Source: Candidatus Heimdallarchaeota archaeon
GTDB lineage: Archaea > Asgardarchaeota > Heimdallarchaeia > Heimdallarchaeales > Heimdallarchaeaceae
Assembly: GCA_018238545.1 (NCBI GenBank)
Contig: JABCTC010000018.1
Location: 6,310 to 70,309 of the forward strand
Length of the DNA stretch: 64,000 nt
Reading direction: 5' to 3'
Positions 1 through 64,000 of the stretch are shown here, piece after piece (position 1 is the first letter of the stretch; each line of letters opens with the position of its first letter). Below the pieces are notes generated by a model. The model was not told where the DNA came from. It saw nothing but the letters and a program-made list of their open reading frames with translations, and made no database searches. A program made the position numbers and the translations under genes.

Positions 1-222
1 TTTCCAGGACTAGTAATGGGAGCAGCTTTCGGATTCGGGTTGGTGGGATTATTCATCTGGACAACGAAGAACTTCTTCTACTCAGGAATGGGCTTTAAGG
101 TAGTAATAGCGCCAATGGCACTGATTATCAGTTTTGTAATAGCACCTGTGTTATTCTATGCATTATTCTACTATGCGATGAAGAGAAATTATGCGAGGTA
201 TTTACCAAGGAATTTGGAGTGA
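1..222 (+). CDS. ABC transporter permease, FtsX-like, C-terminal fragment (5' end lies upstream of window)
   Basis: Open frame from position 1. The C-terminus (...FYYAMKRNYARYLPRNLE) is clearly homologous to the C-terminus of the 1432-aa permease at 18742..23040 (...YYISMKRNFAKYQPRNLE). The stop overlaps the start of the downstream ATPase. Confidence 0.7.
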   Translation, partial: FPGLVMGAAFGFGLVGLFIWTTKNFFYSGMGFKVVIAPMALIISFVIAPVLFYALFYYAMKRNYARYLPRNLE

Positions 223-1964
223 TAAAAATGATAAGATGCGTAGACCTAATTAAAATATATCACGATCCTATTACAGAATATAAGGTATCGGCATTGCGTG
301 GACTCGACTTAGATGTCGAAGATGGAGAACTTGCATCGATCATCGGTCCCTCGGGGGCTGGTAAATCGACTTTAATCAACATACTCTCAGGAATGGATAC
401 TCCTACAGGAGGATTAGTGTTAATAAAAGGTGTTCAGATAGACAGACTAACTGAGAAGCAAAGAAGAGATTTCAGGTACAATAACATAGGTTTAGTAAAT
501 CAGTTTACAAGCAGGAATTTGTTCAGTAACCTAACCGTAAGAGAAAATCTGATAATGCCTATGAAAATGAGTTTTATGCCAAGAGGAGAACAGAAAAGTG
601 AAGCAAACGAATTGCTAGATTTGTTCAACTTGACACATGTAAAAGACAACAAAGCAACGAAAATCTCAGGTGGGGAGTCAATGCGATTGTCAGTAGCCAT
701 TGCTTTAGCACGTAAACCTCATTTTGTTCTTGCTGACGAGCCTACTGGGCAACTAGACAGCAAAAACACGTTTGAAATTATTGACACTTTGAAGAGCGTA
801 AACAAAGAACTGGGAACGACTATTTTGATCGTTACTCACGATGTCAGATATAGAGGAATTTTCAAGAAAAGTTTTCTCATCAGAGACGGCAGATTAGTTG
901 GTGTTGGTCAAGATATGAAAAGACAGCAACTAGATTTTCTCAAAGATGCTTCCGTTCTTAACCGAGTCTATATTGATCCCTCTAACTCTATGCGCATTCC
1001 TGACAGAATCAAATCATCTGTTGCTTTGCGTGATGCAGCTGAACTTGAAGTTCATCCTTCTAAGAAACTTGCACTTATGTGGAACCCAGATTTGGTAAGT
1101 AAAGAAGACGTGATTGAAATCTTGAAACAACCACCTGATCAGTGGACTGAAACTAAGGATGAGATTACATTTGAAGATGTAGAATATCTATTTGATCGTC
1201 AATTTAAGCCAAATCCTGATGCTAAAACTTTGATTAAAGTAAAGAATGTTCAGAAAGGATACAAGATTTTTGGTAAAATTAACCCCGTAATAAAGGGTAT
1301 TGATTTAGAGATCAATGAAGGCGATCTAGTGTTTATTTCTGGCCCAAGTGGGGTAGGAAAGACAACTCTTCTAAATCTTATTGCTGGATTAATCAAGCCC
1401 GATAAAGGTAGAATAAACATTGGAAAAAATAACATCTCGAAGATGGATGACACAAAAGTTTCTGATTTTAGACTAGCAAATATAGCCTATATAACTCAAT
1501 ATCACAGTTTGTTTGAACCCATACAACTTGAAGATAACTTACTTATTCCTTATCTTTTCCAAGGAATACCCTTTGATCAAGAATATGCTACTTACATTAC
1601 TCAACAATGTCATATAGATCACAAACTTCTATCCTATCCAGATGAATTATCTGCTGGAGAAAAACAACGTGCCACACTGTCACTAGCTCTTACAAGAAAA
1701 ACACCAATACTCTTAGCAGACGAACCTACAGCTAATATGGACAGTGATCTAGCAAGATCTGTCATGGATACCTTAATGGATGTTGTCGAAGAGAATAATA
1801 CAACGTTTCTCATGTGTAGCCACGATCTTTCTTTACTCCGACCAGGTTTTCGTCATATTAAAATTTCTGATGGCTTAGTTGTAGAAGATGCTAGAATCAC
1901 TAAACGTTCTCTCAAGAAGATTCTAAGAGAATATCTTCAAATCGAAGACGAGAAAAAAGGCTAA
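219..1964 (+). CDS. ABC transporter ATP-binding protein with two fused NBDs
   Basis: Two complete nucleotide-binding domains. The first has Walker A GPSGAGKST, signature ISGGESMRL, Walker B FVLADEPTGQLD and H-loop VTHD. The second has GPSGVGKTT, LSAGEKQRA, ILLADEPTANMD and CSHD. A GTG at 219 overlaps the upstream stop; the ATG at 228 is an alternative start. Paralog of 17003..18736. Confidence 0.9.
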   Translation: MIKMIRCVDLIKIYHDPITEYKVSALRGLDLDVEDGELASIIGPSGAGKSTLINILSGMDTPTGGLVLIKGVQIDRLTEKQRRDFRYNNIGLVNQFTSRNLFSNLTVRENLIMPMKMSFMPRGEQKSEANELLDLFNLTHVKDNKATKISGGESMRLSVAIALARKPHFVLADEPTGQLDSKNTFEIIDTLKSVNKELGTTILIVTHDVRYRGIFKKSFLIRDGRLVGVGQDMKRQQLDFLKDASVLNRVYIDPSNSMRIPDRIKSSVALRDAAELEVHPSKKLALMWNPDLVSKEDVIEILKQPPDQWTETKDEITFEDVEYLFDRQFKPNPDAKTLIKVKNVQKGYKIFGKINPVIKGIDLEINEGDLVFISGPSGVGKTTLLNLIAGLIKPDKGRINIGKNNISKMDDTKVSDFRLANIAYITQYHSLFEPIQLEDNLLIPYLFQGIPFDQEYATYITQQCHIDHKLLSYPDELSAGEKQRATLSLALTRKTPILLADEPTANMDSDLARSVMDTLMDVVEENNTTFLMCSHDLSLLRPGFRHIKISDGLVVEDARITKRSLKKILREYLQIEDEKKG

Positions 1965-2068
1965 CTACCTCTTTCATTTCTTTTTTCTTATTTTATACTT
2001 CTTCTCACAATTTTTCACAAGAAGGAATCACTTAAAACTACCAAAGAAATATTTTAGTTGATTGTAAT

Positions 2069-3607
2069 ATGAAACACCAACTTAATGCTTACTTCATATT
2101 AAGTGGAGAATTGCCTCCAGAGAGCAAAGAAGATCTAGATGAATTTTTCATCCAATTTAGTGAAAAAATTCAACAATCTAAGAAAGAAGGAAAATTTGAC
2201 ATCGCTTGGTCTATAAAAAAGAGCGAACTAGCTCTAAAAATATCTTCAATTGATTCAATATCACCTCATGTAGCAATTCTTAGAATCAGAAAACAGTTAG
2301 CAGCTACAATAGGAAAGAAATACAGAGTTGGTTTAAGAGGTTTTAAATTCAAATATTATAAAATAACCACAGAAATTGATGACCAACCCATAAAAGAATT
2401 CACTTTACCTTTAACCAAAAAACTAACTTTTTCTGAAAAAGAAGGTAAGAATTGGGTTGAAATTCAAATCGATCCTGAGATATCTGAAGATTTCGTTGAA
2501 AAAGGGACAATTGAACGAATAGTTCGCAGAGTGAGTGAAAAAATTTCTAAACAAAAATATGGTGCAAAGAAAGAGCATCACGAAATTGTTTTCTACAGCG
2601 GTGAAAAAGAGTTATTCACAAAAGAAAATCCTACACAATTAATGCAAAAAGCAAACTGGATCCAACGTACCAATTACAGAAATCAATGGATTTTAACTCC
2701 TACTCTGACAACTTTATCTGAAGCATTGAAGCAAATAATGGTTGATTACATCTATAAGCCTCTAGGTTTTGATCAGATGATGATACCTAAGCTAGTTGAT
2801 TGGTCAGTATGGTTAAAATCTGAACATGCAGAAGGGTTATATCAAGGAGGTTTTGAGCCATATTTTGTTGTTCAACCAAAAGAACCCACACCAGAATATT
2901 TCGAAGAAATTGCCGATTATATAACAGTTACAAAAACTATCCCAAATGACATGTTATCAGAAAAGGTAACTGCACCCATAGGTGGATTATCTTATGCTCA
3001 ATGCCCGCCTTTTTGGCCTTGGTTGCAAGGCAGGACTTTAGCTAAGGAGAGTCTCCCGATAAAAGTGTACGATTGGTCAGGACCTACATATCGATATGAA
3101 TCTGGGTCAGCCTATGGATTTGAAAGGGTTGATGAACTTCATCGAATTGAAACTCTATTTATTGGAACTCCTGAACAAACTAAAAAAATAGGTAAAGACG
3201 TCAGAAACAAACTAAGAGATGTCTTTGAAAAAGCTCTAGATTTAGAGTTCAGAGAAGCTCGAGTGCTTCCTTGGTGGCTCCAACAATCAGCTCGTGAAGA
3301 TGAAGAAGATTTAGATGAACTAGTTGTAGGAACTATTGACTTTGAAGCTTATATGCCTTATAGAGGTAGTAGGAAAAAAAGTGAATGGTTAGAAATACAA
3401 AATATATCAATAATCGGTCAGAAATATCCTAAAGGCTTCTCTGTTAAAGCTGAGAGTAATCTAGAACTTTGGAGTGGTTGTGGAGGAGGATCGTTTGAAA
3501 GGTTCCTAACAGCATTCATTTCACAAAAAGGCTTGAATCCTGATGATTGGCCAACAGAGTTTAAGAAATACTTCGATAAACTGCCAACACCCGTGAAATT
3601 CCATTGA
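2069..3607 (+). CDS. Class II aminoacyl-tRNA synthetase-like protein, atypical; possibly methanogen-type seryl-tRNA synthetase
   Basis: Class II motif 2-like YRYESGSAYGFERVDELHRIE and motif 3-like WSGCGGGSFERFL are present. An N-terminal domain of about 230 aa precedes the catalytic core. Cys312, a Glu near 352-356 and Cys471 are spaced like the Zn ligands of the rare methanogen-type SerRS; this is from memory of the family and is not a verified alignment. Confidence 0.5.
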   Translation: MKHQLNAYFILSGELPPESKEDLDEFFIQFSEKIQQSKKEGKFDIAWSIKKSELALKISSIDSISPHVAILRIRKQLAATIGKKYRVGLRGFKFKYYKITTEIDDQPIKEFTLPLTKKLTFSEKEGKNWVEIQIDPEISEDFVEKGTIERIVRRVSEKISKQKYGAKKEHHEIVFYSGEKELFTKENPTQLMQKANWIQRTNYRNQWILTPTLTTLSEALKQIMVDYIYKPLGFDQMMIPKLVDWSVWLKSEHAEGLYQGGFEPYFVVQPKEPTPEYFEEIADYITVTKTIPNDMLSEKVTAPIGGLSYAQCPPFWPWLQGRTLAKESLPIKVYDWSGPTYRYESGSAYGFERVDELHRIETLFIGTPEQTKKIGKDVRNKLRDVFEKALDLEFREARVLPWWLQQSAREDEEDLDELVVGTIDFEAYMPYRGSRKKSEWLEIQNISIIGQKYPKGFSVKAESNLELWSGCGGGSFERFLTAFISQKGLNPDDWPTEFKKYFDKLPTPVKFH

Positions 3608-3611
3608 TTGT

Positions 3612-3634
3612 TTTTTTATTTTTTACAAAATCTA
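3612..3634 (+). terminator. T-rich tract downstream of 2069..3607 (archaeal oligo-T terminator candidate)
   Basis: ttgtttttttattttttac lies immediately after the stop codon. Confidence 0.3.
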
Positions 3635-3718
3635 TTTCAAAAAAAATTAAATCAGCACTAATAGTTTTTTATATTGAACATAAATAAACTACGAAGTGAT
3701 TGCAATTGACAGTTAGGT

Positions 3719-4516
3719 TTAGCTTAAGTGTTTCAACTTTTGCTTGAAATACAACTTCTGAGCATTAGTTTTCTCATCATTTATTTTTTGAGCAATTGTT
3801 AGAATTGCATTCGCTTCTTTATTAATCTCCTTTGTTTTAAATCCATTCATTCGCAAAAATAATGTTAGCTCCTCTCCTGTAAAAGCTCTTAAAATCATTT
3901 CATCTTTGAAAGAACTCTTTTCATTATTTTCTTCTATTTCATATTCTGCTGCCCATTTCCATGTCCACCCATGTTCTAAATCAAGAGATGTGGTACTCTT
4001 TCGAGTATAATTCCTTCCTTCATACTTAGCTTTATGGGTAGATTGTTCTCTGAAATTTGTAAATATCTCTTCTGTGTTGAAATTATCAAATAGCAACCAT
4101 CCCTCTTTCTGAAGTATTTCATGAATGGAGTATAGGGCAAACATAACATCATGATTAGTTGTCATATGAGTAAATGTTCTACCAGTTACTACAACAGCTT
4201 CAAATTTTTCTTCTAGTTTTATGTTTCTCATATCACCCAAGATAAATTTTCCTTCAGGAACGAATTCTTTGGCAAGTTTAATCATTTCTTTAGAATTATC
4301 TAAACCAGTATAGTCGTATTTACTGTCTATGAAGTATTTGGCAAGATTTCCGCTCCCACTTCCAATTTCTAATATTTTCTTGCATTTTAACTTAGACAGA
4401 TATCGATGATATAATTGAAAATCTTTCTCATAATTAAAAATTACTTGTTGCATTTCATGATACACTTTAGAATGATCTGTGTAAATCTTTAGAATCTTCA
4501 TTAGAATACTGAACAA
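3719..4516 (-). CDS. Class I SAM-dependent methyltransferase
   Basis: Motif I LEIGSGSGNLAKYF followed by an acidic loop (YTGLDNSKEMI). Rossmann-fold methyltransferase pattern. Confidence 0.75.
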   Translation of the reverse strand: MFSILMKILKIYTDHSKVYHEMQQVIFNYEKDFQLYHRYLSKLKCKKILEIGSGSGNLAKYFIDSKYDYTGLDNSKEMIKLAKEFVPEGKFILGDMRNIKLEEKFEAVVVTGRTFTHMTTNHDVMFALYSIHEILQKEGWLLFDNFNTEEIFTNFREQSTHKAKYEGRNYTRKSTTSLDLEHGWTWKWAAEYEIEENNEKSSFKDEMILRAFTGEELTLFLRMNGFKTKEINKEANAILTIAQKINDEKTNAQKLYFKQKLKHLS

Positions 4517-4587
4517 ATTACCCTATATAAATCTCATTCAATAAATTTTTTTTAGATAAATTTAATAAATCATACTTTTCCCATTAG
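4517..4587. promoter_or_regulatory. Divergent AT-rich intergenic region between the methyltransferase (-) and ltaE (+); probable bidirectional promoter with TATA-like elements
   Basis: ctatataaat and tttaataaat motifs sit within 71 bp separating two divergent starts. The exact TATA/BRE positions cannot be assigned by eye. Confidence 0.3.
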
Positions 4588-5613
4588 TTGATGATTGATT
4601 TACGTTCAGATACTTTTACTTTACCATCAAAAGAGATGATGGAAACAATTATGCATGCAAAATTGGGGGATGATGTTTGGGAAGAAGACCCTACTGCAAT
4701 CGAACTTGAAGCTTTAGCAGCTAAAATTCTTGGTAAAGAAGCAGGATTGTTCTTATCAAGTGGCACACAAGGCAACCTTGTAGCAAATATGACTCATCTT
4801 AACCGTGGTGATGGAATTGTTTTGGAGGAAGAGAGTCACATCAACATGTATGAAGTAGGTGGTATTGGGCAGATTTGTGGTGCTTATCCTTATCTCATCA
4901 AAGGTGATGATGGACTTATGTCCCCTTCTGATGTTGAAGCAATTTTTACTCGAAATTATAATGTTCATTGGGTTGAGCCAAAACTCTTGTGTATAGAGAA
5001 CACTCACAATAGAGGTGGTGGTAAAATCATTCCTAAAGATAACATTGACACTTTAGCCAATATAGCTCATGAAAACGGAGGAGTTGTTCATATTGATGGA
5101 GCTCGTGTATTCAATGCAGCGGTTGCAACAAATATGCCCGTCTCGAAGATAGTTGAAAAAGCTGATAGTGTGCAAATATGTTTATCCAAAGGTTTAGGTT
5201 GTCCTATAGGTTCTTTGCTTGTAGGTTCTGAAGAGTTCATTCATAAAGCTAGAAAGAATCGTAAAGTTGTCGGGGGAGCTATGAGACAAGTAGGTATTAT
5301 TGCAGCACCTGGTATTTATGCTTTGAACAATATGGTTGATAGATTAGCAGAAGATCACAAACATGCAAAAATGTTAGAGAAAGCTCTCAACAATATAGAA
5401 AATATTCGTGTCAAACCAGTTGATACAAATCTTGTTGTTTCCGACATCTCTAAAACGACTTATACGGCAGATGAAATAGAGCAAAAACTTTCTCAAAAAG
5501 GAATACAAGTTTCTATTATGGGCGATTATCTTGTCAGAATGGTAACCTATTTTGGTATAACTATTGAACAAATAGAAAAGGTTGCATCTGCCCTCTTAGA
5601 AGTATTCTCATGA
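4588..5613 (+). CDS. ltaE: Low-specificity L-threonine aldolase
   Basis: The N-terminus MIDLRSDTFTLPS...GDDVWEEDPT...GKEAGLFLSSGTQGNLVA matches the canonical LtaE N-terminus (MIDLRSDTVT...GDDVYGDDPT...GKEAA.F.PTGTQANL). PLP fold-type I. Confidence 0.93.
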   Translation: MMIDLRSDTFTLPSKEMMETIMHAKLGDDVWEEDPTAIELEALAAKILGKEAGLFLSSGTQGNLVANMTHLNRGDGIVLEEESHINMYEVGGIGQICGAYPYLIKGDDGLMSPSDVEAIFTRNYNVHWVEPKLLCIENTHNRGGGKIIPKDNIDTLANIAHENGGVVHIDGARVFNAAVATNMPVSKIVEKADSVQICLSKGLGCPIGSLLVGSEEFIHKARKNRKVVGGAMRQVGIIAAPGIYALNNMVDRLAEDHKHAKMLEKALNNIENIRVKPVDTNLVVSDISKTTYTADEIEQKLSQKGIQVSIMGDYLVRMVTYFGITIEQIEKVASALLEVFS

Positions 5614-5685
5614 AGTAATTTGCAAACCTTGAACCCTTTTTTTCTTCTTTTTCTATAACTCCCTAGGCTGTTCTTTTGAGCTTTT

Positions 5686-6618
5686 ATGAGGAATATCATA
5701 GAGTTTTTATATCTATATTTTGGTGTTTACTTGATACATGTGTCAATCGATGATTATTTAGATACCTTGCTTTCTGGTAGTTCTGAACCTACTAGTAAAG
5801 CAATCAAGAAATTGACAAAACTTCTCGAGAATTTCGGAGCTATTATGGTTGCTTCTACCGAGAGGATGGAGGATTATATTACCGGTTTAGATTCACGAAT
5901 TACCACAATTGAGAGAGATTTAGGCGTTTCCTCTGGATCTACTTTAACAAATTCAGCTCCTGCAAGAGCTCCTGCAAGAGCTCCTGCAATGGCTAATCCC
6001 ACTCCAGCTGCAGCCCCTTCAACGGGTGCTCCAAACCTTTCTGCAGCTCCAAACCTTTCAGCTGCACCGGCGATGGGTGCACCAAACCTTTCTGCAGCTC
6101 CAAATCTTAGTAGTGCTCCTTCTGGTGGAGGAACAGCTGCTCCTGCTCCAGCGCCTAGTAGTGGAGGAGGGGGGATTTCAAGTACTGATTTAATGAAAGC
6201 AGCTTCAGGCTTAACAAAAGCTCCTGAACAACAACCAAAAGAGATGGTTGACGCAGCTTCACTCAGTCCATCGGGAGTTAGTGTTACAGCTATTCAAGAT
6301 GTTAAAGCAGGATTGAAGAAAGTAGACCAAGATGAACATAGAAAAGAAAGAGCTGCAGCGGCTTCTGGCGGATCTAGTGGTTCGATGCCCGCTTCTATGG
6401 TTCTAAACATGGAGGTTAAAGATGCTTTAGCGAAGAGAAAATCACGTTCTAAAAAAGCTGATGATGATGAAGATGAAGAAGATGATTTTGCTCCAACTCA
6501 AGCTGCTCCCGCTGCGCCTAAACGCTCAACAAAACAGATGAAAGAAGCACTACAAGGAGAATTACGAAACGCCTTTAGTAGTTTACTTGAAAGTGATACA
6601 CAAGAAGAAGAAAAGTAA
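5686..6618 (+). CDS. Low-complexity Ala/Pro-rich protein with WH2-like motif(s), basic region and acidic C-terminal tail (VCA-like)
   Basis: Residues 90-160 are Ala/Pro/Asn/Leu/Ser repeats (APARAPAR, APNLSAAPNLSAAP x3). Residues 199-214, SVTAIQDVKAGLKKVD, match the WH2 consensus (LLxxIxxGxxLKKV). A weaker copy is STDLMKAASGLTK. A basic stretch KRKSRSKK is followed by ADDDEDEEDDFAP. The start is uncertain; the first Met sits in a hydrophobic stretch. Confidence 0.55.
   Translation: MRNIIEFLYLYFGVYLIHVSIDDYLDTLLSGSSEPTSKAIKKLTKLLENFGAIMVASTERMEDYITGLDSRITTIERDLGVSSGSTLTNSAPARAPARAPAMANPTPAAAPSTGAPNLSAAPNLSAAPAMGAPNLSAAPNLSSAPSGGGTAAPAPAPSSGGGGISSTDLMKAASGLTKAPEQQPKEMVDAASLSPSGVSVTAIQDVKAGLKKVDQDEHRKERAAAASGGSSGSMPASMVLNMEVKDALAKRKSRSKKADDDEDEEDDFAPTQAAPAAPKRSTKQMKEALQGELRNAFSSLLESDTQEEEK
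5957..6130 (+). repeat. Tandem nucleotide repeats encoding the Ala/Pro-rich region
   Basis: Direct repeats gctcctgcaagagct x2 and gctccaaacctttctgcagct(c/g)c several times. Local GC is well above background. Confidence 0.7.
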
Positions 6619-6732
6619 AGACTCTTCTTTTTTATTTATTTCAATTTTCCACACAATTTATGTCAGATTATCCTTCTGGTTCAAAGACTCGGAATACTTA
6701 AGATGTACTAATTATATGAAGAGAATATTACT

Positions 6733-8847
6733 ATGACAACCATTACTAAATTTATAGAACAACTTTTAGTTGTTAGACAAGAAAAATCTTCAACACTTGC
6801 TATAGATGATGCAAAAGTACAAACAATTTTTCAAGAAATTATAGACTTTCAACAAAACAAAGACGACCCTTACTACATTTGCTCAAGCGAAAATATTAAA
6901 AAATTATTCGTTTCCGCTTGGCAAACAAACGATGAGATTCCAACAGATGTTTCTTATTATCTTGCTGGAATGTATTTCTTAGGCAACATTAACTTTGAAA
7001 CCTTTAGAGCAGTTATACAATTGCTCTCTGAAAAAGGAATACTAAAAGATGATTTATTAGTTGTATATTTCTGGTTACACGAACTGATTGAAAATGATTT
7101 CAAACTCGATAAGACCATCAGTTTTCTTAATTTCTTAGAATTTACAAGAAAATTAGGAGTCAATGTTCTTAGTTTTAGTGAATTTGAATCAGCTTTAGAG
7201 AGGGATGAAATCGACTTAAAAACAAAAAATGAAGAAAGATTGCAATTCAAGGAATTAGATAGAATTGTTTCAAATCTCGAGGATAGACCAGAATACATAG
7301 ATTCTCTATCTAGTTCAATACCTCCTGAAATTCTTGAACTACTTGATTTTCATATTGATTATAGGAAATTAAATGAGATATCTTACAATTTAGCTAAATT
7401 CATAAGTGAGCAATTAAAAATTAACAAGAAAATCACTATAGCAAATTTTCAAAAGAAAATCGAGGAACAATTTGCTTCTCAAAATTATTTAGAAGTACCT
7501 TCTGTTGTTGATCCAATCTTCAAGCCACATATAGATCATATTACAGCTAAAACGGTTGATATGACTAATTTGGCAGAACTCTCAAGTGATTTGGTTATGG
7601 AGTTTGCATCAATCAAAGCTTACTCCAGCCCAAATATTGCTCAAAAAATAAGAATTACTTTCTTAGGAGGAGGGGGAATCGGTAATATGGGAATTATTAT
7701 ACAGCATGATAACAATGCGATACTATTAGATTTTGGGATGAGTGTAGCGAACCAAAGTATCCCTCGATGGCATCCTGCATTGAGATTTGTAAAAGCTGTT
7801 CTTGTTTCTCACGCTCATTTAGATCATACTGGAGGGCTACCTTATCTCATATCACATGAAAATGAAAAAAGGTGGTATGCAAGTCCTAGAACAAAGATTC
7901 TAACAGAAAAACTGTTGTATAATACAGCTTCAATAATTAGGGGGAAACGAACTCAATCTACTCAATTGTCTCATTTACAGAAAATCTACTTACAAAACTC
8001 AAACATTATTAATTTGCTAAACTCGTTTCACCCTCTCAAACCCAAAAAGACAGTAGAAATATCTCCAGGTTTCGAAGTTACTCCTTATCCTGCGTCTCAT
8101 CTTTTTGGAAGCTATGGTTATGAAATCAACATTTTTGGTAAACGGATTTTCTTCACGGGAGATTTCTCATTGGACAAGAGTGAATTATTCCCAGGTGCTC
8201 AATTCCCAACAGATTGTGATTTGACAATTTTTGATGGAACTTATTATAATCGAAATATTCCACAAGAAAATCCTGATGCAACTTTGCTCCAAGCTACTGA
8301 GTTATGCAATCAGATCATAATTCCAGCTTTTTCAGTAGGAAGAACTCAAGAAATGATAAAGAGATTAGAAAGGTTAAGGATTACAAAGAAGAGAAATATT
8401 ATCGTTACAGGTCTTGCTGCTGATATAACAAAGACAATGGGTATTAATGCAGATTATGAAATAAGGAAAAACTTTGAACCTAGTGATTTTCAAGAGAACG
8501 ATATACTGATCACGGGCCATGGTATGTTACAAAGCGGTAGTGCTAGAAGATTGTTGGAAGCTACCAAAAACTCATCAGAAACTGGTGTTATCCTTTGTGG
8601 ATATCAAGCTCCTAACACTCTTGGTTTTGCTCTTAAGAATGGGAATCCTGTAGCAGTCCAGCAATATAAACAGAGAATACACTCAGTACAGATTAGCGGT
8701 CATTCTTCTCCCTTGGGTCTTAATGATTTTATTAACAAACTCTCAGGCAAGAAAGTGATGGTACATACACCTGATAAGACCACAGTAATGAAAAAGCACA
8801 AGGATGTTATGATCCCAAGGTACTTGGAGCAGATAATTATAAAGTGA
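6733..8847 (+). CDS. Metallo-beta-lactamase fold / beta-CASP family nuclease with about 300-aa N-terminal extension of unknown function
   Basis: MBL motifs: ILLDFGMS (motif 1 Asp), LVSHAHLDHTGG (HxHxDH) and FFTGDFS. C-terminal ISGHSS resembles beta-CASP motif C. No KH domains are evident, so this is not a typical aCPSF1. Confidence 0.65.
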   Translation: MTTITKFIEQLLVVRQEKSSTLAIDDAKVQTIFQEIIDFQQNKDDPYYICSSENIKKLFVSAWQTNDEIPTDVSYYLAGMYFLGNINFETFRAVIQLLSEKGILKDDLLVVYFWLHELIENDFKLDKTISFLNFLEFTRKLGVNVLSFSEFESALERDEIDLKTKNEERLQFKELDRIVSNLEDRPEYIDSLSSSIPPEILELLDFHIDYRKLNEISYNLAKFISEQLKINKKITIANFQKKIEEQFASQNYLEVPSVVDPIFKPHIDHITAKTVDMTNLAELSSDLVMEFASIKAYSSPNIAQKIRITFLGGGGIGNMGIIIQHDNNAILLDFGMSVANQSIPRWHPALRFVKAVLVSHAHLDHTGGLPYLISHENEKRWYASPRTKILTEKLLYNTASIIRGKRTQSTQLSHLQKIYLQNSNIINLLNSFHPLKPKKTVEISPGFEVTPYPASHLFGSYGYEINIFGKRIFFTGDFSLDKSELFPGAQFPTDCDLTIFDGTYYNRNIPQENPDATLLQATELCNQIIIPAFSVGRTQEMIKRLERLRITKKRNIIVTGLAADITKTMGINADYEIRKNFEPSDFQENDILITGHGMLQSGSARRLLEATKNSSETGVILCGYQAPNTLGFALKNGNPVAVQQYKQRIHSVQISGHSSPLGLNDFINKLSGKKVMVHTPDKTTVMKKHKDVMIPRYLEQIIIK

Positions 8848-8936
8848 ATAGTCAATATTTGCTCTTCCACAAATTTTATAATAGATTATTGTTTAAATTA
8901 TAGAAGTTAACAAAATTTCTATAGAACTTGCAATAG

Positions 8937-10595
8937 GTGGTAGCGTTGATAACAAACTTAGAAGGTTTAAATATCGATAAGATTTCGAAACAAAAAGATT
9001 TACGAGATGTTGTTTCAGACCTTCTAGAATTAACACGAAGATTACCTCTTAAAGATTCAAAACTGTTAATCGAGAAAATATCCCTTAAAAGTAAGCAATT
9101 GGGTGATATAAAATCTCAAGTAATTATAAATTATGTTAAACATCTACAAATTTTCGGTCTTCTAAAGAGAAATGGAGAAATATTAGAGCTTGCCAATGAA
9201 ATTAACATTTTATCTGAAAAAATAGATTACAAAGAAGGAAAAGCTCTTTACTATATTATTATGTGGGGGGTTGAGAAATTAAAAGGTAATATCAAAAGAG
9301 CTATTGTAATGCGAAGGACTTCTATGGAAATCATTGATTCCTTAGAAAAACCTGATATAATGGTTTCAACCTGGATTAGATATTCTTATGCTGTTGGCGA
9401 GTGGACAGAAGAAAGGAATCTGTCTTCTGCTAAGATGTTAGAAGATTGCATGATCTTCTTTAGAAAAAGAGAACATTATTCATCAGAGATTAATGCAGCA
9501 ACATTTTTAGCTAATATTTATTCTAAAACAAATCAGAAAGATGAGCTTTTCAATATTGTTCAAGAGATTATGGGAAACGATGGTTTATTCCAGTATTATC
9601 CTAAACACATTTTAGGGAGATTTCATTATCTTCTAGGGTCAATGTTTCTTTCAAGGGGAGATAAGGAACTGGCTGAAATGCACTTGTTCTCAAGCACTCA
9701 GCTATACAAGAGATTCAGTCATACTTCAAACCACATTTATGATTATCTTTCCGGTCTCTCAATTCTAGCCCGAATTTATGCTACTTCAGGTAAGTTGGAC
9801 AGGGTTCATGATATCCTTACAGAGCTTAAAGAGATAGTTGATGAAGGAGATTTATATCAGAAATTATCAAAACAATTTGTAAATTCCTTGGTCAGTTCTA
9901 TCACTATCACTCAATTTTACATGTCATTTCATAAAAGAAACAATTACAATTTAGATTTTCAAGGAGAGGTTAGAAACCTCTTATTGAAATACCAAAATTT
10001 TATTCTATTACCTGAAATGTTGACCGAACTAATGGTTTATTCAGGTATCGAAATTGAGGAACTTTCAGATTTGAAGATAGAAAAACTACCGAACAATTTC
10101 CTTAAAAGTGTCATTGATTTTCTACTTGCTTTACAAAATCCAGATGTCAGCAGCACAGATGAAAGGATTAAAAATGCTTCCAAAATTCTTGACCTTTCGC
10201 CAGAAAATGCTGTTAAAGGAGAATTTGGAAGAATCTTTAGTGATATGATTCTATCAAAACTTTATCTTTCAAGTGGTAGGTATGAGGAATTCAAAACTAC
10301 GATGAAGAAGTATGTTTTTAAGACTGATAAAATCACAAATATTTCTTTAAGAATTATGGCAGAGAGCATGGAAGCGATATATAAGTTCCTGCAAAGCGAT
10401 AAAACTGAGAAATCAATAGAAAGATTATCAGAAATAATTTTAGAATGTGAAGAGAAAAGCTTAACCAGGATGGGTAGAGAAGTTAAGGCTTTCAGACAAA
10501 TGCTAGTTCAAAAAAGAATGAATTTTTATCATAAACAAATTTTCGCCGATTTATCTTATCAAGATCTTGTTCCAATAATAGTAGAAAAAACATAA
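8937..10595 (+). CDS. Hypothetical alpha-helical (TPR-like?) protein
   Basis: Long ORF of 552 aa with helical repeat-like composition and a GTG start. No catalytic motif recognised. Confidence 0.45.
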   Translation: MVALITNLEGLNIDKISKQKDLRDVVSDLLELTRRLPLKDSKLLIEKISLKSKQLGDIKSQVIINYVKHLQIFGLLKRNGEILELANEINILSEKIDYKEGKALYYIIMWGVEKLKGNIKRAIVMRRTSMEIIDSLEKPDIMVSTWIRYSYAVGEWTEERNLSSAKMLEDCMIFFRKREHYSSEINAATFLANIYSKTNQKDELFNIVQEIMGNDGLFQYYPKHILGRFHYLLGSMFLSRGDKELAEMHLFSSTQLYKRFSHTSNHIYDYLSGLSILARIYATSGKLDRVHDILTELKEIVDEGDLYQKLSKQFVNSLVSSITITQFYMSFHKRNNYNLDFQGEVRNLLLKYQNFILLPEMLTELMVYSGIEIEELSDLKIEKLPNNFLKSVIDFLLALQNPDVSSTDERIKNASKILDLSPENAVKGEFGRIFSDMILSKLYLSSGRYEEFKTTMKKYVFKTDKITNISLRIMAESMEAIYKFLQSDKTEKSIERLSEIILECEEKSLTRMGREVKAFRQMLVQKRMNFYHKQIFADLSYQDLVPIIVEKT

Positions 10596-10611
10596 AAAGA
10601 AAAGGAGAATG

Positions 10612-13332
10612 TTAGCTACTTCCAAGACCTATAGCTTTGTATTTTACCTCTGATACTATAAAATGCTCATGGTCATATGCTCTTCTTCCATCAATCAAGA
10701 CAGGATTTCTCATCAATTCTAAAAACCTACCGGGAGAAATATCTTTGAATTCTTTCCATTCAGTTACTAGAATGCACCCATCAGCTGATTTTAGCACTTC
10801 TTCAATAGAGTTTACTAGATGCAAATTTTCATTTTCTATTTCCTTTTCGAAATTCTTCATGGCTATTGGATCTGTTGCATACACAATTGCTCCTTCTTCA
10901 AGCAACGTTTCTATAATAGGTACTGAGACAGCATCTCTCACGTCATCTGTATCGGGTTTAAAAGCAAGTCCCAATATTGCAATTTTTTTGTCTTTAAGTG
11001 ATTCTCCATCGTAAGTCTCCTTGAGTAATTGAATTGCACGTAAAGGTTGAATCTTATTTGTTTCAATTGTGGCTTCTAGGAGTTTTGAGGGAACCTTAAG
11101 TTCTTTTGATTTCTGGAACAAAGCAGAAACGTCTTTTGGGAAACAATTGTGAACAATAAAACCACTAGTTGATACAAAGGTGTGAGGACTACTTTCCATT
11201 TCTATTGAATAAACATCAATCTCTGCTGTCTTCTTAGTAATATTGTTAATTCTCAAACTAGCAAAACCATCATATTTCACATATCCCATAGGTTTAACAT
11301 CTCTTTTTTGTGCCAACAAAGTATCAGTCATTTTCACATTTGTTTTCTGATCGAAGAATTTCAAATCATTAACCTGTGATTTACCGAAAACACGAATAAT
11401 GTGTGCTGGTGTTGTTGATTTCTTCATCCACTGCTTCTTATAAGAAGGAATAATGTTTAAAGATTGGAGAAGTACAATAATCCCTTCAGCTAGTTCTTTG
11501 CTTACAGTTCCATATTCTATTGTTATTGCTCTAGCATGTTTATGAAAGTAAACACTTCCATCACCTCTGAAAAGCCCTTTTAAGACATTAAATTTAGACT
11601 CTTTGTTTTCGGTGTAAATAAGAGCTGGTAATCTTTTTGTATATGAATCAGTTCCGCAATTGAAATATTTGTCCAGGATATAGGCTAGCACCTTTGATGA
11701 AACAAGTATTGTGGTACATTGTCCCTTTGAAACCAAACTGAATCGAATCTTCAATTTTTCAAGAATACTGCAAACATCCCCTATATATTCTCCTTCGTTT
11801 GAATTGAAGGAAAATCCAATTCTTGCCCTAATACCTCTTTTTCCTTTTTCATAAGTAATATGTCCTTCAGCTAAATAATAACCTATTAAACGCCAGAAAT
11901 CTGCATCCATACTGATAACTGTAGGGATGTACGTAGGAGTACCTTGAGTTGTATATATGTAATATTCATCCAGTTTGAAAGGTAATAGATTTTTCTTAAT
12001 TAAGTATTGGAAGAATTTCAATGGTAGATAATTATTTCTAACTAAATCATATACTTTCCAATCTGATTCTTGAATTTGTCTAATGACACGATACAATACT
12101 TCTTTGTACTCCTTTAGATCATGTTTCAAAGGTCTAAATTTCAAGAAATCAATATTATCTTTTGCAATTTCATATACATTTAGCTTCTTTTTTCTACATA
12201 CTGGATAACTTGTCAATACAGGGAGTCTATTCCCCTCTCTTACGTCCATTGCTAATGTTATTTCCAAATTACCATTATTTTCAATTAACATTGGATGATC
12301 TTTAGTTACAGAAATTTCTCTTCCCATTTTAGTATGGAATGTTATAATTTCTCCTTTATACTCTCTCTTGGAGAAATGCTTTACTTCCTCTACAAAAGAA
12401 TTATGACCATCAAAGGATATTGCTCTAATATTTGTATTTGAATGGTATCTCAGGTATAATTCTTCTGAAGTAGCAATTTCAGGAGTTGAATTTCCTAATA
12501 GAATGAAATCATTTCCAGTTATACAACTTCCACCATATCCTAACCCAGCTCGGAGAAATTTACTTGAAATTCTCTCATCCATTCCAACACCCTGTGCTAT
12601 GGAACTGACATCACTACCAATTTTCTCAGCAATATTTGCTATTTCATTGATAAAAGAAATTTTCATTGCTAAGAATGAGTTGGATGCAAGTTTGATTATC
12701 TCAGCTGTTGTTGGATCTACTTGAAGAATAGGAGCTTCAAACCCCTCATAGGTTTTTGCAATTAACTGCTGAGCTCTTTCATCATTCCCGCCAATTACTA
12801 TTCTATCTGGTGCTAGAAAATCCTTCAAAGCTACTCCTTCACGTAGAAATTCTGGGTTCATACCTACTCCAAAATCCTTACCAGAAGTCAATTTACTGTT
12901 TTCAAGTATTGGTTTCACAATGTCAGTTGTAGTTCCTGGATTACAAGTGCTCTTAACCACTACAACTTTGTATTCTTGACCTTCTTCGAATGTCTTTGCT
13001 ATTGATGTAGCAGCTGATCTAACATATTTATCATCAAGTAATCCATTTGAGAATGAAGGTGTTCCAACACATATGAAAATGATTTCTGATTTTTGTATTG
13101 CTTCTTTGAAATCCAAAGTTGCTTCTAATTTCCCTTCTTCCACAACTTGTTTTAACATTTCTTCTAACCCTTCCTCATATATCGGGGGGATAGCTTGGTT
13201 AATCATATCCACCTTTTCTTGAATAACATCTACACAAATAACATCATGCCCTTTATGTGCAAAACAAGCACCAGTAACAAGTCCCACATATCCTGTCCCA
13301 ATTATAGCTATTTTCATAATCTTCATTCTCAT
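10612..13332 (-). CDS. ugd: UDP-glucose 6-dehydrogenase interrupted by an intein
   Basis: N-terminus MKIAIIGTGYVGLVTGACFA... is the UDPGDH Rossmann motif. Extein sequence ...GYGGS | CITGNDF...FIVHN | CFPKDVS reconstitutes the catalytic-Cys motif GGSCFPKD. The C-terminal half carries LAFKPDTDDVR and typical UDPGDH C-terminal domain features. The start is probably at one of the Met codons at 13317, 13324 or 13332. Confidence 0.9.
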   Translation of the reverse strand: MRMKIMKIAIIGTGYVGLVTGACFAHKGHDVICVDVIQEKVDMINQAIPPIYEEGLEEMLKQVVEEGKLEATLDFKEAIQKSEIIFICVGTPSFSNGLLDDKYVRSAATSIAKTFEEGQEYKVVVVKSTCNPGTTTDIVKPILENSKLTSGKDFGVGMNPEFLREGVALKDFLAPDRIVIGGNDERAQQLIAKTYEGFEAPILQVDPTTAEIIKLASNSFLAMKISFINEIANIAEKIGSDVSSIAQGVGMDERISSKFLRAGLGYGGSCITGNDFILLGNSTPEIATSEELYLRYHSNTNIRAISFDGHNSFVEEVKHFSKREYKGEIITFHTKMGREISVTKDHPMLIENNGNLEITLAMDVREGNRLPVLTSYPVCRKKKLNVYEIAKDNIDFLKFRPLKHDLKEYKEVLYRVIRQIQESDWKVYDLVRNNYLPLKFFQYLIKKNLLPFKLDEYYIYTTQGTPTYIPTVISMDADFWRLIGYYLAEGHITYEKGKRGIRARIGFSFNSNEGEYIGDVCSILEKLKIRFSLVSKGQCTTILVSSKVLAYILDKYFNCGTDSYTKRLPALIYTENKESKFNVLKGLFRGDGSVYFHKHARAITIEYGTVSKELAEGIIVLLQSLNIIPSYKKQWMKKSTTPAHIIRVFGKSQVNDLKFFDQKTNVKMTDTLLAQKRDVKPMGYVKYDGFASLRINNITKKTAEIDVYSIEMESSPHTFVSTSGFIVHNCFPKDVSALFQKSKELKVPSKLLEATIETNKIQPLRAIQLLKETYDGESLKDKKIAILGLAFKPDTDDVRDAVSVPIIETLLEEGAIVYATDPIAMKNFEKEIENENLHLVNSIEEVLKSADGCILVTEWKEFKDISPGRFLELMRNPVLIDGRRAYDHEHFIVSEVKYKAIGLGSS
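11146..12525 (-). mobile_element. Intein (about 460 aa) with LAGLIDADG homing-endonuclease domain, inserted at the catalytic Cys of UDP-glucose dehydrogenase
   Basis: The intein begins with Cys (CITGNDFILLG) and ends ...FIVHN followed by a +1 Cys. LAGLIDADG-like blocks LIGYYLAEGHI and LKGLFRGDGSVYF are present. Boundaries were derived by counting residues 270-729 of the ORF. Confidence 0.8.
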
Positions 13333-13424
13333 ATTAATTGGGGATTATTTGAAAGTTTGTCCAGAAGTTGTCCATTTGTCGACAAACCGAAAACATTTAC
13401 ATATACCAAGGAAAAATCTGTACA

Positions 13425-14732
13425 ATGATTAATTACAAGTCGATTGCTGATTCGATACACAAGTATATTGATTTTCCCGAAAATTTCTACTTTGATATAA
13501 TTGATACACCCGAATTTCAGAGGCTTAGAAGACTGGAACAACTAGGCGGTGTCTCTGCATCGTATCCTTCTGCTACTCATAGCCGTTTCATTCACAGTTT
13601 AGGTGCATTTCATATTGCAAATAGGATAGGGAATAGTTTACAAAAGAAATATCCTTCAAGAGTAACTAACTCAGATATCCAACTCGCAAGTACAACTGCT
13701 TTAATTCATGATGTAGGTCATGGTCCTTTTAGTCATATGTTTGAGGATACTATCAAACTGCTTTGTAACAATTCGAATGGTAATGATTGTTTCACTAAAT
13801 ATGAAGCTTTTATTCGACACGAGAACATCACTGAACAAATTGTCCGTTCTGATAATTCTGAAATCGCAATAATTCTTGAAAGAGAAGGATTTGATAGAAA
13901 GAAGATGGCTAATTTGGTTCTTGGGAGAAGCGTGAATGATAAACCGTTCTTAAATCAGATTATTGCTTCTCAACTAGATGCTGATTCTTTAGATTATTTG
14001 ATGAGAGATTCTATGGCGACAGGGGTTTCCTTTGGTCTCTATAATCTGGAGAGATTATTTGCCATGTTAGAGATTTCAAAAGATGGAGATTTAGTAGTAA
14101 GAGAAAAAGGACTACAATCGACTGAACAAGTTGTTATTGCACTCTATATGCAATTTACTAGGGTTTACTTCCACAAAACAGTTCGCTGTTGGGAGTATAT
14201 GATGAAGTTATTTATTGCCCAATTATTGCAACAAATCGAAGAAGATAAGAAAATACATGTTCTTCCTTTTATTAGAGAATTTGCAGAGAATCCTAACTGG
14301 GAAACTTTGATTCCGTTGACGGATGATATAATGTATACTCAGCTACATCTATCATCGAGAAAGGAAACAAACGATGAATTCATTAGACAATTAGCCGGAG
14401 ATATTCTTCACAGAAAATTATACAAAAGCATACCTCTCACTGAGGATATGGCTCACAATGTCCACGAAAATCAAGATAAAATCAATTTCATAGTTAGGAA
14501 AAATGGTTATCCTACAAATTCTTGGATAGTTGATCATTTTGGTTCTAGATACTATGACCCTGATAAAGCATTCAAAATTTTAATCAAAATGAAAAACGGT
14601 GATATTAAACAGATTTCTGAGGTTTCAGAGGTTGTAGCAAGTTTGTCAAAACCTAAATTCAACAATTTGCTTATCTTTCCAGCTAAATGCAGGAATGAGA
14701 TTACAGATTTAATTAAAACAATTTCAAAATAA
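13425..14732 (+). CDS. HD-domain dNTP triphosphohydrolase (SAMHD1/dGTPase-like)
   Basis: IDTPEFQRLRRLEQLG...HSRFIHSLGAFHIA...IHDVGHGPFSHMFE matches the SAMHD1/Dgt HD motif arrangement (IDTPQFQRLR...; H...HD...D). The ORF opens at 13368, but the Met at 13425 aligns with the family N-terminus. Confidence 0.8.
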   Translation: MINYKSIADSIHKYIDFPENFYFDIIDTPEFQRLRRLEQLGGVSASYPSATHSRFIHSLGAFHIANRIGNSLQKKYPSRVTNSDIQLASTTALIHDVGHGPFSHMFEDTIKLLCNNSNGNDCFTKYEAFIRHENITEQIVRSDNSEIAIILEREGFDRKKMANLVLGRSVNDKPFLNQIIASQLDADSLDYLMRDSMATGVSFGLYNLERLFAMLEISKDGDLVVREKGLQSTEQVVIALYMQFTRVYFHKTVRCWEYMMKLFIAQLLQQIEEDKKIHVLPFIREFAENPNWETLIPLTDDIMYTQLHLSSRKETNDEFIRQLAGDILHRKLYKSIPLTEDMAHNVHENQDKINFIVRKNGYPTNSWIVDHFGSRYYDPDKAFKILIKMKNGDIKQISEVSEVVASLSKPKFNNLLIFPAKCRNEITDLIKTISK

Positions 14733-14747
14733 AAAAGAAAAAGAGGA

Positions 14748-16124
14748 TTATTGGAATCCTGATTCCATCGAAGGTGGTTCAAAATCCTTTTCCTGTTCTT
14801 TTTTCGTTGATTTTTCTGTTTGAATAATTTCTCCACAATAGCGGCAAATTGGATACTTACTCTTACCTGTCTCACCACAGTGAGGACATCTTCTGAGTGT
14901 TTTCAATACCCTAAGTTTGAATTGTTTCCAAAGAATTACCCAAACAACTGTCAAGGAGGTAAGAATCTTCACCCAAGAAGATTGAAGTGCTATTTCTATC
15001 CAAGAATAAAGTCTCTCTAAAGTCTTCAAAGGTGTAATGTGAATTTCAAAGAAGAAATCATCTGGATCAAGGATATTTGTGGAAATACGGATATGTAAAA
15101 TAGGCAATCCTTCAACACTTTGTTCTATAGCATCTTTTATAGTTGAATAGTCGATAGATACCGAAGCGGCAAGAGGGATATCAAACAAACCAGTTGAACT
15201 ATCGTTAATTCGAGTATCACCAATACTGATTTGTGCAGTTTTAGTCCAGATTGTTGCTTCAATTTGCGTCCTTACATTTATATACAAATTCAAGTCATCT
15301 CCTTCCTTAATCTGAGGAGGAGATGGACTGATTGAAAGGATATATGAGTTAAGGGTTATGATAACTTCTTTTGCAAGATAAGAAGTAATGAAACCAGTTT
15401 TACTTACCGTTATAAACAATGTTGCATTATACGTTGATTCGTCTGGTGGAAATTCACCCACAGCAGGCACTAATTGGTCAATAGCAACGCTAATGTCTAC
15501 TTCTCCTGTAGCATTTGTTTTAATTGGTCCAAATGATTTTGTTCCGTAGGTAATATTTACTAGGGCATCTTTAATAGAAATTTCTTGCTCATCTACGCAC
15601 TTGATGGTGAAAGAAACATCATCATAACCTTGGATAGCTCTAATTTGAGGAGGATTTGTTGAGATTCCTATCTCTTTCTGAATATAGAAATATTGAGTGA
15701 AAAATAGTATGGGGAAACTTGAGTGTGTTATTAAAACATCCATCTCATGTTGCCCTCCTACTTCTGCTGTAAAATTGAAAAATACTTCTTTGGGATTATT
15801 TATCTTTTTTCCATCAAGAAATGTTGTAGAAAGAGGTACATAGGTTATATATGAAACGTTCAGATTGGATTGAGAAGATATTGAAAACTTCAATTCCATT
15901 CCAGTTGAACTATTACTACTACCAAATATCGAACTTGTTTCTGCATATTTTAGATAGTATTTGAAAGAGGTTTCTTGTAAAATTCTGAGATACTGATCTC
16001 TTAACAACATTGAATCAAGAGGAAGTATTTTTGTGAGCATAGTTATTGCTTGAGCATTCACAATTATTGGATTTTTATATCGCTCCAACCAATCTAGATA
16101 AATTATCGAACCAGTAGTTGTCAT
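14748..16124 (-). CDS. Hypothetical protein with C-terminal TM helix and cytoplasmic zinc ribbon
   Basis: Hydrophobic helix ILTSLTVVWVILW near the C-terminus, followed by CPHCGETGKSKYPICRYCGE (CxxC...CxxC). SD-like GAGG lies 8 nt upstream of the ATG. Confidence 0.5.
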   Translation of the reverse strand: MTTTGSIIYLDWLERYKNPIIVNAQAITMLTKILPLDSMLLRDQYLRILQETSFKYYLKYAETSSIFGSSNSSTGMELKFSISSQSNLNVSYITYVPLSTTFLDGKKINNPKEVFFNFTAEVGGQHEMDVLITHSSFPILFFTQYFYIQKEIGISTNPPQIRAIQGYDDVSFTIKCVDEQEISIKDALVNITYGTKSFGPIKTNATGEVDISVAIDQLVPAVGEFPPDESTYNATLFITVSKTGFITSYLAKEVIITLNSYILSISPSPPQIKEGDDLNLYINVRTQIEATIWTKTAQISIGDTRINDSSTGLFDIPLAASVSIDYSTIKDAIEQSVEGLPILHIRISTNILDPDDFFFEIHITPLKTLERLYSWIEIALQSSWVKILTSLTVVWVILWKQFKLRVLKTLRRCPHCGETGKSKYPICRYCGEIIQTEKSTKKEQEKDFEPPSMESGFQ

Positions 16125-16169
16125 TCCTGCCTCAAAGAAAGCTGGGAATACAAATAAATTAAGGTATAT

Positions 16170-16886
16170 TTAATCAACTATTGGAAGTATTTGCAAAAGG
16201 CTCTGAGGAGACCCAGTATAATCAAATTTCATCCTATTGAATTCAATTATCTGTGACAAAGCTAGGCAATTATCATATGTGAGAGCTGTATCTTTTAGAA
16301 CTAATGCACCTAAATCATATATTGAATGAAACATTCCTGTATCAGGGCTCCTGAACATTTCTAGAAGTGCTAACTCAAAAATATCAGCGGCGTAAAAATA
16401 GATAGCAGCTAATCCAGCATCTCCAAGGAATACTTGATATGCACAATGTTGTAATAATGCAGTATTCATATACAAATTTCCTTGTAAATCAGCTTCATTA
16501 TCAGTATTTGTTCCTGAATTATTTGTGCTCCTGAACAAATAACCAATGCTTGCATCAAGCAATGTTACTGAGATATTCCCATTCAGAAGATAATAATCAA
16601 CAGTCTTCTTTGTTTCAGAATAGTAAACAGAACTATCATTTAACAAGTTATTAGCCATTGTAAAGAGTCCAGTAGACTTTGCAGATTGTTGACTTAAACC
16701 ACTCTTAACTTCACCAAATGGTAAATCTACATACATTGTCTGATTCAGTGATCCTGATGGTGAATGAAAGAATACATCAACTATCCCATCCATTGTTATA
16801 TTAGCCAAATCCCAGAAGATTGTTGCTAATGAATCCCCTATAAGATCTAATGCTTGAGCTAATCTACAATAAGCTATAACTAACAA
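16170..16886 (-). CDS. Hypothetical protein
   Basis: 238-aa ORF with no recognisable motifs. It lies in the same frame as 14748..16124 and is separated from it only by one TAA at 16170..16172 and 15 sense codons. Confidence 0.4.
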   Translation of the reverse strand: MLVIAYCRLAQALDLIGDSLATIFWDLANITMDGIVDVFFHSPSGSLNQTMYVDLPFGEVKSGLSQQSAKSTGLFTMANNLLNDSSVYYSETKKTVDYYLLNGNISVTLLDASIGYLFRSTNNSGTNTDNEADLQGNLYMNTALLQHCAYQVFLGDAGLAAIYFYAADIFELALLEMFRSPDTGMFHSIYDLGALVLKDTALTYDNCLALSQIIEFNRMKFDYTGSPQSLLQILPIVD

Positions 16887-17002
16887 TAAATTGTCATCTG
16901 CATGAAAATCATTAAGTAAACGACAAAATTTTTCTTAGAATTCATAAGCAAAAACGATTTAATTAAAAAAAAGGGAGTGTATTATGAGAAAAATATCTGG
17001 GA

Positions 17003-18736
17003 CTATTTGTTATCTTCTTTGATTAGTAAATATTCCCTGATTGTATTTTCTAAGTTCTCTTTAGTTATCCTATAATCTTTGCTGATTTTTCCATCTAACA
17101 TCTCTAAATGACGGAAACCTGGTCGGAGTAATGTTAGATCATGAGAGCATGTTACAATGGTTGCTTTGTTGATTCTAACTATGTCCATAAGAAGATCTAT
17201 GATATGTCTTGCAAGTTCTGCATCGAGGTTTGCAGTTGGCTCATCAGTAAGGATAATTTTTGTTTTCCTAGATAAAGCAGAAGCTAACGCTGCTCTTTGT
17301 TTTTCACCTTCTGATAGTTCATAGGGATACGCTTCTAAACGATGACCTATGTGGCATTCTTTGACAATGGAATCACTATATTCCACATCAAAATTTATGT
17401 CAGAAAAGATACTAGGAATTAGGAAATTCTCATGAACTTTTATAGGGTCAAAGAGGTTATTATGCTGAGTAACATAAGCAATATTAGCAAGTCTAAAAGC
17501 TGAAACTTCCCTTTCGTCTTCTTCACTAATTGGATATTTCATAACAGTCACAAGACCGTCATTTGGTGTGATTAAACCTGCAATCATGTTAAGAAGTGTA
17601 GTTTTGCCAACACCGCTGGGTCCAGATATGAAAACAAAGTCACCTTCATGGATATCTAAACTCATATTTTTGATAACTTCGTTATAACCTGCTTGAGAGT
17701 GGTAACCTTTTGTTACGTTCTTAACCGTAATCAGCTTTTTCTTCTTGTCAGGAGGGATAAATTCTCTGCTTAAGAGATGCTCTACATCCTTGAATGATAT
17801 CCGATCAACCTTATCTTCACTTTCCTTTGCAGGTTTAGAAATTATCTCGTAGATCTTGTCTCGACTTATTACTTCAGGGTTCCAGAACAGGCCTAGCTTT
17901 CTTGAAGGATGAGAATCAAATTCCACAACATCCTTGATAGCAGTAGTACTCTTAACTTCATCAGGAACTCGAACATAATTAGAAGCATCCATATAAGAAC
18001 GATTCATATCAGAAGAATGCATGAGAAATTCAAGCTCATCTCTTTCCATATCTCGACTTATTCCAGCTAGCCTACCATCTCTGATAATGAAGCTTTTCTC
18101 AAATATAGTTCTGAACCGAATATCATGAGTTACGACCACAATTGTTTTACCTAATGCTAGATTAACTTGCTTGATTGCATCGATAATGTCTTGCGTATTT
18201 TTCGTGTCGAGTTGACCAGTCGGTTCGTCAGCAAGTAGTATTAGAGGGTCCTTAGCAAGGGCTACACCCATAGACAAGCGCATTGCCTCACCACCAGAAA
18301 GTTTTCCTACAGTATTATTAAAGACATGCCTGAGATTCAGCAATTTTGCAATTTCTTCTATATCTTTCTTTGCTTGCTCTCTAGGTAAATAGAACATCTT
18401 CTTAGGAATCATCAGGTTTTGTCTAACTGATAAATGTGAGAAGAGATTGTCGCTAATAAATTGGTTAATCAGTCCAAGATGGTAAAAACGAAACTCCCGT
18501 CTCATATATTCATCAAGTTGGTCAAATCTTTGACCATTCATTATGATCTGACCGCTTGTAGGAAGTTCAATACCAGCAAGAATCTTTATGAGTGTAGTTT
18601 TACCTGCTCCTGAAGGACCAATTACAGAGACAAGTTCTCCTTCCTTTATGTCTAAATCTAATCCTCGTAGTGCTGCTACTTTATACTCAGTTCTAGGATC
18701 TTGAAATATTTTTATAATATCAATACATCTTATCAT
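17003..18736 (-). CDS. ABC transporter ATP-binding protein with two fused NBDs (paralog of 219..1964)
   Basis: MIRCIDIIKIF...GPSGAGKTT...LSGGEAMRL...LLADEPTGQLD...VTHD in the first NBD, and GPSGVGKTT...LSEGEKQRA...ILTDEPTANLD...CSHD in the second. About 65% identical to the first copy. The ORF extends to 18838, but the Met at 18736 aligns with the paralog and abuts the permease stop at 18742. Confidence 0.9.
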   Translation of the reverse strand: MIRCIDIIKIFQDPRTEYKVAALRGLDLDIKEGELVSVIGPSGAGKTTLIKILAGIELPTSGQIIMNGQRFDQLDEYMRREFRFYHLGLINQFISDNLFSHLSVRQNLMIPKKMFYLPREQAKKDIEEIAKLLNLRHVFNNTVGKLSGGEAMRLSMGVALAKDPLILLADEPTGQLDTKNTQDIIDAIKQVNLALGKTIVVVTHDIRFRTIFEKSFIIRDGRLAGISRDMERDELEFLMHSSDMNRSYMDASNYVRVPDEVKSTTAIKDVVEFDSHPSRKLGLFWNPEVISRDKIYEIISKPAKESEDKVDRISFKDVEHLLSREFIPPDKKKKLITVKNVTKGYHSQAGYNEVIKNMSLDIHEGDFVFISGPSGVGKTTLLNMIAGLITPNDGLVTVMKYPISEEDEREVSAFRLANIAYVTQHNNLFDPIKVHENFLIPSIFSDINFDVEYSDSIVKECHIGHRLEAYPYELSEGEKQRAALASALSRKTKIILTDEPTANLDAELARHIIDLLMDIVRINKATIVTCSHDLTLLRPGFRHLEMLDGKISKDYRITKENLENTIREYLLIKEDNK

Positions 18737-18741
18737 CTTTT

Positions 18742-21700
18742 TCACTCCAGATTCCTTGGTTGGTATTTTGCAAAATTTCTTTTCATTGATATATAGTATA
18801 TCCCGAAAAATATCAGAGGTATGCCCAGAAACATGCAAAGTATTAGCACGTATGGGAAAGGCAGAGTATAAGGCAATATATCATAAGACAATTCAACTAA
18901 GATTGAATTGAAAGCTCTCTCTAGTCCATAACCTGCTAAAGCACCTAATAACAGCCCAGGTACTATTGCAGCCATGAAAAGCTCTATAGCAGAAACAAGA
19001 ATGATTTGCCGCGTTGAAATCCCTATTTTCTTTAAAGCATCGTGTTTTGTTATTCGTCTCTGAAGAATTTTAAGAGGATTACTTAGACTTGTGAATATAA
19101 TTGCTGCAAGACAGATAATTACACCAAACACAAATTCCGCTACTATCATGGAATAGAAGGGGAAGTATTGTAGTAGAGCAGCATCCGCTATCTCTTTAGA
19201 ACTTCGGACATCGAATCCATAATCATCCTCAATCTCCTTTGATAATTCGATATGGTCTGTTAAAGGTTTAACTTCTATAATAAGTCGATCAAGTGAAATC
19301 CCGAAGACAGAAAGCCTATCAAAGATATTCAAAAAGTTATCTTTTGTCATTACCAGATTATATGTATATGACTGTGCTTCTCTTAAATCTCCTACATCAT
19401 ATATTATTGGGAAGTAATCAAACACTCCTGTGATATTGAAGTCTATATCATCGGCCTCTTCTTTCCTGAAGGCATATGAATCTCCTTCAGCTGTATAGAG
19501 TATTGAGAAAGGTCTAGAAACCAACATCGTATTATCTTCCTGAAGGCTTTTGATATCCTGTCCCCAATCTTCATAGAGATTTTTCGAAGGCGTATAAGAC
19601 GTTGACAAATACGTCAGAGGGTCATCTATAATTAAGACTGACATAGTTGCAGTGCCATGACTGGCTGAAAACTGCGTAATGTTTACTAGATTAGCAATAC
19701 CATTGTAATCTGCCCTAAAATCATCCAGAGAGACATTTACTAGGTTCCAATTATTGATATAAAGATCTCCACCACCATAGAAATAAGCTTGATTCATAAC
19801 TTGATTTTGAATCCTCACTGGCGTTATTATGAATGGCAGTAATAATCCAATTAGTATGGTATATGTGAGGAAAGTGTTATTGAATAAATTGATATCTGAT
19901 CGCACTTCAACTAATGAGAATGATGTTATTGTTTTTCTTGCAGACCAGGAAATTTTACTAATTGCAATCATCAAAAGCTTGTGTAAATCTTTTAGAAGAA
20001 GACCCACTCCAAGTAGTAACACCATTATGCCTATCCCCATCAAATAAATGAATATCAAGGCGATTGCTTGTAAACCAAATACCATGAAATAGAAACCTAC
20101 GAAACTCATAAGGAATAAACCTATCCCAAAAATAATCCCTCCAACAAATATCAATAGGAAGTAATGTATTCTAAGTTGTTTGAGTAATTGTACCCACCTT
20201 CTTGGTGGTTTTACTTTTTTCTTATCCTTTCTTGCCAGAATTATTATTCTAGGGACAGATATTAGTATTAAAATTACAAAAGTTAAACTCATTGCAATCG
20301 GAAGACTAGTCAGATTGATAGAAGATATTTGAGCATTAAATGTTAGGAACGTGTCTACTTGTAACAAAATCGGTATGAGAATCATCATTAAACCAAAACC
20401 TAACAAAGTCGAAGCTAATGATTCAAAGAGTTTCATCATAGAGTAGGAGAAAGTAATAGTCCCCGTTGAGACACCTTTTGATCTCAGAATTTTTATTTCT
20501 TGCTCAAAACTATTCCCAAATAATTCGTTAATCTCGAAAACAAGGAACAGTGCTAGATATAATATGGGAATAGATAGAAACAAGATTAAGACTTGAGACA
20601 TCAAGAGAATAAGCTCAAGACCTTGAAATTCAATAATTAATTCATATCCTATGTTCCAACTACCTGATGTAGAGGATAATGGATAAGGTCCTTCAGCAAT
20701 TAATAATGTAATTTCCGTGATAAGGTTAGTTATTTCTTGAGCATCTGAATTTTCAAAATCATATACAAATTGTATAAATCCATATAGTTGTAAATGATAG
20801 CGAGTCATATTTTCAAAATTTTTGAGAAAATACTCCGTTGGAACTAAAAGAGAATTATCATAAACTAAGCTTCTTATAGTGTCAGAGGGAATATCTTGTA
20901 GTTCACATGCATTCTCAATTTGAGAATAAGAGGGTTGTTGATATAAGCCAACAACTTTAAACTCGATCGAATCGATATCAACGTCTCCAGGTGAGCTGGT
21001 TGCATTTATGGTTATTGCATCATTAAGTGATATTCCATATGTTAAAGCCATGTTAACTTCCAACAAAGTTTCGAGTGGAGCTGAGGGTAATCTGCCACTC
21101 TCTAGAAAACTTCCAATCACCGTTGAATAATTCGACATATATCCGATATAACTCAAATAGCTGATATCTTCATATGGTGATAAATGAAAGCCTACAACGC
21201 TTGTTGACAATCCATAGAAGTAATTTTCCACCAACCTGGGCAAGATTTGTGATTTTGACCGCATCCCATACATAACCTCATCTAGAGCTTGATCGGTTAT
21301 GTTCGGGTTTAATCTGTCAGCTTCCAGGCCTGAAAAAGATAATAGGTCTAGGTTAAAGGTCAGAGATGCCACATCATCATTCTCAAAATCTGCGTTTCTA
21401 GCGTATTCTACAAATAAATTGCTTGCTTTCGAATCATATAGAGTCATACTCGTAACAATTATTGATGCAAGTATTGTGAGACCAAGAAGGCTGATAATGA
21501 GCCTTTTCTTATTAGCTTTCCACAAAGAAAATATCACACTGAAGATATTAGTGAGATATAACCAAGAATTGATGAACACTAATTTAAATGTCGAAACATC
21601 TGGTTTAATAGGTCTTATAAGGAAATTCTTTAGTTTGACAAATCCCCTATTTATCCTTTTTCTGAAAATAAGATAAATTATTCCAAGAATCCCAGTTATA

Positions 21701-23040
21701 ATTACAAAAATATACCAATATCTAATCCAGAAATATACAAAATCGGAATAATTTACTAGGTCAAATATGTACGCAATAGTTGGAAGTTCAACATTTGTAT
21801 TTGTCTTAACATTTATTGACATTATATAACGTTGTTTGAAATTATATTCATCAAGCGTTGAAGATTCTATTAAAGAAGGGTAGCTCGCTATATATGTTCT
21901 ATTTTCAAAAAGTGTAATTGAAACCCTGTCATTTGAACCTTCATCCATGTATGAATAGTAGGACATAACATCTTCTATCATAAAGGAAAATAATGAAATT
22001 GTTTGATTGTCATCCTCAACTATTGAAATTTTATTTGATTGAGTATACCGATTGTATCCAGATGGACTAAATATTTCAACATAAAGTGTAGTAACAAATA
22101 AGAAGAAAGATGTGTTCTGATATGAGATCATTCTGAATTTCTCATAAGTATATATACCTAAATTGATAGAGAGAAAAGACTTCTTAGATATTGTATCATT
22201 CACAGAAAAAGAAACACTGTAAAATAGTTGAAACTCAAGCATCGCAAGATGGAATTTACCATCTTCACCAATAAATAACTGCACTCTATCATAATTACCT
22301 TCCATAACAAAAACTGTAGAATTATAATAGGAGAGATTACCGGTTATACCAGCAATAATAAGCGTTCTCACTGCAGTATAACTACTTTCATTATAATAAA
22401 AGACATCATAAAATGCGAACAATTCCTCATCAAGCATGTGCAGAGATACTAAATATACTGAAGTGAAAGGTAGAACAAATATTTTTTCAACAATTGTTCC
22501 ATTCAAATAAACTTTTGTTTGAGTAATTGAAGTTCCTGTGGTTTCTAGTTCACGAGAAAGAAGGTAAAAATAGTTATTACTAGGTATAATATCTACATTA
22601 ATATAAGCTGATCTACTAGTGAATACTTGCTTGAAATTGCTTCCATTCTCACTCCAACTAAACATCTCTATTACTGTGTTGTAAAAACCATCAGAAAAAG
22701 AGAAGAGAAGAACAACATTCTCGTCCATAGTATAGACCTTGAAGATGTAACCTGAAAATATATTCCTAAAAATTTCTACCATTTGATTATTGTAACTGTG
22801 AAAAATCACAAATGTGTTGTTCTCAAAGTCCTTCTTCACAAACACGTGTAATTGCCCCTCGCTGTCTACAACATTAGTAGAGGAAAATCTTGTAGAATAA
22901 ATATCTCCTGGGTCAGAAAGAAATATTGAAGTTTGTTGATCTACTGCATTCACAGAAGTAGCTATGAATGTAGACAAAAATAAGAAACAGAATAATATGG
23001 GTAATAACTTCTTCTTATTGAAACTAACCATAACCATCAA
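18742..23040 (-). CDS. ABC transporter permease, FtsX-like, 1432 aa, with large extracytoplasmic domains
   Basis: N-terminal signal/TM (LPILFCFLFLSTFIATSVNA), an extracellular region of about 450 aa, two clusters of TM helices, and a C-terminal FtsX-like 4-TM bundle. Co-oriented with and adjacent to the tandem-NBD ATPase. Confidence 0.8.
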   Translation of the reverse strand: MMVMVSFNKKKLLPILFCFLFLSTFIATSVNAVDQQTSIFLSDPGDIYSTRFSSTNVVDSEGQLHVFVKKDFENNTFVIFHSYNNQMVEIFRNIFSGYIFKVYTMDENVVLLFSFSDGFYNTVIEMFSWSENGSNFKQVFTSRSAYINVDIIPSNNYFYLLSRELETTGTSITQTKVYLNGTIVEKIFVLPFTSVYLVSLHMLDEELFAFYDVFYYNESSYTAVRTLIIAGITGNLSYYNSTVFVMEGNYDRVQLFIGEDGKFHLAMLEFQLFYSVSFSVNDTISKKSFLSINLGIYTYEKFRMISYQNTSFFLFVTTLYVEIFSPSGYNRYTQSNKISIVEDDNQTISLFSFMIEDVMSYYSYMDEGSNDRVSITLFENRTYIASYPSLIESSTLDEYNFKQRYIMSINVKTNTNVELPTIAYIFDLVNYSDFVYFWIRYWYIFVIITGILGIIYLIFRKRINRGFVKLKNFLIRPIKPDVSTFKLVFINSWLYLTNIFSVIFSLWKANKKRLIISLLGLTILASIIVTSMTLYDSKASNLFVEYARNADFENDDVASLTFNLDLLSFSGLEADRLNPNITDQALDEVMYGMRSKSQILPRLVENYFYGLSTSVVGFHLSPYEDISYLSYIGYMSNYSTVIGSFLESGRLPSAPLETLLEVNMALTYGISLNDAITINATSSPGDVDIDSIEFKVVGLYQQPSYSQIENACELQDIPSDTIRSLVYDNSLLVPTEYFLKNFENMTRYHLQLYGFIQFVYDFENSDAQEITNLITEITLLIAEGPYPLSSTSGSWNIGYELIIEFQGLELILLMSQVLILFLSIPILYLALFLVFEINELFGNSFEQEIKILRSKGVSTGTITFSYSMMKLFESLASTLLGFGLMMILIPILLQVDTFLTFNAQISSINLTSLPIAMSLTFVILILISVPRIIILARKDKKKVKPPRRWVQLLKQLRIHYFLLIFVGGIIFGIGLFLMSFVGFYFMVFGLQAIALIFIYLMGIGIMVLLLGVGLLLKDLHKLLMIAISKISWSARKTITSFSLVEVRSDINLFNNTFLTYTILIGLLLPFIITPVRIQNQVMNQAYFYGGGDLYINNWNLVNVSLDDFRADYNGIANLVNITQFSASHGTATMSVLIIDDPLTYLSTSYTPSKNLYEDWGQDIKSLQEDNTMLVSRPFSILYTAEGDSYAFRKEEADDIDFNITGVFDYFPIIYDVGDLREAQSYTYNLVMTKDNFLNIFDRLSVFGISLDRLIIEVKPLTDHIELSKEIEDDYGFDVRSSKEIADAALLQYFPFYSMIVAEFVFGVIICLAAIIFTSLSNPLKILQRRITKHDALKKIGISTRQIILVSAIELFMAAIVPGLLLGALAGYGLERAFNSILVELSYDILPYTLPFPYVLILCMFLGIPLIFFGIYYISMKRNFAKYQPRNLE

Positions 23041-23100
23041 ACTACAAAGATAATTATAAACCTAACCCAATACAGATTTCGCATTTTCATGATTAAGTTT

Positions 23101-23406
23101 TTACTCTTTCAAAAATAATTGCCATAACTTGTTAAACAACCATGACAGAGGTAATGCAAAAAAGCCTACAGTTACAACAAAAATTATAGATTGAATTACA
23201 GAATCCATCAATACATTCATTCTCACAAAATATCCTCCTATAAAAGTTGCACTTGCAAATACAAAAGATATTATAAAAAATGGCAAATTATCAAACCATT
23301 TTTTATGTTGAGCATCTAAAGCAGCATTGATATTTCTTGTCTCTTCCTTGAATTCTTCTTCTTTTGCTGCATCTGCTTGCTTAATAGTCTCTGGATTCTT
23401 AGTCAT
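23101..23406 (-). CDS. Small membrane protein (2 TM)
   Basis: 101 aa with two hydrophobic helices (FFIISFVFASATFIGGYFV; IIFVVTVGFFALPLSWLF). Confidence 0.4.
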   Translation of the reverse strand: MTKNPETIKQADAAKEEEFKEETRNINAALDAQHKKWFDNLPFFIISFVFASATFIGGYFVRMNVLMDSVIQSIIFVVTVGFFALPLSWLFNKLWQLFLKE

Positions 23407-23531
23407 TAGAGTTTGTCCACTTAAAACGATAATAAACTTATCGAAGAAACCAGAATAAATAGCATTGTAACATGGTAGAATTTTAGAAAAAGTTAAGTAA
23501 AGGATGTTTAACTTATCCTAAGCTGGGCTTA

Positions 23532-24569
23532 ATGGAATACGACAATAGTGTATTAGGTGTATTGAATTATAGACAATTTGAAAAGTTCTATGAGAGATTC
23601 AACCTTCTCCCTGATCAAATTAGAGCAAATTTCGATGGATGGAGAAAATTAGTACTTTACACAGAAGAATTGGTGTTTATGTTTCCAAGAGACCCTACGG
23701 GAATAGAATGGTTAGAAAAGGAAGCTTTAGCATATGAGATAATGGATGTTTACGATGATTTACCTGTTCCAAAACTAATCGAAAGAGTATCTGACAAAGA
23801 AATTTCCTATTATGACTTTCTTGTAGTTAGTAGAATAAAAGGGAGTGCTTATGCTAGGTTTGAAGAAGATGTTAATCTACAAGATGTCCGAAAAATGTTT
23901 CACAATTTAACTCAGATTATTCCTTTATGGCATGAAATTGTGCTTAAAGAAGATCAAATAGAAATGTTGAGAGAACCCACAAAAATAGTGAAGAACATTG
24001 GTCTTGACAACTGGCAACAAGCTGTTTTAAACACAGAACAAGTTGAAAATGCATTATTGTATCTACAAGGAGTATTAGAATACTGGGGAAAGAGATTTGA
24101 TTTTCTTTCAACAGATTTGTTAACTTCTAAAGACATGCTTCTTAAATGGTCCAGATGTCTATCTGAAATCGCTTCTCTGAAGCCAGTTTTTATTCATGGA
24201 GATATTCATGAAGATCAAATTCTTTTGGAATCTAAAGAGACAATGATAATAACGGGAATTATTGACTGGGAAACAGTAAAAGTTGCTAATCCTATCTGGG
24301 ATTTTGATTTTGGAGAATGGGGTCTCAAAATCTGGGAATGGAGAGAGTTCTTTTCTGAATTTAGAAGAGAGATGTGGGAGATATATTTATCTAAAAGAAA
24401 AATCGATTTAGAATCATTCGAAGGACTGGATTTATTCTATTCCATGAGTGAGTTACTCTGGGTTTTAAGGACGCCAGAAGAAGTATATTTCCCAATTACT
24501 GGTTTAGATTACGAAGGTTCGATACAATACTATCTAGAAAAACTTGTTAAAATCTCAGAAAAAATATAA
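23532..24569 (+). CDS. Phosphotransferase (APH/choline-kinase-like) family protein
   Basis: Brenner-type catalytic motif FIHGDIHEDQILL (HGDxxxxN-like) and IIDWETV (DFG-equivalent Asp), typical of the aminoglycoside phosphotransferase / CotS family. Confidence 0.65.
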   Translation: MEYDNSVLGVLNYRQFEKFYERFNLLPDQIRANFDGWRKLVLYTEELVFMFPRDPTGIEWLEKEALAYEIMDVYDDLPVPKLIERVSDKEISYYDFLVVSRIKGSAYARFEEDVNLQDVRKMFHNLTQIIPLWHEIVLKEDQIEMLREPTKIVKNIGLDNWQQAVLNTEQVENALLYLQGVLEYWGKRFDFLSTDLLTSKDMLLKWSRCLSEIASLKPVFIHGDIHEDQILLESKETMIITGIIDWETVKVANPIWDFDFGEWGLKIWEWREFFSEFRREMWEIYLSKRKIDLESFEGLDLFYSMSELLWVLRTPEEVYFPITGLDYEGSIQYYLEKLVKISEKI

Positions 24570-24598
24570 AGAAAAGGAGAGAAAGAAGCTCACCTGTG

Positions 24599-26761
24599 TT
24601 ATTTCTTATTTTTGTGTTTTTCACTAATTTGAAGGAGCATTTTCTTAAGATCCTCTGGGAAATCTTCACCAGTCATTTTCTTCATCCGTTTCATCATTGC
24701 TTTGATATCCTCTGGATTCAAATTTTTTGCTCGTTCTTTTAGATCTTCAATCATTTCTGGAGTTAAGCCTTTGCTAGATTGTTGTTTCATAGGAGACACA
24801 CCTTCCTTCTTCATCTTTTTCATTTCTCTCCTTGAAGGTTTCTTGCCTTTCATACTAGGCCCTTGTCCCATGACCATTTTATAAGCAGCACCCTTCTTAG
24901 TTTGAATATCTTTGTCAAGTGTTTCTATACCTAGATCTTCAGGTCTAATGGTTATGTCATCTAAACCTTGATGAACATAGTAAGTATTGTAGAGGTCGGC
25001 ATAGATACCTGCTGCTTTCATTAATTCGTTATGAGTTCCAACTTCCATTAGTTTGCCATGATCGAGAACCATTATTCTATCAGCATCTTTGATGGTAGAT
25101 AATCGGTGAGCTATAACGAATGTTGTTCTTCCTTTGAACAATTCTCTTTGAGCAGCTTGAACTAAAGATTCAGTATAAGCATCCAATCTGCTTGTGGCTT
25201 CATCAAGAACTAATATTCTAGGATCAGAAAGCATTGTTCGAGCAACTGTTATTATCTGTCTTTGTCCAGCAGATAATTTCTTGCCCCCTTCAACTACTTG
25301 AGTATCATAACCTTGAGGTAGAGCGGCAATAAATTCATCAGCGTTAATCCTCTTGCTTATTTTGTAAACATCTTCAACTGTAGCATCAGGTGCACCGTAG
25401 AGAATATTTTCCATTACTGTACCAGTAAATAGGAATGGTTCTTGAGTCACTAAACCAATAGCTTTTCTCAGTGATGATTGTGTAACTGATTTGATATCTT
25501 GTTTGCCTATTTTTATTGAGCCTTCGTTGACATCATAGAAGCGAGTTAGCAGTGAAGAAAACAGTGTGGTCTTTCCTGCACCAGTGTGGCCAACGACAGC
25601 TATCATTTCTCCAGGATTTGCAGTAAAATTGATATTTTTGAGAACATAAATTTCCTTTTCATATGCAAAACTCAAATTGTCTATTGTAATATGGTCGTCA
25701 TCTGTCAGAAGTTCTTTAGCATCTTCTACATCCGCTACAGCTGGTTTTGCTTCAAATATATCTATAATTCTATCCATAGCTCCCAGAGCTGATTCCAATT
25801 GTGGGAACATCATAGAAAGCATCACCATAGGAAACAGAAAAGCTTGCGATAATTGTATAGCAACATATATGTCTCCTATTCCTATAGAGGAAGATTGGTT
25901 TATCCACCCACTCATGTATATAATTGCGATGAACATTGCATAACTTAGAGCTGTCATAAATGGCATTACGAACATCATTAGAAAGCCAAATTTCCTAGAA
26001 TATTTGTAATGTTGCTGATTTAATTCTCTTAACTCTATTGCAAGTTCCTCTTCTCTATTGAATGCTTTAGCTATAGCTATTCCTTCTAATCCCTCAGCCA
26101 TCTTCCCTGAAACAATACCAAAAGCTCTTCTTACACCCAATACAATTTTCCTTGCAAAAAAGCTCAATGTTGCTGCTACTGCAAAAGCTATTGGAATAGC
26201 TGAAAGTGTAATCAATCCTATTATCCAATTAGTGACCATGAGTATGATGAAAGCAGAGACAATCACTAATATCTGAGAAACTACAGTAGTTGAGAGACGT
26301 AATGCTGTAGCTAGCTCTGTAGTATCTGAGTTTACTCTTGCTGTGATATTTCCTGATTGTTCATTTTTCAAGTAAGCCATATCAGAATAACTAAGTTTTT
26401 CATAAAGATCAGATCTAACTTCATGAAGCATTTTTGAATTCATCTTAGCTTGTAATCTAGTTGAAATTGAATTAATAACCCATCCAAAAACTGTCAAAAC
26501 TAAGAATGTAGCTGATAGGATAATTACTAGCCTAGTTGTATCAGAAGATACTGCTAAAGTATCTAATCCTGCACCAATGATTAACGGATTAATAATGGAT
26601 ATTACTGAATATAGTATAGAAATCAAAGCAACTAGAAGTATCATCCACAGATATTTCTTAATATATACACTTAAACTTCCTACTAAGACTCTTGTAGACC
26701 TCGCACGATCATGTTTATCTACTGCAAATCTCCTAGCACTTCTTCCAGTACCGTGACCCAT
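24599..26761 (-). CDS. ABC exporter half-transporter (TMD-NBD) with about 110-aa Lys/Met-rich C-terminal extension
   Basis: Six N-terminal TM helices, then an NBD with GHTGAGKTT, LSAGQRQII, LVLDEATSRLD and IAHRL. The C-terminal tail ...KKPSRREMKKMKKEG...KAMMKRMKKMTGEDFPEDLKKML...KHKNKK is unusual. The ATG overlaps the upstream stop by 1 nt (TAATG). Confidence 0.9.
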   Translation of the reverse strand: MGHGTGRSARRFAVDKHDRARSTRVLVGSLSVYIKKYLWMILLVALISILYSVISIINPLIIGAGLDTLAVSSDTTRLVIILSATFLVLTVFGWVINSISTRLQAKMNSKMLHEVRSDLYEKLSYSDMAYLKNEQSGNITARVNSDTTELATALRLSTTVVSQILVIVSAFIILMVTNWIIGLITLSAIPIAFAVAATLSFFARKIVLGVRRAFGIVSGKMAEGLEGIAIAKAFNREEELAIELRELNQQHYKYSRKFGFLMMFVMPFMTALSYAMFIAIIYMSGWINQSSSIGIGDIYVAIQLSQAFLFPMVMLSMMFPQLESALGAMDRIIDIFEAKPAVADVEDAKELLTDDDHITIDNLSFAYEKEIYVLKNINFTANPGEMIAVVGHTGAGKTTLFSSLLTRFYDVNEGSIKIGKQDIKSVTQSSLRKAIGLVTQEPFLFTGTVMENILYGAPDATVEDVYKISKRINADEFIAALPQGYDTQVVEGGKKLSAGQRQIITVARTMLSDPRILVLDEATSRLDAYTESLVQAAQRELFKGRTTFVIAHRLSTIKDADRIMVLDHGKLMEVGTHNELMKAAGIYADLYNTYYVHQGLDDITIRPEDLGIETLDKDIQTKKGAAYKMVMGQGPSMKGKKPSRREMKKMKKEGVSPMKQQSSKGLTPEMIEDLKERAKNLNPEDIKAMMKRMKKMTGEDFPEDLKKMLLQISEKHKNKK

Positions 26762-28611
26762 TAGACATTACCTCCTTTGGTAGTATCATTACAACCACTC
26801 GTCCCTACACCGTCTACCATAGGTAAGTGTTTACACATGAACTGATAATCTGGACACCTTTCAAGGAGTTCTTTATGAGTACCAATATCAACTATTTCAC
26901 CTTTTTTCATCAGGATTATTATATCTGCTGCAACAAGGGTTGTTAATCGTTGGGTAACAACTATACTAGTTCGATCTTTCATCAATTCCTCAATCGCATA
27001 TCTTAGACGAAGTTCTGTTTTGATATCAACTGCGCTGGTACTATCATCTAATAATAGTAGTTTTGGATCTGAAAGTAATGCTCGAGCAATTGCAATTCGT
27101 TGCTTTTGTCCTCCTGAGAGTGTTACACCTCTTTCTCCTATGATGGTTTCATACTTCTTTGGGAGAGATTCAATAAATTGTGCAATCTGAGCTCTTTCTG
27201 CAGCTCTCTGTATTTCAACATCTGTTGCGTCAGGTCTTGAGAATGAGATGTTTGCCTTAAGAGTATCCGAGAATAGAAAGATGTCTTGTTCAACCATGGT
27301 CACATTATCTCTTACGTAGCTAGTATGCATATCAGTTATGGTAGCACCATCTATCTCAATTCTTCCTTCTGTAGGATCATATAACCTCAAAAGTAGTTTT
27401 AGAATTGTCGACTTACCTGAACCAGGTCCCCCAATTAAAGCAACTCTCGCACCTGAAGGAATTGTAAATGAAACATTCTTCAGTACATGTTTTTCAGTTC
27501 CTGGATAAACAAAATTTACATCTTTAAAGCTAACTGCTTTTTCCCAATCAGCTTCTTGAGGTTCAACAGGTTGAGTTAAAGGATCGTCAAAATTCATTAC
27601 TTCCCACAATCTCTTGGAATTTTGTATTCCAGCTTGAAGATTTATTAAATGTGCAGGTATCATGAAGTTTTGTCTATTTAGATTCAGCAATAAAGTAAGA
27701 ATTGATATCAATATTGCTACGTCTCCAATAATAATTAGTCCATAAATAAAAGCACCTGCAGTAACTAATATTGTTAGAAGAGCTGGCCAATAAAAAGCAC
27801 TAAAATACCCCTCTCGCTTCATATCTGAAGCATATTTTTCACTTACAAGATCGAATTTTTCAATTTCCTTCTGATGATTGTCAAATGAACGAACAACATC
27901 AATTCCCTTAAACATTTCTTGAGATAGTGAAGATAAATCTCCTAAATCTGTTGCTAGTTTCTGTCTTATTGGTCCAACTCTTGCGGCATAAAGCCACGCA
28001 ATAATAAGATAAATTACGAATGTAGATCCTAGTACAACACCAATTATCCAGTTATATTCATAAACTAACCATGTTGTAATTCCAATAGTAAAGATTGAAC
28101 CCATTAACATTCGAATGGAAGGATGATATGCCATTCTTATCTGATTAATTTCATTCATTCCCATTGACAGAATAACTCCAGAATCGTTTACATCAAAAAA
28201 CGCCATAGAATGCTCTTGAATAATTTCGTAAAATTCTTGCCTCATGTCTCGTTGAACTTTGAAAGATGTATCAGCCCAGAGATAGATGTTAATGCTTAAA
28301 CAAACCCAGCTTATAATTACGAACGTAATCATCAACAAAATTGTTTCATTGAAGGCTACTGAAAATATAGGTAAACTCGCTTTGATATTATCCCTGATAA
28401 TACCAATAATATCACCCACAAGAGCTAATGTTTTTGCTGATGTGTAAGTACTGATTAATAGTACTATTGTTGCAATTATGTATTGGATTGGATATCTTTT
28501 AAATGCTGACCAGAACCATTGGTTCGCAGATTTGTACTTATTTAGTAATTCTTGTTGAATATCAGCATCATAATTGAGTCTGTTAGTTTCTTTCGATGAT
28601 TTCACTGCCAC
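26761..28611 (-). CDS. ABC exporter half-transporter (TMD-NBD), partner of 24599..26761
   Basis: TMD followed by an NBD with GGPGSGKST, LSGGQKQRIAIARAL, LLLDDSTSAVD and VTQRL. The Walker-B catalytic Glu is replaced (DDS), suggesting the degenerate site of a heterodimeric exporter. Confidence 0.9.
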   Translation of the reverse strand: MAVKSSKETNRLNYDADIQQELLNKYKSANQWFWSAFKRYPIQYIIATIVLLISTYTSAKTLALVGDIIGIIRDNIKASLPIFSVAFNETILLMITFVIISWVCLSINIYLWADTSFKVQRDMRQEFYEIIQEHSMAFFDVNDSGVILSMGMNEINQIRMAYHPSIRMLMGSIFTIGITTWLVYEYNWIIGVVLGSTFVIYLIIAWLYAARVGPIRQKLATDLGDLSSLSQEMFKGIDVVRSFDNHQKEIEKFDLVSEKYASDMKREGYFSAFYWPALLTILVTAGAFIYGLIIIGDVAILISILTLLLNLNRQNFMIPAHLINLQAGIQNSKRLWEVMNFDDPLTQPVEPQEADWEKAVSFKDVNFVYPGTEKHVLKNVSFTIPSGARVALIGGPGSGKSTILKLLLRLYDPTEGRIEIDGATITDMHTSYVRDNVTMVEQDIFLFSDTLKANISFSRPDATDVEIQRAAERAQIAQFIESLPKKYETIIGERGVTLSGGQKQRIAIARALLSDPKLLLLDDSTSAVDIKTELRLRYAIEELMKDRTSIVVTQRLTTLVAADIIILMKKGEIVDIGTHKELLERCPDYQFMCKHLPMVDGVGTSGCNDTTKGGNV

Positions 28612-28670
28612 GTTAATTTTCCTCCTAAGTTTTCTTTCAATTCTTTATAGTTTATACTCTTATTTGCCAT

Positions 28671-29651
28671 TTATTTTAACTCATCCAGTGCTTTATCTAT
28701 TAAACGTCGATGCTCTTTTAGCTGTTTCTTAAGAAACTCTATTGTGATGCTTTTTTCATCTTCATTTTCTATTTGATTAAGAAAGTGTTGGATAATTTCT
28801 GGTTTTTGTAGCAAAAAGCGTGGATTTGGAATTGACAAACCATGTTGTATCATCATTCGGCTAAATGGTCCTTTATGATGTCTTCCTCTTTTCATCATCA
28901 GTTTTTTCCTATTTTCAGAAGGTATTTCGTGTGCCAATTTTCTGAATAGATCCCTAAATGGATTGAGACACTCAAATTTTGTTTTATCTCCTTCTTCAAT
29001 AACATTATGCATTTCAATATGAAAAATAAAAGATGATATATCAATTAACGAAAGAATGGATCTATTCAGTGCCTTTGTTCCTAGTTCAGTTATCCCATAT
29101 ATTTTCTTTAACCGTCCACCCTTAATATCTTCTTTCAGAAGCTGAATAAGTCCATTTTTTTCTAAAGAATCTATAGCAGGATAAATTCCACTTACATTTG
29201 ACCAGATTGTTGAAGAAACATCTACTTCTTCTCTTGTTTCTTCCAAAGATTTTGTTATTTCTTCTAAATATTTCAAATCAACATCAATATCTGTAATAGA
29301 ATCTTTTGTGAATATTCTATTGAAATGTGGGTTAAATTTGAAAATAGGACAATTTTCTAATGATTCTCTAAGTTTTTCCTTTCTATCATCATATTCGGAA
29401 GTTCCGATATTTGTTTCAGTAGCAAAAGCATGTAATTCATTAGTAATCTGCAGAAGGTTATTAACAAAATCTATACCTTTCCTCTTTTGCATAAATAATA
29501 TATCTGATGCCTTAGATCGAATCTCATAAGCATGATCGCCTTCAGGATGACGAGCTAAATGAAGAAGAATTGCAATTTCACCAAGCCTTCTTGCAAGTTT
29601 CTCTTCAAATTTACTTATAGCATCATTTTTAGTTTTAGTCATTTTTTCCAC
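28671..29651 (-). CDS. PadR-like winged-helix transcriptional regulator (long form)
   Basis: EIAILLHLARHPEGDHAYEI resembles the PadR recognition helix (iL.lL...p.hGYei). SGIYPAIDSLEKNGLI...KKIYGITELGTKAL resembles the PadR wing and C-terminus (gtlYpaL.rLe..Gli...r.Y.iTe.G). It lies immediately upstream of the ABC exporter pair, as LmrR does with LmrCD. Confidence 0.5.
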   Translation of the reverse strand: MEKMTKTKNDAISKFEEKLARRLGEIAILLHLARHPEGDHAYEIRSKASDILFMQKRKGIDFVNNLLQITNELHAFATETNIGTSEYDDRKEKLRESLENCPIFKFNPHFNRIFTKDSITDIDVDLKYLEEITKSLEETREEVDVSSTIWSNVSGIYPAIDSLEKNGLIQLLKEDIKGGRLKKIYGITELGTKALNRSILSLIDISSFIFHIEMHNVIEEGDKTKFECLNPFRDLFRKLAHEIPSENRKKLMMKRGRHHKGPFSRMMIQHGLSIPNPRFLLQKPEIIQHFLNQIENEDEKSITIEFLKKQLKEHRRLIDKALDELK

Positions 29652-29932
29652 TTTTTATTATTTTATAAGATATCATAATTACCTAAATGATTAGTTCTAT
29701 CTATTGTGATTGAATAGCTAATTTCTTACTCACAGCTATTTTGCGAGCAGTAAATTATTGTATCATAACGCCTTCTTAGGGGTCATGATGGGTAGATATC
29801 CAGCTTTAACGAATTATTCAATTACATAGACACAATTCATCATATTCAGATTTCTGAATATTATAGAATGTGTAATATTTATAAATGTAGCTATCCATCA
29901 AAGCAATAAAAAATGAAAGAAAAGATTGAAGA

Positions 29933-30718
29933 TTAATCTACATCAGGAACGTAAGGTTCTTCACTTCTAATTAATTCAACAATTTCACTATATGCTTGTT
30001 TAACATCTACGTCCTCTCCGACTAAGAAGAAATGTAAGGAACCCTCTCCGTCACCAACTCCACCAGAACCTATGTGGAAAATATTTACGTCAGGATAGAG
30101 TATATCAAAAGCTTCCAATTCCGTAAATACTTCCCCAGGTATAGGCATTATTCCAATTGGTAAACCCATACAATATTCTGGATCTACTGTCTTACTACCC
30201 AAAATCTGGGAAAGTTCCCAAACACTGTCATCAATTGTTCTAGAAAGACTGATAGGCACAATAACATCAATACCTCTCGATATAGCATGAGGCAATATAC
30301 CACCAATTGTACCTCCTTCAGGATGAGCCATATAAACACCAGCAATCCCATCTGTTCCTAAAGTATTTCCACCTTTGAAGATAATATCTCCAGGTTCAAA
30401 TTTTTTAAGTTCGTCTTGAAGGCTTTCAATTTCTCTTTTTACTCCTTTCTCAAGAACAACTTCTTTCAAACGTTTTTCTACTTTCAAACCACCATATCTA
30501 TAGAGATCTTTTTTATCTCCAGTCATTTGACCTGCAACATAATGATTCTTTTCAAATGATTCACCTGTTAGTTCTTCCAGAACGTAAGCTGTTGTTGACC
30601 CTCGAGAAATGAAGATACGCCCATTTTCTTTGGCATGTTGTACCCCTGGGTGTTCCTTTAATCCCTTAGCAATAAGTCTTTTACATTCTGAATGAGTTAA
30701 AACGATTAATGCACGCAT
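29933..30718 (-). CDS. Hypothetical protein
   Basis: 261-aa ORF with Gly-rich motifs (GGTIGGILPH, HIGSGGVGDGEG). No family recognised. Confidence 0.4.
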   Translation of the reverse strand: MRALIVLTHSECKRLIAKGLKEHPGVQHAKENGRIFISRGSTTAYVLEELTGESFEKNHYVAGQMTGDKKDLYRYGGLKVEKRLKEVVLEKGVKREIESLQDELKKFEPGDIIFKGGNTLGTDGIAGVYMAHPEGGTIGGILPHAISRGIDVIVPISLSRTIDDSVWELSQILGSKTVDPEYCMGLPIGIMPIPGEVFTELEAFDILYPDVNIFHIGSGGVGDGEGSLHFFLVGEDVDVKQAYSEIVELIRSEEPYVPDVD

Positions 30719-30798
30719 GATTCATTTCAACAATTAGTTAATAAAAACATTTCTTCAGAAGGGACAAGAAATTCAGAGTGAGCCTAATAAAGAATTTG

Positions 30799-31311
30799 TC
30801 ACCTGATTTGTCCCCGCATCAATTTTTTATTATATTCTTGGGTCACTAGATAGGCATCTACATGACTCCACATTGCTAGAGCAAAAGCGAGAATAGGGAA
30901 TATGATAAATGCAACATACCAATAGTTGAAAATTGATAAGAAAACACCAGTTATTAAAGAATAGTAACCTGCCATGAAAGCCACCCCTCTTGCCGTTCTT
31001 CCAGCATAGATCTGTCCCAATCCTACAATAAGGAGGATATTAAGCAATAATGCTATACCTACACTTTTCTGTGAGTGATAAATTGGTGTTTGAGGAGCAT
31101 AAGCAGCAGGTTGAGCAGGGGATACAGGCTGTTGATATGTTTGCCTATGAGTTTGTTGAGGTGGAGGGGGGGTATAAACTTGTCTTTGGGGAGGAGGGGG
31201 CACATTACTTGTAGTAGCTCCACAGTTTTCGCAGAATTTTGTTCCTTTAAGCAACTTTGCTCCACAATCATCACAAAACATTTTTTCACTTGTCATTTTG
31301 CTACTCCTCAT
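30799..31311 (-). CDS. Zinc-ribbon / proline-rich / TM2-domain membrane protein
   Basis: N-terminal CDDCGAKLLKGTKFCENCGA (CxxC...CxxC), then PPPPQRQVYTPPPPQQ, then two TM helices around GLGQIYAGRTARG (TM2-domain-like (DRF)YLG loop). Confidence 0.6.
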   Translation of the reverse strand: MRSSKMTSEKMFCDDCGAKLLKGTKFCENCGATTSNVPPPPQRQVYTPPPPQQTHRQTYQQPVSPAQPAAYAPQTPIYHSQKSVGIALLLNILLIVGLGQIYAGRTARGVAFMAGYYSLITGVFLSIFNYWYVAFIIFPILAFALAMWSHVDAYLVTQEYNKKLMRGQIR

Positions 31312-31421
31312 AGTGAAATATTCAATTAATAAGTTTTATTATGAAATTGTACATGTTAAAAATAGAATCTAAGGTGACATTTTACACATTAAAAAATTGA
31401 AAAGAAAAAAAATAATTAAGT

Positions 31422-31910
31422 TTACCAATCATCATTTGATGTCGGAGGTCTACCGTTTTTCTCTAAGAATAGGTTATACTTTTTCGCAGTCTTGTAAGCA
31501 TCGATATGAGCATACAAAGCTATTACAATTGCACTGATTCCTCCAATAACCAAAAGAGCTATTGCAAGACCAAGGTTGTAATAAAAAACAAGAAGTATAA
31601 CATAACCCCCAGACATTACAAGACCACTAACAAAACCACCGGCTAATAGTCCAAGACCCTTACCTACTTTCCCTGCATATATATGCCCTAAACCCAACAT
31701 TACGAACCATGACAAAATTAGTGCTAGTATAGGTTCTTTTGGTTTATAGGGTGTTGGGGGAGGAGAATAAGGCTGTGTTCCCGAATATTGAATATTTGCT
31801 TGTTGAGGTTGAGCTTTAGCAGGTTGAGCAGCCACCCCACTATCTGCACCACAATTAGGACAAAACTTTGTTCCTTCAGGTAAATTCGCACCACAATTGT
31901 TACAATACAT
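31422..31910 (-). CDS. Zinc-ribbon / proline-rich / TM2-domain membrane protein (paralog)
   Basis: CNNCGANLPEGTKFCPNCGA, a Pro/Gln-rich linker, then GLGHIYAGKVGKGLGLL between two hydrophobic helices. Confidence 0.6.
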   Translation of the reverse strand: MYCNNCGANLPEGTKFCPNCGADSGVAAQPAKAQPQQANIQYSGTQPYSPPPTPYKPKEPILALILSWFVMLGLGHIYAGKVGKGLGLLAGGFVSGLVMSGGYVILLVFYYNLGLAIALLVIGGISAIVIALYAHIDAYKTAKKYNLFLEKNGRPPTSNDDW

Positions 31911-32081
31911 TTAATCACCATATCTATATTTGTTCTCGTAATTTGTGTTTATGGTATTTAATAAAGTTATTCAAACCAAAAACAAAAAGAAAAAATTTTC
32001 GGTAAACCTTTTTCTTTCATTTTTACAGCATACTTTTAATATGTTATACAGAATATACTATTCTGAGAATATAAAGATGGA

Positions 32082-32543
32082 ATGGATGTGAATTTGAACA
32101 CAAAGTCGAGGCTGAAAAACTTTACTGTACCTTCCAAACCACCGTTGTTACGCTTCACAATAATTGATTTAAGCGGGGTTACAGTTTATCACAGGTCATA
32201 CGTTAGTGAAGTCCTGGATGAAGTATTGTTTTCTGGTTTTAGTGCGGCTATGATTGCGTTTTCAAGAGAATTAGGGACACAACTATATTGTATCAAAATG
32301 GAAGGAGTTGATTATTATTTCAAAACTAAGGGAGATTTCATCTTTGTTGTAGGTATGTATCCTCGCGTTCGTTCACCTAGTGCTAAACGCTTTCTTAGAT
32401 TAATAGATAAAGAAATCAATTGGCAAGAGATTGACAAATATCTCAACAAAGCAATTCATTTTCAAACAGAGGAATTTGAGAAAAGAGTTGAACAAACTAT
32501 CTTAGATTTTCAAATCAGATTCAAACACATAATTAGAGATTAG
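32082..32543 (+). CDS. Hypothetical protein, possible roadblock/LC7 (MglB/longin-like) fold
   Basis: Pattern FTIIDLSGVTVYHRS...SGFSAAMIAFSRELG...LYCIKMEGVDYYFKTKGDFIFVV fits the roadblock beta-alpha-beta layout (vlvd.dG.via ... laa..aal ... i.ie.e.g.l...g...Lvv). Weak, and based on composition and pattern only. Confidence 0.35.
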   Translation: MDVNLNTKSRLKNFTVPSKPPLLRFTIIDLSGVTVYHRSYVSEVLDEVLFSGFSAAMIAFSRELGTQLYCIKMEGVDYYFKTKGDFIFVVGMYPRVRSPSAKRFLRLIDKEINWQEIDKYLNKAIHFQTEEFEKRVEQTILDFQIRFKHIIRD

Positions 32544-32646
32544 AATAATTCTAAACATTTTTATTTTGTAACAACAAAGTATCTCACTTGAAGGTGATAT
32601 AGTGTTAATAACAGCGCAAAAACCCTTAGAAATTCAGCCAAGAGAC

Positions 32647-33849
32647 ATGACAAACATCCTGAAATTTAAAGAAAAGAAGGAAATAACAGACATCAATGTT
32701 CGCAATAAACGTGTTTTAGTCAGAGTTGATTTCAACGTTCCTATGGATGAAGATGGCAACATAACTGATGATCGAAGAATAAGATATACTCTGCCAACCA
32801 TATATTATCTTCTAAATGAGAACTGTAAAATTATCCTGATGTCACATTGGGGACGACCAAAAGGAAAAATTGTTCCTTCATTAAAGATGGATGCTATTGC
32901 AAGAAGATTAAGAGAATTACTTCCACTCTATAGAATCTATAAAGCTGATAGTTGCATAGGAAAGGAAGTAAAAGAACTCTCAAATAAACTCAATCAACAG
33001 CAAATACTGTTATTAGAGAATACTCGGTTTTATCCAGAAGAAGTCAAAAATGGCGATGAACTTTCTCGTAAACTAGCTCTCCATGCTGATGTCTTCATTA
33101 ACGATGCTTTTGCAACAGCTCATAGGAAACATGCTAGCAACTGCGGAGTTGCAAAACATATTGAGGAAAAGGGATATGGGTTTCTAATGGCCAAAGAATT
33201 GAAGTTCCTCTCTTCAACTATAGCAGAACCTCAACGCCCTTTGACTGCAATAATAGGTGGAGTCAAGATAGAAGATAAGCTTCCAGCGATTAAGAATCTT
33301 ATTGGTTTAGCTGATAATATTCTAATTGGAGGAGGGTTGACTTACACTGTCCTTCTAGCACTGGGTCATGATGTTGGTAAATCAGTCAGAGATCTCAACA
33401 AAGTAGAGATAATAAAGCAATATCTAGAAGAAGCTAAAAAAGTTGGAACGAAGATATACATACCAAGTGATGTTATCGTAACTGAAGATCTAAGGAGAAT
33501 TGTTCCCGTAGAGACAGTCCCAATAAATAATATTCAAAAAAATCAAATTGGAGCGGATATCGGTCCTCAAACTATCCGAGAGTATAAGGAAGTCTTGGAG
33601 AATACTAAGGAAGTTCTTTGGACCGGACCTCTTGGAATATTTGAAACAAAAGAATTTGAGAAAGGAACTAGAGAACTTGCACAATTTCTTGTTGAGCAAA
33701 ACATAACTACTTTTGTGGGTGGGGGGGACTCTGCAGCAGCGTTTGAAAAGTTCGATTTCGAGAAGGACATCTCATTCGTTTCTACAGGTGGAGGAGCGTC
33801 TCTCGCTGTAATGAAAGGAGAACTTCTTCCAGCAATAGATTTTCTCTAA
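32647..33849 (+). CDS. pgk: Phosphoglycerate kinase
   Basis: KRVLVRVDFNVPMDEDGNITDDRRI, HWGRPKG, the hinge region and C-terminal GGGDSAAAF...STGGGASL are canonical PGK motifs. SD-like GGTGA lies upstream. The ORF opens at a GTG at 32602; the ATG at 32647 fits the family N-terminus. Confidence 0.92.
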   Translation: MTNILKFKEKKEITDINVRNKRVLVRVDFNVPMDEDGNITDDRRIRYTLPTIYYLLNENCKIILMSHWGRPKGKIVPSLKMDAIARRLRELLPLYRIYKADSCIGKEVKELSNKLNQQQILLLENTRFYPEEVKNGDELSRKLALHADVFINDAFATAHRKHASNCGVAKHIEEKGYGFLMAKELKFLSSTIAEPQRPLTAIIGGVKIEDKLPAIKNLIGLADNILIGGGLTYTVLLALGHDVGKSVRDLNKVEIIKQYLEEAKKVGTKIYIPSDVIVTEDLRRIVPVETVPINNIQKNQIGADIGPQTIREYKEVLENTKEVLWTGPLGIFETKEFEKGTRELAQFLVEQNITTFVGGGDSAAAFEKFDFEKDISFVSTGGGASLAVMKGELLPAIDFL

Positions 33850-33860
33850 TTCTATCTTAT

Positions 33861-34151
33861 TTATGTAACACAATCTGTATCTGTACCGGATTCTACTAAT
33901 GTATCATCAGTATCTGTCCAAGCAAAATGCACATCATTATTTGCATCATGGAATATACTTGGATGCCAAGAATGATCATTGCTAGATACCGATATTAAGT
34001 TTATAGGGGTCCAAAACCATGAAGAGTAACTATTATCTAAATCAATTTCCGAATTAGTTGTTATCTCGGTTGCACCATTACTGAGATTGATACTCTTAGT
34101 GCTGATGAATAACAAACCAATAATTATTACTGTCAGTATTGTTTTTTCCTT
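33861..34151 (-). pseudogene. Truncated remnant of a surface beta-propeller-repeat protein (fourth paralog of 55343/57292/61115 family)
   Basis: The translation ...ILTVIIIGL(L)FISTKSIN...SSWFWTPINLISVSS...NDVHFAWTDTDDTLVESGTDTD matches the paralog N-termini (SSWWWEPLELIST...IHIVW..DILGSGTD.D). There is no ATG or GTG upstream in frame, only TTG, and the stop comes after 84 codons. Confidence 0.4.
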
Positions 34152-34363
34152 TCAAAGAAACACCAATAGTAATTCTCCTTATCTTACTCAAAAGTCTTGC
34201 TCAAAAACTTACATTATACTGATTATTACAAAATTAAACCAGATTTATAAGTGCGTATGAAGTGTTTTATATAGAAGTTTTACGAATTCTAAGCTGTCTA
34301 CAATGTAAGAATTGGTCTTCTAATTTATATTGTTGTAACAGCACAAAACAAGGCGATTTATCG

Positions 34364-35200
34364 ATGAATATCAATAGTCCATCAGAAATTAAGTTGATTA
34401 AAAAAACTCTCCAAAACTACACTAAAGCATTTCAGAAATGGGATATTGGTAAGCTTGTTGTAGCCTTTCATCCTGAGGCAAAAATCGCCTGGTTTGTTCC
34501 TGAAAGAGGAGGATACATTTCTTCAATGTGCTATAGCTGGGTTAGAAGTTTTATTAAAAATAAAAAGGATAAACTTGTTATCGGTTATACCACATTCGAC
34601 GAAAATATCGATCAATCGGGATTAGCTGCTTATGTTAGGTTCAGATTCTTAATTGAAGATGGGGAGTATAGCAGAGATACTACAGATTATCTTACTCTCC
34701 TTAAATTTGGAGAGGATTGGAACATTGTTCACAAATCAGGGTTCACCATCGACAAACCAGTTGAAGAGATCATTAAATTAAAGGAAGAACCCACTGAAAC
34801 TAACAGAAATGTTCCTCAAGAATTAGAACTTATAACATTGAAGCTTAGATCCTACGTTGAAGCTTTTGATGAGTGGGATATTGAAAAAATTAGGTATGTC
34901 TTTCATCCAGAAGTTAGGGTAAATTATGTTGATGATGAGACAAATAAATTCAAGTGTCAGACTCGCTCAATTGGTGTTTGGAAAGAAGTTTTTGAATATC
35001 ATCAAAAAGATAATGTAAAATTCAAAACACAGATCGAATTTATTGACCAACTGGGAACCTCAGCAGTTGTAAGAATGCGTTGGTTAGCAACTAAAGAGAA
35101 TTTTAGAGTTGTTACAGTTGATTACTTAACTTTTCTGAAAATTGATGGTGATTGGTTAATAGTTAACAAAACCTGTCATTCGGAGGAAATCAAAGATTAA
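34364..35200 (+). CDS. Tandem NTF2-like (SnoaL / putative lumazine-binding-like) domain protein
   Basis: Two internal repeats (...YTKAFQKWDIGKLVVAFHPEA...DYLTLLKFGEDWNIV and ...YVEAFDEWDIEKIRYVFHPEV...DYLTFLKIDGDWLIV) typical of NTF2-like cone folds. The ORF opens at 34262; the Met at 34364 is the likely start. Confidence 0.5.
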   Translation: MNINSPSEIKLIKKTLQNYTKAFQKWDIGKLVVAFHPEAKIAWFVPERGGYISSMCYSWVRSFIKNKKDKLVIGYTTFDENIDQSGLAAYVRFRFLIEDGEYSRDTTDYLTLLKFGEDWNIVHKSGFTIDKPVEEIIKLKEEPTETNRNVPQELELITLKLRSYVEAFDEWDIEKIRYVFHPEVRVNYVDDETNKFKCQTRSIGVWKEVFEYHQKDNVKFKTQIEFIDQLGTSAVVRMRWLATKENFRVVTVDYLTFLKIDGDWLIVNKTCHSEEIKD

Positions 35201-35228
35201 ATTAAAAAAGCACTTAAGAGGAATTCAA

Positions 35229-35615
35229 ATGGGTAATATTAAAGAAATTAAAGAAACCATAGCAACTTATGTAGAGGGAGTAAAAGAATTTGATTTTATT
35301 AAAGCAGAATCAGCATGGTTTAAAGATGGCATAAAAATATCTTACAACACTGAAGATGATAACTTGGAAATGCTTAAAATGCTGGATTCAAGACCATCTG
35401 AAAAAATTAAAGAACTAGACATCCATCAAGAAGCAAATATTGAATTAATCGATGTAACCAATACAGCTGCTATTGTAATACTGCATTGGGTTCAAGTGTT
35501 TCAAGGTAAACATAAGCACTATGTTGATTATTTATCGCTTTTAAAAGACAAAAACAGATGGAAAATTGCCACTAAAGTTTCTGCAATTAAAGAAATTACG
35601 GTTAATCCATATTAG
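35229..35615 (+). CDS. NTF2-like domain protein (single-domain paralog of upstream gene)
   Basis: IKETIATYVEGVKEFDF...VDYLSLLKDKNRWKIATK shows the same repeat signature as 34364..35200. Confidence 0.5.
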   Translation: MGNIKEIKETIATYVEGVKEFDFIKAESAWFKDGIKISYNTEDDNLEMLKMLDSRPSEKIKELDIHQEANIELIDVTNTAAIVILHWVQVFQGKHKHYVDYLSLLKDKNRWKIATKVSAIKEITVNPY

Positions 35616-35750
35616 TTTCGAATTCTGCCAATTTTATTCAGTTACCTCAAGGGCAATCTTGAAAAATAGATATATCTTACTCAAATTGTCTAGAAAGAAA
35701 TATTCCTCTCTTATTTCTAAACGAGCTCGTAGGAAGAAGAAGGTAGTTTT

Positions 35751-37583
35751 ATGTCAACAAGAAAAATACTCAACGAAGTTCTTGACTTGATGGATGATAT
35801 CCATAGAATCGCCAATAATACCAATTGGAGTGATTATTCTGAAGTTAGAGTTAAAATTCTTGTTAACAGCAAAATGAACGAACTTAGACACGTTCTAGGA
35901 GAACTTCCTGAAACTGACGTATTTAATTCTGAAGAAGCATCAACCTTTTTTGAGAAAATTCTAGATAAAATCACTCGAATCTTAGGCAACCTACCCCAAG
36001 ATAAAATGCCTCTACAGTTTTATGAGTTAGAGATTTGGAGATTGAGATATGCGTCAATGTATGCTTTGCAATATGGTCAAGGAGGAGCTTTACAGGTAGC
36101 AGGAGCTGCTCATGCACTAGCTAATGTCCTTATCGGCATTGAAACAATGGATGTTCAAGAACTAATTGTTGATTGGGAACATCCTGAATTCGATAAAAGA
36201 AGAAAATTGATTCTTAATTATCTAAGCTCAGCTTATCTGTTCTTTTTCAGTTTATGTACATCATTAAACACCATCTATAAACATGATTTAGAGCACTGGG
36301 TTTCAGAAGGTTTCAAAGCAAGTACTCAATACATTCACTACATGGACGTCTATTGGGATGTTCCAAAAAACATTGCACATTACAAGAAGACACACAGAAA
36401 CGTTGCTGATCCCAATTATTCGCCATATTATGCAACATTTGCGGCAGTGGATTACATTATTACATTTCTTCTAGATCTGCAAAAATTCTTTTTCAATGAT
36501 AGTGTTAAAATAGACAATTTCAAGGAACTAGTCAATATAACTGAACCAGAGGCGTTTTTTGAATCTATAGAAGATTTATTAGCTAAAGCAGAATATTACG
36601 TTGCAGATTTTAAGAAACACGTCAAAGAAGGCTCTTTCGATTTAAATGAGGATCCTCTCAATGACGGTGATATCAAAGAAACTATCTACGAATTACAGGT
36701 GACAAAAGTATGGATAAAGGGATTAATTACTCTTTATAGAGCCGTAATTAAAGACATTTCCACTGAACTTCACGTATTAGAGAACACAGTTATTCCAGAA
36801 TTGTTCCAATATATTGACAAATATAAAGATTTATTCACTAAACCTGATTTCATCGAAAGCCAAATCGCAGATGGTATTAACTCAACAATTATTGAAATTC
36901 TTCTTTTCGCAGGGGCTGCTACCGTAAAATCAAAGAAGCGAAATCACATTGAAAAGATTGACAAAGATTATCATATGTTCTTTGCAGAAGATGGGATCAA
37001 ACGCTATCCAATTCTAAATGGTCTTTATACAACCCTTAAAGTTACTTTAGATATTGCAGATGAAGATTACTCTAAATTAGAAGAGTATGGTTACAGATTG
37101 AATAAATTATCAGATTTAACTCTTTATGAACCTCGCAATTCTTTTGCTTTTTCTCTTCTTGGAAATATGTTGCTCTTATTAGAAGGGGAACTGAGCAAAG
37201 AGGAATTCCTTCAATCAACAAAAGCCAAATTTGAAGAACTATTACCTTCATTCTCGGCGTGCATAATTTCAGAAATTGAAATCTATATTTCAAACCTAGA
37301 GTTAACTTTGAACGGAGAGCTAGCTTCATTTAACATGGGTAGATTACTATCACCAAAACATTATGATCCCTATTCAATTTTTGTTCCTGAAATCTCAAAA
37401 CTTGCTGCAGAAAGAAACTTAGGAGAATTGGTTTATCTTCCCTTTAATCTTCAATCAGATTATCTAACCGACGCAGATTTCCAACTAGCGGAAACAATTG
37501 TTCCTGCAAGTGCAGAAAAGGCAGATACTGTCGTAAAACCATCTGATACAACTTCAAACCTTAAATCAGACATCACAGATTAA
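35751..37583 (+). CDS. Hypothetical protein (610 aa)
   Basis: Long uninterrupted ORF, largely alpha-helical by composition. No motif recognised. Confidence 0.5.
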   Translation: MSTRKILNEVLDLMDDIHRIANNTNWSDYSEVRVKILVNSKMNELRHVLGELPETDVFNSEEASTFFEKILDKITRILGNLPQDKMPLQFYELEIWRLRYASMYALQYGQGGALQVAGAAHALANVLIGIETMDVQELIVDWEHPEFDKRRKLILNYLSSAYLFFFSLCTSLNTIYKHDLEHWVSEGFKASTQYIHYMDVYWDVPKNIAHYKKTHRNVADPNYSPYYATFAAVDYIITFLLDLQKFFFNDSVKIDNFKELVNITEPEAFFESIEDLLAKAEYYVADFKKHVKEGSFDLNEDPLNDGDIKETIYELQVTKVWIKGLITLYRAVIKDISTELHVLENTVIPELFQYIDKYKDLFTKPDFIESQIADGINSTIIEILLFAGAATVKSKKRNHIEKIDKDYHMFFAEDGIKRYPILNGLYTTLKVTLDIADEDYSKLEEYGYRLNKLSDLTLYEPRNSFAFSLLGNMLLLLEGELSKEEFLQSTKAKFEELLPSFSACIISEIEIYISNLELTLNGELASFNMGRLLSPKHYDPYSIFVPEISKLAAERNLGELVYLPFNLQSDYLTDADFQLAETIVPASAEKADTVVKPSDTTSNLKSDITD

Positions 37584-37627
37584 CTACAATATGAATATTT
37601 ATCAACTGAAATATTTTTCCTTTCAAC

Positions 37628-38698
37628 ATGTCTTTTGAGATCATTAACTTCGTTCCAAAAGAAGCAAATGAAGAATTATTAGAATCTTACTTTGATTTTG
37701 CTGAAACAACGTTTATGGAGATTTATCCTACAGATCCTTTAGTTCCAAGAGTTCTTCATCTTAAGCTATTATTGATAACTAGAACAGGAGAGAAAGTAAT
37801 TAGAAAATTAGCTCGATCTAGTAAATCAGGAGAGATAATCGGTCGACTTTATCTAATGATTATTACTGAAGAAAACACTGGATTTAAAGAAAACAAACAT
37901 TCAGTTGAAATTCACATCAATGTTCTCAATGACTTGAGATATAAGAGTATAGTACAAGAATTCCTCATAGAAGCAATTAAGGAATTACAATGCTATGAAT
38001 ATGTAACAACAGTTGACACTTGCAGTTACTTAGAAAGAGATTGGGCTTTCTGGGAAGGATTAGGAGCTAAAATGGCTCTAGAAGGTGCACAAAATCGATT
38101 ATTCATGGAAGATATCGATTGGAGCATGATAAAAGAGTGGAGGCATGGAGGACATGAACTTGCTAAGAAAGAGCAAGTTGATCTTTTTTCCTTTGAAAGA
38201 TGTCCAGAAGAAATTATACTCGAATATACAACCACTTACAGTGAGATTATACGCTTAATGCCATTAGGTGAATTCGATTACATTCCTGAACCCACAACAC
38301 CCTTCACAAGACGAGAAAAAGAAGAAAATCATAAAAAAACAGACCACAAATGGTATACACTTGCTACAAGAGAAAAAAATGGAGAGATAAGTGGGTTGAC
38401 AGAGATTCTCTATACAGAATCCAGCCCCCATAAAGTTGAACAGATGCTAACAGGAGTAAAACCTGAATATCGAGGAAGAGGTTTGGGGAAATGGTTAAAG
38501 GCTGAAATGATGGTTTTCATAAAAAATGAATTCCCAGAAATTGAATTTATATCGACTGGAAATGCTGATATGAATGCACCCATGATTTCAATTAATGATA
38601 GGATGGGTTTCAAAAGAGTTCTCACAGAAAAATGTTATATAATAAAACTTGAAAAATTAAAAAAACTGATGTCTATCAATATTAATAAAGAGAAATAG
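37628..38698 (+). CDS. GNAT-family N-acetyltransferase domain protein
   Basis: C-terminal VKPEYRGRGLGKWLKAE is GNAT motif A (R/Q-x-x-G-x-G/A). An N-terminal region of about 230 aa has unknown function. Confidence 0.6.
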   Translation: MSFEIINFVPKEANEELLESYFDFAETTFMEIYPTDPLVPRVLHLKLLLITRTGEKVIRKLARSSKSGEIIGRLYLMIITEENTGFKENKHSVEIHINVLNDLRYKSIVQEFLIEAIKELQCYEYVTTVDTCSYLERDWAFWEGLGAKMALEGAQNRLFMEDIDWSMIKEWRHGGHELAKKEQVDLFSFERCPEEIILEYTTTYSEIIRLMPLGEFDYIPEPTTPFTRREKEENHKKTDHKWYTLATREKNGEISGLTEILYTESSPHKVEQMLTGVKPEYRGRGLGKWLKAEMMVFIKNEFPEIEFISTGNADMNAPMISINDRMGFKRVLTEKCYIIKLEKLKKLMSININKEK

Positions 38699-38714
38699 AA
38701 AAACAAAAGTATCG

Positions 38715-39710
38715 TCAAGTTTTCAGGGGTGACTCTAGTTCCAAATCAGCCCATTTTCCGCAACGGCTGCCCCATCTTGCAATTAGTTCATTATTCTGTC
38801 TTATTTCAACAATCTCGCAAACGTTAGGACAACCATCACACTCGAAACCTCTTGATTCAAATGATTGGTTTGGAATATCCCAACCATGAAATTTAGATTT
38901 TCCACCATTTTTCTTCATAGTTTCTTGTGCAAGAATAGCAGCTCCAATTGCGCCCATTACATCATAGTGTTTTGGAATAATTACTTTGTAACCAAAAGTT
39001 TTCTCAAAAGATTCTTTTATCCCTAGATTTGCAGCAACTCCACCTTGAAACATTATAGGATAAAGTATTTCCTTTCCTTTTCCCACATTATTAAGATAGT
39101 TCCTCACTAAAGCTTCGCAGAGACCTTTGATGATATCATTTGTTGAATGACCTAATTGTTGTTTGTGAACCATATCACTTTCCGCAAAAACTGTGCATCT
39201 TCCAGCTATAGCTACAGAGTTGTCCGATTTGAGAGCACAAGCTCCAAAGTTCTCTATTGGAACATTCAATCGTCTAGCTTGCTGATCAAGAAAAGAACCT
39301 GTTCCAGCTGCACATACTGTATTCATGGCAAAGTCTATTGCAACACCATTTCGTATAATAATGATTTTACTATCCTGTCCCCCTATTTCAATTATAGTCT
39401 GAATATCGGTACGTTCATTTAACGAAGCCAAAGCATGAGCAGTAATTTCATTTCGTACAATATCAGCTCCGATGAGGACACCTGTAAGTCGTCTAGCACT
39501 TCCAGTAGCTCCAGCACCAGCAATTTCATAATGCTTCCCGAGTTTTTCTCTCATCTGTCGGATACCCTTTTGCACAGATTCTATCGGTTTACCTTCAGTT
39601 CTAATATAGATTGACTCTATTACTTCTCTTTTTTCATTTATCAAAGCAACATTGGTGCTTATAGACCCAACATCTACTCCAAGATAGTATTTCTCTACCG
39701 CTTCTGTCAT
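38715..39710 (-). CDS. BadF/BadG/BcrA/BcrD-family ATPase (2-hydroxyacyl-CoA dehydratase activator HgdC-like) with Cys-rich C-terminal extension
   Basis: YYLGVDVGSISTNVALI (the ASKHA N-terminal phosphate-1 motif, as in HgdC MSIYTLGIDVGSTASK), then internal AGATGSARR and GGVAANLG glycine motifs. An extra 70 aa at the C-terminus carries CDGCPNVCEIVEI...CGKW. Confidence 0.7.
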   Translation of the reverse strand: MTEAVEKYYLGVDVGSISTNVALINEKREVIESIYIRTEGKPIESVQKGIRQMREKLGKHYEIAGAGATGSARRLTGVLIGADIVRNEITAHALASLNERTDIQTIIEIGGQDSKIIIIRNGVAIDFAMNTVCAAGTGSFLDQQARRLNVPIENFGACALKSDNSVAIAGRCTVFAESDMVHKQQLGHSTNDIIKGLCEALVRNYLNNVGKGKEILYPIMFQGGVAANLGIKESFEKTFGYKVIIPKHYDVMGAIGAAILAQETMKKNGGKSKFHGWDIPNQSFESRGFECDGCPNVCEIVEIRQNNELIARWGSRCGKWADLELESPLKT

Positions 39711-40013
39711 TCAATTCGACTCCGTTTTCTTCTTTTTATAAATCTACAAATGCTTCCGGTCTTGTTTGAAATCTTACTTTTCTTGTATGTGTATTTTCTA
39801 CGAATCAGAGGATAAGATTACTATTTTCCCTTCTAACTTGAAGAGCAATACTACTATAAAAATTTTCAACTATGGATAATAAATAATTTGGGAGTGGTGA
39901 AAGAAAACCTACTTCATTCTTCGCAATTGGAATAAATAACTCCAATATGAAAATGATGAATTGCTATCTGTTGAAGCAAGATTTATATCTTAATTTACAG
40001 TTAATATTTCATC
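39711..40013. promoter_or_regulatory. 303-bp divergent intergenic region between activase (-) and aor (+); probable promoters
   Basis: AT-rich, with several TATA-like tracts (tttttataaatc, ctataaaaat). No ORF of meaningful length. Confidence 0.3.
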
Positions 40014-41933
40014 TTGAATGATACAACTCCAAAGTATAAAGGGTATAGAAATCAAGTTTTGGTTATAGATTTAACAAAAAATAAAATTGAAAAAAAAGCT
40101 CTAGGCATCTCTCTAGTTGAAAATTATCTAGGAGGGCGGGGTATAGCGATCAAATATCTTTTTGACAATCTTGAGCAGGGTATTGATCCTCTAAGTCCTG
40201 AAAACATTCTTGTTATAGGAACGGGCCCACTTACTGGGACTTTGGCCCCGTCTTCAAATCGCTATACGATTGCTGCTAAATCCCCGTTAACTGGAGGAAT
40301 CGGTTATGCGAATGCTGGTGGGCATTTTGCGCCTGAGCTAGCCTATGCTGGATATGATGCTATTTTCATCCATGGAAGAGCAAAAACACCCGTATATATT
40401 CAAATTGAGGATGATGTTGTTAAGATTCAAGATGCTCAACATCTCTGGGGAAAAGATGTTTGGGAGACAGATGAGTATTTCAGAGAAAAACTTGGTGAGG
40501 AAATACAAATCCTATCTATTGGTCAAGGAGGAGAAAATCTTGTCCGTTATGCTGCTATTTTAAACAACCTCTCTCGAGCAGCTGCAAGAACTGGTGTTGG
40601 CGCTGTAATGGGTTCTAAAAACCTTAAAGCTATCACAGTTCAAGGTTCGGGGGTTGTAGAAGTTAATGATGCTGAAAAATTTGACGCATTAATTGATGAA
40701 ACTTTGGAGAAAATTTATGCTGATCCTGCTTACCCCAGTTTGTCCTATTATGGGACATCCTTTCTTGTAGATCTTGCATATATTAGTGGTGGATTAGCTA
40801 CAAGGAATCACCAAACAGGCATTTTTGAACACTATGAAGAGATATCAGCGGAAACCTTTGATGAAAAATACAAAGTAAAATCGGAAAGTTGCTTTGCATG
40901 TCCAATTCATTGTGGGAAATACTCCAAAGTAACTACAGGGAAGTACGCAGGTACAAAAGGAGGTAGCCCAGAATATGAAACAGTTGTTTGTTTAGGCTCA
41001 AAGTGTGGTGTAGGAAACCTTGCTGCAATACATCATGCAAATGAACTTTGTAACAAATATGGTATAGACACAATTTCTGCTGGGGATGTCATTGCTTTTG
41101 CAATGGAAGCATATGAAAAAGGAGTGTTTACAAAAGAAGATACTGATGGATTGGAACTTGTGTGGGGGAATGAGGATGCTATGATAGAGTTGATAAAGAA
41201 AATCGCTTTTAGAGACGGGATAGGTAATTTACTAGCAGAAGGATCCAAGAGAATAGCAGCAAAAATCAATAAGGGTTCTGAAGATTATGCTCATCATATA
41301 AAGGGGATGGAACCACCTGCATACGATGTAAGAACTGCTAAAGCATTTGGATTGGGATGGGCAACTGCAACCAGAGGAGCGGATCATCTTGCAGCTTTAC
41401 CAAATTTTGAACTACTCGGATACGAACCTGAAGTTGGCGTTGAGTGGTTCGGTTCAGAAAAAGCAGTTGATCCTCATGCGTGGGAAAGTAAACCTCGGAT
41501 GGTTGTCTGGCATGAAAATTTAGGTGCGATTGTAGATTCAGCTGAAATGTGTAAATATACTTGTTTCTCAGCTTATGCCGTGAAACCTGAAGACATGGCC
41601 AGATTTATTGCATATGGAACAGGTATGGAATTGAATGCTAAAGATCTTATGAGGATAGGAGAAAGAATCTACAATTTAGAACGATTATTCAATTTAAGAG
41701 AAGGGATAGGAAAAGATCAAGATAGGTTACCAAAAAGATTTACTGATGAGCCTCTACCAGAAGGTCCAGCTAAAGGGCAAGTTGTAGAACTGGATAAAAT
41801 GTTACCCGATTATTACAAACTCCGAGGATGGGATTGGGAAACAGGATATCCAACAAAAGAGAAATTGCTAGAACTTGGATTAATAGAAGAAGCAGAAAAA
41901 TATAATTTGGTATCAAGGAGGAATGGACAATGA
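40014..41933 (+). CDS. aor: Tungsten-containing aldehyde:ferredoxin oxidoreductase
   Basis: Near-collinear similarity to the Pyrococcus AOR N-terminus: GRGIAIKYLF...DPLSPENILVIGTGPLTG...KSPLTGG...AGYDAIFIHGRAKTPVY...GVGAVMGSKNLKAI. Conserved cluster and pterin ligand regions are present (CFACPIHCGK). Confidence 0.92.
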   Translation: MNDTTPKYKGYRNQVLVIDLTKNKIEKKALGISLVENYLGGRGIAIKYLFDNLEQGIDPLSPENILVIGTGPLTGTLAPSSNRYTIAAKSPLTGGIGYANAGGHFAPELAYAGYDAIFIHGRAKTPVYIQIEDDVVKIQDAQHLWGKDVWETDEYFREKLGEEIQILSIGQGGENLVRYAAILNNLSRAAARTGVGAVMGSKNLKAITVQGSGVVEVNDAEKFDALIDETLEKIYADPAYPSLSYYGTSFLVDLAYISGGLATRNHQTGIFEHYEEISAETFDEKYKVKSESCFACPIHCGKYSKVTTGKYAGTKGGSPEYETVVCLGSKCGVGNLAAIHHANELCNKYGIDTISAGDVIAFAMEAYEKGVFTKEDTDGLELVWGNEDAMIELIKKIAFRDGIGNLLAEGSKRIAAKINKGSEDYAHHIKGMEPPAYDVRTAKAFGLGWATATRGADHLAALPNFELLGYEPEVGVEWFGSEKAVDPHAWESKPRMVVWHENLGAIVDSAEMCKYTCFSAYAVKPEDMARFIAYGTGMELNAKDLMRIGERIYNLERLFNLREGIGKDQDRLPKRFTDEPLPEGPAKGQVVELDKMLPDYYKLRGWDWETGYPTKEKLLELGLIEEAEKYNLVSRRNGQ

Positions 41934-42430
41934 CTGAACAATTAGTTAAGAGGCGTATCTTTGCACAAAAAGAAAAGTGTAATGGATGTCGAATATGTGA
42001 ATTGAGATGCTCATTTTATCATGAAAAATTATATGCCCCCTCACATTCTAGAATTAGAGTAAAAAAGGTAGAAATCGAGGGAACGGCCATCCCAGAAACC
42101 TGTAGATTATGCTATAAGTGCATTGAATCATGCCCAGAAGATGCAATATCAAAGTCAGAGATAACAGGAGCTATTCAAATTGATGAACAAAAATGTACAG
42201 GTTGTGAGGAGTGCGTGAAAGCTTGTCCTTTTGGAGTTATGCACATGCACCCAGTTTCTAATATTGCTATGACTTGTGATCTATGTGATGGTAACCCTCA
42301 ATGTGTGATATATTGCCCTGAAACAGCTTTACATTATATGACAGCTAAAGAATTTTCTGAATATAAGAAAAAAGAAAAAGAAAATATTGAAGCTGGTCGA
42401 GTTCCAAAATTTTCCCCTATACCTGAGTGA
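41930..42430 (+). CDS. 4Fe-4S ferredoxin-domain protein (polyferredoxin, AOR-associated)
   Basis: Four Cys clusters: CNGCRICELRC, CRLCYKCIESCP, CTGCEECVKACP and CDLCDGNPQCVIYCP. The ATG overlaps the aor stop (ATGA), and a strong SD (AGGAGG) lies 9 nt upstream. Confidence 0.85.
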   Translation: MTEQLVKRRIFAQKEKCNGCRICELRCSFYHEKLYAPSHSRIRVKKVEIEGTAIPETCRLCYKCIESCPEDAISKSEITGAIQIDEQKCTGCEECVKACPFGVMHMHPVSNIAMTCDLCDGNPQCVIYCPETALHYMTAKEFSEYKKKEKENIEAGRVPKFSPIPE

Positions 42431-42441
42431 AAAATAATTTT

Positions 42442-42726
42442 CTACCCACCAGCTATAGCGGGCATAATTACAAACATATCTTCATCTTCTAATTTAGTAT
42501 GAAAACCATCCAGCAAATTGATGTTTCGACCATTCACAATAATACGATAAATAGATTTTATTTTCCCTAATTCATCAAATAATTCATCCTTCAACTCTTT
42601 ACCATACTCCTCAAGAAGTTTATCAAGTAAATCTTCAACAGATTCAGCTTCCATAGTGAACTGTTTTTTACCAATTATCTTCTTAATATTAGCAAAAGTT
42701 ATGACGTTGATTACGCTCATTAGCAT
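42442..42726 (-). CDS. MoaD/ThiS-family ubiquitin-like protein (C-terminal Gly-Gly)
   Basis: Protein of about 92 aa ending ...MPAIAGG, with the beta-grasp pattern (...ESVEDLLDKL...IVNGRNINLLDGFHTKLEDEDMFVIMPAIAGG). Plausibly the sulfur carrier for tungstopterin synthesis, or a SAMP. Confidence 0.7.
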   Translation of the reverse strand: MLMSVINVITFANIKKIIGKKQFTMEAESVEDLLDKLLEEYGKELKDELFDELGKIKSIYRIIVNGRNINLLDGFHTKLEDEDMFVIMPAIAGG

Positions 42727-42805
42727 TCTCTCATCTACATATCATAAAAAATTAGGTAACTTAAATAAATGTGTTTCAGTTTAGTAAATGAAATCAAATA
42801 ACCAC

Positions 42806-44521
42806 TTATTCTACCTCATCTTCTTCTTGAATCTTATCTTTTAGCTGCTTCAATTCATTTTTCAGATCAATTATATCTTCTTTCAGATTATTCATTTCAT
42901 AATCTAGCTCATGGATATCCTTGGTAATTTTGCTAACTTTCTTAAAATCATCTTCAGAATCTATTTGACACAGCATAGTTTTTTGTATGCTTAATTCTGT
43001 TTCTAATTCTTTATACAAGGTCTCTAATTGCTTATCCTTGAGCATAATTTCTTCCCGTGTTCTCTCTAACCTTCCTCTCTCCTTCTTCAATTTCTTAATA
43101 AGTTCAAGAAGCTCGCTACGACATTTCTCAAGATCTGTTTTGTTGCTTACTGAGTTATCTTGACAATCACAAATATCTTCATCTAATTTTTCTAGCTCTT
43201 TTTCATATTTCTTTATTTTCTTTTCATCAGTTTCTGTAGCTAGCAATATCTTAATCTCTTTCATGTCTCGCTCTTTTTCTTTGATTTCTGTTTTTAATTC
43301 ACTTATATCTTCTTTGTATTTTTGCTCAGTTTTGTTATACTTCTCTATCTCTTTCTCAAGATCCTCGATTTTCTTTTCAAATTCCTTTAGCTCTTTATCC
43401 TTATCTGAGGATGTGAGTTTTACCTCTTCGATTTGATTATTAAGTGTAAGTATTTCATGTTCAATTTGAGCGAATTTATCAAAATCTTCCTTAATGTCGA
43501 CAATTTCTTTTAGATTCTTTTCCTTTTCTAGCTTAGCTTCTAATTCCTTGTATCTCTCTTGTATTTGAAGATCTTTAGATTGGATTTCAATTTCTACACT
43601 AGTAATCCTACTTTTGTCAGCTTCTAGCTTCTGTTTAAGATTATCGAGTTCGATCTTTATGTCTAGAACTTTTTGTTCGGCAATCTCGGATTTCTCTGCA
43701 ATTTCCTCAGTTTCTGCAATTAGAACCTGAAGTTTAGATGCATCCTTTTCTTCTTCAGGAGCGTTTTCTAATATTTGTTTCTTTTTGTTATTTTCACGTA
43801 AAGTTCGATTCAAATCCTTAACAGTATCTTGTTTGATTTTGACCTCTTTAGAGACCAACTCAATTCTTTCCTCTTCAAGAACAAGTTTATCCTTAATTTG
43901 TGATGTTTCTTCTACTGACTGTTCTTTTTCAACTTCTAATTTTTTGATACTATCTGTTAATTCTTGGATTTCTAGCTCGATTTTTTCTATATTTGATATA
44001 TCTGATTTGGATGCGCCTAATAGGGTTTGAAGTTCTTTCTGTTTAGCTAATTTCTCATCCATGTTTTCATAAAGATGCTTTAAATCTCTATCTTTCCTTC
44101 GAATATCTCGTTCGATCAAATCCATTTGACCTATATCCATTAATTTCTCAATTTTTGTGACATACCTCTTGATAGAATTGATTTGAAGTTCTCCGTCAAC
44201 AACAAGTTTTCTAAAAAACAATGCTAAATTAGAGTTTTCACCAAGTCTTATGAAAAGAATGTCAACACTTTCAGTATCGAATAATAACTGAGTATAATTT
44301 TTGAAATCATAATTACAAATTTCATAGAGTTTTCTGAAGCTAGAAAGAATATCAGCTAAATCTTCACCTAGTTTTGGTATGTTTACTGATTCTTCAAATT
44401 GCTCAAATGTGGTTTGAAAAACTGTTCCATCGTCGAAAAACATAGCTATGTGTTCGACTTCTGGGAGTGCTCTTCTAATTCTATCTATTGTTTTATGTAT
44501 TTTTTGTGCCATTTTTTTCAC
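42806..44521 (-). CDS. Roadblock/LC7-like N-terminal domain fused to a long coiled-coil region of about 450 aa
   Basis: N-terminus EHIAMFFDDGTVFQTT...DLADILSSF...LLFDTESVDILFIRLGENSNLALFF fits the roadblock pattern. The remainder is E/K/L-rich heptad-like sequence throughout. The start is either the GTG at 44521 or the ATG at 44512, 1-10 nt from the upstream permease stop. Confidence 0.6.
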   Translation of the reverse strand: MKKMAQKIHKTIDRIRRALPEVEHIAMFFDDGTVFQTTFEQFEESVNIPKLGEDLADILSSFRKLYEICNYDFKNYTQLLFDTESVDILFIRLGENSNLALFFRKLVVDGELQINSIKRYVTKIEKLMDIGQMDLIERDIRRKDRDLKHLYENMDEKLAKQKELQTLLGASKSDISNIEKIELEIQELTDSIKKLEVEKEQSVEETSQIKDKLVLEEERIELVSKEVKIKQDTVKDLNRTLRENNKKKQILENAPEEEKDASKLQVLIAETEEIAEKSEIAEQKVLDIKIELDNLKQKLEADKSRITSVEIEIQSKDLQIQERYKELEAKLEKEKNLKEIVDIKEDFDKFAQIEHEILTLNNQIEEVKLTSSDKDKELKEFEKKIEDLEKEIEKYNKTEQKYKEDISELKTEIKEKERDMKEIKILLATETDEKKIKKYEKELEKLDEDICDCQDNSVSNKTDLEKCRSELLELIKKLKKERGRLERTREEIMLKDKQLETLYKELETELSIQKTMLCQIDSEDDFKKVSKITKDIHELDYEMNNLKEDIIDLKNELKQLKDKIQEEDEVE

Positions 44522-44522
44522 A

Positions 44523-45992
44523 TTATGAAATAATTAAAGATCTGAATCTATTTATCCCTCGACTAATATTCGATTTTGCCTGTTCAGTACCAAATTTGGA
44601 GATTATAAAAAGTATTCCAATTGATAGAAGAACAGCGAAAATCATAATCAAACCGACGTAGTATGTATCTATTGAAAAGAAAGTAAAATAGGCTGTGCCT
44701 AAGTATAATTGAAGAAGTGTTGTAGTAAATCCTAGTTTCCAAAAGGTTTTCATTTTTATTGGACGATTGTGTTGTTCAGCAATATTGAGAACAAGGATAT
44801 TGTCACCTAGAGGAGTCAAATTATCTCCCCAATTTGCACCCACTGAGAGTCCATAGAAGACACTTGCATTAGTATTCATAGCTTGTACAAGAGGTATCAT
44901 AACCTTGGTAATTGGTATATTATCTATCAAAGAACTGAGAAATGCAGATAACCATACCAATATTATGATTTGAAATGTAGGATTAATTGAACTAATTCCG
45001 CCAAGCAGATTACCTAAGAGATCGATAATTCCAACAGTTTCCATAGCTCCAGCTAGAACGAATATACCTAGTAAATAGAGTATCAATTCTAAATCAAAGT
45101 TTTTTATGATTTCCTTTGGTTTTATACCAAAAATTGCACTAAAGATTGTTAATATCATCGCTACAGTAAATGCGAAGATATCGGGAGGAACAGCATCTGC
45201 TGGGATTACAGGTCCAATTAGTACGAAACCTACCATTAAGATCCCTATACTAGCCATTGACGCATACAGTAGTTTTTTACTCTGCACAAAATTCCAAACA
45301 TTGAATTCATCTAAGGTATCTACTAATCTTTGTCTTGGACTATCACGGAAATCTTTCCAATACATAAATATGAAAAACAGCAAAGTAATTCCAGCCATTG
45401 CCATCGAGAATAAACCTACATTAAGAAAATATTCTATAAAAGTAATTTCAGCAGCTGTTACTATGAGGATGTTAGGGATAGAGGATATAGAAAAGAATGT
45501 CCCACCTATATTTACTAAAATTGCTTCAGTCAAAATATATGGTGTTGGATCTATTTTTAGAATACGAGATATAGTGATAGTGAGTGGAATCAGTATCATC
45601 ACTGTCAAAATATTGTTAATAACAGCAGAGAATAGCACTGATATTGTACAGAGAATTGACATTAGAGCGATAGGTTTGCCTTTAGAGAGTTTTATCGCAA
45701 GTATGCCTAGAAACTGAAATAAACCTGCTTCAGCTGAAACTTGAACAATAAACATCATGCCAAGAATTAGGATCAAAGAATGAAGGTTAACAAAACCATC
45801 TGTAGGAGTTCCGAATAATAGATCAACAATAATGGAAAAATCTTTTCCTTCTATAAATATTAAAACAAAATAAGTTACTACCGCAGCTGTAAGAGAAGCT
45901 ACAGCTCTATTTAGTTTATCAGAGAAAATTAGAAAAATGACGATAAAAAAGCAGAAAGCGATAATTATCTGACTTGCTAAAATTTCATTCAC
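44523..45992 (-). CDS. Polytopic membrane permease (ArsB/NhaD-type ion transporter superfamily-like)
   Basis: 489 aa with about 12 hydrophobic segments and an internal-repeat architecture. Classification is by size and topology only. Confidence 0.5.
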   Translation of the reverse strand: MNEILASQIIIAFCFFIVIFLIFSDKLNRAVASLTAAVVTYFVLIFIEGKDFSIIVDLLFGTPTDGFVNLHSLILILGMMFIVQVSAEAGLFQFLGILAIKLSKGKPIALMSILCTISVLFSAVINNILTVMILIPLTITISRILKIDPTPYILTEAILVNIGGTFFSISSIPNILIVTAAEITFIEYFLNVGLFSMAMAGITLLFFIFMYWKDFRDSPRQRLVDTLDEFNVWNFVQSKKLLYASMASIGILMVGFVLIGPVIPADAVPPDIFAFTVAMILTIFSAIFGIKPKEIIKNFDLELILYLLGIFVLAGAMETVGIIDLLGNLLGGISSINPTFQIIILVWLSAFLSSLIDNIPITKVMIPLVQAMNTNASVFYGLSVGANWGDNLTPLGDNILVLNIAEQHNRPIKMKTFWKLGFTTTLLQLYLGTAYFTFFSIDTYYVGLIMIFAVLLSIGILFIISKFGTEQAKSNISRGINRFRSLIIS

Positions 45993-46243
45993 CTATCTAA
46001 TTCATTGAACACTCTAAATAGCTATTTAATTAAACAAATAGACCAATTATTTTGTCTTCACACGAGAGTTGCAAAGATAGTTATAAAACATTCCGAAAAG
46101 ACAGTTGAATTCTTAAGTAACTATAGATGAGTAAAAAAAATTAAATTTATTTTTGTATTTCTTTCTTCAATAATTTGGAAGTAAGGAAATAACCTGTAAA
46201 AAAATCAAAATAAAAAGGGGGAGAAAAAAAGAAAAAATAAAGT

Positions 46244-49200
46244 TTAATTTCTTCTTTTTCTTAAAGCAAAAGTTAGAGCTAGAAGTGTAAGTACAGAAGC
46301 GAATAGAAAAATACTCGATTGGTTAGTGTCTTCAGGATGATCTTCTGGATCGGTAGGATCGGTACCATAAGTAAACAATTCTTCACTATCACTCCAACCA
46401 TCACCATCAGTATCAGAATTGTTGGGATTAGTGTTTTGATAATACTCGTCTAAATTGGTTAAAGTATCACCATCAGGATCGTAACCTGCATCATTGACTG
46501 AAGGATCAAGGCCATTATCGACTTCCCAACCGTCAGGCATGCCATCGTAGTCAGAATCAGTGCTATTTGGGTCAGAATTGTAAGAATATTCTTCGAGATT
46601 AGTCAAACCGTCACCATCAAGATCTGAAGAAGCATCAGAAGGATTTAATGGGTCAAGACCATTATCATATTCCCAACCATCGGGCATCAAATCATCATCA
46701 GTGTCACTGTCGAGAGGATCTGTATTAGTATTCATATATTCCTCGTAGTTAGATAAACCATCCGCGTCAGGATCTTCACCACCATCATGAACAAGAGGAT
46801 TTGTGCCATATTCAACTTCCCAGTCATCCCACATCGAGTCATAATCTGTGTCCCAATATTGAGGATTAGTTCCATGAGTATATTCTTCAAGGTTAGTCAA
46901 TGTATCGCCATCAGGATCTAAAGCAGAATCATCGGATAAAGGATTGAGACTATTGTCGACTTCCCAGCCATCAGGCATCAAATCATCATCAGAATCGGAA
47001 TCTTGAGGGTCAGTACCAATGGTATATTCGTCCAAATTATACAATCCATCACTATCAAGGTCAGAATATGCATCATCAACCAAAGGGTTGAGAGTGTTAT
47101 CAACTTCCCAGCCGTCAGGCATGGAATCACCATCTGTGTCGTCGTTATTTGGATCAGTGTTATTAGTATATTCTTCAAGGTTAGTCAATGTATCGCCATC
47201 AGGATCTAAAGCAGAATCATCAATCTCAGTATTCAGTCCATGTTGGTCTTCCCAGATATCATTCATTCCATCGTTATCAAAATCGTAAAATGAGGGATAA
47301 TCAGTGTTATCAGTAGGGTCAGTACCAAGTGTAACTTCTAAACCATCATTAAATCCATCATCGTCTGAATCAGTATCTAGAGGATAAGTACCAATAGTAT
47401 ATTCTTCAAGATTAGTTAAATCATCACTATCAGGATCTAAAGAAGAATCATCAACGAGAGGATTAAGACCGTTATCAACTTCCCAGCCGTCAGGCATGGA
47501 ATCACTATCTGTATCACTATCATTTGGATTAGTTCCCCAAGCAATTTCTTCATCATCCAAAAGCCCATCATCGTCTGAATCAGCGTCATTTGGATCAGTG
47601 TCATTAGTATATTCTTCAAGATTAGTTAAATTATCACTATCGGAATCTAAAGAAGAATCATCAACAAGAGGGTTGAGGCCGTTATCTACTTCCCAGCCAT
47701 CGGGAATTAAATCATTGTCTGAATCAGCGTCATTTGGATCAGTGTTATTAGTATATTCTTCGAGATTGGTTAAATCGTCACTGTCTGGATCTAATGAAGC
47801 ATCAGAAGCATCTAGTGGGTTAAGACTATTATCAACTTCCCAGCCATCTAGCATTAAATCATTGTCTGAATCAGCGTCATTTGGATCAGTGTCATTAGTA
47901 TATTCTTCAAGGTTGGATAAACCATCACTATCGGAATCTAAAGAAGAATCATCAACAAGAGGATCGAGACCATTATCAACTTCCCAACCATCAGGCATCA
48001 AATCATCATCAGAATCAACGTCATTTGGATTAGTTCCAGCTACTACTTCTTCATTATCTAATAGTCCATCACCGTCTGAGTCTGGGTCGAGAGGGTCGGT
48101 GCCCGCAGTATATTCTTGAAGATTAGTCAATGTATCGCCATCAGGGTCTAATGCAGAATCATCAACAAGTGGGTTGAGACTATTGTCCACTTCCCAACCA
48201 TCAGGCATGCCATCGTCATCTGAGTCGGAATCATTGGGGTCGGTTCCAGCTGCTACCTCTTCATTATCAAGTAGTCCATCATTGTCGGAATCATTATCGT
48301 TTGGATCAGTATCATTAGTATATTCTTCAAGGTTAGTCAATGTATCGCCATCAGGATCTAAAGAAGAATCATCAACAAGAGGATCGAGACCATTATCAAC
48401 TTCCCAACCATCAGGCATCAAATCGTCATCAGAGTCGGAATCTTGAGGGTCAGTACCATTAGTATATTCGCCTAAATTGTCCAAACCATCACTATCAGGA
48501 TCTAAAGAAGAATCATCAACTAAGGGATTAAGACCATTGTCCACTTCCCAATTATCTGGCATCAAATCATCGTCAGAATCGTTGTCATTGGGGTCGGTAT
48601 TATTTGTGTATTCTTCGATATTGGTTAAACCGTCACCATCTGGATCTAAAGAAGAATCATCAACTAAAGGATCGAGACCATTGTCGACTTCCCAGCCATC
48701 GGGCATTAAATCATCATCAGAGTCATTATCATTGGGATCTGTTCCTTGAATATATTCACCATAATTATCCAAACCATCACTATCAGGATCTAAAGAAGAA
48801 TCATCAACCAAAGGATTAAGGCTGTTATCAACTTCCCAGCCATCAGGCATCAAATCGTTGTCTGTGTCATTGTCGTTTGGATCGGTTCCAGCTACAATCT
48901 CTTCATTATCTAAGAGTCCGTCATCATCAGAGTCATTGTCATGGGGGTCAGTGTTATTTGTATATTCTTGGAGGTTGGTCAGACTATCTCCATCAGGATC
49001 TAAAGCAGAATCATCAACGAGAGGATCGAGACCATTATCGACTTCCCAACCATCGGGCATGGAATCGCTATCTGTGTCATTGTTGTTAGGGTCTGTTCCA
49101 TATAGATATTTTTCTTCTCTATCATCTATCCCATCATTATCTGTATCTATTACGTTCAATGGGTAGAGGTCTACTCCGTTTCCTGGACCGCTTATTGCAT

Positions 49201-50593
49201 AAGTTCCTGTTTCATTCCAATTTGACCAATAATTTCCTTCATTTGTATTCACGTCATACCAAGTATTTACTGTATCACCGTACGCTTGTGAATCTTGCCC
49301 TATACTGTTGTTTATGAAGATATTATGATATATTCTGTTAGGGTTGGAACCGCCTAAATATAATCCATAACCATATTCCGATACTTCATTATAATTGTTT
49401 ACAAAAATATTGTTAGTTATATTGGAATAACTTGCCCAAAATGTATGTAGTCCATATCCATTGTTCTTACTACATGTATTATTATCAATGATAGAATAAT
49501 AAGGACCTAAGATATATATTCCAGCGTTGCTGTTATTCTCACAAGTATTATTTGTAACTACATTACTTGAATACCTAAGATACATTCCATAGATGTCGTT
49601 GTTATTGCAAGTGTTGTTGGTTACAGTTGTAGAATCAGATTCATAGACATATATCCCTGAATTGTCATTATTTGCACAGGTATTGTTCGCAACATTTGTA
49701 TTTGCAGCATATTCAATATAGATTCCATTCACATTTCCTGTACAAGTATTTTCTGCAACAGTTGGAGAAGAAGAAGCTTCAGCAATATGAATTCCGTTAT
49801 TACCGTTGTTCTCAATAGTATTGTTTCTTATTTCAGGATAAGCTGTCCAACGAATTCGTAGCCCATACCCAGTATTTTCTGAACAGGTATTGTCAGTCAC
49901 AGTTGCATTATTACCATTATAATCGATATATATACCTAGAGCATTACTTTCACAAGTATTGTTATCAATGATTACTGATGCACTATTATAACTGTATATT
50001 CCATTGCCTGAATTGTTTGAGCATATGTTGTTTGTTATGGTAGAATTAGTTGATTTCCATAGAACAATACCATCAGTATTGTCTGTACATACATTCCCGT
50101 CAATTGTAGTATTCAGACTTTGCAGTATGTACATTCCATATTGAGCATTATTTGCACAAGTATTATTTATTACTTTAGCTGTTCCCGCAGCAACACCAGT
50201 GATACGTATTCCATAGTTCAATCCATCTAAATAATTATCACGAATAACAAAATGCATTGTCGTACCTGTAACGTAAATAGCTGTGTCGTCAGTTGTTGTA
50301 ATGTTATAATTATTTATTATATACGGATCACCTTCACTTCCATCCCCTGAAGTACTAGAAGCTGCCAAAGTAGCATTATTCCATATATAAATATCTTCTG
50401 TAAGTTCTACGTAAGCCATCTTATTATAGTCTTGATCGTTAGGCATGTATACTTCACTATCAAAACTAGGTTCTACTGTGCTTGTATTAACCAAATTGAA
50501 ACTGATTGCAACACTCATAACTAAGCACAAAGCCAGAAAAATTGAAACTCCTTTTTTATAGGATCCAAAATATTTTTTTAAATTATTTATCAC
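46244..50593 (-). CDS. Giant cell-surface protein: signal peptide, right-handed beta-helix (NosD/pectin-lyase-like) domain, about forty EF-hand-like Ca-binding repeats, C-terminal TM anchor
   Basis: N-terminal hydrophobic signal (ISIFLALCLVMSVAISF). Residues 100-470 have repeated NNTC.(N)N..GIYI beta-helix rungs. Residues 480-1410 are tandem units of about 45 aa alternating DSDDDLMPDGWE and DPDGDGLTNLEEY, each fitting the 12-residue EF loop D-x-D-x-D-G-x-x-x-x-x-E. C-terminus SSIFLFASVLTLLALTFALRKRRN. Confidence 0.85.
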   Translation of the reverse strand: MINNLKKYFGSYKKGVSIFLALCLVMSVAISFNLVNTSTVEPSFDSEVYMPNDQDYNKMAYVELTEDIYIWNNATLAASSTSGDGSEGDPYIINNYNITTTDDTAIYVTGTTMHFVIRDNYLDGLNYGIRITGVAAGTAKVINNTCANNAQYGMYILQSLNTTIDGNVCTDNTDGIVLWKSTNSTITNNICSNNSGNGIYSYNSASVIIDNNTCESNALGIYIDYNGNNATVTDNTCSENTGYGLRIRWTAYPEIRNNTIENNGNNGIHIAEASSSPTVAENTCTGNVNGIYIEYAANTNVANNTCANNDNSGIYVYESDSTTVTNNTCNNNDIYGMYLRYSSNVVTNNTCENNSNAGIYILGPYYSIIDNNTCSKNNGYGLHTFWASYSNITNNIFVNNYNEVSEYGYGLYLGGSNPNRIYHNIFINNSIGQDSQAYGDTVNTWYDVNTNEGNYWSNWNETGTYAISGPGNGVDLYPLNVIDTDNDGIDDREEKYLYGTDPNNNDTDSDSMPDGWEVDNGLDPLVDDSALDPDGDSLTNLQEYTNNTDPHDNDSDDDGLLDNEEIVAGTDPNDNDTDNDLMPDGWEVDNSLNPLVDDSSLDPDSDGLDNYGEYIQGTDPNDNDSDDDLMPDGWEVDNGLDPLVDDSSLDPDGDGLTNIEEYTNNTDPNDNDSDDDLMPDNWEVDNGLNPLVDDSSLDPDSDGLDNLGEYTNGTDPQDSDSDDDLMPDGWEVDNGLDPLVDDSSLDPDGDTLTNLEEYTNDTDPNDNDSDNDGLLDNEEVAAGTDPNDSDSDDDGMPDGWEVDNSLNPLVDDSALDPDGDTLTNLQEYTAGTDPLDPDSDGDGLLDNEEVVAGTNPNDVDSDDDLMPDGWEVDNGLDPLVDDSSLDSDSDGLSNLEEYTNDTDPNDADSDNDLMLDGWEVDNSLNPLDASDASLDPDSDDLTNLEEYTNNTDPNDADSDNDLIPDGWEVDNGLNPLVDDSSLDSDSDNLTNLEEYTNDTDPNDADSDDDGLLDDEEIAWGTNPNDSDTDSDSMPDGWEVDNGLNPLVDDSSLDPDSDDLTNLEEYTIGTYPLDTDSDDDGFNDGLEVTLGTDPTDNTDYPSFYDFDNDGMNDIWEDQHGLNTEIDDSALDPDGDTLTNLEEYTNNTDPNNDDTDGDSMPDGWEVDNTLNPLVDDAYSDLDSDGLYNLDEYTIGTDPQDSDSDDDLMPDGWEVDNSLNPLSDDSALDPDGDTLTNLEEYTHGTNPQYWDTDYDSMWDDWEVEYGTNPLVHDGGEDPDADGLSNYEEYMNTNTDPLDSDTDDDLMPDGWEYDNGLDPLNPSDASSDLDGDGLTNLEEYSYNSDPNSTDSDYDGMPDGWEVDNGLDPSVNDAGYDPDGDTLTNLDEYYQNTNPNNSDTDGDGWSDSEELFTYGTDPTDPEDHPEDTNQSSIFLFASVLTLLALTFALRKRRN
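46360..49160 (-). repeat. Tandem coding repeats (thrombospondin-type-3-like / EF-loop calcium-binding units)
   Basis: About 20 near-identical units of about 135 nt. These produce the spurious Ser-rich antisense ORFs on the + strand (47496..48119 and others). Confidence 0.8.
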
Positions 50594-50840
50594 TAAATAT
50601 TCCCCTTTTTAAAGCAATTAGATTATCTTTGAAGTTGCTATTTAAGTATATTGAATTGTAGTTACACAGATTTAGAATTAATACACAAATTTAGTGTAAA
50701 TTATTCTAAAACAAATTTAAACAACAGCCAATGAAGACGCTAGCCTTATAAGTTTTTCAAATTCTCTAACTTCATGAGGGGTTATTTTGTACAAAACTAT
50801 AAAAGTTGAGGTCTTTTTATAAGAAAATTAACATAGAAGA

Positions 50841-52067
50841 ATGATGTTAATTAAAGGGAAAGAATCAGCAAAATGGATAGAAACAACCATCCCTTTAATA
50901 CTTAATCCAGGAACAACAAAGCAGCTTTATTTGCAGAAAGCTCAAGCTAAGATCCTAGCTTTCGCTAAACAGTTGCTACCTTTTAAACAGCATAGTGCTT
51001 CAGCTCTACACTTCCACCATCTGGTCTATACAAAGTTCAAGTATCTAGGCATACAAAGTCAAGTACAAGAAGCGGTGCAGCGGAGAGTGTATGCAGCAAA
51101 ACGAGCGAAAACGTTCGCTCATCTACCTATGGAATTTAATTTTCCGCGGAGTGGGAGGCTCATTCTCTCCAAGAGAGGGAACGCACTTGTTAAACTCTCT
51201 CCTCTCAAACAACGTATAGCCGTACCTATCTTGATGAACGGTGGGTGGAGAAGAGTGGAAGAGCACAGAAAAGGAGGGTGGGAGGCTCACAGCTGTAAAG
51301 TGTTCAAAAGAAAACGTATCTGGGTTATGCATCTTATCATGCGTAAAGCACTCCCACTTCCCCAAGAAGTGGAAGGAACCATCGGTGTGGACATAGGAAG
51401 AAAGATCATGGCAGCAATCACGGTCAATCATCCTAATTTTCCCTTTGTTGAACAATATCTTGGGAAAGATCTGGCGTGGAAACAACACCAGTTCTATAAT
51501 CGTAGAAAAACCTTGCAAAAATATGCTGCGCAAGGAGATAGACGTGCACGGCGTGCACTCAACAGATTACGAAGAAAAGAAACAACTTATGTTCAAACCC
51601 GTTGTGCTCAACTAGCACACGAAATAGTAGACTTAGCTGTAATCACCCGTTCAGCTATAGTTTTGGAAAATCTTACGCATTTACGAAGAATGTGGACAAA
51701 ACAAGCGATGAAACGAAAGAGAGGAGGGAAGAAGACCAGACGTGCACTCAATCGCTGGTCATACAGTCTCTTTCATACTACTTTGACTCGAGTAGCACAA
51801 TTACACCATGTTCCTGTGGTATTTGTCCGTCCGCAATATACCAGTCAAACCTGCTCACAGTGTGGACATCGAAGTAAGAACTCACGAACCACTCGTGACC
51901 TATTTAGGTGTGTCAATTGTAATTTCACTGTTAACGCTGACCGCAATGCATCACGTAACCTAGCACTGCTAGGGCAAGTAGTTTTTGGTCTCCCCTTCTT
52001 CAATGCTTATCGATCTTTCCTTCCCGTTCCTACTGAGCGAAGAATCCTGCGTTCTTCAGTATCTTAG
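50841..52067 (+). CDS. tnpB: TnpB (IS605 OrfB-family RNA-guided nuclease-like transposon protein)
   Basis: RuvC-I IGVDIGRKIMAAI (Asp), RuvC-II AIVLENLTHL (Glu), a zinc finger CSQCGH...CVNCNF, and RuvC-III NADRNASRNLA (Asp). All catalytic residues are intact. Confidence 0.85.
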   Translation: MMLIKGKESAKWIETTIPLILNPGTTKQLYLQKAQAKILAFAKQLLPFKQHSASALHFHHLVYTKFKYLGIQSQVQEAVQRRVYAAKRAKTFAHLPMEFNFPRSGRLILSKRGNALVKLSPLKQRIAVPILMNGGWRRVEEHRKGGWEAHSCKVFKRKRIWVMHLIMRKALPLPQEVEGTIGVDIGRKIMAAITVNHPNFPFVEQYLGKDLAWKQHQFYNRRKTLQKYAAQGDRRARRALNRLRRKETTYVQTRCAQLAHEIVDLAVITRSAIVLENLTHLRRMWTKQAMKRKRGGKKTRRALNRWSYSLFHTTLTRVAQLHHVPVVFVRPQYTSQTCSQCGHRSKNSRTTRDLFRCVNCNFTVNADRNASRNLALLGQVVFGLPFFNAYRSFLPVPTERRILRSSVS

Positions 52068-52150
52068 GCTAAGGTGCGCTCACCCACCTTCTATGGCGCG
52101 ATGAAAGTTCAATCCCTGTTGATTGACTTGAGTGCAAGAGAAATGTATAA
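52030..52150 (+). ncRNA. Candidate omega-RNA (reRNA) scaffold at the tnpB right end
   Basis: It overlaps the 3' end of tnpB and extends about 80 nt. Two short hairpins are visible by eye. GC content reverts to background at about 52150. Assignment is by analogy to characterised TnpB systems. Confidence 0.35.
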
Positions 52151-52579
52151 ATGCAAATTTGTACAAAAATCAAGTTGATGAGCTATGAAATCTTAGATAT
52201 AGATCTAGAAAGCATAGATGACGACTCGTTGGAACTTATTGTAGATTATCTGAAAAAAAGTGAAATACAGGAATATCCTAAGGATCCTGTTCCTCCACGT
52301 GAAGCAATGCTTAAAGACATCAAACTAAAGCGAGAAGGAAAAGATAGTTTTCTAAGTGTTGTTTTGGATAAAAAAAGAGGACAAATCATAGCTAGAGCAA
52401 CAATTTCTGTGAAATTAGAAAATCACGTTGCATATAATCAAGCGAAGCATGTAGCAGATTTTGATCTAACAGTTTTGAAAGATTTTGTTCATTTAGAAAT
52501 CATTGAAAAACTATTCACATCTGTAATCAGTAAAGTGGAAAATTATGATTTTATATTTAACTTCTACAGTTTCTCTTAG
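52151..52579 (+). CDS. Hypothetical small acidic protein
   Basis: 142-aa ORF directly after the IS end, with no motifs. It could be spurious. Confidence 0.25.
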   Translation: MQICTKIKLMSYEILDIDLESIDDDSLELIVDYLKKSEIQEYPKDPVPPREAMLKDIKLKREGKDSFLSVVLDKKRGQIIARATISVKLENHVAYNQAKHVADFDLTVLKDFVHLEIIEKLFTSVISKVENYDFIFNFYSFS

Positions 52580-53910
52580 AATTTTTTATCAGTTTGATAT
52601 TTAGTTAATTTGAATATTTTAGACAATAACCATTCAAATGAACCTTTAAATTGAACCATATTCCATAGAAATGCAATTAGAAACCAGAATAGAACCATGA
52701 ACAATCCGAAAAGTATACTTGTCCAAATGTAGTTATTCCAACCAGGCATAATTGTATTCAATAACCATGCAACCAATTCCGATATTGGTCGTTCGAGTAG
52801 GAAGAATGTTAATGAGTTTCTACTAAACCTGAGAAAAATTGTTGAGAACTTCTTATCACTCTTCTGTAGATCCATTTTGTCCACTCGCTTATCAAACATT
52901 AATATCATTAATATTGATCCAACAACAATAAAGAATCCAATTTCGAACATCACGATAATATAATCAAAGAGAATATCATCTAGTAGGCCTATACTTTCAT
53001 AAATAGAATCAGGAATTAAGAAAGCAACAACTGCTGCAAGAAACCACCCAACACCTATCCAAATAAATTTGCGTATTTTCTTTTTAGTGGGATTGTCAGC
53101 TAAAACCATCCCAAAATAAGCTCCTATATAACCAAATCCTAGATAGGGTAAAATAGGAAAATAATTTCCTGCGAATACATCAATGAGATAAGCCACAAAG
53201 TAATTTCCATCTTGAATAGCACTGTCAAAATCATCATAGAAATATATTCGTAAAAAGGATACCAAGATAATTGCTATTCCGAGTGTTAACACTATAATTC
53301 TTCGATTCTTTTTCTTGTAGTTTTCTGCTTTTCTAAAGATGAGTGTGAATAGTAATCCCATTATTATTAGGTTCCAACCTAACATTGTGAATACTGAACC
53401 ATAGAGCATTTTCTCTGGTGAAACTTGATAAAATTGCCCTGTTCGGATAACACCTGCTAAAAAGGAATGGCTTATACTATGTGTCTCAAAATTCATGTTA
53501 AGAGGGCTCACTAAATAGGTATAAAGAAAATTAAGGAGTAAGAAAAAGACACCTAAGAAGCACCATCTTTTTCCGAAAGCCTTCCACGCGGGGTACTTTA
53601 CTTCATTCCTAAAGTTCTGCTCTAATCGCAGAAAACTTGAGTAAGTATTGACCACGGCTGAAATTAGGGCGAATAATCCTGCCCAATTTAAGACAACATA
53701 CATTATCATTAAGAAAACACTTAGATTTTCTAAATCGATTGTTGTTATCAAACCATAATGGTATACTGTACTATGAAGGAAAATTACTAGAATAATACCT
53801 AACGCACGGACATAATCAAAAACAAGCCATCGCTTAAATTTTCTTTCAGGTAGTTCTGATAACTCATTTTCTTTTGATAAAGCCTGATTTGTATTCTGCT
53901 CCAATTTCAT
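52576..53910 (-). CDS. Acyltransferase-3 / HGSNAT-like polytopic membrane acyltransferase
   Basis: N-terminal RWLVFDYVRALGIILVIFLHS matches the acyltransferase-3 signature (R..lD.lRg.ailaVv..H), followed by about 10 TM helices. Confidence 0.55.
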   Translation of the reverse strand: MKLEQNTNQALSKENELSELPERKFKRWLVFDYVRALGIILVIFLHSTVYHYGLITTIDLENLSVFLMIMYVVLNWAGLFALISAVVNTYSSFLRLEQNFRNEVKYPAWKAFGKRWCFLGVFFLLLNFLYTYLVSPLNMNFETHSISHSFLAGVIRTGQFYQVSPEKMLYGSVFTMLGWNLIIMGLLFTLIFRKAENYKKKNRRIIVLTLGIAIILVSFLRIYFYDDFDSAIQDGNYFVAYLIDVFAGNYFPILPYLGFGYIGAYFGMVLADNPTKKKIRKFIWIGVGWFLAAVVAFLIPDSIYESIGLLDDILFDYIIVMFEIGFFIVVGSILMILMFDKRVDKMDLQKSDKKFSTIFLRFSRNSLTFFLLERPISELVAWLLNTIMPGWNNYIWTSILFGLFMVLFWFLIAFLWNMVQFKGSFEWLLSKIFKLTKYQTDKKF

Positions 53911-53934
53911 GTAAAACGAGTTTATTTTGAGGGG

Positions 53935-55275
53935 CTAATTTAAAAAATCTTCCTCGAAGGTTCTTTGTATTCTCCTGAGTTTCTTATCAAAATCTTGTTT
54001 GAGAGATACATATCGAAAATCTAATTCAGGCATTTTACTGTCATGTTTAGAAAAAATTCTTTCCAAACTCTGTTGAATAGTTCTTTCTATTTCTTTCTTA
54101 ACGAGTTTTTTTGCATTAGCAACTAACTGAAGATTGATTGTCAGATTTTCAGGTGAAGTTTGTATCGCATTATATTCCTCAATACTTTCTGAGGAACTGA
54201 TTATAGATCTACGAATGTAATCAGGTAAGATAAATTGTAGTTCATCACTACCGATTTTTTTACCAAGGATGATGTCATCTGCTCGACCATGAACCTCTTT
54301 GATTACACGGAATTTAGAACCGCAAGAGCAAGGTTCTGGATCTATAGTTAGTAAATCATTAAGCTTGTATCTGATAATTGGCGTCTTGCGTTTAATGAAA
54401 TCAGTTACAACAACAAAACCAGGTTTCCCAGGTTCAACAGGTTCATTATTCTTATCTAGAACTTCAACTAAAGTTGTGTCTTCATTAATGTGCAATTTTC
54501 CATCCTTGCAGGGTAGAGCAATAAAACTTTCTGAGGATTTGTAGACTTCCACAACTGAACAATTGAAATCTTTCTCTACGATTTTCTTCACGTTTGATGA
54601 GAGCACTTCTCCATAGGAGATAATCAATAATGGAGACACTTTCAATGATCCTTCCTTCTTTGCTCTTGCTAAAACTTGCAAAACGGAAGGAGGTCCTGAG
54701 AGTAAATTTGGATTAAGTGCATTTAGTTTTTTAACAATAGCTTCTATCGTATCTAAAGGGCTTACGTAAGTTATACGGATTTTCCTCCCATCATGACCAA
54801 AACCAGGAGAGAAAACACGAAGAATAAAGGCAAGGTGAATTTTTCTTGTTTTAGGAAAAGGAAATCTAAAGAAAACTAACAATTGCATCAAAAAAGCTTC
54901 CATTTTAGAAACAAACTCGAGACCCCTATTACCACTTGTACCTGTTGACATGCCCACTAAATAGCCTCTGTAGTATTCACTAAAGTCACGACTTTGTTCT
55001 TTTTCTAGACAATGATCAATACACTCTTCTCTTGTTAATCCTACAGTATTCAACTGAGTAAAATTATCCATGAAAAGCTGTTTATTAATAAAAGGTAAAT
55101 TACTGAAATCAGTTAAATCATAATTATTGTAGAAAGTAGAATAAAACTTTGATTTCTTGCTTGCATAGTGTATCAATTTCTTAGTTTGTTTCCTTTGATA
55201 TCTCTTAATTTTCTCTTCATCCCAGCTCTTAAACCGACTGTTAACTCTCCACAGGAATCTCAAAGGATTGAACAT
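53935..55275 (-). CDS. CapK / coenzyme-F390-synthetase-like adenylate-forming enzyme
   Basis: P-loop-like GMSTGTSGNRG. C-terminal GKPGFVVVTDF...PIIRYKLNDLLTIDPEPCSCGSKFRVIKEVHGRADDII matches the CapK/PaaK C-terminal pattern (..RY..gD.....C.CG.......GR.dD.i). Confidence 0.65.
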   Translation of the reverse strand: MFNPLRFLWRVNSRFKSWDEEKIKRYQRKQTKKLIHYASKKSKFYSTFYNNYDLTDFSNLPFINKQLFMDNFTQLNTVGLTREECIDHCLEKEQSRDFSEYYRGYLVGMSTGTSGNRGLEFVSKMEAFLMQLLVFFRFPFPKTRKIHLAFILRVFSPGFGHDGRKIRITYVSPLDTIEAIVKKLNALNPNLLSGPPSVLQVLARAKKEGSLKVSPLLIISYGEVLSSNVKKIVEKDFNCSVVEVYKSSESFIALPCKDGKLHINEDTTLVEVLDKNNEPVEPGKPGFVVVTDFIKRKTPIIRYKLNDLLTIDPEPCSCGSKFRVIKEVHGRADDIILGKKIGSDELQFILPDYIRRSIISSSESIEEYNAIQTSPENLTINLQLVANAKKLVKKEIERTIQQSLERIFSKHDSKMPELDFRYVSLKQDFDKKLRRIQRTFEEDFLN

Positions 55276-55342
55276 ATTACACAGCTCAAATCATCCAATA
55301 TATCAATTCCGTTTGGATTAAAAAAAGGAAATAAAGGAAGAA

Positions 55343-57121
55343 TTACTTCTTCTTGGTTTTAGGTTTAGCTGTAGATTTCATCTTACTGTTAATAAGAGTA
55401 ATAGTTAACAAGAAAAATATCAGTTGTGAACCTAAAACAATTCCAGAAAAGATTAGTAACTCACCAATTTCGAGTGAAGCGAAGATACCAGTAGAAGTTT
55501 CTTCTATAACTTCAACAAACTCAACATTAGAGACAAGACTGTCTCCGTATTCATTTATAGCTACAATGGCGTAATAATAGTAACCGGTTGCATTAACAGT
55601 ATCAGTATAAGATGCAGTAGTAGAAGTATCTATTGGTGTTAATCCTGAAACTGAGGAGAATTGAGATGTTTCTCTAAATATTTCATAATTTGTTGCATCT
55701 TGTACTGATGACCAGCTCAAAAAAATATTTCCAACAGAGATAGGGTTTGGATTTATCTCATCTAAGACGGGTTGTATAGGAGTTCCTACGAATTTCTTGT
55801 AGAAAAGATCATTATCTGCACCTGAACCTAATAAACTTGGATCATTATCGAGGAAAATCGTATGCACATGACCTAAAGAATCAACTGCTAAATCTGGGTA
55901 GAAAGAACTAGCTATGTGGTTGTAAGTAAGAATAGCTAAAGAAGACCAAGTGTGTGTATTTAAATCAAGATACTTGAATAAGATATTATTACCTGTACCT
56001 CCTCCACCAACATCTGTAGTATCTTCCCAAATAACATAAATACTATTTGTACCGTCAACATCAACTTCTGGACGAAAAGCAGTTCCTGTACTCTCTGTTG
56101 AAACAATGTCTGATATTGACCATGAATCAAGACTGGAGTCATAGCTCTTATAGAAAATATCAGCGTCAGTTCCTGCTCCTTCATAATCTGAATAGTCGTA
56201 CCAAACAATGTGAATCATACCATCTACTCCTTTAGAAAGACTAGGTGATGCAGATGTGCTATCACTTTCGGAACTTATTAATTTTAAAGGAGACCAAGTA
56301 ATGAGATCTTTGTCCAGTTGTCGATAAAATACATCTTGGTCAGTACCAGCTCCTAAAACATCTGAGAGATCATTCCAAGCTATTATTACGTTTTCTTGTG
56401 AATCAAGTTGTATTTCTGGATTATATGCAGATTGTATACTTAAATCCGTAACTATTTCAGCTGCGGACCAAATCCCTACTGCAGATCTATGTTTGTAATA
56501 AATATCTTGATCCCCATCAACGATTATGATATCTGCAAAATCCTCCCAAACAACATGTGTTACACCATTTGAATCAGCTACTATCGATACGTAAGTAGAT
56601 GTACTGTCACTTTCTACTGAAACAAGTTCAACTGCTCCCCATCCAGAAGAAGTTTTTCCCCTATAACAGATATCTCTATCAGGACCTGATCCCAAAATAT
56701 CATCTGATTCAAGCCATACTATATGTATTGAGCCTGCTGAATCAATAGCAATTTCAGACACTTCAGAAAAACTTGAACTACCAGTTGATACAAGTTCTAG
56801 TTCAGACCAGCTCTTAGTTACATAATCAAATTTCTTATAAAACACGTCTAAGTCAGTTCCTGCACTCAGAATATCTTCACCTGAGGAGGTTACTATGTGT
56901 ATATCATTTCTGTTATCAACAGCGATTCTAGAATAAGAATTAGGTGTATCAAATTCTGTGGAAATTAGTTCCAGTGGTTCCCACCACCAAGAAGATAGAT
57001 CTTTGTTATTTACAGATTGTTCTGTCATATTCTCATATATCATTGAGTTTGTTAACGAAGATATTGGAATTATCATTAACAACATTATCATAAAAATACT
57101 AGCAATTCTTTTCAATTTCAC
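55343..57121 (-). CDS. Surface protein: signal peptide, about 7 beta-propeller-like repeats, FN3-like domain, C-terminal TM helix + Lys-rich tail
   Basis: MKLKRIASIFMIMLLMIIPISS signal. Seven units of about 55 aa of the form W.xLElvStxS....S.iA.Ds.G.iHivW.d.sDiLGsGtD.DifYk. FN3-like segment PISVGNIFLSWSS...YEIFRET...YYYAIVAINEYGDS. C-terminus LLIFSGIVLGSQLIFFLLTITLINSKMKSTAKPKTKKK. Confidence 0.75.
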   Translation of the reverse strand: MKLKRIASIFMIMLLMIIPISSLTNSMIYENMTEQSVNNKDLSSWWWEPLELISTEFDTPNSYSRIAVDNRNDIHIVTSSGEDILSAGTDLDVFYKKFDYVTKSWSELELVSTGSSSFSEVSEIAIDSAGSIHIVWLESDDILGSGPDRDICYRGKTSSGWGAVELVSVESDSTSTYVSIVADSNGVTHVVWEDFADIIIVDGDQDIYYKHRSAVGIWSAAEIVTDLSIQSAYNPEIQLDSQENVIIAWNDLSDVLGAGTDQDVFYRQLDKDLITWSPLKLISSESDSTSASPSLSKGVDGMIHIVWYDYSDYEGAGTDADIFYKSYDSSLDSWSISDIVSTESTGTAFRPEVDVDGTNSIYVIWEDTTDVGGGGTGNNILFKYLDLNTHTWSSLAILTYNHIASSFYPDLAVDSLGHVHTIFLDNDPSLLGSGADNDLFYKKFVGTPIQPVLDEINPNPISVGNIFLSWSSVQDATNYEIFRETSQFSSVSGLTPIDTSTTASYTDTVNATGYYYYAIVAINEYGDSLVSNVEFVEVIEETSTGIFASLEIGELLIFSGIVLGSQLIFFLLTITLINSKMKSTAKPKTKKK

Positions 57122-57291
57122 TGAAGTTCACCAAATACAACTGTAATGTTCTTAATCTATAAATATTCTGCTAACCTTTAAGGATAAAATTCCATTAAAA
57201 AATCAAAACATCAGAATAAAACCATTCAATGATTAGATTGAAAGTATTATTTTATATTGTAAAACAAAAGGAAAAATGAAAAGAAGAAGAA

Positions 57292-59076
57292 TTACTTTTT
57301 CTTCTTTCCTGTTTTAGGTTTGGACGTAGATTGAATTTTACTATTAATAAGAGTAATAGTTAGCAAGAAAAATATCAGTTGTAAGCCTAGAACAATTCCA
57401 GAAAAGATTAGTAACTCGCCAATTCCGAGTGAAGAAAAGATACCTGTAGAAGTTTCTTCTATGACTTCAACAAACTCAACATTTGAGACAAGGCTTTCTC
57501 CGTATTCATTTGTCGCTACTACAGCGTAATAATAGTACCCGGTGGCATTAACAGTGTCAGTATAAGATGTTAATGTAGAAGTGTCTATTGCCGTCAATCC
57601 TGAAACTGAGGAGAATTGAGATGTTTCTCGATATATTTCATAATTTATTACATCTTTTGCTGATGACCAGCTCAAAGAAATATTTCCAATAGAGAGAGGA
57701 TTTGGGTTTATTTCAGCTAAGATTGGTTGCATAGGTGTTCCTACAAATTTCTTGTAAAAAAGGTCCCAATCTGAACCAGAGCCTAGTAAACTTCCATCAG
57801 TATCAAGAAAAATAGCATGAACATGTCCTAAGGAGTCAACTGCTAAATCTGGATTAGTAGAAGCAGATGCATGATCATAAGTAAGAATAGTTCGAGAAGA
57901 CCAAGTGTGTGTATTTAAATCAAGATACTTAAAAAAGATATTAGTACCAATACCCACGCCACCAACAGCTAAAGAATCTTGCCAAATAACATAAACATAT
58001 TCTGTACCATAAACATCAATCTCTGCATTAAAAGAACTTCCAGTATTCGCGGTTGAAACAACTTCCGTGACGGACAACGAATCTAGATTGGAATCATAAT
58101 ACCTATAGAGAATATCAGAGTCAGTTCCTGAGCCCAAGATATCAGAAGAATCTTGCCAAACAATATGGAGCTGACCTTCTACACCTTTAGAGATTTTAGG
58201 TCCTGTAGAGCTGAGATCACTTCCAGAACTAATTAATTTAATGGGAGACCAAGTGATGAGGTCTTTATTCAGTTTTCGATAGAAAACATCTCCGTCAGGA
58301 CCAGAACCTAAAATATCTGTGAGATCATACCAAACAATAAAAATATTTTCTTGGGAATCAAGTTGAATATCTGGATTATATGTGGAAGATGTACTCATAT
58401 CAGTAACTATTTCAGCTGCTGACCATATTCCTGCTGCAGATCTATGTTTGTAATAAATATCTTGATCCCCATCAGCAATTAAGTAATTTGCAAAATCCTC
58501 CCAAATCACATGTGCGACACCATTTGAATCAGCTATAATCGCTAAGTAAGTTGATGTACTGTCACTTTCTGTTGAAACAAGTTCAGTAGATCCCCATCCA
58601 GAAGAAGTTTTTTGCCTATAACAGATATCTCTATCGGTACCTGAACCCAAAATGTTATCTGATTCAAGCCAAGCTATATGTACGGTTCCCGATGGATCAA
58701 CTGCAATTTCTGATACTTCAGAAGCACCCGAACTATCTGTTGAAACAAGTTCAAGTTCAGACCAGCTCTTTGTCTCATAAATATATTTCTTATAAAAAAC
58801 ATCTCTATCAGTTCCTGCACTCAAAATATCATCAGTGGAGTAGGTTATAACATGTATATTATTCTGGATATCAATAGCAATTTTAGGTACATAATTATTG
58901 GCATCAGATTCAGCAGAGAGAAGCTCTAAGGGTTCCCACCACCAAGAAGATAGATCATTATCAATTACGTTCTGATTTGTCATATTATCATAAATCTTTG
59001 AGTTTGTTAACGAAGAAATAGGAATTATCATTAACAACATTAGCATAAAAACACAAGCAATTCTTTTCACTTTCAC
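57292..59076 (-). CDS. Surface beta-propeller-repeat / FN3 / TM-anchored protein (paralog)
   Basis: Same architecture as 55343..57121 and about 70% identical. Ends ...LINSKIQSTSKPKTGKKKK. Confidence 0.75.
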   Translation of the reverse strand: MKVKRIACVFMLMLLMIIPISSLTNSKIYDNMTNQNVIDNDLSSWWWEPLELLSAESDANNYVPKIAIDIQNNIHVITYSTDDILSAGTDRDVFYKKYIYETKSWSELELVSTDSSGASEVSEIAVDPSGTVHIAWLESDNILGSGTDRDICYRQKTSSGWGSTELVSTESDSTSTYLAIIADSNGVAHVIWEDFANYLIADGDQDIYYKHRSAAGIWSAAEIVTDMSTSSTYNPDIQLDSQENIFIVWYDLTDILGSGPDGDVFYRKLNKDLITWSPIKLISSGSDLSSTGPKISKGVEGQLHIVWQDSSDILGSGTDSDILYRYYDSNLDSLSVTEVVSTANTGSSFNAEIDVYGTEYVYVIWQDSLAVGGVGIGTNIFFKYLDLNTHTWSSRTILTYDHASASTNPDLAVDSLGHVHAIFLDTDGSLLGSGSDWDLFYKKFVGTPMQPILAEINPNPLSIGNISLSWSSAKDVINYEIYRETSQFSSVSGLTAIDTSTLTSYTDTVNATGYYYYAVVATNEYGESLVSNVEFVEVIEETSTGIFSSLGIGELLIFSGIVLGLQLIFFLLTITLINSKIQSTSKPKTGKKKK

Positions 59077-59180
59077 TGTAATTCACCAAATACAACTGTA
59101 ATGTTCTTAATCTATAAATATTCTGCAAAACTTTGGGAAAAACATATAATCGGCTATTTAATGGATTAGTTTGAAAGAAA

Positions 59181-59611
59181 ATGAGCGTCAAAAAGGAAAT
59201 TTCTTTTCCTATATGGTCATCCGTTATGATTTTAGAAATGATAATTATGATGGTTCAAGCCATAATATTTGGTTCGTTAATATACATTATTCCTTGGTGT
59301 TGGTGTATAATACAACCACTTCCAATTCCAGCTGTTCTTCAAATCATTGTTACAGACTGTCTCGCAATTTCTATATTTCTTATATTTGTTATCTACTCTC
59401 GAAGGGGGGTTTTCCTCAAAAAAGTCTATATGGTCTGTTGAGATTACTTAACATCATTTTCAGCGTAGTTCTAACAATTTGTTTCTTCATTGATATTCAA
59501 GGATTTGAATTACACCTGAGTGGATATTTACTTGTATATTCTCTTCCCTTTTGTTTCGTGATACCTCTAATATCATTGGTTTTACTACTAAAAAGCAAGA
59601 AGAAAGCTTGA
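59181..59611 (+). pseudogene. Small polytopic membrane protein gene disrupted by a frameshift in a G6 tract (paralog of 59683..60123)
   Basis: The N-terminal half reads in frame 0 (MSVKKEISFPIWSS...VIYSRRGVF-stop) and the C-terminal half in frame 2 (...GGFPQKSLYGLLRLLNIIFSVVL...LLLKSKKKA). Both halves align to the intact paralog (MSFLVWSS...IFYSRKTYFPNLRLYVLLRIINIIVSAIL...FLIKSKNTD). The frame switch is at gggggg, 59404..59409; inserting one G restores a single ORF. Confidence 0.55.
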
Positions 59612-59682
59612 GATTAGAAATTCCTTGTAGTTTTCTAGAATGATACTGGAAAGATTTTTAAACATTTATTAATTCAAATTTT

Positions 59683-60123
59683 TTGGTAAATATGAACGAA
59701 AGAACAGAGATGTCGTTCCTTGTTTGGTCATCTTTTATTGTATCAGAAATGGTATTCATGATCCTTCAATCTTTTATATTTCCACTATCAATTACTGGAA
59801 TTTTAATTTGTTCATGCCTTCGATTTGATTTCATCTTTTCCTATCAAATTTTCATAATCATAATTGATATTCTTATATTCTCAACATTCTGTTTTGCTAT
59901 ATTTTACAGTAGAAAAACATACTTTCCAAATTTGAGATTATATGTTTTATTGAGAATAATAAACATAATTGTAAGTGCAATATTATTGGGTATCTTCCTC
60001 TGGGTTATACGAAATAAAATACTATCTTTGACTGATTATATTCTTACATTTTCTTTGATTTTATGCTTCTTAATGCCCCTCTTAACATTGATATTTCTAA
60101 TTAAAAGCAAAAATACAGATTAG
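59683..60123 (+). CDS. Small polytopic membrane protein (4 TM), intact paralog
   Basis: 146 aa with four hydrophobic segments and a Lys-rich C-terminus. Confidence 0.55.
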   Translation: MVNMNERTEMSFLVWSSFIVSEMVFMILQSFIFPLSITGILICSCLRFDFIFSYQIFIIIIDILIFSTFCFAIFYSRKTYFPNLRLYVLLRIINIIVSAILLGIFLWVIRNKILSLTDYILTFSLILCFLMPLLTLIFLIKSKNTD

Positions 60124-60146
60124 CAAAAAAACTTTTTAATAAACAA

Positions 60147-60557
60147 ATGAATCAATACACGACATTATTCGTTGGTGTTATCATGATAGGTCGAAGTATA
60201 AACTGTTATATCTGTGGATCCACCAAGATCAAAGAAACGTATCGAAGCAAGTACGGAAGGGAACGAATTATTCAATCCAATTTTGGGAGGCGAATGTATT
60301 GTTCTAAGGAATGTAAGATGATGGGAGTTTGGAAAAGAAAAATGATTGAGGGCATTATAGCTATAATTATCTTCACTATCGGTGAAGTTTCTCTACTTTA
60401 TGTTAATCTACGATGGGATGCTGATTGGATGATAATTGCAAATAGTATTTTAATTCCTCTTGTTGGAGTTGTTATTGGTTCTTTAGTTTTGTTCCAAGGA
60501 ATTAAAGGTAAGAGACTGAAGGAAGAGTTTGAATTAAGATCCTATAATGGGGTTTAA
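60147..60557 (+). CDS. Small membrane protein with N-terminal Cys motif (CYIC...CSKEC) and 2 TM helices
   Basis: 136-aa ORF. A zinc-ribbon-like spacing is followed by IIAIIIFTIGEVSLLYV and ILIPLVGVVIGSLVLF. Confidence 0.4.
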   Translation: MNQYTTLFVGVIMIGRSINCYICGSTKIKETYRSKYGRERIIQSNFGRRMYCSKECKMMGVWKRKMIEGIIAIIIFTIGEVSLLYVNLRWDADWMIIANSILIPLVGVVIGSLVLFQGIKGKRLKEEFELRSYNGV

Positions 60558-60572
60558 TCATAAAACTATTTC

Positions 60573-61103
60573 GTGTTTTCCAATATTTATAGACTAATCT
60601 TAAAAAGTATAAGCATTATAATTAATGTAGATAGAATGAAAGAAACAAAGTATTCCATGTCAGGTTTTATGAAAATCTTCAAGATGCCAATAATGACAGA
60701 ATTAACTTTATTATTATTTGTGATTATATTTTTTGAAAGTTTTTTCTTAACCTTAAAACTTGATGGAAATTTAATTTGTACAGAGTATAAATTTAGTTCA
60801 GGTCTTCTTGTTATTCTCTTGTTTACTTCATTATTTTCTTTTGCAAATTTTGGCAATATTATAACTGAAGATGCAAAGAGATCCGTTTTTCGAACTTTCA
60901 TGATAACAAGAGGATTAGCTATTACTTATTCGATTATAAGAAGAATAACAATAACATTTTATCATTTTAACTACTGTGGTTGGGTAAATTATTGGTACTA
61001 TCTTTTAGGGGATATTTTAATTCTAATATTGATTTTTGAATATGGATATGCAATAACCTATCACATAAGAACGAAGTATAAAACTATAGAAAAAAAAGCA
61101 TAA
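60573..61103 (+). CDS. Hypothetical polytopic membrane protein
   Basis: 176 aa with 4-5 hydrophobic segments. Confidence 0.4.
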   Translation: MFSNIYRLILKSISIIINVDRMKETKYSMSGFMKIFKMPIMTELTLLLFVIIFFESFFLTLKLDGNLICTEYKFSSGLLVILLFTSLFSFANFGNIITEDAKRSVFRTFMITRGLAITYSIIRRITITFYHFNYCGWVNYWYYLLGDILILILIFEYGYAITYHIRTKYKTIEKKA

Positions 61104-61114
61104 GAGAAGAGAGA

Positions 61115-62938
61115 TTACTTCTTCTTCTTACCTGTTTTCTTACCTGACTTTTTTGATGCAGATTTCTTACTCTTTGATGAGAGTAGGTAATACAAAATTA
61201 CAGCAATTAAAATCTCAGCACCTAGTAGGATCCCTCCTAAAATTAGTAACATATTCCAGTCAAAATTGTCAAAGAAACCAGGACCGTCTGATTCACTTAA
61301 GATTTCAACATAAACAACATTAGATAAAACACTATCACCATAATCAGAAACGGCAACTACAGCATAATAGTAGGTATTGGGAGTGGTTATAGTATCTACA
61401 AAACTACCGCTTAAACTATTCCCTATAGATGTTAAACTAGATATGTCTGTAATAAATGTCGTATCTTTATATATTTTATAAGAGGTTGCTCCAAGTGTTT
61501 CCACCCACCTGAGATTAACTTGGGTATTAGTTGTGCTTTTAGGATAGATCTCTAACAAAAATGGACTGGAAGGAGAACCAACAAATTTCTTGTAAAATAA
61601 GTCATAATCAGTTCCTGCTCCATCAAAATCTGTATTGTCTGCCCACAAAGCGTGAATATAACCCTTTGAATCAGCTGTTAAGCTATACATGTACTGAGAA
61701 CTCCAGTCTATACTTTCACTTGATACATAAGTGGGTGGAGACCATTCATCAGACCCAAATAATTTGGTTTTATGGTATAACCTATAGGTTTCAACTCCAA
61801 AGTATAGATCTTCATAAATGATATGAAGATTATCAAATAGATCTACACAGATATCTGAACGATCTGTTTGTCCTAGACTATCATCTGTGATAATTTCTGT
61901 TGTTAACGACCATTGATCTTGAACAGAATCCCAACTTGCATAGTATAAATCATCGAGTAAATCTGAATCATAAGAAGGTATTTGATCACTCCAAATAATA
62001 TGAACAGAATTTTGTGAATCTGAGCATATAGAAGGATAAGAAGAAAGCTCGTCACTTTCAGGTGAAAGTAGTATGAGTGGATAATCCCAGAGACCGGTGT
62101 TCAGATCTTTTTTATAGTAATATATGTCAATATCAGTTCCATCAGAGTTAAAGTCATGACTTTCCATCCACACAAAATGAGCTATGTTGTCTGAACTAAC
62201 TGTAATAGCAGCAGATGTTGATGCACTATCACTCAAAAGTGAAATTAATTCAGGGGATGACCATAAACCTGTACTGATTGAACGTGTCTGATAGAATACG
62301 TCCATATCAGCCCCTACTGAACCATAGGGAGTCATATCTGTATATACTACATGCACATTACCTGAAGAATCTACATCCATGTCAGGAAGATAAGCAATAG
62401 CTAAACTTTGTGATGTTACAACCTCGACTGGTGACCAAGTATCTGTTATATTATTGTAGTTTATGTAAAATAAGTCTTCATCACTTCCACTACTTAGCAA
62501 ATCATTAGTATTATCGCTCCAGACAATGTGTATGTTATCTTGTCCATCGATGACTATCTGTGCATCTCTACAAAAAGTACTAGCAGTACTATCTACAGAA
62601 ATGAGAAATGGAGAACTCCATACTTCAGTTGTAGAATCCCATTTCATGTACCATATATCACTATCCGTTCCCGATATTGAACCATAATCTTGCTTATCTC
62701 GCCAAACTGCATGAATATTTTCTTGACTATCAATTGCCATTTCTGGGTACCAGGATTCAAGCCCACTTGTTGTTGTCAGAACTTCTGTTTCTGTCCAGTA
62801 CCATTCTGAATAGTCATAATTTGTCAATGAATGATCCTGTTCAACACCGTTTTCTAAAGATAGACCTTTACTCGAAAATGAAAATGATGTTACAAAGAGC
62901 AGTATCATTAAAATACATGCTAATTTTTCTTTCTTCAT
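61115..62938 (-). CDS. Surface beta-propeller-repeat / FN3 / TM-anchored protein (divergent paralog)
   Basis: MKKEKLACILMILLFVTSFSFSS signal. Repeats IHAVWRD...GTDSDIWY, IHIVWSD...GSDEDLFY and others. FN3-like ...VNLRWVE...YKIYKDT...YYYAVVAVSDYGDS. C-terminus LLILGGILLGAEILIAVILYYLLSSKSKKSASKKSGKKTGKKKK. Confidence 0.75.
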   Translation of the reverse strand: MKKEKLACILMILLFVTSFSFSSKGLSLENGVEQDHSLTNYDYSEWYWTETEVLTTTSGLESWYPEMAIDSQENIHAVWRDKQDYGSISGTDSDIWYMKWDSTTEVWSSPFLISVDSTASTFCRDAQIVIDGQDNIHIVWSDNTNDLLSSGSDEDLFYINYNNITDTWSPVEVVTSQSLAIAYLPDMDVDSSGNVHVVYTDMTPYGSVGADMDVFYQTRSISTGLWSSPELISLLSDSASTSAAITVSSDNIAHFVWMESHDFNSDGTDIDIYYYKKDLNTGLWDYPLILLSPESDELSSYPSICSDSQNSVHIIWSDQIPSYDSDLLDDLYYASWDSVQDQWSLTTEIITDDSLGQTDRSDICVDLFDNLHIIYEDLYFGVETYRLYHKTKLFGSDEWSPPTYVSSESIDWSSQYMYSLTADSKGYIHALWADNTDFDGAGTDYDLFYKKFVGSPSSPFLLEIYPKSTTNTQVNLRWVETLGATSYKIYKDTTFITDISSLTSIGNSLSGSFVDTITTPNTYYYAVVAVSDYGDSVLSNVVYVEILSESDGPGFFDNFDWNMLLILGGILLGAEILIAVILYYLLSSKSKKSASKKSGKKTGKKKK

Positions 62939-63109
62939 CTAAAACACTAATACCCATATTGATACATCCTATCTAAAAGTGTTATTCACTAAATTTCTAA
63001 AGAATATTGAAAAAGGAAATGAAAAGAAGAACTACTTTTGCAATCAAACTACATTGCATAATACAACAATTTATCTTGTTTTTCTGAATCTTGAACTTTT
63101 TCTGTGTTT

Positions 63110-64000
63110 TCACTGGTGTTTGAACCAGTCTACTGTTTCTTTGATAGCTACAGTATGGTCAGTATATTCTGTTGTATTAAATGTTGAAGCATATTTTGTT
63201 CCGTCAATTATAAACGGGTATTTCCACTCATAATTTAATTCTTTTAGTTCTTTCACGATAGGAACTAACATAGATAGAATCTTAATTGTGCTTTCACTTA
63301 ATACTTTCATCTTGGGCTCTTGATTCAACTCTTCAAATATCATAGTGATGAATTCTCGACCTGTAACAGCTTCTGCTCCTTCGACATGGAATATTTGCCC
63401 ATAAGAATTTGGGTTCTCCGATGTTGTTACCATTCCTTTAGCTGCATCTCGTATATAGATCATTGAATGTTTCTTATCTAGATCTACCAACCATGTTGCT
63501 GATTTGCCTTTAACAGGATTTTCTAGTAGTGGTTTAGTAAAACCATTAACAACATTAGGACCATAGAAATCTCCAAAACGTACAATAACAGCATTGATAT
63601 CTCCTTTAGTGTGAGCTTCTAGTATTTGTTTTGCTAAACGTATCCGAAGTTTTCCCTTCTTACCTTGAGCATTAAGTGGGTGTTCTTCAGATATCTTATC
63701 TCCTTGCATTTTTCCATACATGTACAGATTATCTGCAAAAACCAGATTAGATCCAACTTCCTTAACAGCTGATAGAATGTTATTGTTAATAATTGGAAAC
63801 TCTTTTAGCCATTTTGTATAATTCACGTTAGCACAATGATAAACTACTTCCGCTCCTTGAATTGCTTCTATAGTTTCTTTCTGTTCCATTAAATCAGCTT
63901 GTCTGATTTCTACATTGATATCTTGAAACAATTTCTTTGCTCTCTGAGTGTTTCTTGTTACTGCAATTACGGATCTTTTTCTCTTCGCTAGTTCAAAAAC
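63110..64000 (-). CDS. NAD-dependent epimerase/dehydratase (extended SDR) family protein, N-terminus beyond window end
   Basis: The frame remains open to position 64000 (...VFELAKRKRSVIAVTRNTQRAKKLFQDINVEI...). It has the NAD(P)-binding extended-SDR layout (...VIVRFGDFYGP...), so the Rossmann GxxGxxG lies upstream of the window. Confidence 0.65.
   Translation of the reverse strand, partial: VFELAKRKRSVIAVTRNTQRAKKLFQDINVEIRQADLMEQKETIEAIQGAEVVYHCANVNYTKWLKEFPIINNNILSAVKEVGSNLVFADNLYMYGKMQGDKISEEHPLNAQGKKGKLRIRLAKQILEAHTKGDINAVIVRFGDFYGPNVVNGFTKPLLENPVKGKSATWLVDLDKKHSMIYIRDAAKGMVTTSENPNSYGQIFHVEGAEAVTGREFITMIFEELNQEPKMKVLSESTIKILSMLVPIVKELKELNYEWKYPFIIDGTKYASTFNTTEYTDHTVAIKETVDWFKHQ

Follow-up and report, generated by a model that had tools for sequence, protein, structure and literature searches.

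What might a protein that joins a Roadblock-like domain to a long coiled coil do when its gene lies directly behind that of a polytopic permease in an Asgard archaeon? The question is raised by a two-gene locus in a 64,000-nucleotide stretch of a Candidatus Heimdallarchaeota contig (JABCTC010000018.1; hereafter the window), where both open reading frames described in an earlier note were confirmed in the sequence on the minus strand (Table 1). At their junction, which reads TCA TAA T GTG AAA AAA ATG, the permease stop codon is followed by a GTG after a 1-nt gap and by an ATG after a 10-nt gap, in agreement with the spacing of 1-10 nt proposed in that note. The ATG at 44512 is the likely start of the second gene, with a predicted product of 568 aa, because orthologues start with MVQKTIDRI. 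Across the window and the loci inspected, the two genes either overlap or have 1-14 nt between stop and start codon (for the called genes at loci L001-L005, L088, L090, L093 and L094, 7-14 nt or an overlap), and the spacing of the junction appears compatible with translational coupling. The region upstream of the permease gene presumably contains the promoter of the two-gene unit.

Table 1. Features of the permease-roadblock locus, given as positions in the window, with residues of the second gene product numbered from GTG 44521.
Feature	Positions	Strand	Description
Intergenic region upstream of permease	45993..46243	-	251 nt, AT-rich; presumed promoter region
Permease gene	44523..45992	-	489 aa; first gene of the pair
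Gene junction	44510..44525	-	permease stop TAA 44525-44523, GTG 44521-44519, ATG 44512-44510
Roadblock and coiled-coil gene	42806..44521	-	571 aa from GTG 44521; second gene of the pair
Roadblock/LC7/MglB-fold domain	44117..44521	-	residues 1-135
Coiled-coil stalk	42809..44116	-	residues 136-571, 436 aa
LLGAS kink	44009..44023	-	residues 167-171, ~35 residues into the stalk, conserved
Acidic heptad break	43718..43759	-	residues 255-268; holds the only Pro of the tail
Cys motif C451-D-C453	43163..43171	-	within the coiled coil; CxC here, CxxC in sister species

The N-terminal ~100 aa of the second gene product had been assigned from the sequence to the roadblock/MglB fold, and structure prediction bears this out. 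An AF2 model of the N-domain based on a 29-sequence alignment (pLDDT 77, pTM 0.73) has the topology a-b-b-a-b-b-b-a (H2-18, E22-29, E34-37, H48-68, E78-81, E86-92, E97-104 and H118-134), corresponding to the roadblock order a1-b1-b2-a2-b3-b4-b5(-a3), and the top 50 Foldseek matches of this model were exclusively MglB, Roadblock and LAMTOR structures. V4R, the alternative fold named in advance, was absent from the structural matches. Given that the structural similarity to solved roadblock domains is significant, the modelled N-domain belongs to the Roadblock/LC7/MglB superfamily at the fold level. In sequence comparisons, the window copy has no match to Pfam Robl_LC7 (PF03259) at E<=1, 8 of 29 orthologue N-domains match it weakly (best 6.5e-5), 3 of 22 full-length members match it (best 4.2e-6), and one homologue (P0046) carries a precomputed PF03259 annotation. 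PDB sequence searches with the N-domain alone or with the family profile found no roadblock, and structure comparison alone succeeded. Weak matches to Pfam ABC_sub_bind (15 of 29 N-domains, best 1.2e-3) were judged spurious given the unambiguous fold evidence. Among orthologues, the roadblock loop motifs NIPKLG and LGENSN are invariant.

A 153-aa ORF elsewhere in the window (32082..32543), previously taken for a second, stand-alone roadblock, proved to be something else. Its AF2 model (pLDDT 75) displays the b-b-a-b-b-b-a-a topology of longin domains, and its Foldseek matches comprise COPI zeta/delta, AP sigma, Fuzzy, Sec22b and Mon1-Ccz1 (E 6e-6 to 1e-3). No similarity to the roadblock domain was found by BLASTP or hhalign, and paralogy between the two was rejected. 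On the predicted structure it is a longin domain, which shares a broad superfamily with roadblock domains and is not itself one.

The first gene of the pair encodes, judging from its sequence, a clear member of the ion-transporter superfamily, a CitMHS/ArsB/NhaD-like polytopic membrane protein (Pfam CitMHS, PF03600: 4.9e-47, 161.1 bits against a cut-off of 31.9, residues 20-377). It has 13 charge-free hydrophobic stretches, two of them hairpin-like, so that its initial description as a 12-TM permease is a fair approximation. Scores against the NCBIfam models for MamN (NF040989; 119.9 bits against a cut-off of 500) and ArsB (68 bits against 457, and 60 against 760) identify it as neither, and an ars operon context is absent around the gene. 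Among solved structures, the permease family profile matched ArsB (7e-19) and VcINDY/DASS transporters (1e-8). The hairpin-like motifs SSIPN (170-174) and NWGDNLTPLGDN (387-398) are invariant across 24 Asgard orthologues, which argues for an active transporter. The best 120 permease matches share at least 51% identity, every source-named one among them being Asgard, and the permease constitutes an Asgard-specific orthologous group.

Comparison across genomes revealed that the two genes remain together throughout the Asgard archaea. The permease orthologue adjoins the roadblock gene on the same strand at 80 of 80 GTDB species loci and at 12 other loci, representing the Heimdall, Hod, Hermod, Loki, Thor, Odin and Hel lineages and including divergent members of Helarchaeota and a tail-less member of 128 aa; the pairing was recovered as well when the search began at the permease side. 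The operon-like coupling first proposed for the window alone is much strengthened by this comparison, the genes being neighbours at every one of more than 90 loci, in all sampled Asgard lineages. Gene order is swapped yet adjacency kept at three loci (L062, L070 and L092), and at two others (L030 and L073) both genes have been duplicated together. Identities between Asgard phyla are comparable for the N-domain (~45-55%) and the permease (~51-57%), and both partners are under strong purifying selection. The family is also narrow, consisting of 70 cluster representatives among 1.84 billion proteins, with all named members Asgard. Clustering of the flanks of the 80 loci showed that only the permease and roadblock genes are universal; other flanks are unconserved, and no third conserved partner emerged.

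In the flanks, CorA turns up repeatedly, at ~15 Loki-type loci, and three unknown genes are shared among Loki/Thor loci alone. No natural permease-roadblock fusion was found among family members; the one candidate, P0232, in which the permease C-terminus runs into the roadblock N-terminus, is a gene-caller read-through: in the DNA a TGA separates the two genes in frame, a second stop is present, and the contig has 1.5x coverage. Similarly, the shortness of the 73-aa "truncated" partner in CP070760 stems from a run of N in the sequence and not from a mutation.

The tail of the roadblock protein had been described as 450 aa of uninterrupted coiled coil, a description that holds for the coiled coil but not for its continuity. 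With 1 Pro, 2 Gly, 49% E+K+D+R and 21% L+I, the tail (residues 136-571) displays a heptad contrast of 0.685 against 0.41±0.03 in 200 shuffles (maximum 0.49) and a Fourier peak at 3.43-3.57 residues, and would extend ~65 nm as a single parallel dimer without breaks. It is interrupted by the LLGAS kink (G169 in 19 of 23 long forms; S171 at least 90% conserved), by the acidic break, whose E/D-rich block is conserved in the long-form alignment and which includes the sole low-score stretch of the heptad scan (262-268), and by the Cys motif. Matches of the tail to SMC, Rad50 and ASRP proteins reflect coiled-coil composition only: scores against NCBIfam SMC/Rad50 models are at most 36 bits against cut-offs of at least 567, coiled-coil regions alone align, and a roadblock occupies the N-terminus while ATPase heads, including any C-terminal head, are absent.

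Stalks fall into three length classes, namely absent, ~80 aa (most lineages) and ~436 aa. The long form is found in 22 Heimdallarchaeaceae-type species, 21 of them with proteins of 558-571 aa and one of 411 aa, which align almost indel-free (gaps in only 23 of 439 columns, L012 excluded). The ~440-aa tail is a clade-specific expansion; the ancestral or typical protein has ~210 aa and an 80-aa coiled coil, some members being tail-less. Therefore, the invariant feature of the system is the roadblock domain with the permease, not the long coiled coil. No DNA tandem repeats were found that would indicate an origin of the long tail by internal duplication, and an all-vs-all hhalign comparison of tail segments gave probabilities of 69-98% throughout, a non-discriminating result typical of coiled-coil bias.

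The most likely interpretation is that the roadblock protein acts as a dimer in the cytoplasm, as an adaptor or regulator dedicated to a dimeric permease. DASS/IT transporters are dimeric elevators, and the permease would likewise be an active, homodimeric secondary transporter of the elevator type (ArsB/NhaD/CitMHS/DASS kind) moving a putative substrate across the membrane. Its partner would dimerise via the roadblock domain and a parallel coiled coil, tight translational coupling would ensure its synthesis in matched amounts, and the roadblock platform would dock on the cytoplasmic face of the permease dimer in a presumed 2:2 arrangement. By analogy with MglB and Ragulator, the platform may be the surface on which a switch protein from the cytoplasm binds; the numerous small GTPases of Asgard archaea are the likeliest source of such a switch, which would read or control the transport state in a "transceptor"-like arrangement, with the direction of regulation running either way. 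The coiled coil would be an accessory stalk of lineage-specific length, and in the Heimdallarchaeaceae-type clade the length-conserved ~65 nm stalk may space or tether the complex relative to another cell structure. To this reading as a whole, in which the two genes encode two parts of one membrane complex that is read by a GTPase and bears a lineage-specific stalk, we assign a probability of roughly 0.45.

The GTPase step of this scheme is drawn purely by analogy. The 64-kb window contains no small-GTPase P-loop ORF, and no GTPase gene cluster was detected in the flanks of the 80 loci. Asgard GTPases are generally not found in operons with roadblock genes (Tran et al., PMC10933270), and since the two are generally unlinked, a missing linked GTPase is no objection to the proposed step, yet it offers no support.

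An adaptor might also function in the absence of any switch protein. Small-molecule binders of the GAF and profilin-like kinds have folds related to that of roadblock domains, and RCK/TrkA-C domains gate other members of the ion-transporter superfamily; the roadblock domain could in a similar role bind a metabolite or ion and gate the permease allosterically, with the coiled coil merely stabilising the dimer. We regard such a ligand-sensing gate as unlikely, given that roadblocks of the GTPase-platform type, and not GAF domains, make up all of the best structural matches, that the invariant residues appear to lie in loops and helix a2 with no obvious pocket, and that a length-conserved stalk of 436 aa would be left unexplained.

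Alternatively, the main role of the permease could be that of a receptor at the membrane for a stalk of the golgin or Rad50-hook kind, which through its cysteines would pair with another stalk or capture a membrane or filament, thereby organising the envelope, protrusions or internal membranes. It is indeed ruler-like that 21 species retain a length of 558-571 aa even as tail identity drops to 30%, 20 of 22 long forms have Cys453 accompanied by another Cys at -2 or +3 (a conserved CxC/CxxC arrangement inside the coiled coil), and the only NCBIfam similarity of the stalk is to SMC/Rad50-type coiled coils. In Rad50 the zinc hook holds Zn between two chains by means of a CxxC, located at the apex of a coiled coil that is antiparallel; the Cys motif may be a similar hook, although it lies ~118 aa before the C-terminus, asymmetrically in the tail and not at a symmetric apex, and is missing in L029 and L030. 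Furthermore, most Asgard lineages have a coiled coil of ~80 aa and some none, yet keep the pairing, and tethering is therefore not the ancestral function. The permease, with its transporter motifs still invariant, is also no degenerate anchor. Taken together, these observations make a tether as the main function somewhat less probable still than a ligand-sensing gate.

Translational coupling directly after the permease and the strictness of the pairing would also suit a biogenesis factor, that is, an assembly or membrane-targeting chaperone for the permease that stays outside the mature complex, much as the SRX domain of the SRP receptor is roadblock/longin-like. A long, length-conserved coiled coil is unexpected for a chaperone, and Pfam and NCBIfam searches revealed no similarity to known insertion factors; we consider this role very improbable. 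That the genes are functionally unrelated and simply share a transcript has the least to recommend it, for the pairing outlasts order inversion and unit duplication among more than 90 loci whose other neighbours all differ.

Thus understood as a transporter with its adaptor, the pairing points to an undescribed complex in those prokaryotes that are most closely related to eukaryotes. The searchable literature yielded no description of a roadblock-permease pairing, nor a paper on the combination of roadblock, coiled coil and membrane transporter, as the earlier note had supposed. Roadblock proteins, longin proteins and small GTPases number in the dozens in Asgard archaea, and hardly any has a known partner, because their genes are rarely found in operons (PMC10933270; bioRxiv 10.1101/2020.10.19.343400). 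One roadblock family is now tied to an identifiable membrane partner in every lineage examined, and a two-protein system that can be expressed and reconstituted provides a means of testing what an Asgard roadblock platform binds or regulates. Recruitment of a GTPase by the platform would mean that GTPase signalling coupled to transporters at membranes is older than eukaryotes; if the protein is only a gating subunit, it would still represent a new class of regulatory partner for ArsB/CitMHS/SLC13-type transporters. The clade-specific, length-conserved stalk of ~65 nm would in addition be a rare probable molecular ruler or tether in a eukaryote-related archaeon.

Among known systems, the Ragulator/LAMTOR-Rag-SLC38A9 complex mediates lysosomal nutrient sensing in eukaryotes, SLC38A9 having an APC fold and lipidated LAMTOR1 anchoring Ragulator. 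The transporter fold of the Asgard pair is unrelated, the anchor of Ragulator is a lipid and not a coiled coil, the pair has no linked Rag-like GTPase, and the homology recognised goes no further than the shared fold. It would be a considerable stretch to view the pair as an ancient Asgard-wide "transceptor" read by a small GTPase, corresponding in prokaryotes to SLC38A9-Ragulator-Rag and perhaps anticipating its logic, with a stalk that in Heimdallarchaeaceae is a length-calibrated ~65 nm tether with a Cys hook linking it to another membrane or cytoskeletal structure. The short forms resemble longin-SNAREs (Sec22b, Ykt6, VAMP7) in joining an a/b domain of ~125 aa to a coiled coil of ~80 aa in ~210 aa overall. 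The partner N-domain, in contrast, has the roadblock strand order in its AF2 model, and the protein lacks a TM segment, lipid anchor or hydrophobic C-terminus; with roadblock topology, no SNARE motif and no Synaptobrevin/SNARE Pfam match among 22 members, identity with the longin-SNAREs was rejected.

The permease lies within the ArsB/NhaD/CitMHS/DASS/MamN superfamily, below the equivalog thresholds of MamN and ArsB, and we know of no characterised ArsB, NhaD, CitMHS, DASS (SLC13) or MamN family with a roadblock partner. The Streptomyces conservon, reportedly described by Komatsu and colleagues in 2006, is said to consist of the membrane sensor CvnA, the roadblock CvnB, CvnC and the GTPase CvnD. 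It too is a prokaryotic operon joining a membrane protein to a roadblock, and CvnB5 (3LEQ) is among the structural matches of the N-domain; it differs in gene number, with four genes that include those for a GTPase and a DUF742 protein, and in its membrane part, which is sensor kinase-like, whereas the Asgard unit has two genes and a transporter, its conserved neighbours being limited to the permease and roadblock genes. MglB is the bacterial Roadblock/LC7 GAP of the small GTPase MglA and is encoded beside mglA. It shares 10-14% identity with the Asgard roadblock partner, whose gene has no linked GTPase and which is thus not an MglB proper, and MglB lacks the long coiled coil and transporter partner that are both present in the Asgard pair. 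A further comparison is with the solved stand-alone Asgard Roadblock proteins from Thor (7F8M) and MK-D1 (7YH1, 9JUE and 9JQ8) (Tran et al. 2024, PMC10933270), which are single-domain proteins of ~110-120 aa with no reported operon partner and 12-20% identity to the present family. Unlike these, the partner family possesses a coiled-coil stalk and a fixed permease gene neighbour.

Comparison across genomes revealed that the permease gene and the gene encoding a roadblock domain fused to a coiled coil (hereafter the partner) form a conserved Asgard module, which is the main new result of this analysis. The family defined by the partner's N-terminal domain (residues 1-135) is small, comprising 62 database clusters and 70 representatives in a set of 1.84 billion proteins, and every named member is from an Asgard archaeon (Heimdall, Hod, Hermod, Loki/Promethearchaeota, Thor, Odin or Hel). 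Scanning one genome for each GTDB species yielded 110 relatives, from which 80 loci were retrieved; a permease orthologue adjoins the partner on the same strand in 80 of 80, these synteny counts resting on MAG contigs and on purpose-written ORF and tblastn scripts. The same adjacency was observed in seven loci obtained through exact protein matches, in two divergent Helarchaeota members and a tail-less member of 128 aa, and, when approached from the permease side, in the Asgard genomes Heimdall LC_3 and CP070760. Called genes of the pair are spaced by 7-14 nt or overlap, and adjacency is retained at three of the numbered loci of the comparison where gene order is inverted (L062, L070 and L092). 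Also identified were a tandem duplication of the entire pair (permease, partner, permease, partner; L030, 2523..8377), a permease and partner followed by a second permease reaching the locus end (L073), and two tandem permeases ahead of a single partner (L046 and L072). The operon-like coupling proposed in an earlier note on this sequence is thus borne out, as is the partner start 1-10 nt past the permease stop: the junction (TCA TAA T GTG AAA AAA ATG) places a GTG after 1 nt (44521) and an ATG after 10 nt (44512), the latter being the likelier start because orthologues begin MVQKTIDRI.

Features of the permease-partner pair and its surroundings in the window
Feature	Position (nt)	Partner residues	Strand	Description
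Predicted surface protein	46244..50593		-	1449 aa
Intergenic spacer				251 nt, AT-rich; upstream of pair, parting it from the surface-protein gene
Permease gene	44523..45992		-	489 aa; upstream gene of pair
Roadblock/coiled-coil (partner) gene	42806..44521	1-571	-	571 aa; downstream of permease gene
Clade insertion, b2-a2 loop	44384..44398	42-46	-	
LLGAS kink		167-171		Conserved
Acidic break		255-268		
Cys motif C451-D-C453	43163..43171	451-453	-	
MoaD/ThiS-like gene				79 nt downstream of pair; convergent
Longin-domain ORF (predicted)	32082..32543		+	153 aa; stand-alone, just upstream of phosphoglycerate kinase

The window has a G+C content of ~34%, and its nearest relatives are Heimdallarchaeota/Heimdallarchaeaceae MAGs; against one of these loci (L008, BPTM01000159.1) the N-terminal domain is 96% and the permease 90% identical. 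The stretch immediately downstream of the pair (40014..42726) comprises the convergent MoaD/ThiS-like gene, the gene of a tungsten-type aldehyde:ferredoxin oxidoreductase (AFOR_N/AFOR_C) and that of a 4Fe-4S protein, the last two overlapping by 4 nt. The surface protein on the other side consists of an N-terminal hydrophobic segment, NosD/PbH1-like beta-helix repeats, ~25 acidic tandem repeats (DSDDDLMPDGWEVDNGLDPLVDDSSLDPDGD..TNLEEYTN.TDP) with thrombospondin-type-3-like calcium-binding motifs, and a hydrophobic C-terminal anchor bearing a basic tail. In other genomes, a CorA Mg2+/Co2+ channel gene occurs at a distance of 0-4 kb from the pair in ~15 Loki-type loci (including L042, L043, L074, L064, L067, L054, L050 and L068) and, at the tail-less locus L090, immediately precedes the pair on the same strand, and three MscS-type channel genes lie near the pair at L003; these neighbours may hint at a role in cation homeostasis. 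Three genes without Pfam matches, encoding products of ~219 aa (coiled-coil-like), 55-73 aa and 189 aa, recur downstream only in Loki/Thor lineages (L003/L004, L006/L007, L037 and ~20 others). L064 (DATKTW010000125.1) is labelled 'Candidatus Nanopelagicaceae bacterium', yet possesses an Asgard-type pair and a Loki-like CorA, and is probably a mis-binned Asgard contig.

The permease matches Pfam CitMHS (4.9e-47, 161 bits) and, more weakly, ArsB. Among NCBIfam models, MamN (120 bits) scored higher than ArsB (68 bits), and both identities were ruled out by the respective cut-offs of 500 and 457. A profile of 24 Asgard orthologues matched the solved ArsB structure at 7e-19 and the VcINDY/DASS/SLC13 elevator transporters at 1e-8 and weaker. 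Thirteen hydrophobic stretches without charge were counted, making the earlier description of a 12-TM protein a fair approximation, and each of two stretches contains an invariant polar motif (SSIPN at 170-174 and NWGDNLTPLGDN at 387-398); these two resemble the superfamily's paired re-entrant hairpins. We concluded that the permease belongs to the ion-transporter superfamily and is, in all likelihood, an active transporter. It is strongly conserved, its identity across Asgard phyla being 51-57%; the best 120 database matches are all at least 51% identical, and all those with a source name are Asgard.

For the N-terminal domain of the partner, sequence methods barely detect the fold: the window's copy found no match in Pfam, nor in the PDB by sequence or profile search, and Robl_LC7 was matched weakly by 8 of 29 orthologous domains (best 6.5e-5), some family members being annotated 'Roadblock/LC7/MglB family' by JGI. 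The predicted structure settles the question in favour of the proposed roadblock/MglB fold. An AF2 model of medium confidence (29-sequence alignment; pLDDT 77, pTM 0.73) has the topology a-b-b-a-b-b-b-a, and its top 50 PDB matches in Foldseek are all MglB, Roadblock or LAMTOR; V4R, the alternative named previously, is absent from them. Weak matches to Pfam ABC_sub_bind (PF04392) were found in 15 of the 29 domains, more than for Robl_LC7, and probably reflect a local motif. A small insertion in the b2-a2 loop, right before the invariant NIPKLG (FEQFEESVNIPKLG vs FEQ-EINIPKLG), marks the Heimdallarchaeaceae-type clade and coincides with the long stalk. The stand-alone ORF at 32082..32543, earlier regarded as a second roadblock, has no detectable similarity to the partner's roadblock domain and is instead predicted, again with medium confidence (pLDDT 75), to be a longin domain; by fold it is matched best by COPI zeta/delta, AP sigma, Fuzzy/CPLANE, Sec22b and Mon1-Ccz1, and its family is restricted to Heimdallarchaeaceae-type genomes.

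The remainder of the partner (residues 136-571) is a real coiled coil, with one Pro, two Gly, 49% charged residues and 21% Leu+Ile. Its heptad contrast is 0.685, compared with 0.41±0.03 (maximum 0.49) in 200 shuffles, and its Fourier spectrum is strongest at 3.43-3.57 residues, the 7/3 harmonic being present as well. Contrary to the earlier claim, the tail is not strictly uninterrupted, being broken locally by the LLGAS kink, the acidic break and the Cys motif. Among the long forms, 20 of 22 orthologues have Cys453 (loci L008-L028), with a second Cys at -2 (CxC, the form of the window's subclade) or +3 (CxxC, in most other long forms). This motif recalls the Rad50 zinc hook, but is placed asymmetrically, ~118 aa from the C-terminus. 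The long form was found in 22 Heimdallarchaeaceae-type species, 21 at 558-571 aa and one at 411 aa, and gaps occupy just 23 of 439 tail columns despite identities down to 30-45%, suggesting selection on stalk length. Elsewhere the partner totals 204-225 aa (Loki, Thor, Hod, Hermod, Odin and LC_3-type Heimdall), ~250-310 aa (some lineages, Helarchaeota among them) or, without a tail, ~120-140 aa. Since stalk length differs between clades and is fixed within them, the long tail is a clade-specific elaboration, and what stays constant is the combination of roadblock and permease.

The roadblock fold and many Asgard roadblock paralogues are already well known (PMC10933270; PMC12962969; bioRxiv 10.1101/2020.10.19.343400), and the last of these studies names three core Roadblock/longin families together with a single conserved operon (LAMTOR1-like/Rab-like/DENN) in Asgard; the partner family is probably among the asCOGs already catalogued. 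In agreement with the earlier note, an Asgard roadblock with a transporter partner or coiled-coil fusion was not found in the literature at the level of full texts.

Together, the strict, rearrangement-resistant pairing, duplication as a unit, translational-coupling-type junction and similarly high conservation of both proteins point to a dedicated physical partnership. When all flanking ORFs were clustered, no other gene proved universal and no GTPase recurred, and no small-GTPase-like P-loop ORF was found within the 64-kb window. One rival explanation is a ligand-sensing gate independent of a GTPase. A tether anchored by the permease would suit the long form well, but this function cannot be ancestral. 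The partner might also be a biogenesis factor of the permease. Coincidental co-transcription is very unlikely. As to how a dedicated partnership might operate, roadblock domains are obligate dimers and ion-transporter-superfamily elevators are likewise dimers, so that, with a parallel coiled coil that would reinforce roadblock dimerisation, the simplest model is a 2:2 complex presenting a roadblock platform at the cytoplasmic face of the permease. The analogous MglB-MglA and Ragulator-Rag systems suggest that this platform may bind a switch protein, most likely a small GTPase, and link it to the transport state of the permease.

Follow-up and report, generated by a model that had tools for sequence, protein, structure and literature searches.

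The window, i.e. the whole stretch of 64,000 nucleotides analysed here, derives from Candidatus Heimdallarchaeaceae archaeon (Heimdall group, Asgard). One of its genes encodes a predicted surface protein with a beta-helix head, a long array of putative calcium-binding loops (the stalk) and a C-terminal membrane anchor. The following features were assigned to this gene and its upstream region:

46244-50593, minus strand: complete coding sequence for 1449 aa with GTG start, TAA stop codon included (open reading frame listing and intact syntenic orthologues)
50602-50605, minus strand: GGGG Shine-Dalgarno-like motif 8 nt 5' of the GTG, read from the sequence; identical AAAAAGGGGAATATTTAGTG in orthologue L011
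50474-50593, minus strand: predicted N-terminal signal-type segment, aa 1-40, with KK..KK n-region and hydrophobic core VSIFLALCLVMSVAISF
49148-50407, minus strand: right-handed parallel beta-helix head of NosD/CASH type, capped at its N- and C-terminal ends, aa ~63-482 (Pfam/TIGRFAM, AF2, Foldseek)
46337-49147, minus strand: array of 39 Ca-loop units (16 A, 16 B and 7 C), aa 483-1419 (loop count, PF18884, AF2)
46262-46318, minus strand: C-terminal transmembrane helix SSIFLFASVLTLLALTFAL, aa 1426-1444 (hydropathy; kept in orthologues)
46247-46261, minus strand: basic, presumably cytoplasmic tail RKRRN, aa 1445-1449 (sequence)
50594-50773, minus strand: native upstream intergenic region and presumed promoter, retained intact beside the gene
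50779-52177, plus strand: solo TnpB insertion (coding sequence 50841-52067), adjoining the gene and no functional part of it

The open reading frame proposed in the first-pass annotation is real, and the gene is intact and conserved. Both the GTG start and the GGGG motif are kept in orthologue L011. The possibility that the gene is a pseudogene in relatives was checked and rejected, because syntenic intact orthologues with 87% identity and 39 loops each are carried by three Heimdallarchaeaceae assemblies. The gene is under purifying selection, dN/dS being about 0.18 overall, 0.19 in the head and 0.16 in the stalk.

A tnpB element had been placed at the promoter. A TnpB gene (NF040570, 128.6 bits) is indeed the upstream neighbor, but the element lies outside the core promoter. 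It begins at a distance of 185 nt from the GTG on the upstream side, and all of the native intergenic region stays with the gene. This region is 91% identical to and collinear with positions 1697-2180 of L011, and its GC content of 25-28% is like that of host intergenic DNA. The element has a GC content of 42-48% compared to 25-35% in its flanks, and it is bordered by a 5-bp ATGAG duplication at 50774-50778 and 52178-52182. Reading of the junctions showed that this strain-specific 1.4-kb insertion is missing from the syntenic locus L011.

Just two hydrophobic segments were found in the protein, one at each end. In the signal-type segment, which is 90% conserved in the orthologue, the Kyte-Doolittle window exceeds 1.6 at aa 12-22. 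The C-terminal transmembrane helix and RKRRN tail are present as first described, the tail being shared unchanged by orthologues L011-L013 and by the more distantly related L015. Homologues keep the order of signal peptide, beta-helix, TSP3 repeats and transmembrane helix, with the helix at the same position, and end either in a short basic tail or in cytoplasmic domains, e.g. RING in P0001 and TIR in P0127. The layout of signal peptide and transmembrane helix plus basic tail also recurs in other exported proteins of the window. A cell-surface, C-terminally anchored topology fits both the sequence and the family. Alternatively, helix and tail may form a cleaved archaeosortase/exosortase/sortase-type signal, resulting in a lipid-anchored or released protein. 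The polar linker, hydrophobic helix and Arg/Lys tail resemble such tripartite signals, and TIGR01167 (LPXTG_anchor) scored 15.8 bits with a cut-off of 15.9. However, this match is restricted to helix and tail (model positions 9-34), and LPXTG, PGF, PEF and PEP motifs are all absent before the helix. CTERM models did not match the protein at E<=10, and the scanned part of the window's open reading frames did not include an archaeosortase gene. Furthermore, since RING, TIR or other cytoplasmic domains follow the helix in family members, it is a true transmembrane segment there. We consider a cleaved sorting signal improbable.

The N-terminal parallel beta-helix recognized at first pass was recovered by Pfam Beta_helix PF13229 (6.8e-65) and NosD PF05048 (4e-57), both of which, like PF18884 in the stalk, were above the gathering cut-off; TIGR03804 matched the head nine times. 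In the AF2 model, the head and first loops reached a pLDDT of 92 (>90 in the head), and the head forms about 16 three-strand rungs. Foldseek returned AlgG (4nk8), AlgE4 (2pyg), NosD (7osf), lyases and tailspikes, and all fold neighbors of the head are polysaccharide-acting CASH proteins. The head is alike in fold and HMM matches to the NosD/CASH parallel beta-helix proteins (AlgG, AlgE4, tailspikes). It is no orthologue of NosD, as TIGR04247 scored 77 bits where 300 are required, and the nos operon context of nosD systems is absent from this gene.

From its fold neighbors the head may also be read as an enzyme acting on polysaccharides (lyase, epimerase or hydrolase), which the stalk would keep off the membrane in the manner of surface-tethered CAZymes with TSP3 linkers. 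AlgG, AlgE4, alginate epimerase/lyase, K1 capsule lyase and tailspike depolymerases are among the top fold matches, and TSP3 modules occur in bacterial glucanases such as Saccharophagus Lam16A (PMC2386152). However, the head shares only 9-16% identity with these enzymes at an rmsd of 8-11 A, and unlike the CASH enzymes it has no recognised catalytic motif, a DPHD-type epimerase motif not being found in its sequence. Invariant columns of the family alignment (G83, G85, P90, N429, N454, W456, G469 and D475 in the numbering of this protein) are mostly cap residues rather than residues of a cleft. NosD itself is not known to be a glycanase. We regard an enzymatic head as unlikely and favor glycan recognition.

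The stalk contains 39 non-overlapping D-x-D-x-D-x6-E loops between aa 483 and 1405. This number is far above chance: composition-preserving shuffles of the 937-aa region (2000 trials) averaged 1.1 loops and never exceeded 5. The region consists of 26.7% Asp, has a net charge of -308 and lacks Cys. Instead of the two alternating loop types described initially, three unit types were found, namely A (26 aa, 16 copies, loop D-S-D-x-D-[LG]-M-P-D-G-W-E), B (22 aa, 16 copies) and C (22 aa, 7 copies, loop DSDxDGLLDxEE). In all 39 loops positions 1, 3 and 5 are Asp, position 9 is Asp or Asn and position 12 is Glu. Gly at position 6 occurs in 17 loops, Pro occupies position 8 of the A loops, and 12 out of 16 B loops have Pro at position 2 like the DPDKDG loops of lanmodulin. 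Hence, the initial count of about 40 EF-hand-like loops was accurate, but the term canonical does not apply. Apart from the scarcity of Gly6, PROSITE PS00018 was passed by 4 loops, all of type C, and failed by 35; Pfam EF-hand models gave E>0.2, and canonical EF-hand identity was rejected. The proposed TSP3-type identity was retained in its bacterial form. PF18884 (TSP3_bac) scored 89 bits on the whole protein and as many as 79 bits on a fragment of 92 aa, whereas eukaryotic TSP3 (PF02412), the model named at first pass, did not match the protein, nor its repeat fragments even at E<=10; with cysteines absent as well, this identity was discarded. According to the profile searches, the loops are bacterial TSP3 repeats.

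The array had been described as built of perfect DNA repeats and as recombination-prone. The former is wrong: TRF reported 65-83% matches, identity within the DNA repeat families is 60-81%, and no exact direct repeat exceeds 69 nt. The latter is partly correct. 18 of the 39 units resemble a paralogous unit more than their positional orthologue, and dS in the array is 5-fold above that of the head, which indicates intragenic gene conversion. On the other hand, the copies have diverged, and the orthologues show no change in the number or order of units.

Modeled on their own (aa 720-885), the repeats reached a pLDDT of 97.2 and a pTM of 0.84 in AF2, a high confidence that may partly reflect the abundance of this repeat in the training data. 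Every unit of the ion-free models comprises a loop and a short exit helix at loop positions 9-14. The only tight match to a solved structure was a local Foldseek alignment of 45 columns with the B domain of staphylococcal Bap (7c7r; rmsd 0.9 A, 40% identity), placed by sequence alignment at the tandem DYDKDGLLDRYE...DTDGDGKNDGDE site of Bap (EF2/EF3), the best solved analogue of a C+A unit pair. Calcium binding at these Bap loops has been demonstrated genetically, mutation of positions 1, 3 and 12 abolishing the Ca response (PMC7785521). In Bap, a single pair within a globular domain acts as Ca switch for amyloid, whereas here 39 units run throughout the stalk. The A loop also aligns with the DTDRDGIPDEWE site of the C2 toxin/Binary_toxB Ca-binding domain. 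Across at least 12 structural contexts, Dx[DN]xDG loops bind Ca in a near-identical way (PMC3123361). Compared with the 87%-identical orthologue, 195 of 195 ligand positions are identical as opposed to 211 of 273 (77%) other loop positions. Together, the ligand pattern, its conservation and the Bap match provide good indirect support for calcium binding by the array. Given that Gly6 is missing from 22 of the 39 loops and that Pro8 is found in the A loops, affinity and stoichiometry may differ from those of EF-hands. Rigidification of the stalk by Ca is not guaranteed either, since in the bacterial protein CglD, which has related repeats, Ca2+ caused no detectable change in conformational stability (bioRxiv 10.1101/2023.10.19.562135).

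An enormous Ca2+ capacity, as originally suggested, would be real but unexceptional: the TSP3_bac module was recovered in 45,487 cluster representatives, and its arrays elsewhere reach 106 loops. The array might primarily serve bulk or selective metal binding, i.e. Ca2+ buffering or lanmodulin-like lanthanide capture, rather than mechanics. Besides the Pro2 of the B loops, the 39 sites and the charge of the region are compatible with this, and lanmodulin (6mi5, 8fns) gave the only PDB sequence matches (E 5e-4 to 5e-3). These are weak, however, and explained by generic DxDxDG loops of similar spacing. Moreover, more than 45,000 protein clusters contain the module, joined to partner domains of great diversity, which points to a generic structural spacer role, and in this protein family the array is always joined to head and anchor. 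We give metal storage or capture hardly any credence.

Judged by its sequence matches, the repeat is already known from tens of thousands of microbial proteins, and the gene exemplifies a known kind. Its 22-aa DxDxDGxxDxxE repeat is common to PF18884 proteins such as Myxococcus CglD/MtsD, the Amuc_1099 family and TSP3-bearing CAZymes, which are extracellular, as the stalk is predicted to be, and like it acidic and Cys-free, and in which the repeat is a spacer beside domains for binding or catalysis. Twelve matches of the 45-aa A+B double unit fall on positions 108-152 of NF042425. In contrast to these proteins, the host here is an Asgard archaeon and the partners are a NosD-like beta-helix and a C-terminal transmembrane anchor. 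The protein scored 94 bits in the CglD equivalog model (cut-off 400) and 118 bits in that of MtsD (cut-off 800), and covers one segment only of the Amuc_1099 model. Eukaryotic thrombospondin/COMP TSP3 (PF02412; 1ux6, 1yo8, 3fby), the only multi-repeat PDB structures retrieved by Foldseek, shares DxDxDG-type loops in a long, acidic array. Its loops enclose Ca2+ in the absence of a hydrophobic core, as those of the stalk may do. However, TM-scores were 0.11-0.22 at an rmsd of about 13 A, and the disulfide-forming cysteines are absent from the stalk. Eukaryotic TSP3 consists of N- and C-type motifs of 13 and 23 residues, unlike the period of 22/26 aa with exit helix observed here. EF-hands, dockerins and lanmodulin, the last with weak phmmer similarity, share the 12-residue loop with ligands 1, 3, 5, 9 and 12 and a helix from position 9, but the stalk has no entering helix, paired four-helix domain or hydrophobic core. 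In anthrax PA and clostridial binary-toxin B (PF03495; 1acc, 2j42), DTDRDGIPDEWE closely resembles the A loop. PF03495 scored 13-22.5 bits on fragments of the protein, below the gathering threshold, and unlike the 39-unit stalk these toxins have only one binuclear site, set in a folded domain.

A further proposal was an S-layer protein, whose beta-helix heads would tile as a Ca-stabilised two-dimensional lattice, with the stalk keeping it at a distance from the membrane. Ca dependence is common among S-layers. Bacterial beta-helix S-layer proteins with long stalks exist, but lattice modelling of Asgard S-layer candidates failed (bioRxiv 10.1101/2024.05.28.596244), and cryo-ET of a cultured Asgard archaeon showed that its surface densities are unordered and that an ordered S-layer is lacking (PMC9834061). 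Our profile searches gave no S-layer family match. The family comprises many divergent paralog-like members with variable extra domains across Asgard MAGs and is thus atypical for a single structural S-layer protein. The S-layer reading was not borne out and is very improbable.

We consider it fairly probable (roughly 0.6) that the gene encodes a type-I single-pass surface protein, in which a Ca-loop stalk bears a glycan-recognising beta-helix head. The protein would be exported via its Sec-type N-terminal signal, with the C-terminal helix remaining in the membrane and RKRRN in the cytoplasm according to the positive-inside rule. Between head and membrane, the 937 residues would form a stalk of 39 TSP3_bac/DxDxDG-type units, each with a 12-residue loop offering oxygen ligands at positions 1, 3, 5, 9 and 12 and an exit helix of 6-7 residues. 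At least one Ca2+ per loop would neutralise the negative charge and fix the chain as a defined, elongated, non-globular structure. The NosD/CASH-type beta-helix at its membrane-distal end would most probably bind, and might also modify, a polysaccharide or glycan, which may be located on a partner cell, in the archaeon's own envelope, or on a substrate.

For the 1449-aa protein we favour, with a probability of roughly 0.6, the reading of a stalked, membrane-anchored surface protein in which a Ca2+-binding spacer of 39 TSP3_bac loops holds a glycan-recognising beta-helix head off the membrane. Its open reading frame (46244..50593, minus strand, GTG start) agreed exactly in coordinates and length between the ORF listing and the first-pass annotation. 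A GGGG motif is located 8 nt 5' of the GTG, and start, motif and signal-type N-terminus are all kept in one orthologue. A regular-expression scan found 39 non-overlapping D-x-D-x-D-x6-E loops in aa 483-1405, whereas 2000 shuffles of aa 483-1419 contained 1.1 loops on average and 5 at most. Asp makes up 26.7% of the array, whose net charge is -308. Instead of the two loop types originally described, three types of unit were distinguished:

Unit A: 26 aa, n=16, DSDxDLMPDGWEVDNGLNPLVDDSxL
Unit B: 22 aa, n=16, DPDGDxLTNLEEYTNxTDPNDx
Unit C: 22 aa, n=7, DSDxDGLLDxEExxxGTxPNDx

In the DNA, A-B pairs give a period of 144 nt and A-B-C triplets one of 210 nt. The repeats had been taken for perfect, but the copies have diverged, with 65-83% matches in TRF, repeat families 60-81% identical and a longest exact direct repeat of 69 nt. 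Open reading frames also occur on the opposite strand of the gene (47019-47288, 47496-48119, 48174-48446, 48477-48749 and 48858-49166). They are Ser-rich mirrors of the GAT/GAC-rich repeats and were discounted as genes, being presumably non-coding shadows of the repeats.

The family to which the repeats belong could be narrowed down to bacterial TSP3. TSP3_bac (PF18884, gathering cut-off 25 bits) matched the full protein with 89 bits in 7 reported stretches and a 92-aa fragment of the array with 79 bits in 4 stretches. The period of this family was also found, since B and C units measure 22 aa and A is a 26-aa variant, with an acidic DxDxDGxxDxxE-type loop. All 39 loops carry the oxygen ligands of an EF-hand loop at positions 1, 3, 5, 9 and 12, namely Asp1, Asp3, Asp5, Glu12 and, at position 9, Asp (A, C) or Asn (B). 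Gly6 is present in just 17/39 loops, and most A loops have Pro at position 8. Canonical EF-hands, as which the loops had initially been described, are ruled out: only 4 of the 39 loops, all of C type (aa 554, 768, 838 and 1005), passed PROSITE PS00018 and 35 failed, DSSP of the AF2 models revealed no entering helix but a helix of 6-7 residues that starts at loop position 9, and the Pfam models EF-hand_1/6/7 reached only E 0.2-3.6 on repeat fragments. Dockerin Pfam models gave nothing significant on the protein. The eukaryotic TSP_3 model PF02412, suggested for this search by the first-pass annotation, remained unmatched by the whole protein at E<=0.01 and by three repeat fragments even at E<=10. 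Moreover, the disulfide cysteines typical of eukaryotic TSP3 are missing from the array (all 11 cysteines of the protein lie at aa 23-374, none in aa 483-1419), and the array did not superpose on solved eukaryotic T3 repeats. Canonical EF-hand and eukaryotic TSP3 were thus both rejected, as their Pfam models give nothing significant. Apart from the loop family, the number of unit types, the perfection of the DNA repeats and the position of TnpB, the first-pass annotation proved accurate for the most part. Its expectation of TSP3-type repeats behind a beta-helix held at the Pfam level, for the repeats via the bacterial model. The only other family near threshold was the Ca-binding domain of binary toxins and anthrax PA. 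Amuc_1099 (NF042425) scored 222.7 bits against a cut-off of 50, but this sum arises from 12 repeated matches to one model segment (best stretch, model positions 108-152 of 321). NCBIfam identity with MtsD or CglD was likewise dismissed, the matches being repeated hits to the shared TSP3 module and not full-length.

A look-up of the exact protein found no record. A homologue search with the full protein found nothing above 47% identity, and pattern scans with the N-terminal 520 aa reached at best 37% in species-representative genomes and 33% in metagenome contigs. Distant homologues occur in Heimdall-, Hod-, Thor- and Promethearchaeota and in Thermoplasmata. Orthologues with 87% full-length identity, missed by the homologue search, were later found by synteny via the adjacent CitMHS/SLC13 transporter. 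GCA_054384055.1, GCA_054387835.1 and GCA_054385855.1 each encode an intact orthologue immediately upstream of this transporter; the gene is therefore no pseudogene in these relatives, and the original description is not refuted on that count. Extended to a conserved GTG, the orthologue comprises 1451 aa and has exactly 39 loops in an identical order of unit lengths. The window could be placed by its phosphoglycerate kinase, which shares 93% identity with a protein from a Candidatus Heimdallarchaeaceae MAG.

The head is 94.8% identical to that of the orthologue, the array 83.7%. Nei-Gojobori estimates against the syntenic locus L011 gave a dN/dS of 0.19 for the head (dS 0.12) and 0.16 for the array (dS 0.63). 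In the same comparison, the positional orthologue was not the best match for 16/39 units, and 18/39 units were closer to a paralogous unit of the same gene than to their positional orthologue. Together, the 5-fold higher dS of the array and the greater closeness of units to paralogous units indicate gene conversion among the units, with copy number and order fixed. Of the supposed proneness to recombination, exchange among units thus remains, but unit number and order are unchanged in the orthologues. The pair represents a clean case of frozen unit number and order with sequence exchange, i.e. concerted evolution without copy-number change. One further locus (JABCSQ010000489.1, GCA_018238805.1) is a 3.3-kb contig that begins within the array. 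It codes for the C-terminal 423 aa of the protein with 100% identity, together with a transporter 100% identical to that of the window. From these two identical matches only, it looks like DNA of the same organism. Its start inside the array shows that short-read and MAG assemblies break at this gene, so that databases probably contain too few proteins of this type, or contain them in truncated form.

A TnpB element, which had been placed at the promoter of the gene, is missing from the syntenic locus in three related genomes. The features of this region are:

50779-52177: TnpB insertion of ~1.4 kb, from the alignment with the TnpB-free locus L011
50841-52067, plus strand: TnpB coding sequence, confirmed by family search
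52178-52579, plus strand: truncated acetyltransferase-like gene, ~133 aa from the native ATG vs 341 aa in relatives

The element is a solo one without TnpA, has a GC content of 42-48% against 25-35% in the flanks, and is flanked by a 5-bp duplication, ATGAG (50774-50778 and 52178-52182). Close to each end, at about 50786-50795 and 52158-52167, lies the palindrome TTTGTACAAA. Following the TnpB stop, a GC-rich stretch (~52068-52140) might be the omega-RNA/right-end region; scanning the window with Rfam and for tRNAs gave no match. The insertion is located 185 nt 5' of the GTG and coincides precisely with the start codon of the acetyltransferase-like gene in divergent orientation, which is the gene displaced. 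TnpB hence adjoins the promoter region but is not inside it, and the native intergenic region is still wholly contiguous with the surface protein gene. The acetyltransferase-like gene has in addition lost ~644 nt of its 3' part (L011 685-1328; junction overlap of 11 nt at 52540-52550) and, with its upstream region replaced by the element, can be regarded as a probable pseudogene of this strain.

Ca2+ binding by the loops is strongly suggested by comparison with better-known sites. Foldseek of the repeat model against the PDB yielded no global match but a tight local one to the staphylococcal Bap B domain (45 columns, 0.9 A, 40% identity), and the Bap match by sequence corresponds to the tandem site DYDKDGLLDRYE...DTDGDGKNDGDE. 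Mutation of loop positions 1, 3 and 12 in this site abolishes the Ca response (PMC7785521), and Dx[DN]xDG loops bind Ca2+ in near-identical fashion in many contexts that are unrelated to one another, anthrax PA and thrombospondin among them (PMC3123361). To the Bap analogue and the loop motif, conservation adds a third element of the argument: the ligand positions are identical to the orthologue in 195/195 cases, the remaining loop positions in 211/273. An array serving primarily as a metal or lanthanide sponge seems barely plausible to us. It would draw on a weak PDB sequence match to lanmodulin, the only significant one (E 5e-4; Bap and C2 toxin were marginal), and on Pro at position 2 (DPDxD) in 12/16 B loops, as in the lanthanide-selective EF loops of lanmodulin. 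Trp at position 11 is invariant in A loops and may provide a Tb3+ antenna for assays. Within the preferred reading of a Ca2+-binding stalk, some caution is required regarding its proposed rigidification, because Ca had no visible effect on the conformational stability of CglD (bioRxiv 10.1101/2023.10.19.562135).

The beta-helix anticipated for the N-terminal part was matched by Beta_helix (PF13229) with 218 bits and by NosD (PF05048) with 193.5 bits. An AF2 model of aa 41-700 based on 19 family sequences (pLDDT 92.1, pTM 0.76; beta-helix region >90) displays regular three-strand rungs until ~aa 440. A C-terminal cap comes next, behind which every loop is followed by a 6-residue helix. In the model of aa 720-885 (pLDDT 97.2, pTM 0.84) a helix occupies positions 9-14 of every unit. 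Foldseek neighbours of the head are CASH-type polysaccharide enzymes and binders with identities of 9-16%: AlgG, AlgE4 and NosD (prob 1.00 for all three) as well as capsule lyases and tailspikes. NosD proper (TIGR04247) was discarded at 77.3 bits against a cut-off of 300, and a nos operon context is missing, the neighbours being the CitMHS transporter, TnpB and a coiled-coil protein:

42806-44521, minus strand: highly charged coiled-coil protein of 571 aa with only weak similarity to SMC, Rad50 and archaea-specific SMC-related proteins

In relatives, too, this protein (565-566 aa, no Pfam match) stands beside the transporter. The enzymes among the fold neighbours are consistent with a head that is itself a tethered polysaccharide enzyme, an alternative that we consider unlikely but well worth keeping in mind beside the favoured glycan-recognising head. 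The protein contains 38 N-x-S/T sequons, 19 of them within the array.

Only two hydrophobic segments were detected (aa 12-30 and 1426-1444). Members of the family contain, in this order, a signal segment, a beta-helix, a TSP3 array and a TM helix; what follows is either a short basic tail (KKRDN, KKREN, KKKRR, KRRRF) or cytoplasmic domains. Other exported proteins of the window have the same layout of signal, TM helix and Lys tail, among them a small surface protein cluster whose members are ~600 aa long, begin with a signal peptide and end in a TM helix plus Lys-rich tail:

55343-57121, minus strand: first of two tandem paralogues with near-identical N-termini
57292-59076, minus strand: second tandem paralogue
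61115-62938, minus strand: third member

One member of the cluster gave a weak BNR_4 match just under the cut-off (26.2 bits). Elsewhere in the window, a UDP-glucose/GDP-mannose dehydrogenase gene (10612-13332, minus strand) is split by an intein with a LAGLIDADG homing-endonuclease domain. A cleaved sorting signal at the C-terminus of the surface protein appears improbable. The helix is preceded by HPEDTNQSS, and the sorting-signal models (PGF-, PEF-, PEP-CTERM, LPXTG) gave no valid match; the sole C-terminal model match, TIGR01167, covered helix and tail only and stayed at 15.8 bits, below its cut-off of 15.9. Archaeosortase-substrate status was dropped as leading reading for this lack of a valid match. 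Two hydrophobic segments, the family architecture, the window proteins of the same layout and the missing sorting-signal match together support a type-I transmembrane anchor for the C-terminal helix. The protein matched no S-layer family, and an S-layer function is highly improbable: surface proteins of cultured Asgard cells were unordered and an ordered S-layer was not seen (PMC9834061), and S-layer lattice modelling of Asgard candidates failed (bioRxiv 10.1101/2024.05.28.596244).

Several homologous proteins from the database searches carry cytoplasmic domains. P0001 combines beta-helix, TSP3 and TM helix with a RING finger (zf-RING_2, 29.5 bits), in P0127 a TSP3 stalk and a TM helix precede TIR_2 (47.5 bits; head not listed), and P0007, P0008 and P0016 have a common conserved tail of ~120 aa ending in RL[DE]AKY. 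These five proteins, some from Asgard MAGs, look like type-I receptors.

The domain content of the protein is ordinary, and its architecture is widespread and built of well-known parts. The TSP3_bac repeat is among the commonest extracellular spacers of prokaryotes, and surface proteins with Beta_helix and TSP3_bac are routinely annotated. A phmmer search of 1.84 billion cluster representatives with a 166-aa array segment resulted in 45,487 matches at E<=1e-3, of which 15,699 reached E<=1e-10 and 3,154 reached E<=1e-30. The longest array among the top matches had 106 loops (P0121), and another protein (P0124) had 74 loops and a C-terminus with a similar TM-plus-basic tail. An array of 39 loops is large but not exceptional. 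To our knowledge, the structure of long TSP3_bac arrays is still unsolved, and the array described here would offer a convenient model fragment. No paper linking thrombospondin-type repeats to Heimdallarchaeia was found in the literature searched.

The modest value of the protein lies in its Asgard host and in its receptor-like relatives. Heimdallarchaeaceae belong to the archaea most closely related to eukaryotes. According to current views, their cells have no S-layer and bear numerous individual surface proteins on the envelope, which may mediate the cell-cell contacts of eukaryogenesis models. Conserved, strongly constrained, of confidently predicted architecture and with 39 putative Ca sites, the protein offers a tangible candidate for a structure of this type. 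It is tempting, but doubtful, to equate it and its Asgard relatives with the 'complex surface densities' that cryo-ET revealed on Asgard cells, as Ca-dependent stalks with glycan-binding heads contacting syntrophic partners. If this were true, the family would include genuine type-I signalling receptors, with the tail-less protein of this window as a pure adhesin or decoy, and would be an archaeal counterpart of the single-pass adhesion and receptor proteins of eukaryotes.

Follow-up and report, generated by a model that had tools for sequence, protein, structure and literature searches.

A probable non-autonomous TnpB/omega-RNA insertion sequence of Heimdallarchaeia: its ends, target and RNA scaffold

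A tnpB gene that stands without a transposase gene raises the questions of what kind of element carries it, where that element ends and how it could be retained or moved. These questions were addressed for a locus within a 64-kb stretch of Heimdallarchaeota DNA, the whole of which is referred to here as the window. The locus is very probably a non-autonomous TnpB/omega-RNA (OMEGA) insertion sequence resident in Heimdallarchaeia, with its own promoter, tnpB and a scaffold of about 150 nt. The element is of a well-known kind; what is new here is the definition of its ends, target and RNA structure.

Extent of the element and its insertion site

The element was delimited through 25 copies in Heimdallarchaeia assemblies and through empty sites of related strains. 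Its extent, its target and the gene that it struck are as follows:

50774 to 52177, plus strand: inserted DNA of 1404 bp, from the empty-site comparison
50772 to 50775, plus strand: TCAT, the invariant left-flank target and candidate TAM, from the non-redundant left junctions (22/22) and the empty sites
50746 to 50751, plus strand: TTATAA, putative GNAT TATA box that the insertion has separated from its gene, by reference to the empty sites
52178 to 52579, plus strand: GNAT acetyltransferase remnant of 133 codons, by comparison with the 341-aa full-length form

In related strains whose flanks are 87–93% identical to those of the window, the site is uninterrupted. At the empty sites L104, L105, L106 and L107 it reads ..GCCTTATAAGTT(T/C)TTCAAATTCT(C/T)TAACTTCATGAG(C/T)TATGAAATC.., the precise empty site being AACTTCATGAGCTATG, and the flanks match the window as far as 50778, with the alignment resuming at 52172/52178. 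The sequence ATGAG, single in the empty-site strains, is present at both junctions in the window (50774-78 and 52178-82); the insertion register is ambiguous within this 5-bp repeat, and 50776 to 52179 (after TCAT) or 50779 to 52182 are equivalent extents. Because strains with such similar flanks have the uninterrupted site, the comparison supports a lineage-specific and fairly recent insertion, and the recent acquisition proposed in the first-pass annotation holds in this sense. The element occupies the same site in four sister assemblies; exact-protein look-ups of the neighbouring genes returned just sister assemblies with the element at that site. No second copy of the element and no other tnpB homologue was found in the 64-kb window.

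The target of the window insertion is TCATGAG, in which a GNAT acetyltransferase gene has its native ATG start, and TCAT forms the palindrome TCATGA with the bases that follow (50772-50777). In the empty site, TTATAA lies about 26 nt upstream of the GNAT ATG. Given that archaeal TATA boxes are usually spaced at about -26, we infer that it served as the GNAT promoter. The full-length form of 341 aa is encoded in the empty-site strains and likewise in L037, itself a carrier of the element, and GNAT homologues of 341–355 aa align from residue 1; in the window gene, a 645-bp deletion near 52545 has taken out the GNAT domain. The element landed on the GNAT start codon and parted the gene from its TATA box, and the 645 bp were lost later in the lineage. 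The 133-aa downstream ORF, a deletion remnant, yielded no homologues as a query; the 341-aa form of L037 did, and through it the empty sites were located.

The first-pass annotation had placed the element about 250 bp from a surface-protein gene and proposed an effect on the promoter of that gene. The distance is right for the tnpB ATG, which lies 248 bp from the gene start at 50593, but the left edge of the element (50772-50778) is nearer, at about 180 bp. The proposed effect is not borne out: the surface-protein gene has its own TATA-like box at about 50606-50616, close to where it starts and 155 bp or more away from the element, insertion-free strains share its intergenic sequence as far as the point of insertion, and the gene hit is the downstream plus-strand GNAT gene.

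The GC content of the element is 42.4%, which exceeds the 34.2% of the window and the 34.4% of 6 kb of flanks by 8 points. The excess of about 15 points reported earlier holds only against the adjacent intergenic DNA (26–29% GC), and the GC excess is not supported as evidence of horizontal origin: every copy in every host lies 4–11 points above its own flanks. The family was found only in Heimdallarchaeia. A search among phages, plasmids and viral contigs for a transfer vector returned closest matches that were at most 32% identical.

Where the earlier reading had allowed for a single degraded relic with no conserved ends, we found 25 copies with the same ends in unrelated neighbourhoods. The complete copies (n = 18) measure 1401–1606 bp, and the complete carrier genomes are CP084166 and CP084167. 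Two copies, L013 and L014, are 99% identical at different sites of one complete genome, which means that the family has moved recently. TCATG stands at 22 of 22 non-redundant left junctions, preceded by sequence that is unrelated among copies, and the first base of the right flank is G in 14 of 19 copies.

Surviving copies lie mostly at gene starts or stops because the target TCAT/G(A), in which the slash marks the insertion point, holds ATG and TGA on both strands. The ORFs that begin at a junction ATG are real genes (Peptidase_M55, Memo, PALP, Abhydrolase_3 and GNAT, by profile position 1 or full-length matches); L003, L005, L010, L016 and L020 are among the loci with such a gene. Start codons account for 7 of 15 observed sites, against 5% expected over all TCATG sites, an enormous enrichment but one mostly explained by selection against intragenic insertions. 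Relative to non-intragenic TCATG sites, the expectation is 24% and the count is 7 of 13, corrected from the 8 of 14, with L015 and L016 taken as separate sites, on which a test value of p = 0.008 was based. Start-codon targeting as a special mechanism is suggestive only; the pattern indicates that a target motif alone can steer surviving insertions to gene edges.

The nuclease gene, the RNA scaffold and the predicted guide

The inserted DNA contains the following features:

50841 to 52067, plus strand: tnpB, 408 aa (ORF, profile matches, alignment, AlphaFold/Foldseek, dN/dS)
51390-92, 51666-68 and 51939-41: RuvC triad of TnpB, D184, E276 and D367, respectively
Residues C338, C341, C357 and C360: zinc finger of TnpB, CxxC..CxxC
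50816 to 50822, plus strand: TTTATAA, likely TATA box of tnpB, about 25 nt before the ATG (conservation)
52029 to 52179, plus strand: omega-RNA scaffold, overlapping the last 39 nt of tnpB (RNAalifold, covariation, covariance model)
52029-36 with 52062-68: helix P1
52039-45 with 52051-57: helix P2
52071-76 with 52085-90: helix P3
52096-99 with 52132-35: helix P4
52106-13 with 52122-28: helix P5
52145-49 with 52160-64: helix P6, in which covariation is absent

It is adjoined on the right by one further segment:

52180 to 52199, plus strand: predicted guide segment GAGCTATGAAATCTTAGATA, flank DNA corresponding to GNAT codons 1-7, assigned by position

The ORF was confirmed as a solo tnpB with an intact RuvC triad and zinc finger, in agreement with the first-pass annotation: D184 (GVDIG), E276 (VLENL), D367 (NADRN) and the four cysteines are invariant in a 17-sequence alignment. 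The protein matches Pfam PF07282 (1.1e-18, 67.6 bits against a cut-off of 26.3) and NCBIfam NF040570 'guided_TnpB' (128.6 bits against a cut-off of 100). Its AlphaFold model has a pLDDT of 83.9, and full-length Foldseek matches are AsCas12f, OsCas12f and CnCas12f, followed by ISFba1 and ISDra2 TnpB; ternary complexes of Cas12f and of TnpB rank first (E 1e-21 to 1e-9, 414–443 aligned columns). The best Cas12f matches reach 1e-18 to 1e-14 by phmmer and, by Foldseek, an E of 1e-21 with a TM of 0.55. A NADXN motif in RuvC-III marks the major 'derived TnpB' clade, which includes most Cas12s (Altae-Tran et al. 2023, PMC10691335), and NADRN at residues 365-369 would place the window protein there by motif alone. 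Across the family, dN/dS is 0.12–0.24, which indicates that tnpB is under purifying selection. On sequence and model evidence, TnpB is a Cas12f-like RuvC nuclease with an intact catalytic site, for which RNA-guided, TAM-dependent cleavage is predicted. At the position of its TATA box, TTTATA(A/G) is kept in 20 of 24 copies and TTATATA or TTAAATA in the other four; this conservation makes 50816 to 50822 the likely TATA box of tnpB, implying a leaderless mRNA.

tnpB is the only gene of the element. As previously noted, tnpA is absent, and 1404 bp leave no room for a transposase gene. Neither the Y1 (PF01797) nor the serine-recombinase (PF00239) family had a match in the element or in 20 further window ORFs, and the surroundings of the copies showed no DDE or Cas1 gene. 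Partner transposases were also absent beside P0019 and P0021, the two distant relatives whose neighbourhoods were inspected; both are solo tnpB genes. The window contains no CRISPR array; its tandem repeats are a 35-bp run of a 12-mer at 5955-5989 and those inside the surface-protein gene.

The proposal that the 3' tail is an omega-RNA scaffold was substantiated by covariation and by a covariance model. RNAalifold, applied to 16 copies, gave 35 pairs in six helices, 17 of these pairs with compensatory changes; 93.9% of the paired cells in the alignment can pair, against 37–54% after sliding the partners, and the pairing score was reached by 0 of 500 shuffles. Covariance model R1 recovers the held-out copies L021 (155 bits), L023 (141) and L024 (129) and has one match in the window. 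Because the single-sequence fold of the 3' tail is no better than shuffles (z = -0.83), the structure claim rests on this comparative evidence, which supports a structured omega-RNA scaffold reaching the right end of the element. No Rfam family matches the scaffold. Of two hairpins drawn in the first-pass annotation, TCAATC/GATTGA corresponds to helix P5, but GGTG/CACC was in the wrong register, as covariation supports pairing of AAGGTG (52071-76) with CACCTT (52085-90). A pseudoknot of the P3 region with a downstream GCGC, considered by eye, was rejected: RNAalifold and covariation join GC(G/A/T)C and the G(T/A)GC of 52132-35 as the two strands of helix P4.

By analogy with characterised TnpB systems, the guide is predicted directly 3' of the conserved right end, and no other match to it (up to 4 mismatches) lies beside TCAT in the window. 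Scaffold transcription would run on into the flank, and the first 16–20 flank bases (GAGCTATGAAATC...) would serve as the guide. TnpB with this omega-RNA would cut a site that reads TCAT and then the guide, that is, the empty or excised donor site, and recombination with an element-bearing copy would then restore the element at the cut. Such a homing or retention mechanism has been shown for ISDra2-type TnpB. The occupied site would be protected because TTGAT, not TCAT, precedes the guide there. Moves to new sites, which would be TCAT/G(A), are expected to need a transposase supplied in trans. The position of the guide, TCAT as the candidate TAM, homing and mobilisation in trans are thus modelled on characterised TnpB systems and on Altae-Tran et al. 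(2023).

Terminal inverted repeats and possible modes of movement

The ends of the window element comprise the following sequences:

50776 to 50800: left terminal inverted repeat GAGGGGTTA-TTTTGTACAAAA.. (end comparison in 18 copies)
50785-50796: palindrome TTTTGTACAAAA in the left end
52155 to 52179: right terminal inverted repeat ..AAATTTGTACAAAAATCAAGTTGAT, kept in all 19 right ends
52157-52168: palindrome core of the right end

When left ends were set against reverse-complemented right ends in 18 copies, imperfect inverted repeats of about 25 bp around a TGTACA core emerged; the pattern can be written AT-CAACTTGA-TTTTTGTACAA. Left and right ends alike have a distance of 13 nt from the junction AT to GTAC, and they co-vary outside the core (in L021, and in L009-11 and L020); among the 19 right ends the sequence diverges after ..GTTGAT. 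Junction repeats range from 2 to 7 bp among copies and are compatible either with a target preference and no duplication or with a 2-bp AT duplication. A classical target duplication of 5–7 bp was rejected, as members of one subfamily have the same left-end start at whichever site they lie; the 11-nt repeat TTTGTACAAAA on either side of the GC-rich block was likewise rejected as a target duplication, being conserved in every copy and part of the ends. Residual copy-specific microhomology at the junctions is weak (P = 0.02–0.04).

With somewhat less than even probability, this is a canonical element of IS200/IS605 type (IS1341 group) that moves as single-stranded DNA through a Y1 HUH TnpA encoded elsewhere. 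It would insert 3' of TCAT without target duplication, and its right end would terminate in ..TTGAT; the circle junction would read ..AAGTTGAT/GAGGGG... Archaeal IS605/IS1341-type elements are described with a 4–6-bp target and with near-terminal palindromes that can be the same at the two ends and follow a variable stretch (PMC3119063), and the window element shows palindromes, variable stretch and short target alike. The invariance of TCAT(G) in the left flank, beside a far less constrained right flank, also fits this reading, as does the left-end start that stays constant within subfamilies across sites, by which the junction repeat is no classical duplication. However, the A/T-only palindromes, built around a TGTACA core, give weak single-stranded DNA folds (z +0.73 to -1.57), the ends of L021 and of L009-11/L020 are true inverted repeats rather than self-complementary, the equal 13-nt spacing is a symmetry unexpected for IS200/IS605, and a Y1 gene was seen in no locus.

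These same observations lend some weight to a rather unlikely alternative, in which some transposase acts on the terminal inverted repeats and moves double-stranded DNA, with TCATGA as the target and its central AT duplicated. Inverted repeats of about 25 bp, co-variation between the ends and symmetric spacing of the AT and the GTAC core favour this reading, and the right flank, approximately GA(A/G), completes the palindrome, with 44% cross-pair matches against about 28% from composition by our own estimate. Symmetric ends are a feature of DDE-associated TnpBs, and Cas1-like transposases may accompany TnpBs in Asgard archaea (PMC10691335). The target halves are nevertheless unequally conserved, TC at 22 of 22 left junctions and GA at about half of the right junctions, the junction repeats vary over 2–7 bp and no candidate transposase was found. 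The empty-site sequence fits both modes of movement alike.

It is unlikely that the window copy is an intact but immobile relic, stranded without a transposase in its genome and kept by vertical descent. Its single copy in the window, its identical site in the four sister assemblies and the missing transposase would agree with this, and archaeal tnpB genes are reported to be abundant with little recent mobility (PMC10691335). Against it stand the intact ORF, ends and RNA, a family dN/dS far below 1, the strains with closely similar flanks that lack the insertion, and the recent movement of another family member (L013/L014).

More doubtful still is a Heimdallarchaeia-restricted, tnpB-only class outside IS200/IS605, with inverted-repeat ends, double-stranded movement, a TCATGA target with AT duplication, outward TATA-like boxes and a left TC kept by TAM selection. 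The outward-facing boxes of this reading would lie at both ends, about 22–32 nt from the junction ATG. If it were true, they would restart leaderless transcription of genes hit at the start codon and would account for the precise placement of half of the surviving copies at start codons. Takeover by the host, as a TldR-like RNA-guided regulator or a CRISPR Cas12f effector in place of a transposon nuclease, is highly improbable: Cas12f proteins are the closest solved structures and sequences and the guide would correspond to the 5' terminus of the neighbouring gene, but the catalytic triad is intact, unlike that of TldR, the window has no CRISPR array, and copies with conserved transposon ends occur in many unrelated neighbourhoods without a fixed context.

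Read as a non-autonomous OMEGA insertion sequence, the locus provides a fully delimited TnpB/omega-RNA element, with ends, empty site, candidate TAM and a non-Rfam RNA structure, from the archaeal lineage closest to eukaryotes. Its compact nuclease of 408 aa, nearer to Cas12f than to model TnpBs and under purifying selection, could reasonably be tried as a small genome editor. The family is also suited to studies of how tnpB-only elements bounded by inverted repeats transpose. Existing knowledge of TnpB is not overturned by this element.

Comparison with known systems

The element resembles ISDra2-type OMEGA systems in its small RuvC nuclease with a D-E-D triad and zinc finger, in a structured RNA that extends from the 3' end of tnpB, with which it overlaps, to the right end of the element, with the flank as guide source, and in an invariant short left-flank motif in the place of the TAM. 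Unlike them, it has a different RNA without an Rfam match, no Y1 TnpA and A/T-rich inverted-repeat ends instead of hairpins; its TnpB is only about 10–13% identical to that of ISDra2 in Foldseek alignments, and the candidate TAM is TCAT as opposed to TTGAT. A Y1 HUH TnpA within the element or nearby, as expected of IS200/IS605, appeared in none of the 18 complete copies or 20 window ORFs, and the element departs from the subterminal hairpins without inverted terminal repeats of that family. The serine-recombinase TnpA of IS607 was found neither in the element nor in the window ORFs tested. Exapted, TldR-like TnpBs have a dead RuvC and a fixed context, whereas here the triad is intact and contexts are unrelated.

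Cas12f (type V-F: AsCas12f, OsCas12f and CnCas12f1) provides the best full-length sequence and structure matches and shares the NADxN RuvC-III motif of the 'derived TnpB' clade (PMC10691335). The element differs in having no CRISPR array or tracrRNA/crRNA pair, in a guide that would come from the transposon flank and in a mobile locus. With the TnpBs linked to DDE (IS630) transposases or to Asgard Cas1 (PMC10691335), it shares symmetric inverted-repeat ends and, for the Cas1-linked groups, Asgard hosts. Solo tnpB copies are a further parallel; in those groups they have the ends of transposase-bearing elements and are mobilised in trans. In contrast to those groups, no copy of the window family has a DDE or Cas1 gene nearby, the TA duplication of IS630 is missing, and so is the conserved motif that Cas1-linked loci have downstream of the hypervariable stretch (PMC10691335).

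The IS1341 group, defined operationally by tnpB without tnpA, includes the element, and to this extent the label 'IS1341-like' of the first-pass annotation stands; it does not extend to the ends, which are inverted repeats rather than IS200/IS605-type hairpins. The haloarchaeal members of the group are described with 'no inverted terminal repeats' (PMC3119063), whereas the Heimdallarchaeia family has co-varying ends with repeats of about 25 bp and palindromes too weak for stable hairpins. Both nonetheless carry only tnpB and have a low copy number with divergent copies, and both combine near-terminal palindromes that are the same at the two ends with a variable stretch between terminus and palindrome and a short specific target (PMC3119063).

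The TnpB protein and its omega-RNA scaffold

The element is an insertion sequence of the TnpB/omega-RNA kind, genuine and intact in all its parts. Its features and those of the insertion site are listed below.

Features of the element and its surroundings (window coordinates)
46244-50593, opposite strand: surface gene, 1449 aa, Beta_helix/NosD and TSP3 repeats, about 40% GC, internal 144- and 210-nt tandem repeats
50746-51: TTATAA
50797-50805 (bottom strand) and 52146-52151: outward TATA-like boxes
50841..52067, + strand: tnpB ORF, 408 aa
52029..52179: omega-RNA scaffold, overlapping the last 13 codons of tnpB
52178..52579, + strand: GNAT gene remnant, 133 codons, directly downstream of the element

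The first-pass annotation, made from the sequence alone, had described an intact TnpB, and its account of the protein was right. The 408-aa ORF matches PF07282 in Pfam (Cas12f1-like TNB domain, 1.1e-18) and scores 128.6 bits against NCBIfam NF040570 ('RNA-guided endonuclease TnpB family'), for which the curated cut-off is 100. Alignment with 16 homologues places D184, E276, D367, and four zinc-finger cysteines among the invariant columns, and the AlphaFold model based on alignment with 16 homologues has a mean pLDDT of 83.9, with disorder confined to residues 1-7 and 392-408. By sequence, the top solved relatives are Cas12f proteins (CnCas12f1, 8hr5, 1e-18; AsCas12f, 8j1j, 1e-16), followed by TnpB 9nzp. 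A Foldseek search of the PDB with the model returned full-length AsCas12f, OsCas12f, and CnCas12f (E ~1e-21 to 1e-17, TM ~0.55), with ISFba1 and ISDra2 TnpB ranking after the Cas12f proteins.

For the RNA, RNAalifold was run on an alignment of the final 230 nt of each of 16 copies and predicted six helices; of their 35 pairs, 17 show compensatory changes. Paired cells reached 93.9% on the predicted structure versus 37-54% when partners were slid by 1-3 columns, the covariation score was 0.424 versus at most 0.127 in the slid controls, and 0 of 500 column shuffles equaled the observed values; among the 16 copies, no covariation was seen in helix P6. A covariance model built from these copies recovered three held-out copies (129-155 bits) and a fourth, truncated one (94 bits), gave one match in the window (52025..52179), and had no significant match in the loci of more distant TnpBs. 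The scaffold matched no Rfam family. The structured 3' tail proposed in the first-pass annotation is thus borne out by the compensatory pairs and the held-out copies, although the window tail sequence alone folds no better than its shuffles. The second of the two hairpins proposed there corresponds to P5; the first was out of register, P3 being formed by AAGGTG and CACCTT. Since longer TnpB homologues read on through the region of overlap with the scaffold, and the protein tail encoded there is disordered in the AlphaFold model, the tail sequence of tnpB is probably under RNA constraint.

Family, base composition and selection

Heimdallarchaeia (Asgard) assemblies are the source of all 16 genome-collection loci and of every close TnpB homologue whose record gives a source name or organism title; two of the carriers, Ca. 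Heimdallarchaeum aukensis and endolithica, have complete genomes. When 1.84 billion representatives were scanned exhaustively with HMMER, 7879 TnpB-like proteins came in at E<1e-3, only 37 of them below 1e-30. The nearest relatives beyond the family cluster share 34-40% identity, and the closest matches in phage, plasmid, and viral collections share at most 32%. The copies compared, comprising 16 loci from genome assemblies, eight from metagenomes, and the window, lie in neighborhoods unrelated to one another. At locus L002, a second, unrelated tnpB (310-1569; 419 aa, PF01385 and PF07282) lies 3.4 kb upstream of the family member on the same contig.

A GC excess of about 15 points had earlier been read as a sign of foreign origin. 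The GC content is 42.4% in the element, 34.2% in the window, and 34.4% in the flanks, and an excess of 4-11 points recurs in every family member and every host, making it a family trait instead.

Between family copies, dN/dS is 0.12-0.24, and two Ca. H. endolithica copies at different sites are 99% identical. All parts are intact in the window copy, the only one within the 64 kb. The element is predicted with high confidence to be a functional RNA-guided nuclease module under selection.

Insertion at the GNAT gene

A homologue search found no homologues of the 133-codon ORF downstream of the element. In the sister assembly L037, its place is occupied by a 341-aa GNAT acetyltransferase with many full-length homologues in Heimdallarchaeia, relative to which 645 bp are missing from the window near 52545. 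The element-free contigs L104/L105 and L106/L107 carry 91% and 94% identical orthologues of this protein. These empty-site contigs, which read ..GCCTTATAAGTT(T/C)TTCAAATTCT(C/T)TAACTTCATGAG(C/T)TATGAAATC.., match the window through 50778 and resume at 52172/52178; the insertion therefore measures 1404 bp. The empty site has one ATGAG and the window two (50774-78 and 52178-82); the ATG of this pentamer is the native GNAT start codon. The TATA box of a leaderless archaeal mRNA usually lies about 26 nt upstream of the ATG; in the empty site, TTATAA stands about 26 nt upstream of the GNAT ATG, and it is now beyond the far side of the element.

The affected gene is the GNAT gene rather than the surface gene, whose promoter had been suggested as possibly affected: the surface gene has its own TATA-like box beside its start and separated from the element by at least 155 bp, and empty-site strains share this intergenic sequence. 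Judged by sequence identity, the insertion is lineage-specific and fairly recent, because the carriers L001, L037, and L038 are 98.5-99.8% identical to the window, whereas empty-site strains are 87-93% identical to its flanks. The 645-bp deletion, which includes the GNAT domain, is present in the window, L001, and L038, and the gene is intact in the carrier L037 and in all empty-site strains. Being confined to a subset of carriers, the deletion is later than the insertion, an order that would be consistent with decay of the GNAT gene following displacement of its promoter.

The surface gene is missing from the L106/L107 lineage, where 163 nt separate a citrate-transporter gene from the GNAT gene (L106 4181-4345), and is therefore itself a presence/absence variant. 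Elsewhere in the window, tandem paralogues encode BNR-like surface proteins of 592 and 594 aa with a C-terminal membrane anchor (55343-57121 and 57292-59076), and a further tandem pair consists of 146-aa ORFs without a Pfam match (59171-59611 and 59683-60123).

Element ends, mobility and target sites

Similarity starts on the left at TCATG(A/G) in every copy (22/22 non-redundant left junctions) and ends on the right at ..TTGTACAAAAATCAAGT(T/C)GAT, the next base being G in 14 of 19 copies. Complete copies measure 1401-1606 bp, with tnpB as the sole gene. When the left end is aligned with the reverse-complemented right end, the two form imperfect inverted repeats, about 25 bp long with a TGTACA core, with 13 nt from the junction AT to GTAC at both ends; the two ends co-vary in some subfamilies and fold weakly as single strands. 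Such ends are not typical of IS200/IS605. The 11-nt repeat TTTGTACAAAA flanking the GC-rich block of the window was ruled out as a target duplication, as every copy carries it within both of its ends. No transposase was found inside the element, among the 20 other window ORFs, or adjoining the distant relatives P0019 and P0021 (two contexts checked).

The empty-site sequence is compatible with two modes of insertion. We tentatively entertain an IS605-like insertion 3' of TCAT, the candidate target-adjacent motif, by a Y1 enzyme acting in trans; the strict left flank of family copies fits this mode, which also matches the haloarchaeal description of IS1341-type ends (PMC3119063). A double-strand transposon with AT duplication within the palindrome TCATGA is slightly less likely; it fits the symmetry of the ends and the right-flank preference GA(A/G) and agrees with the published symmetric ends of DDE-linked TnpBs and possible in-trans movement of solo TnpBs (PMC10691335). 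Past the ATG, junction microhomology is slightly greater with a copy's own flank than with those of other copies (P = 0.02-0.04).

TCATGA contains ATG and TGA on both strands. At seven of 15 independent sites with both flanks available, a real gene starts exactly at the junction ATG on either side, namely Peptidase_M55 (from profile position 1), Memo, a PALP enzyme, Abhydrolase_3, a nucleoside deoxyribosyltransferase, a 311-aa protein, and the GNAT gene; among the others, one insertion is 3 nt upstream of a start, two are at a stop codon, and two fall within genes. Across 167 kb of host DNA, the start-codon arrangement is found at 5% of TCATG sites overall and at 24% of those that are not intragenic, so that the motif and selection against gene disruption account for most of the pattern; the leftover enrichment is modest (p = 0.008; 8/14, counting L015 and L016 separately). 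All copies have outward TATA-like A/T-rich boxes at both ends, about 22-32 nt from the junction ATG, which are possible candidate promoters for genes hit at their start codon or may belong to the A/T-rich inverted repeats and nothing more.

L011 (junction 3920/5343) interrupts a succinylglutamate-desuccinylase/aspartoacylase-like ORF between ..NIH and GSELHG.., and L014 interrupts a gene of >370 codons, 63 codons from its end. At the right junctions of L008 and L020, the target TCA, read on the opposite strand, is the TGA stop of a convergent gene (572 codons at L008, 356 at L020); the L020 site is an ATGA stop/start overlap of two genes, and at L008 a new stop, three codons further on, comes from the element's right end. 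The pentamer TAGAT lies 14-17 nt beyond the right end in four copies (window 52194-52198, L003, L005, and L019), among them every complete copy (three) in the window's subfamily, in differing reading frames and approximately where a predicted 16-nt guide would stop; it could be chance or an additional target preference. Away from element ends, the end-core motif occurs at only two places in the sequence examined: L014 position 2245 and L004/L007 ~210-240, where an isolated ..GCATGCTTTTTGTACATTTTTT.. resembling the left end with a shorter spacer may be an end relic or chance. In L016 (CP084167, Ca. H. endolithica), the left flank is that of one Ca. H. aukensis copy and the right flank that of another (L015 and L017; CP084166, inverted relative to each other and ~17 kb apart), which suggests inversion through recombination between two copies.

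This case is useful for its Asgard host, compact Cas12f-like nuclease, newly defined RNA, inverted-repeat ends, and clean start-codon insertion. No single feature is very surprising to specialists, and the element as a whole is of a well-known kind.
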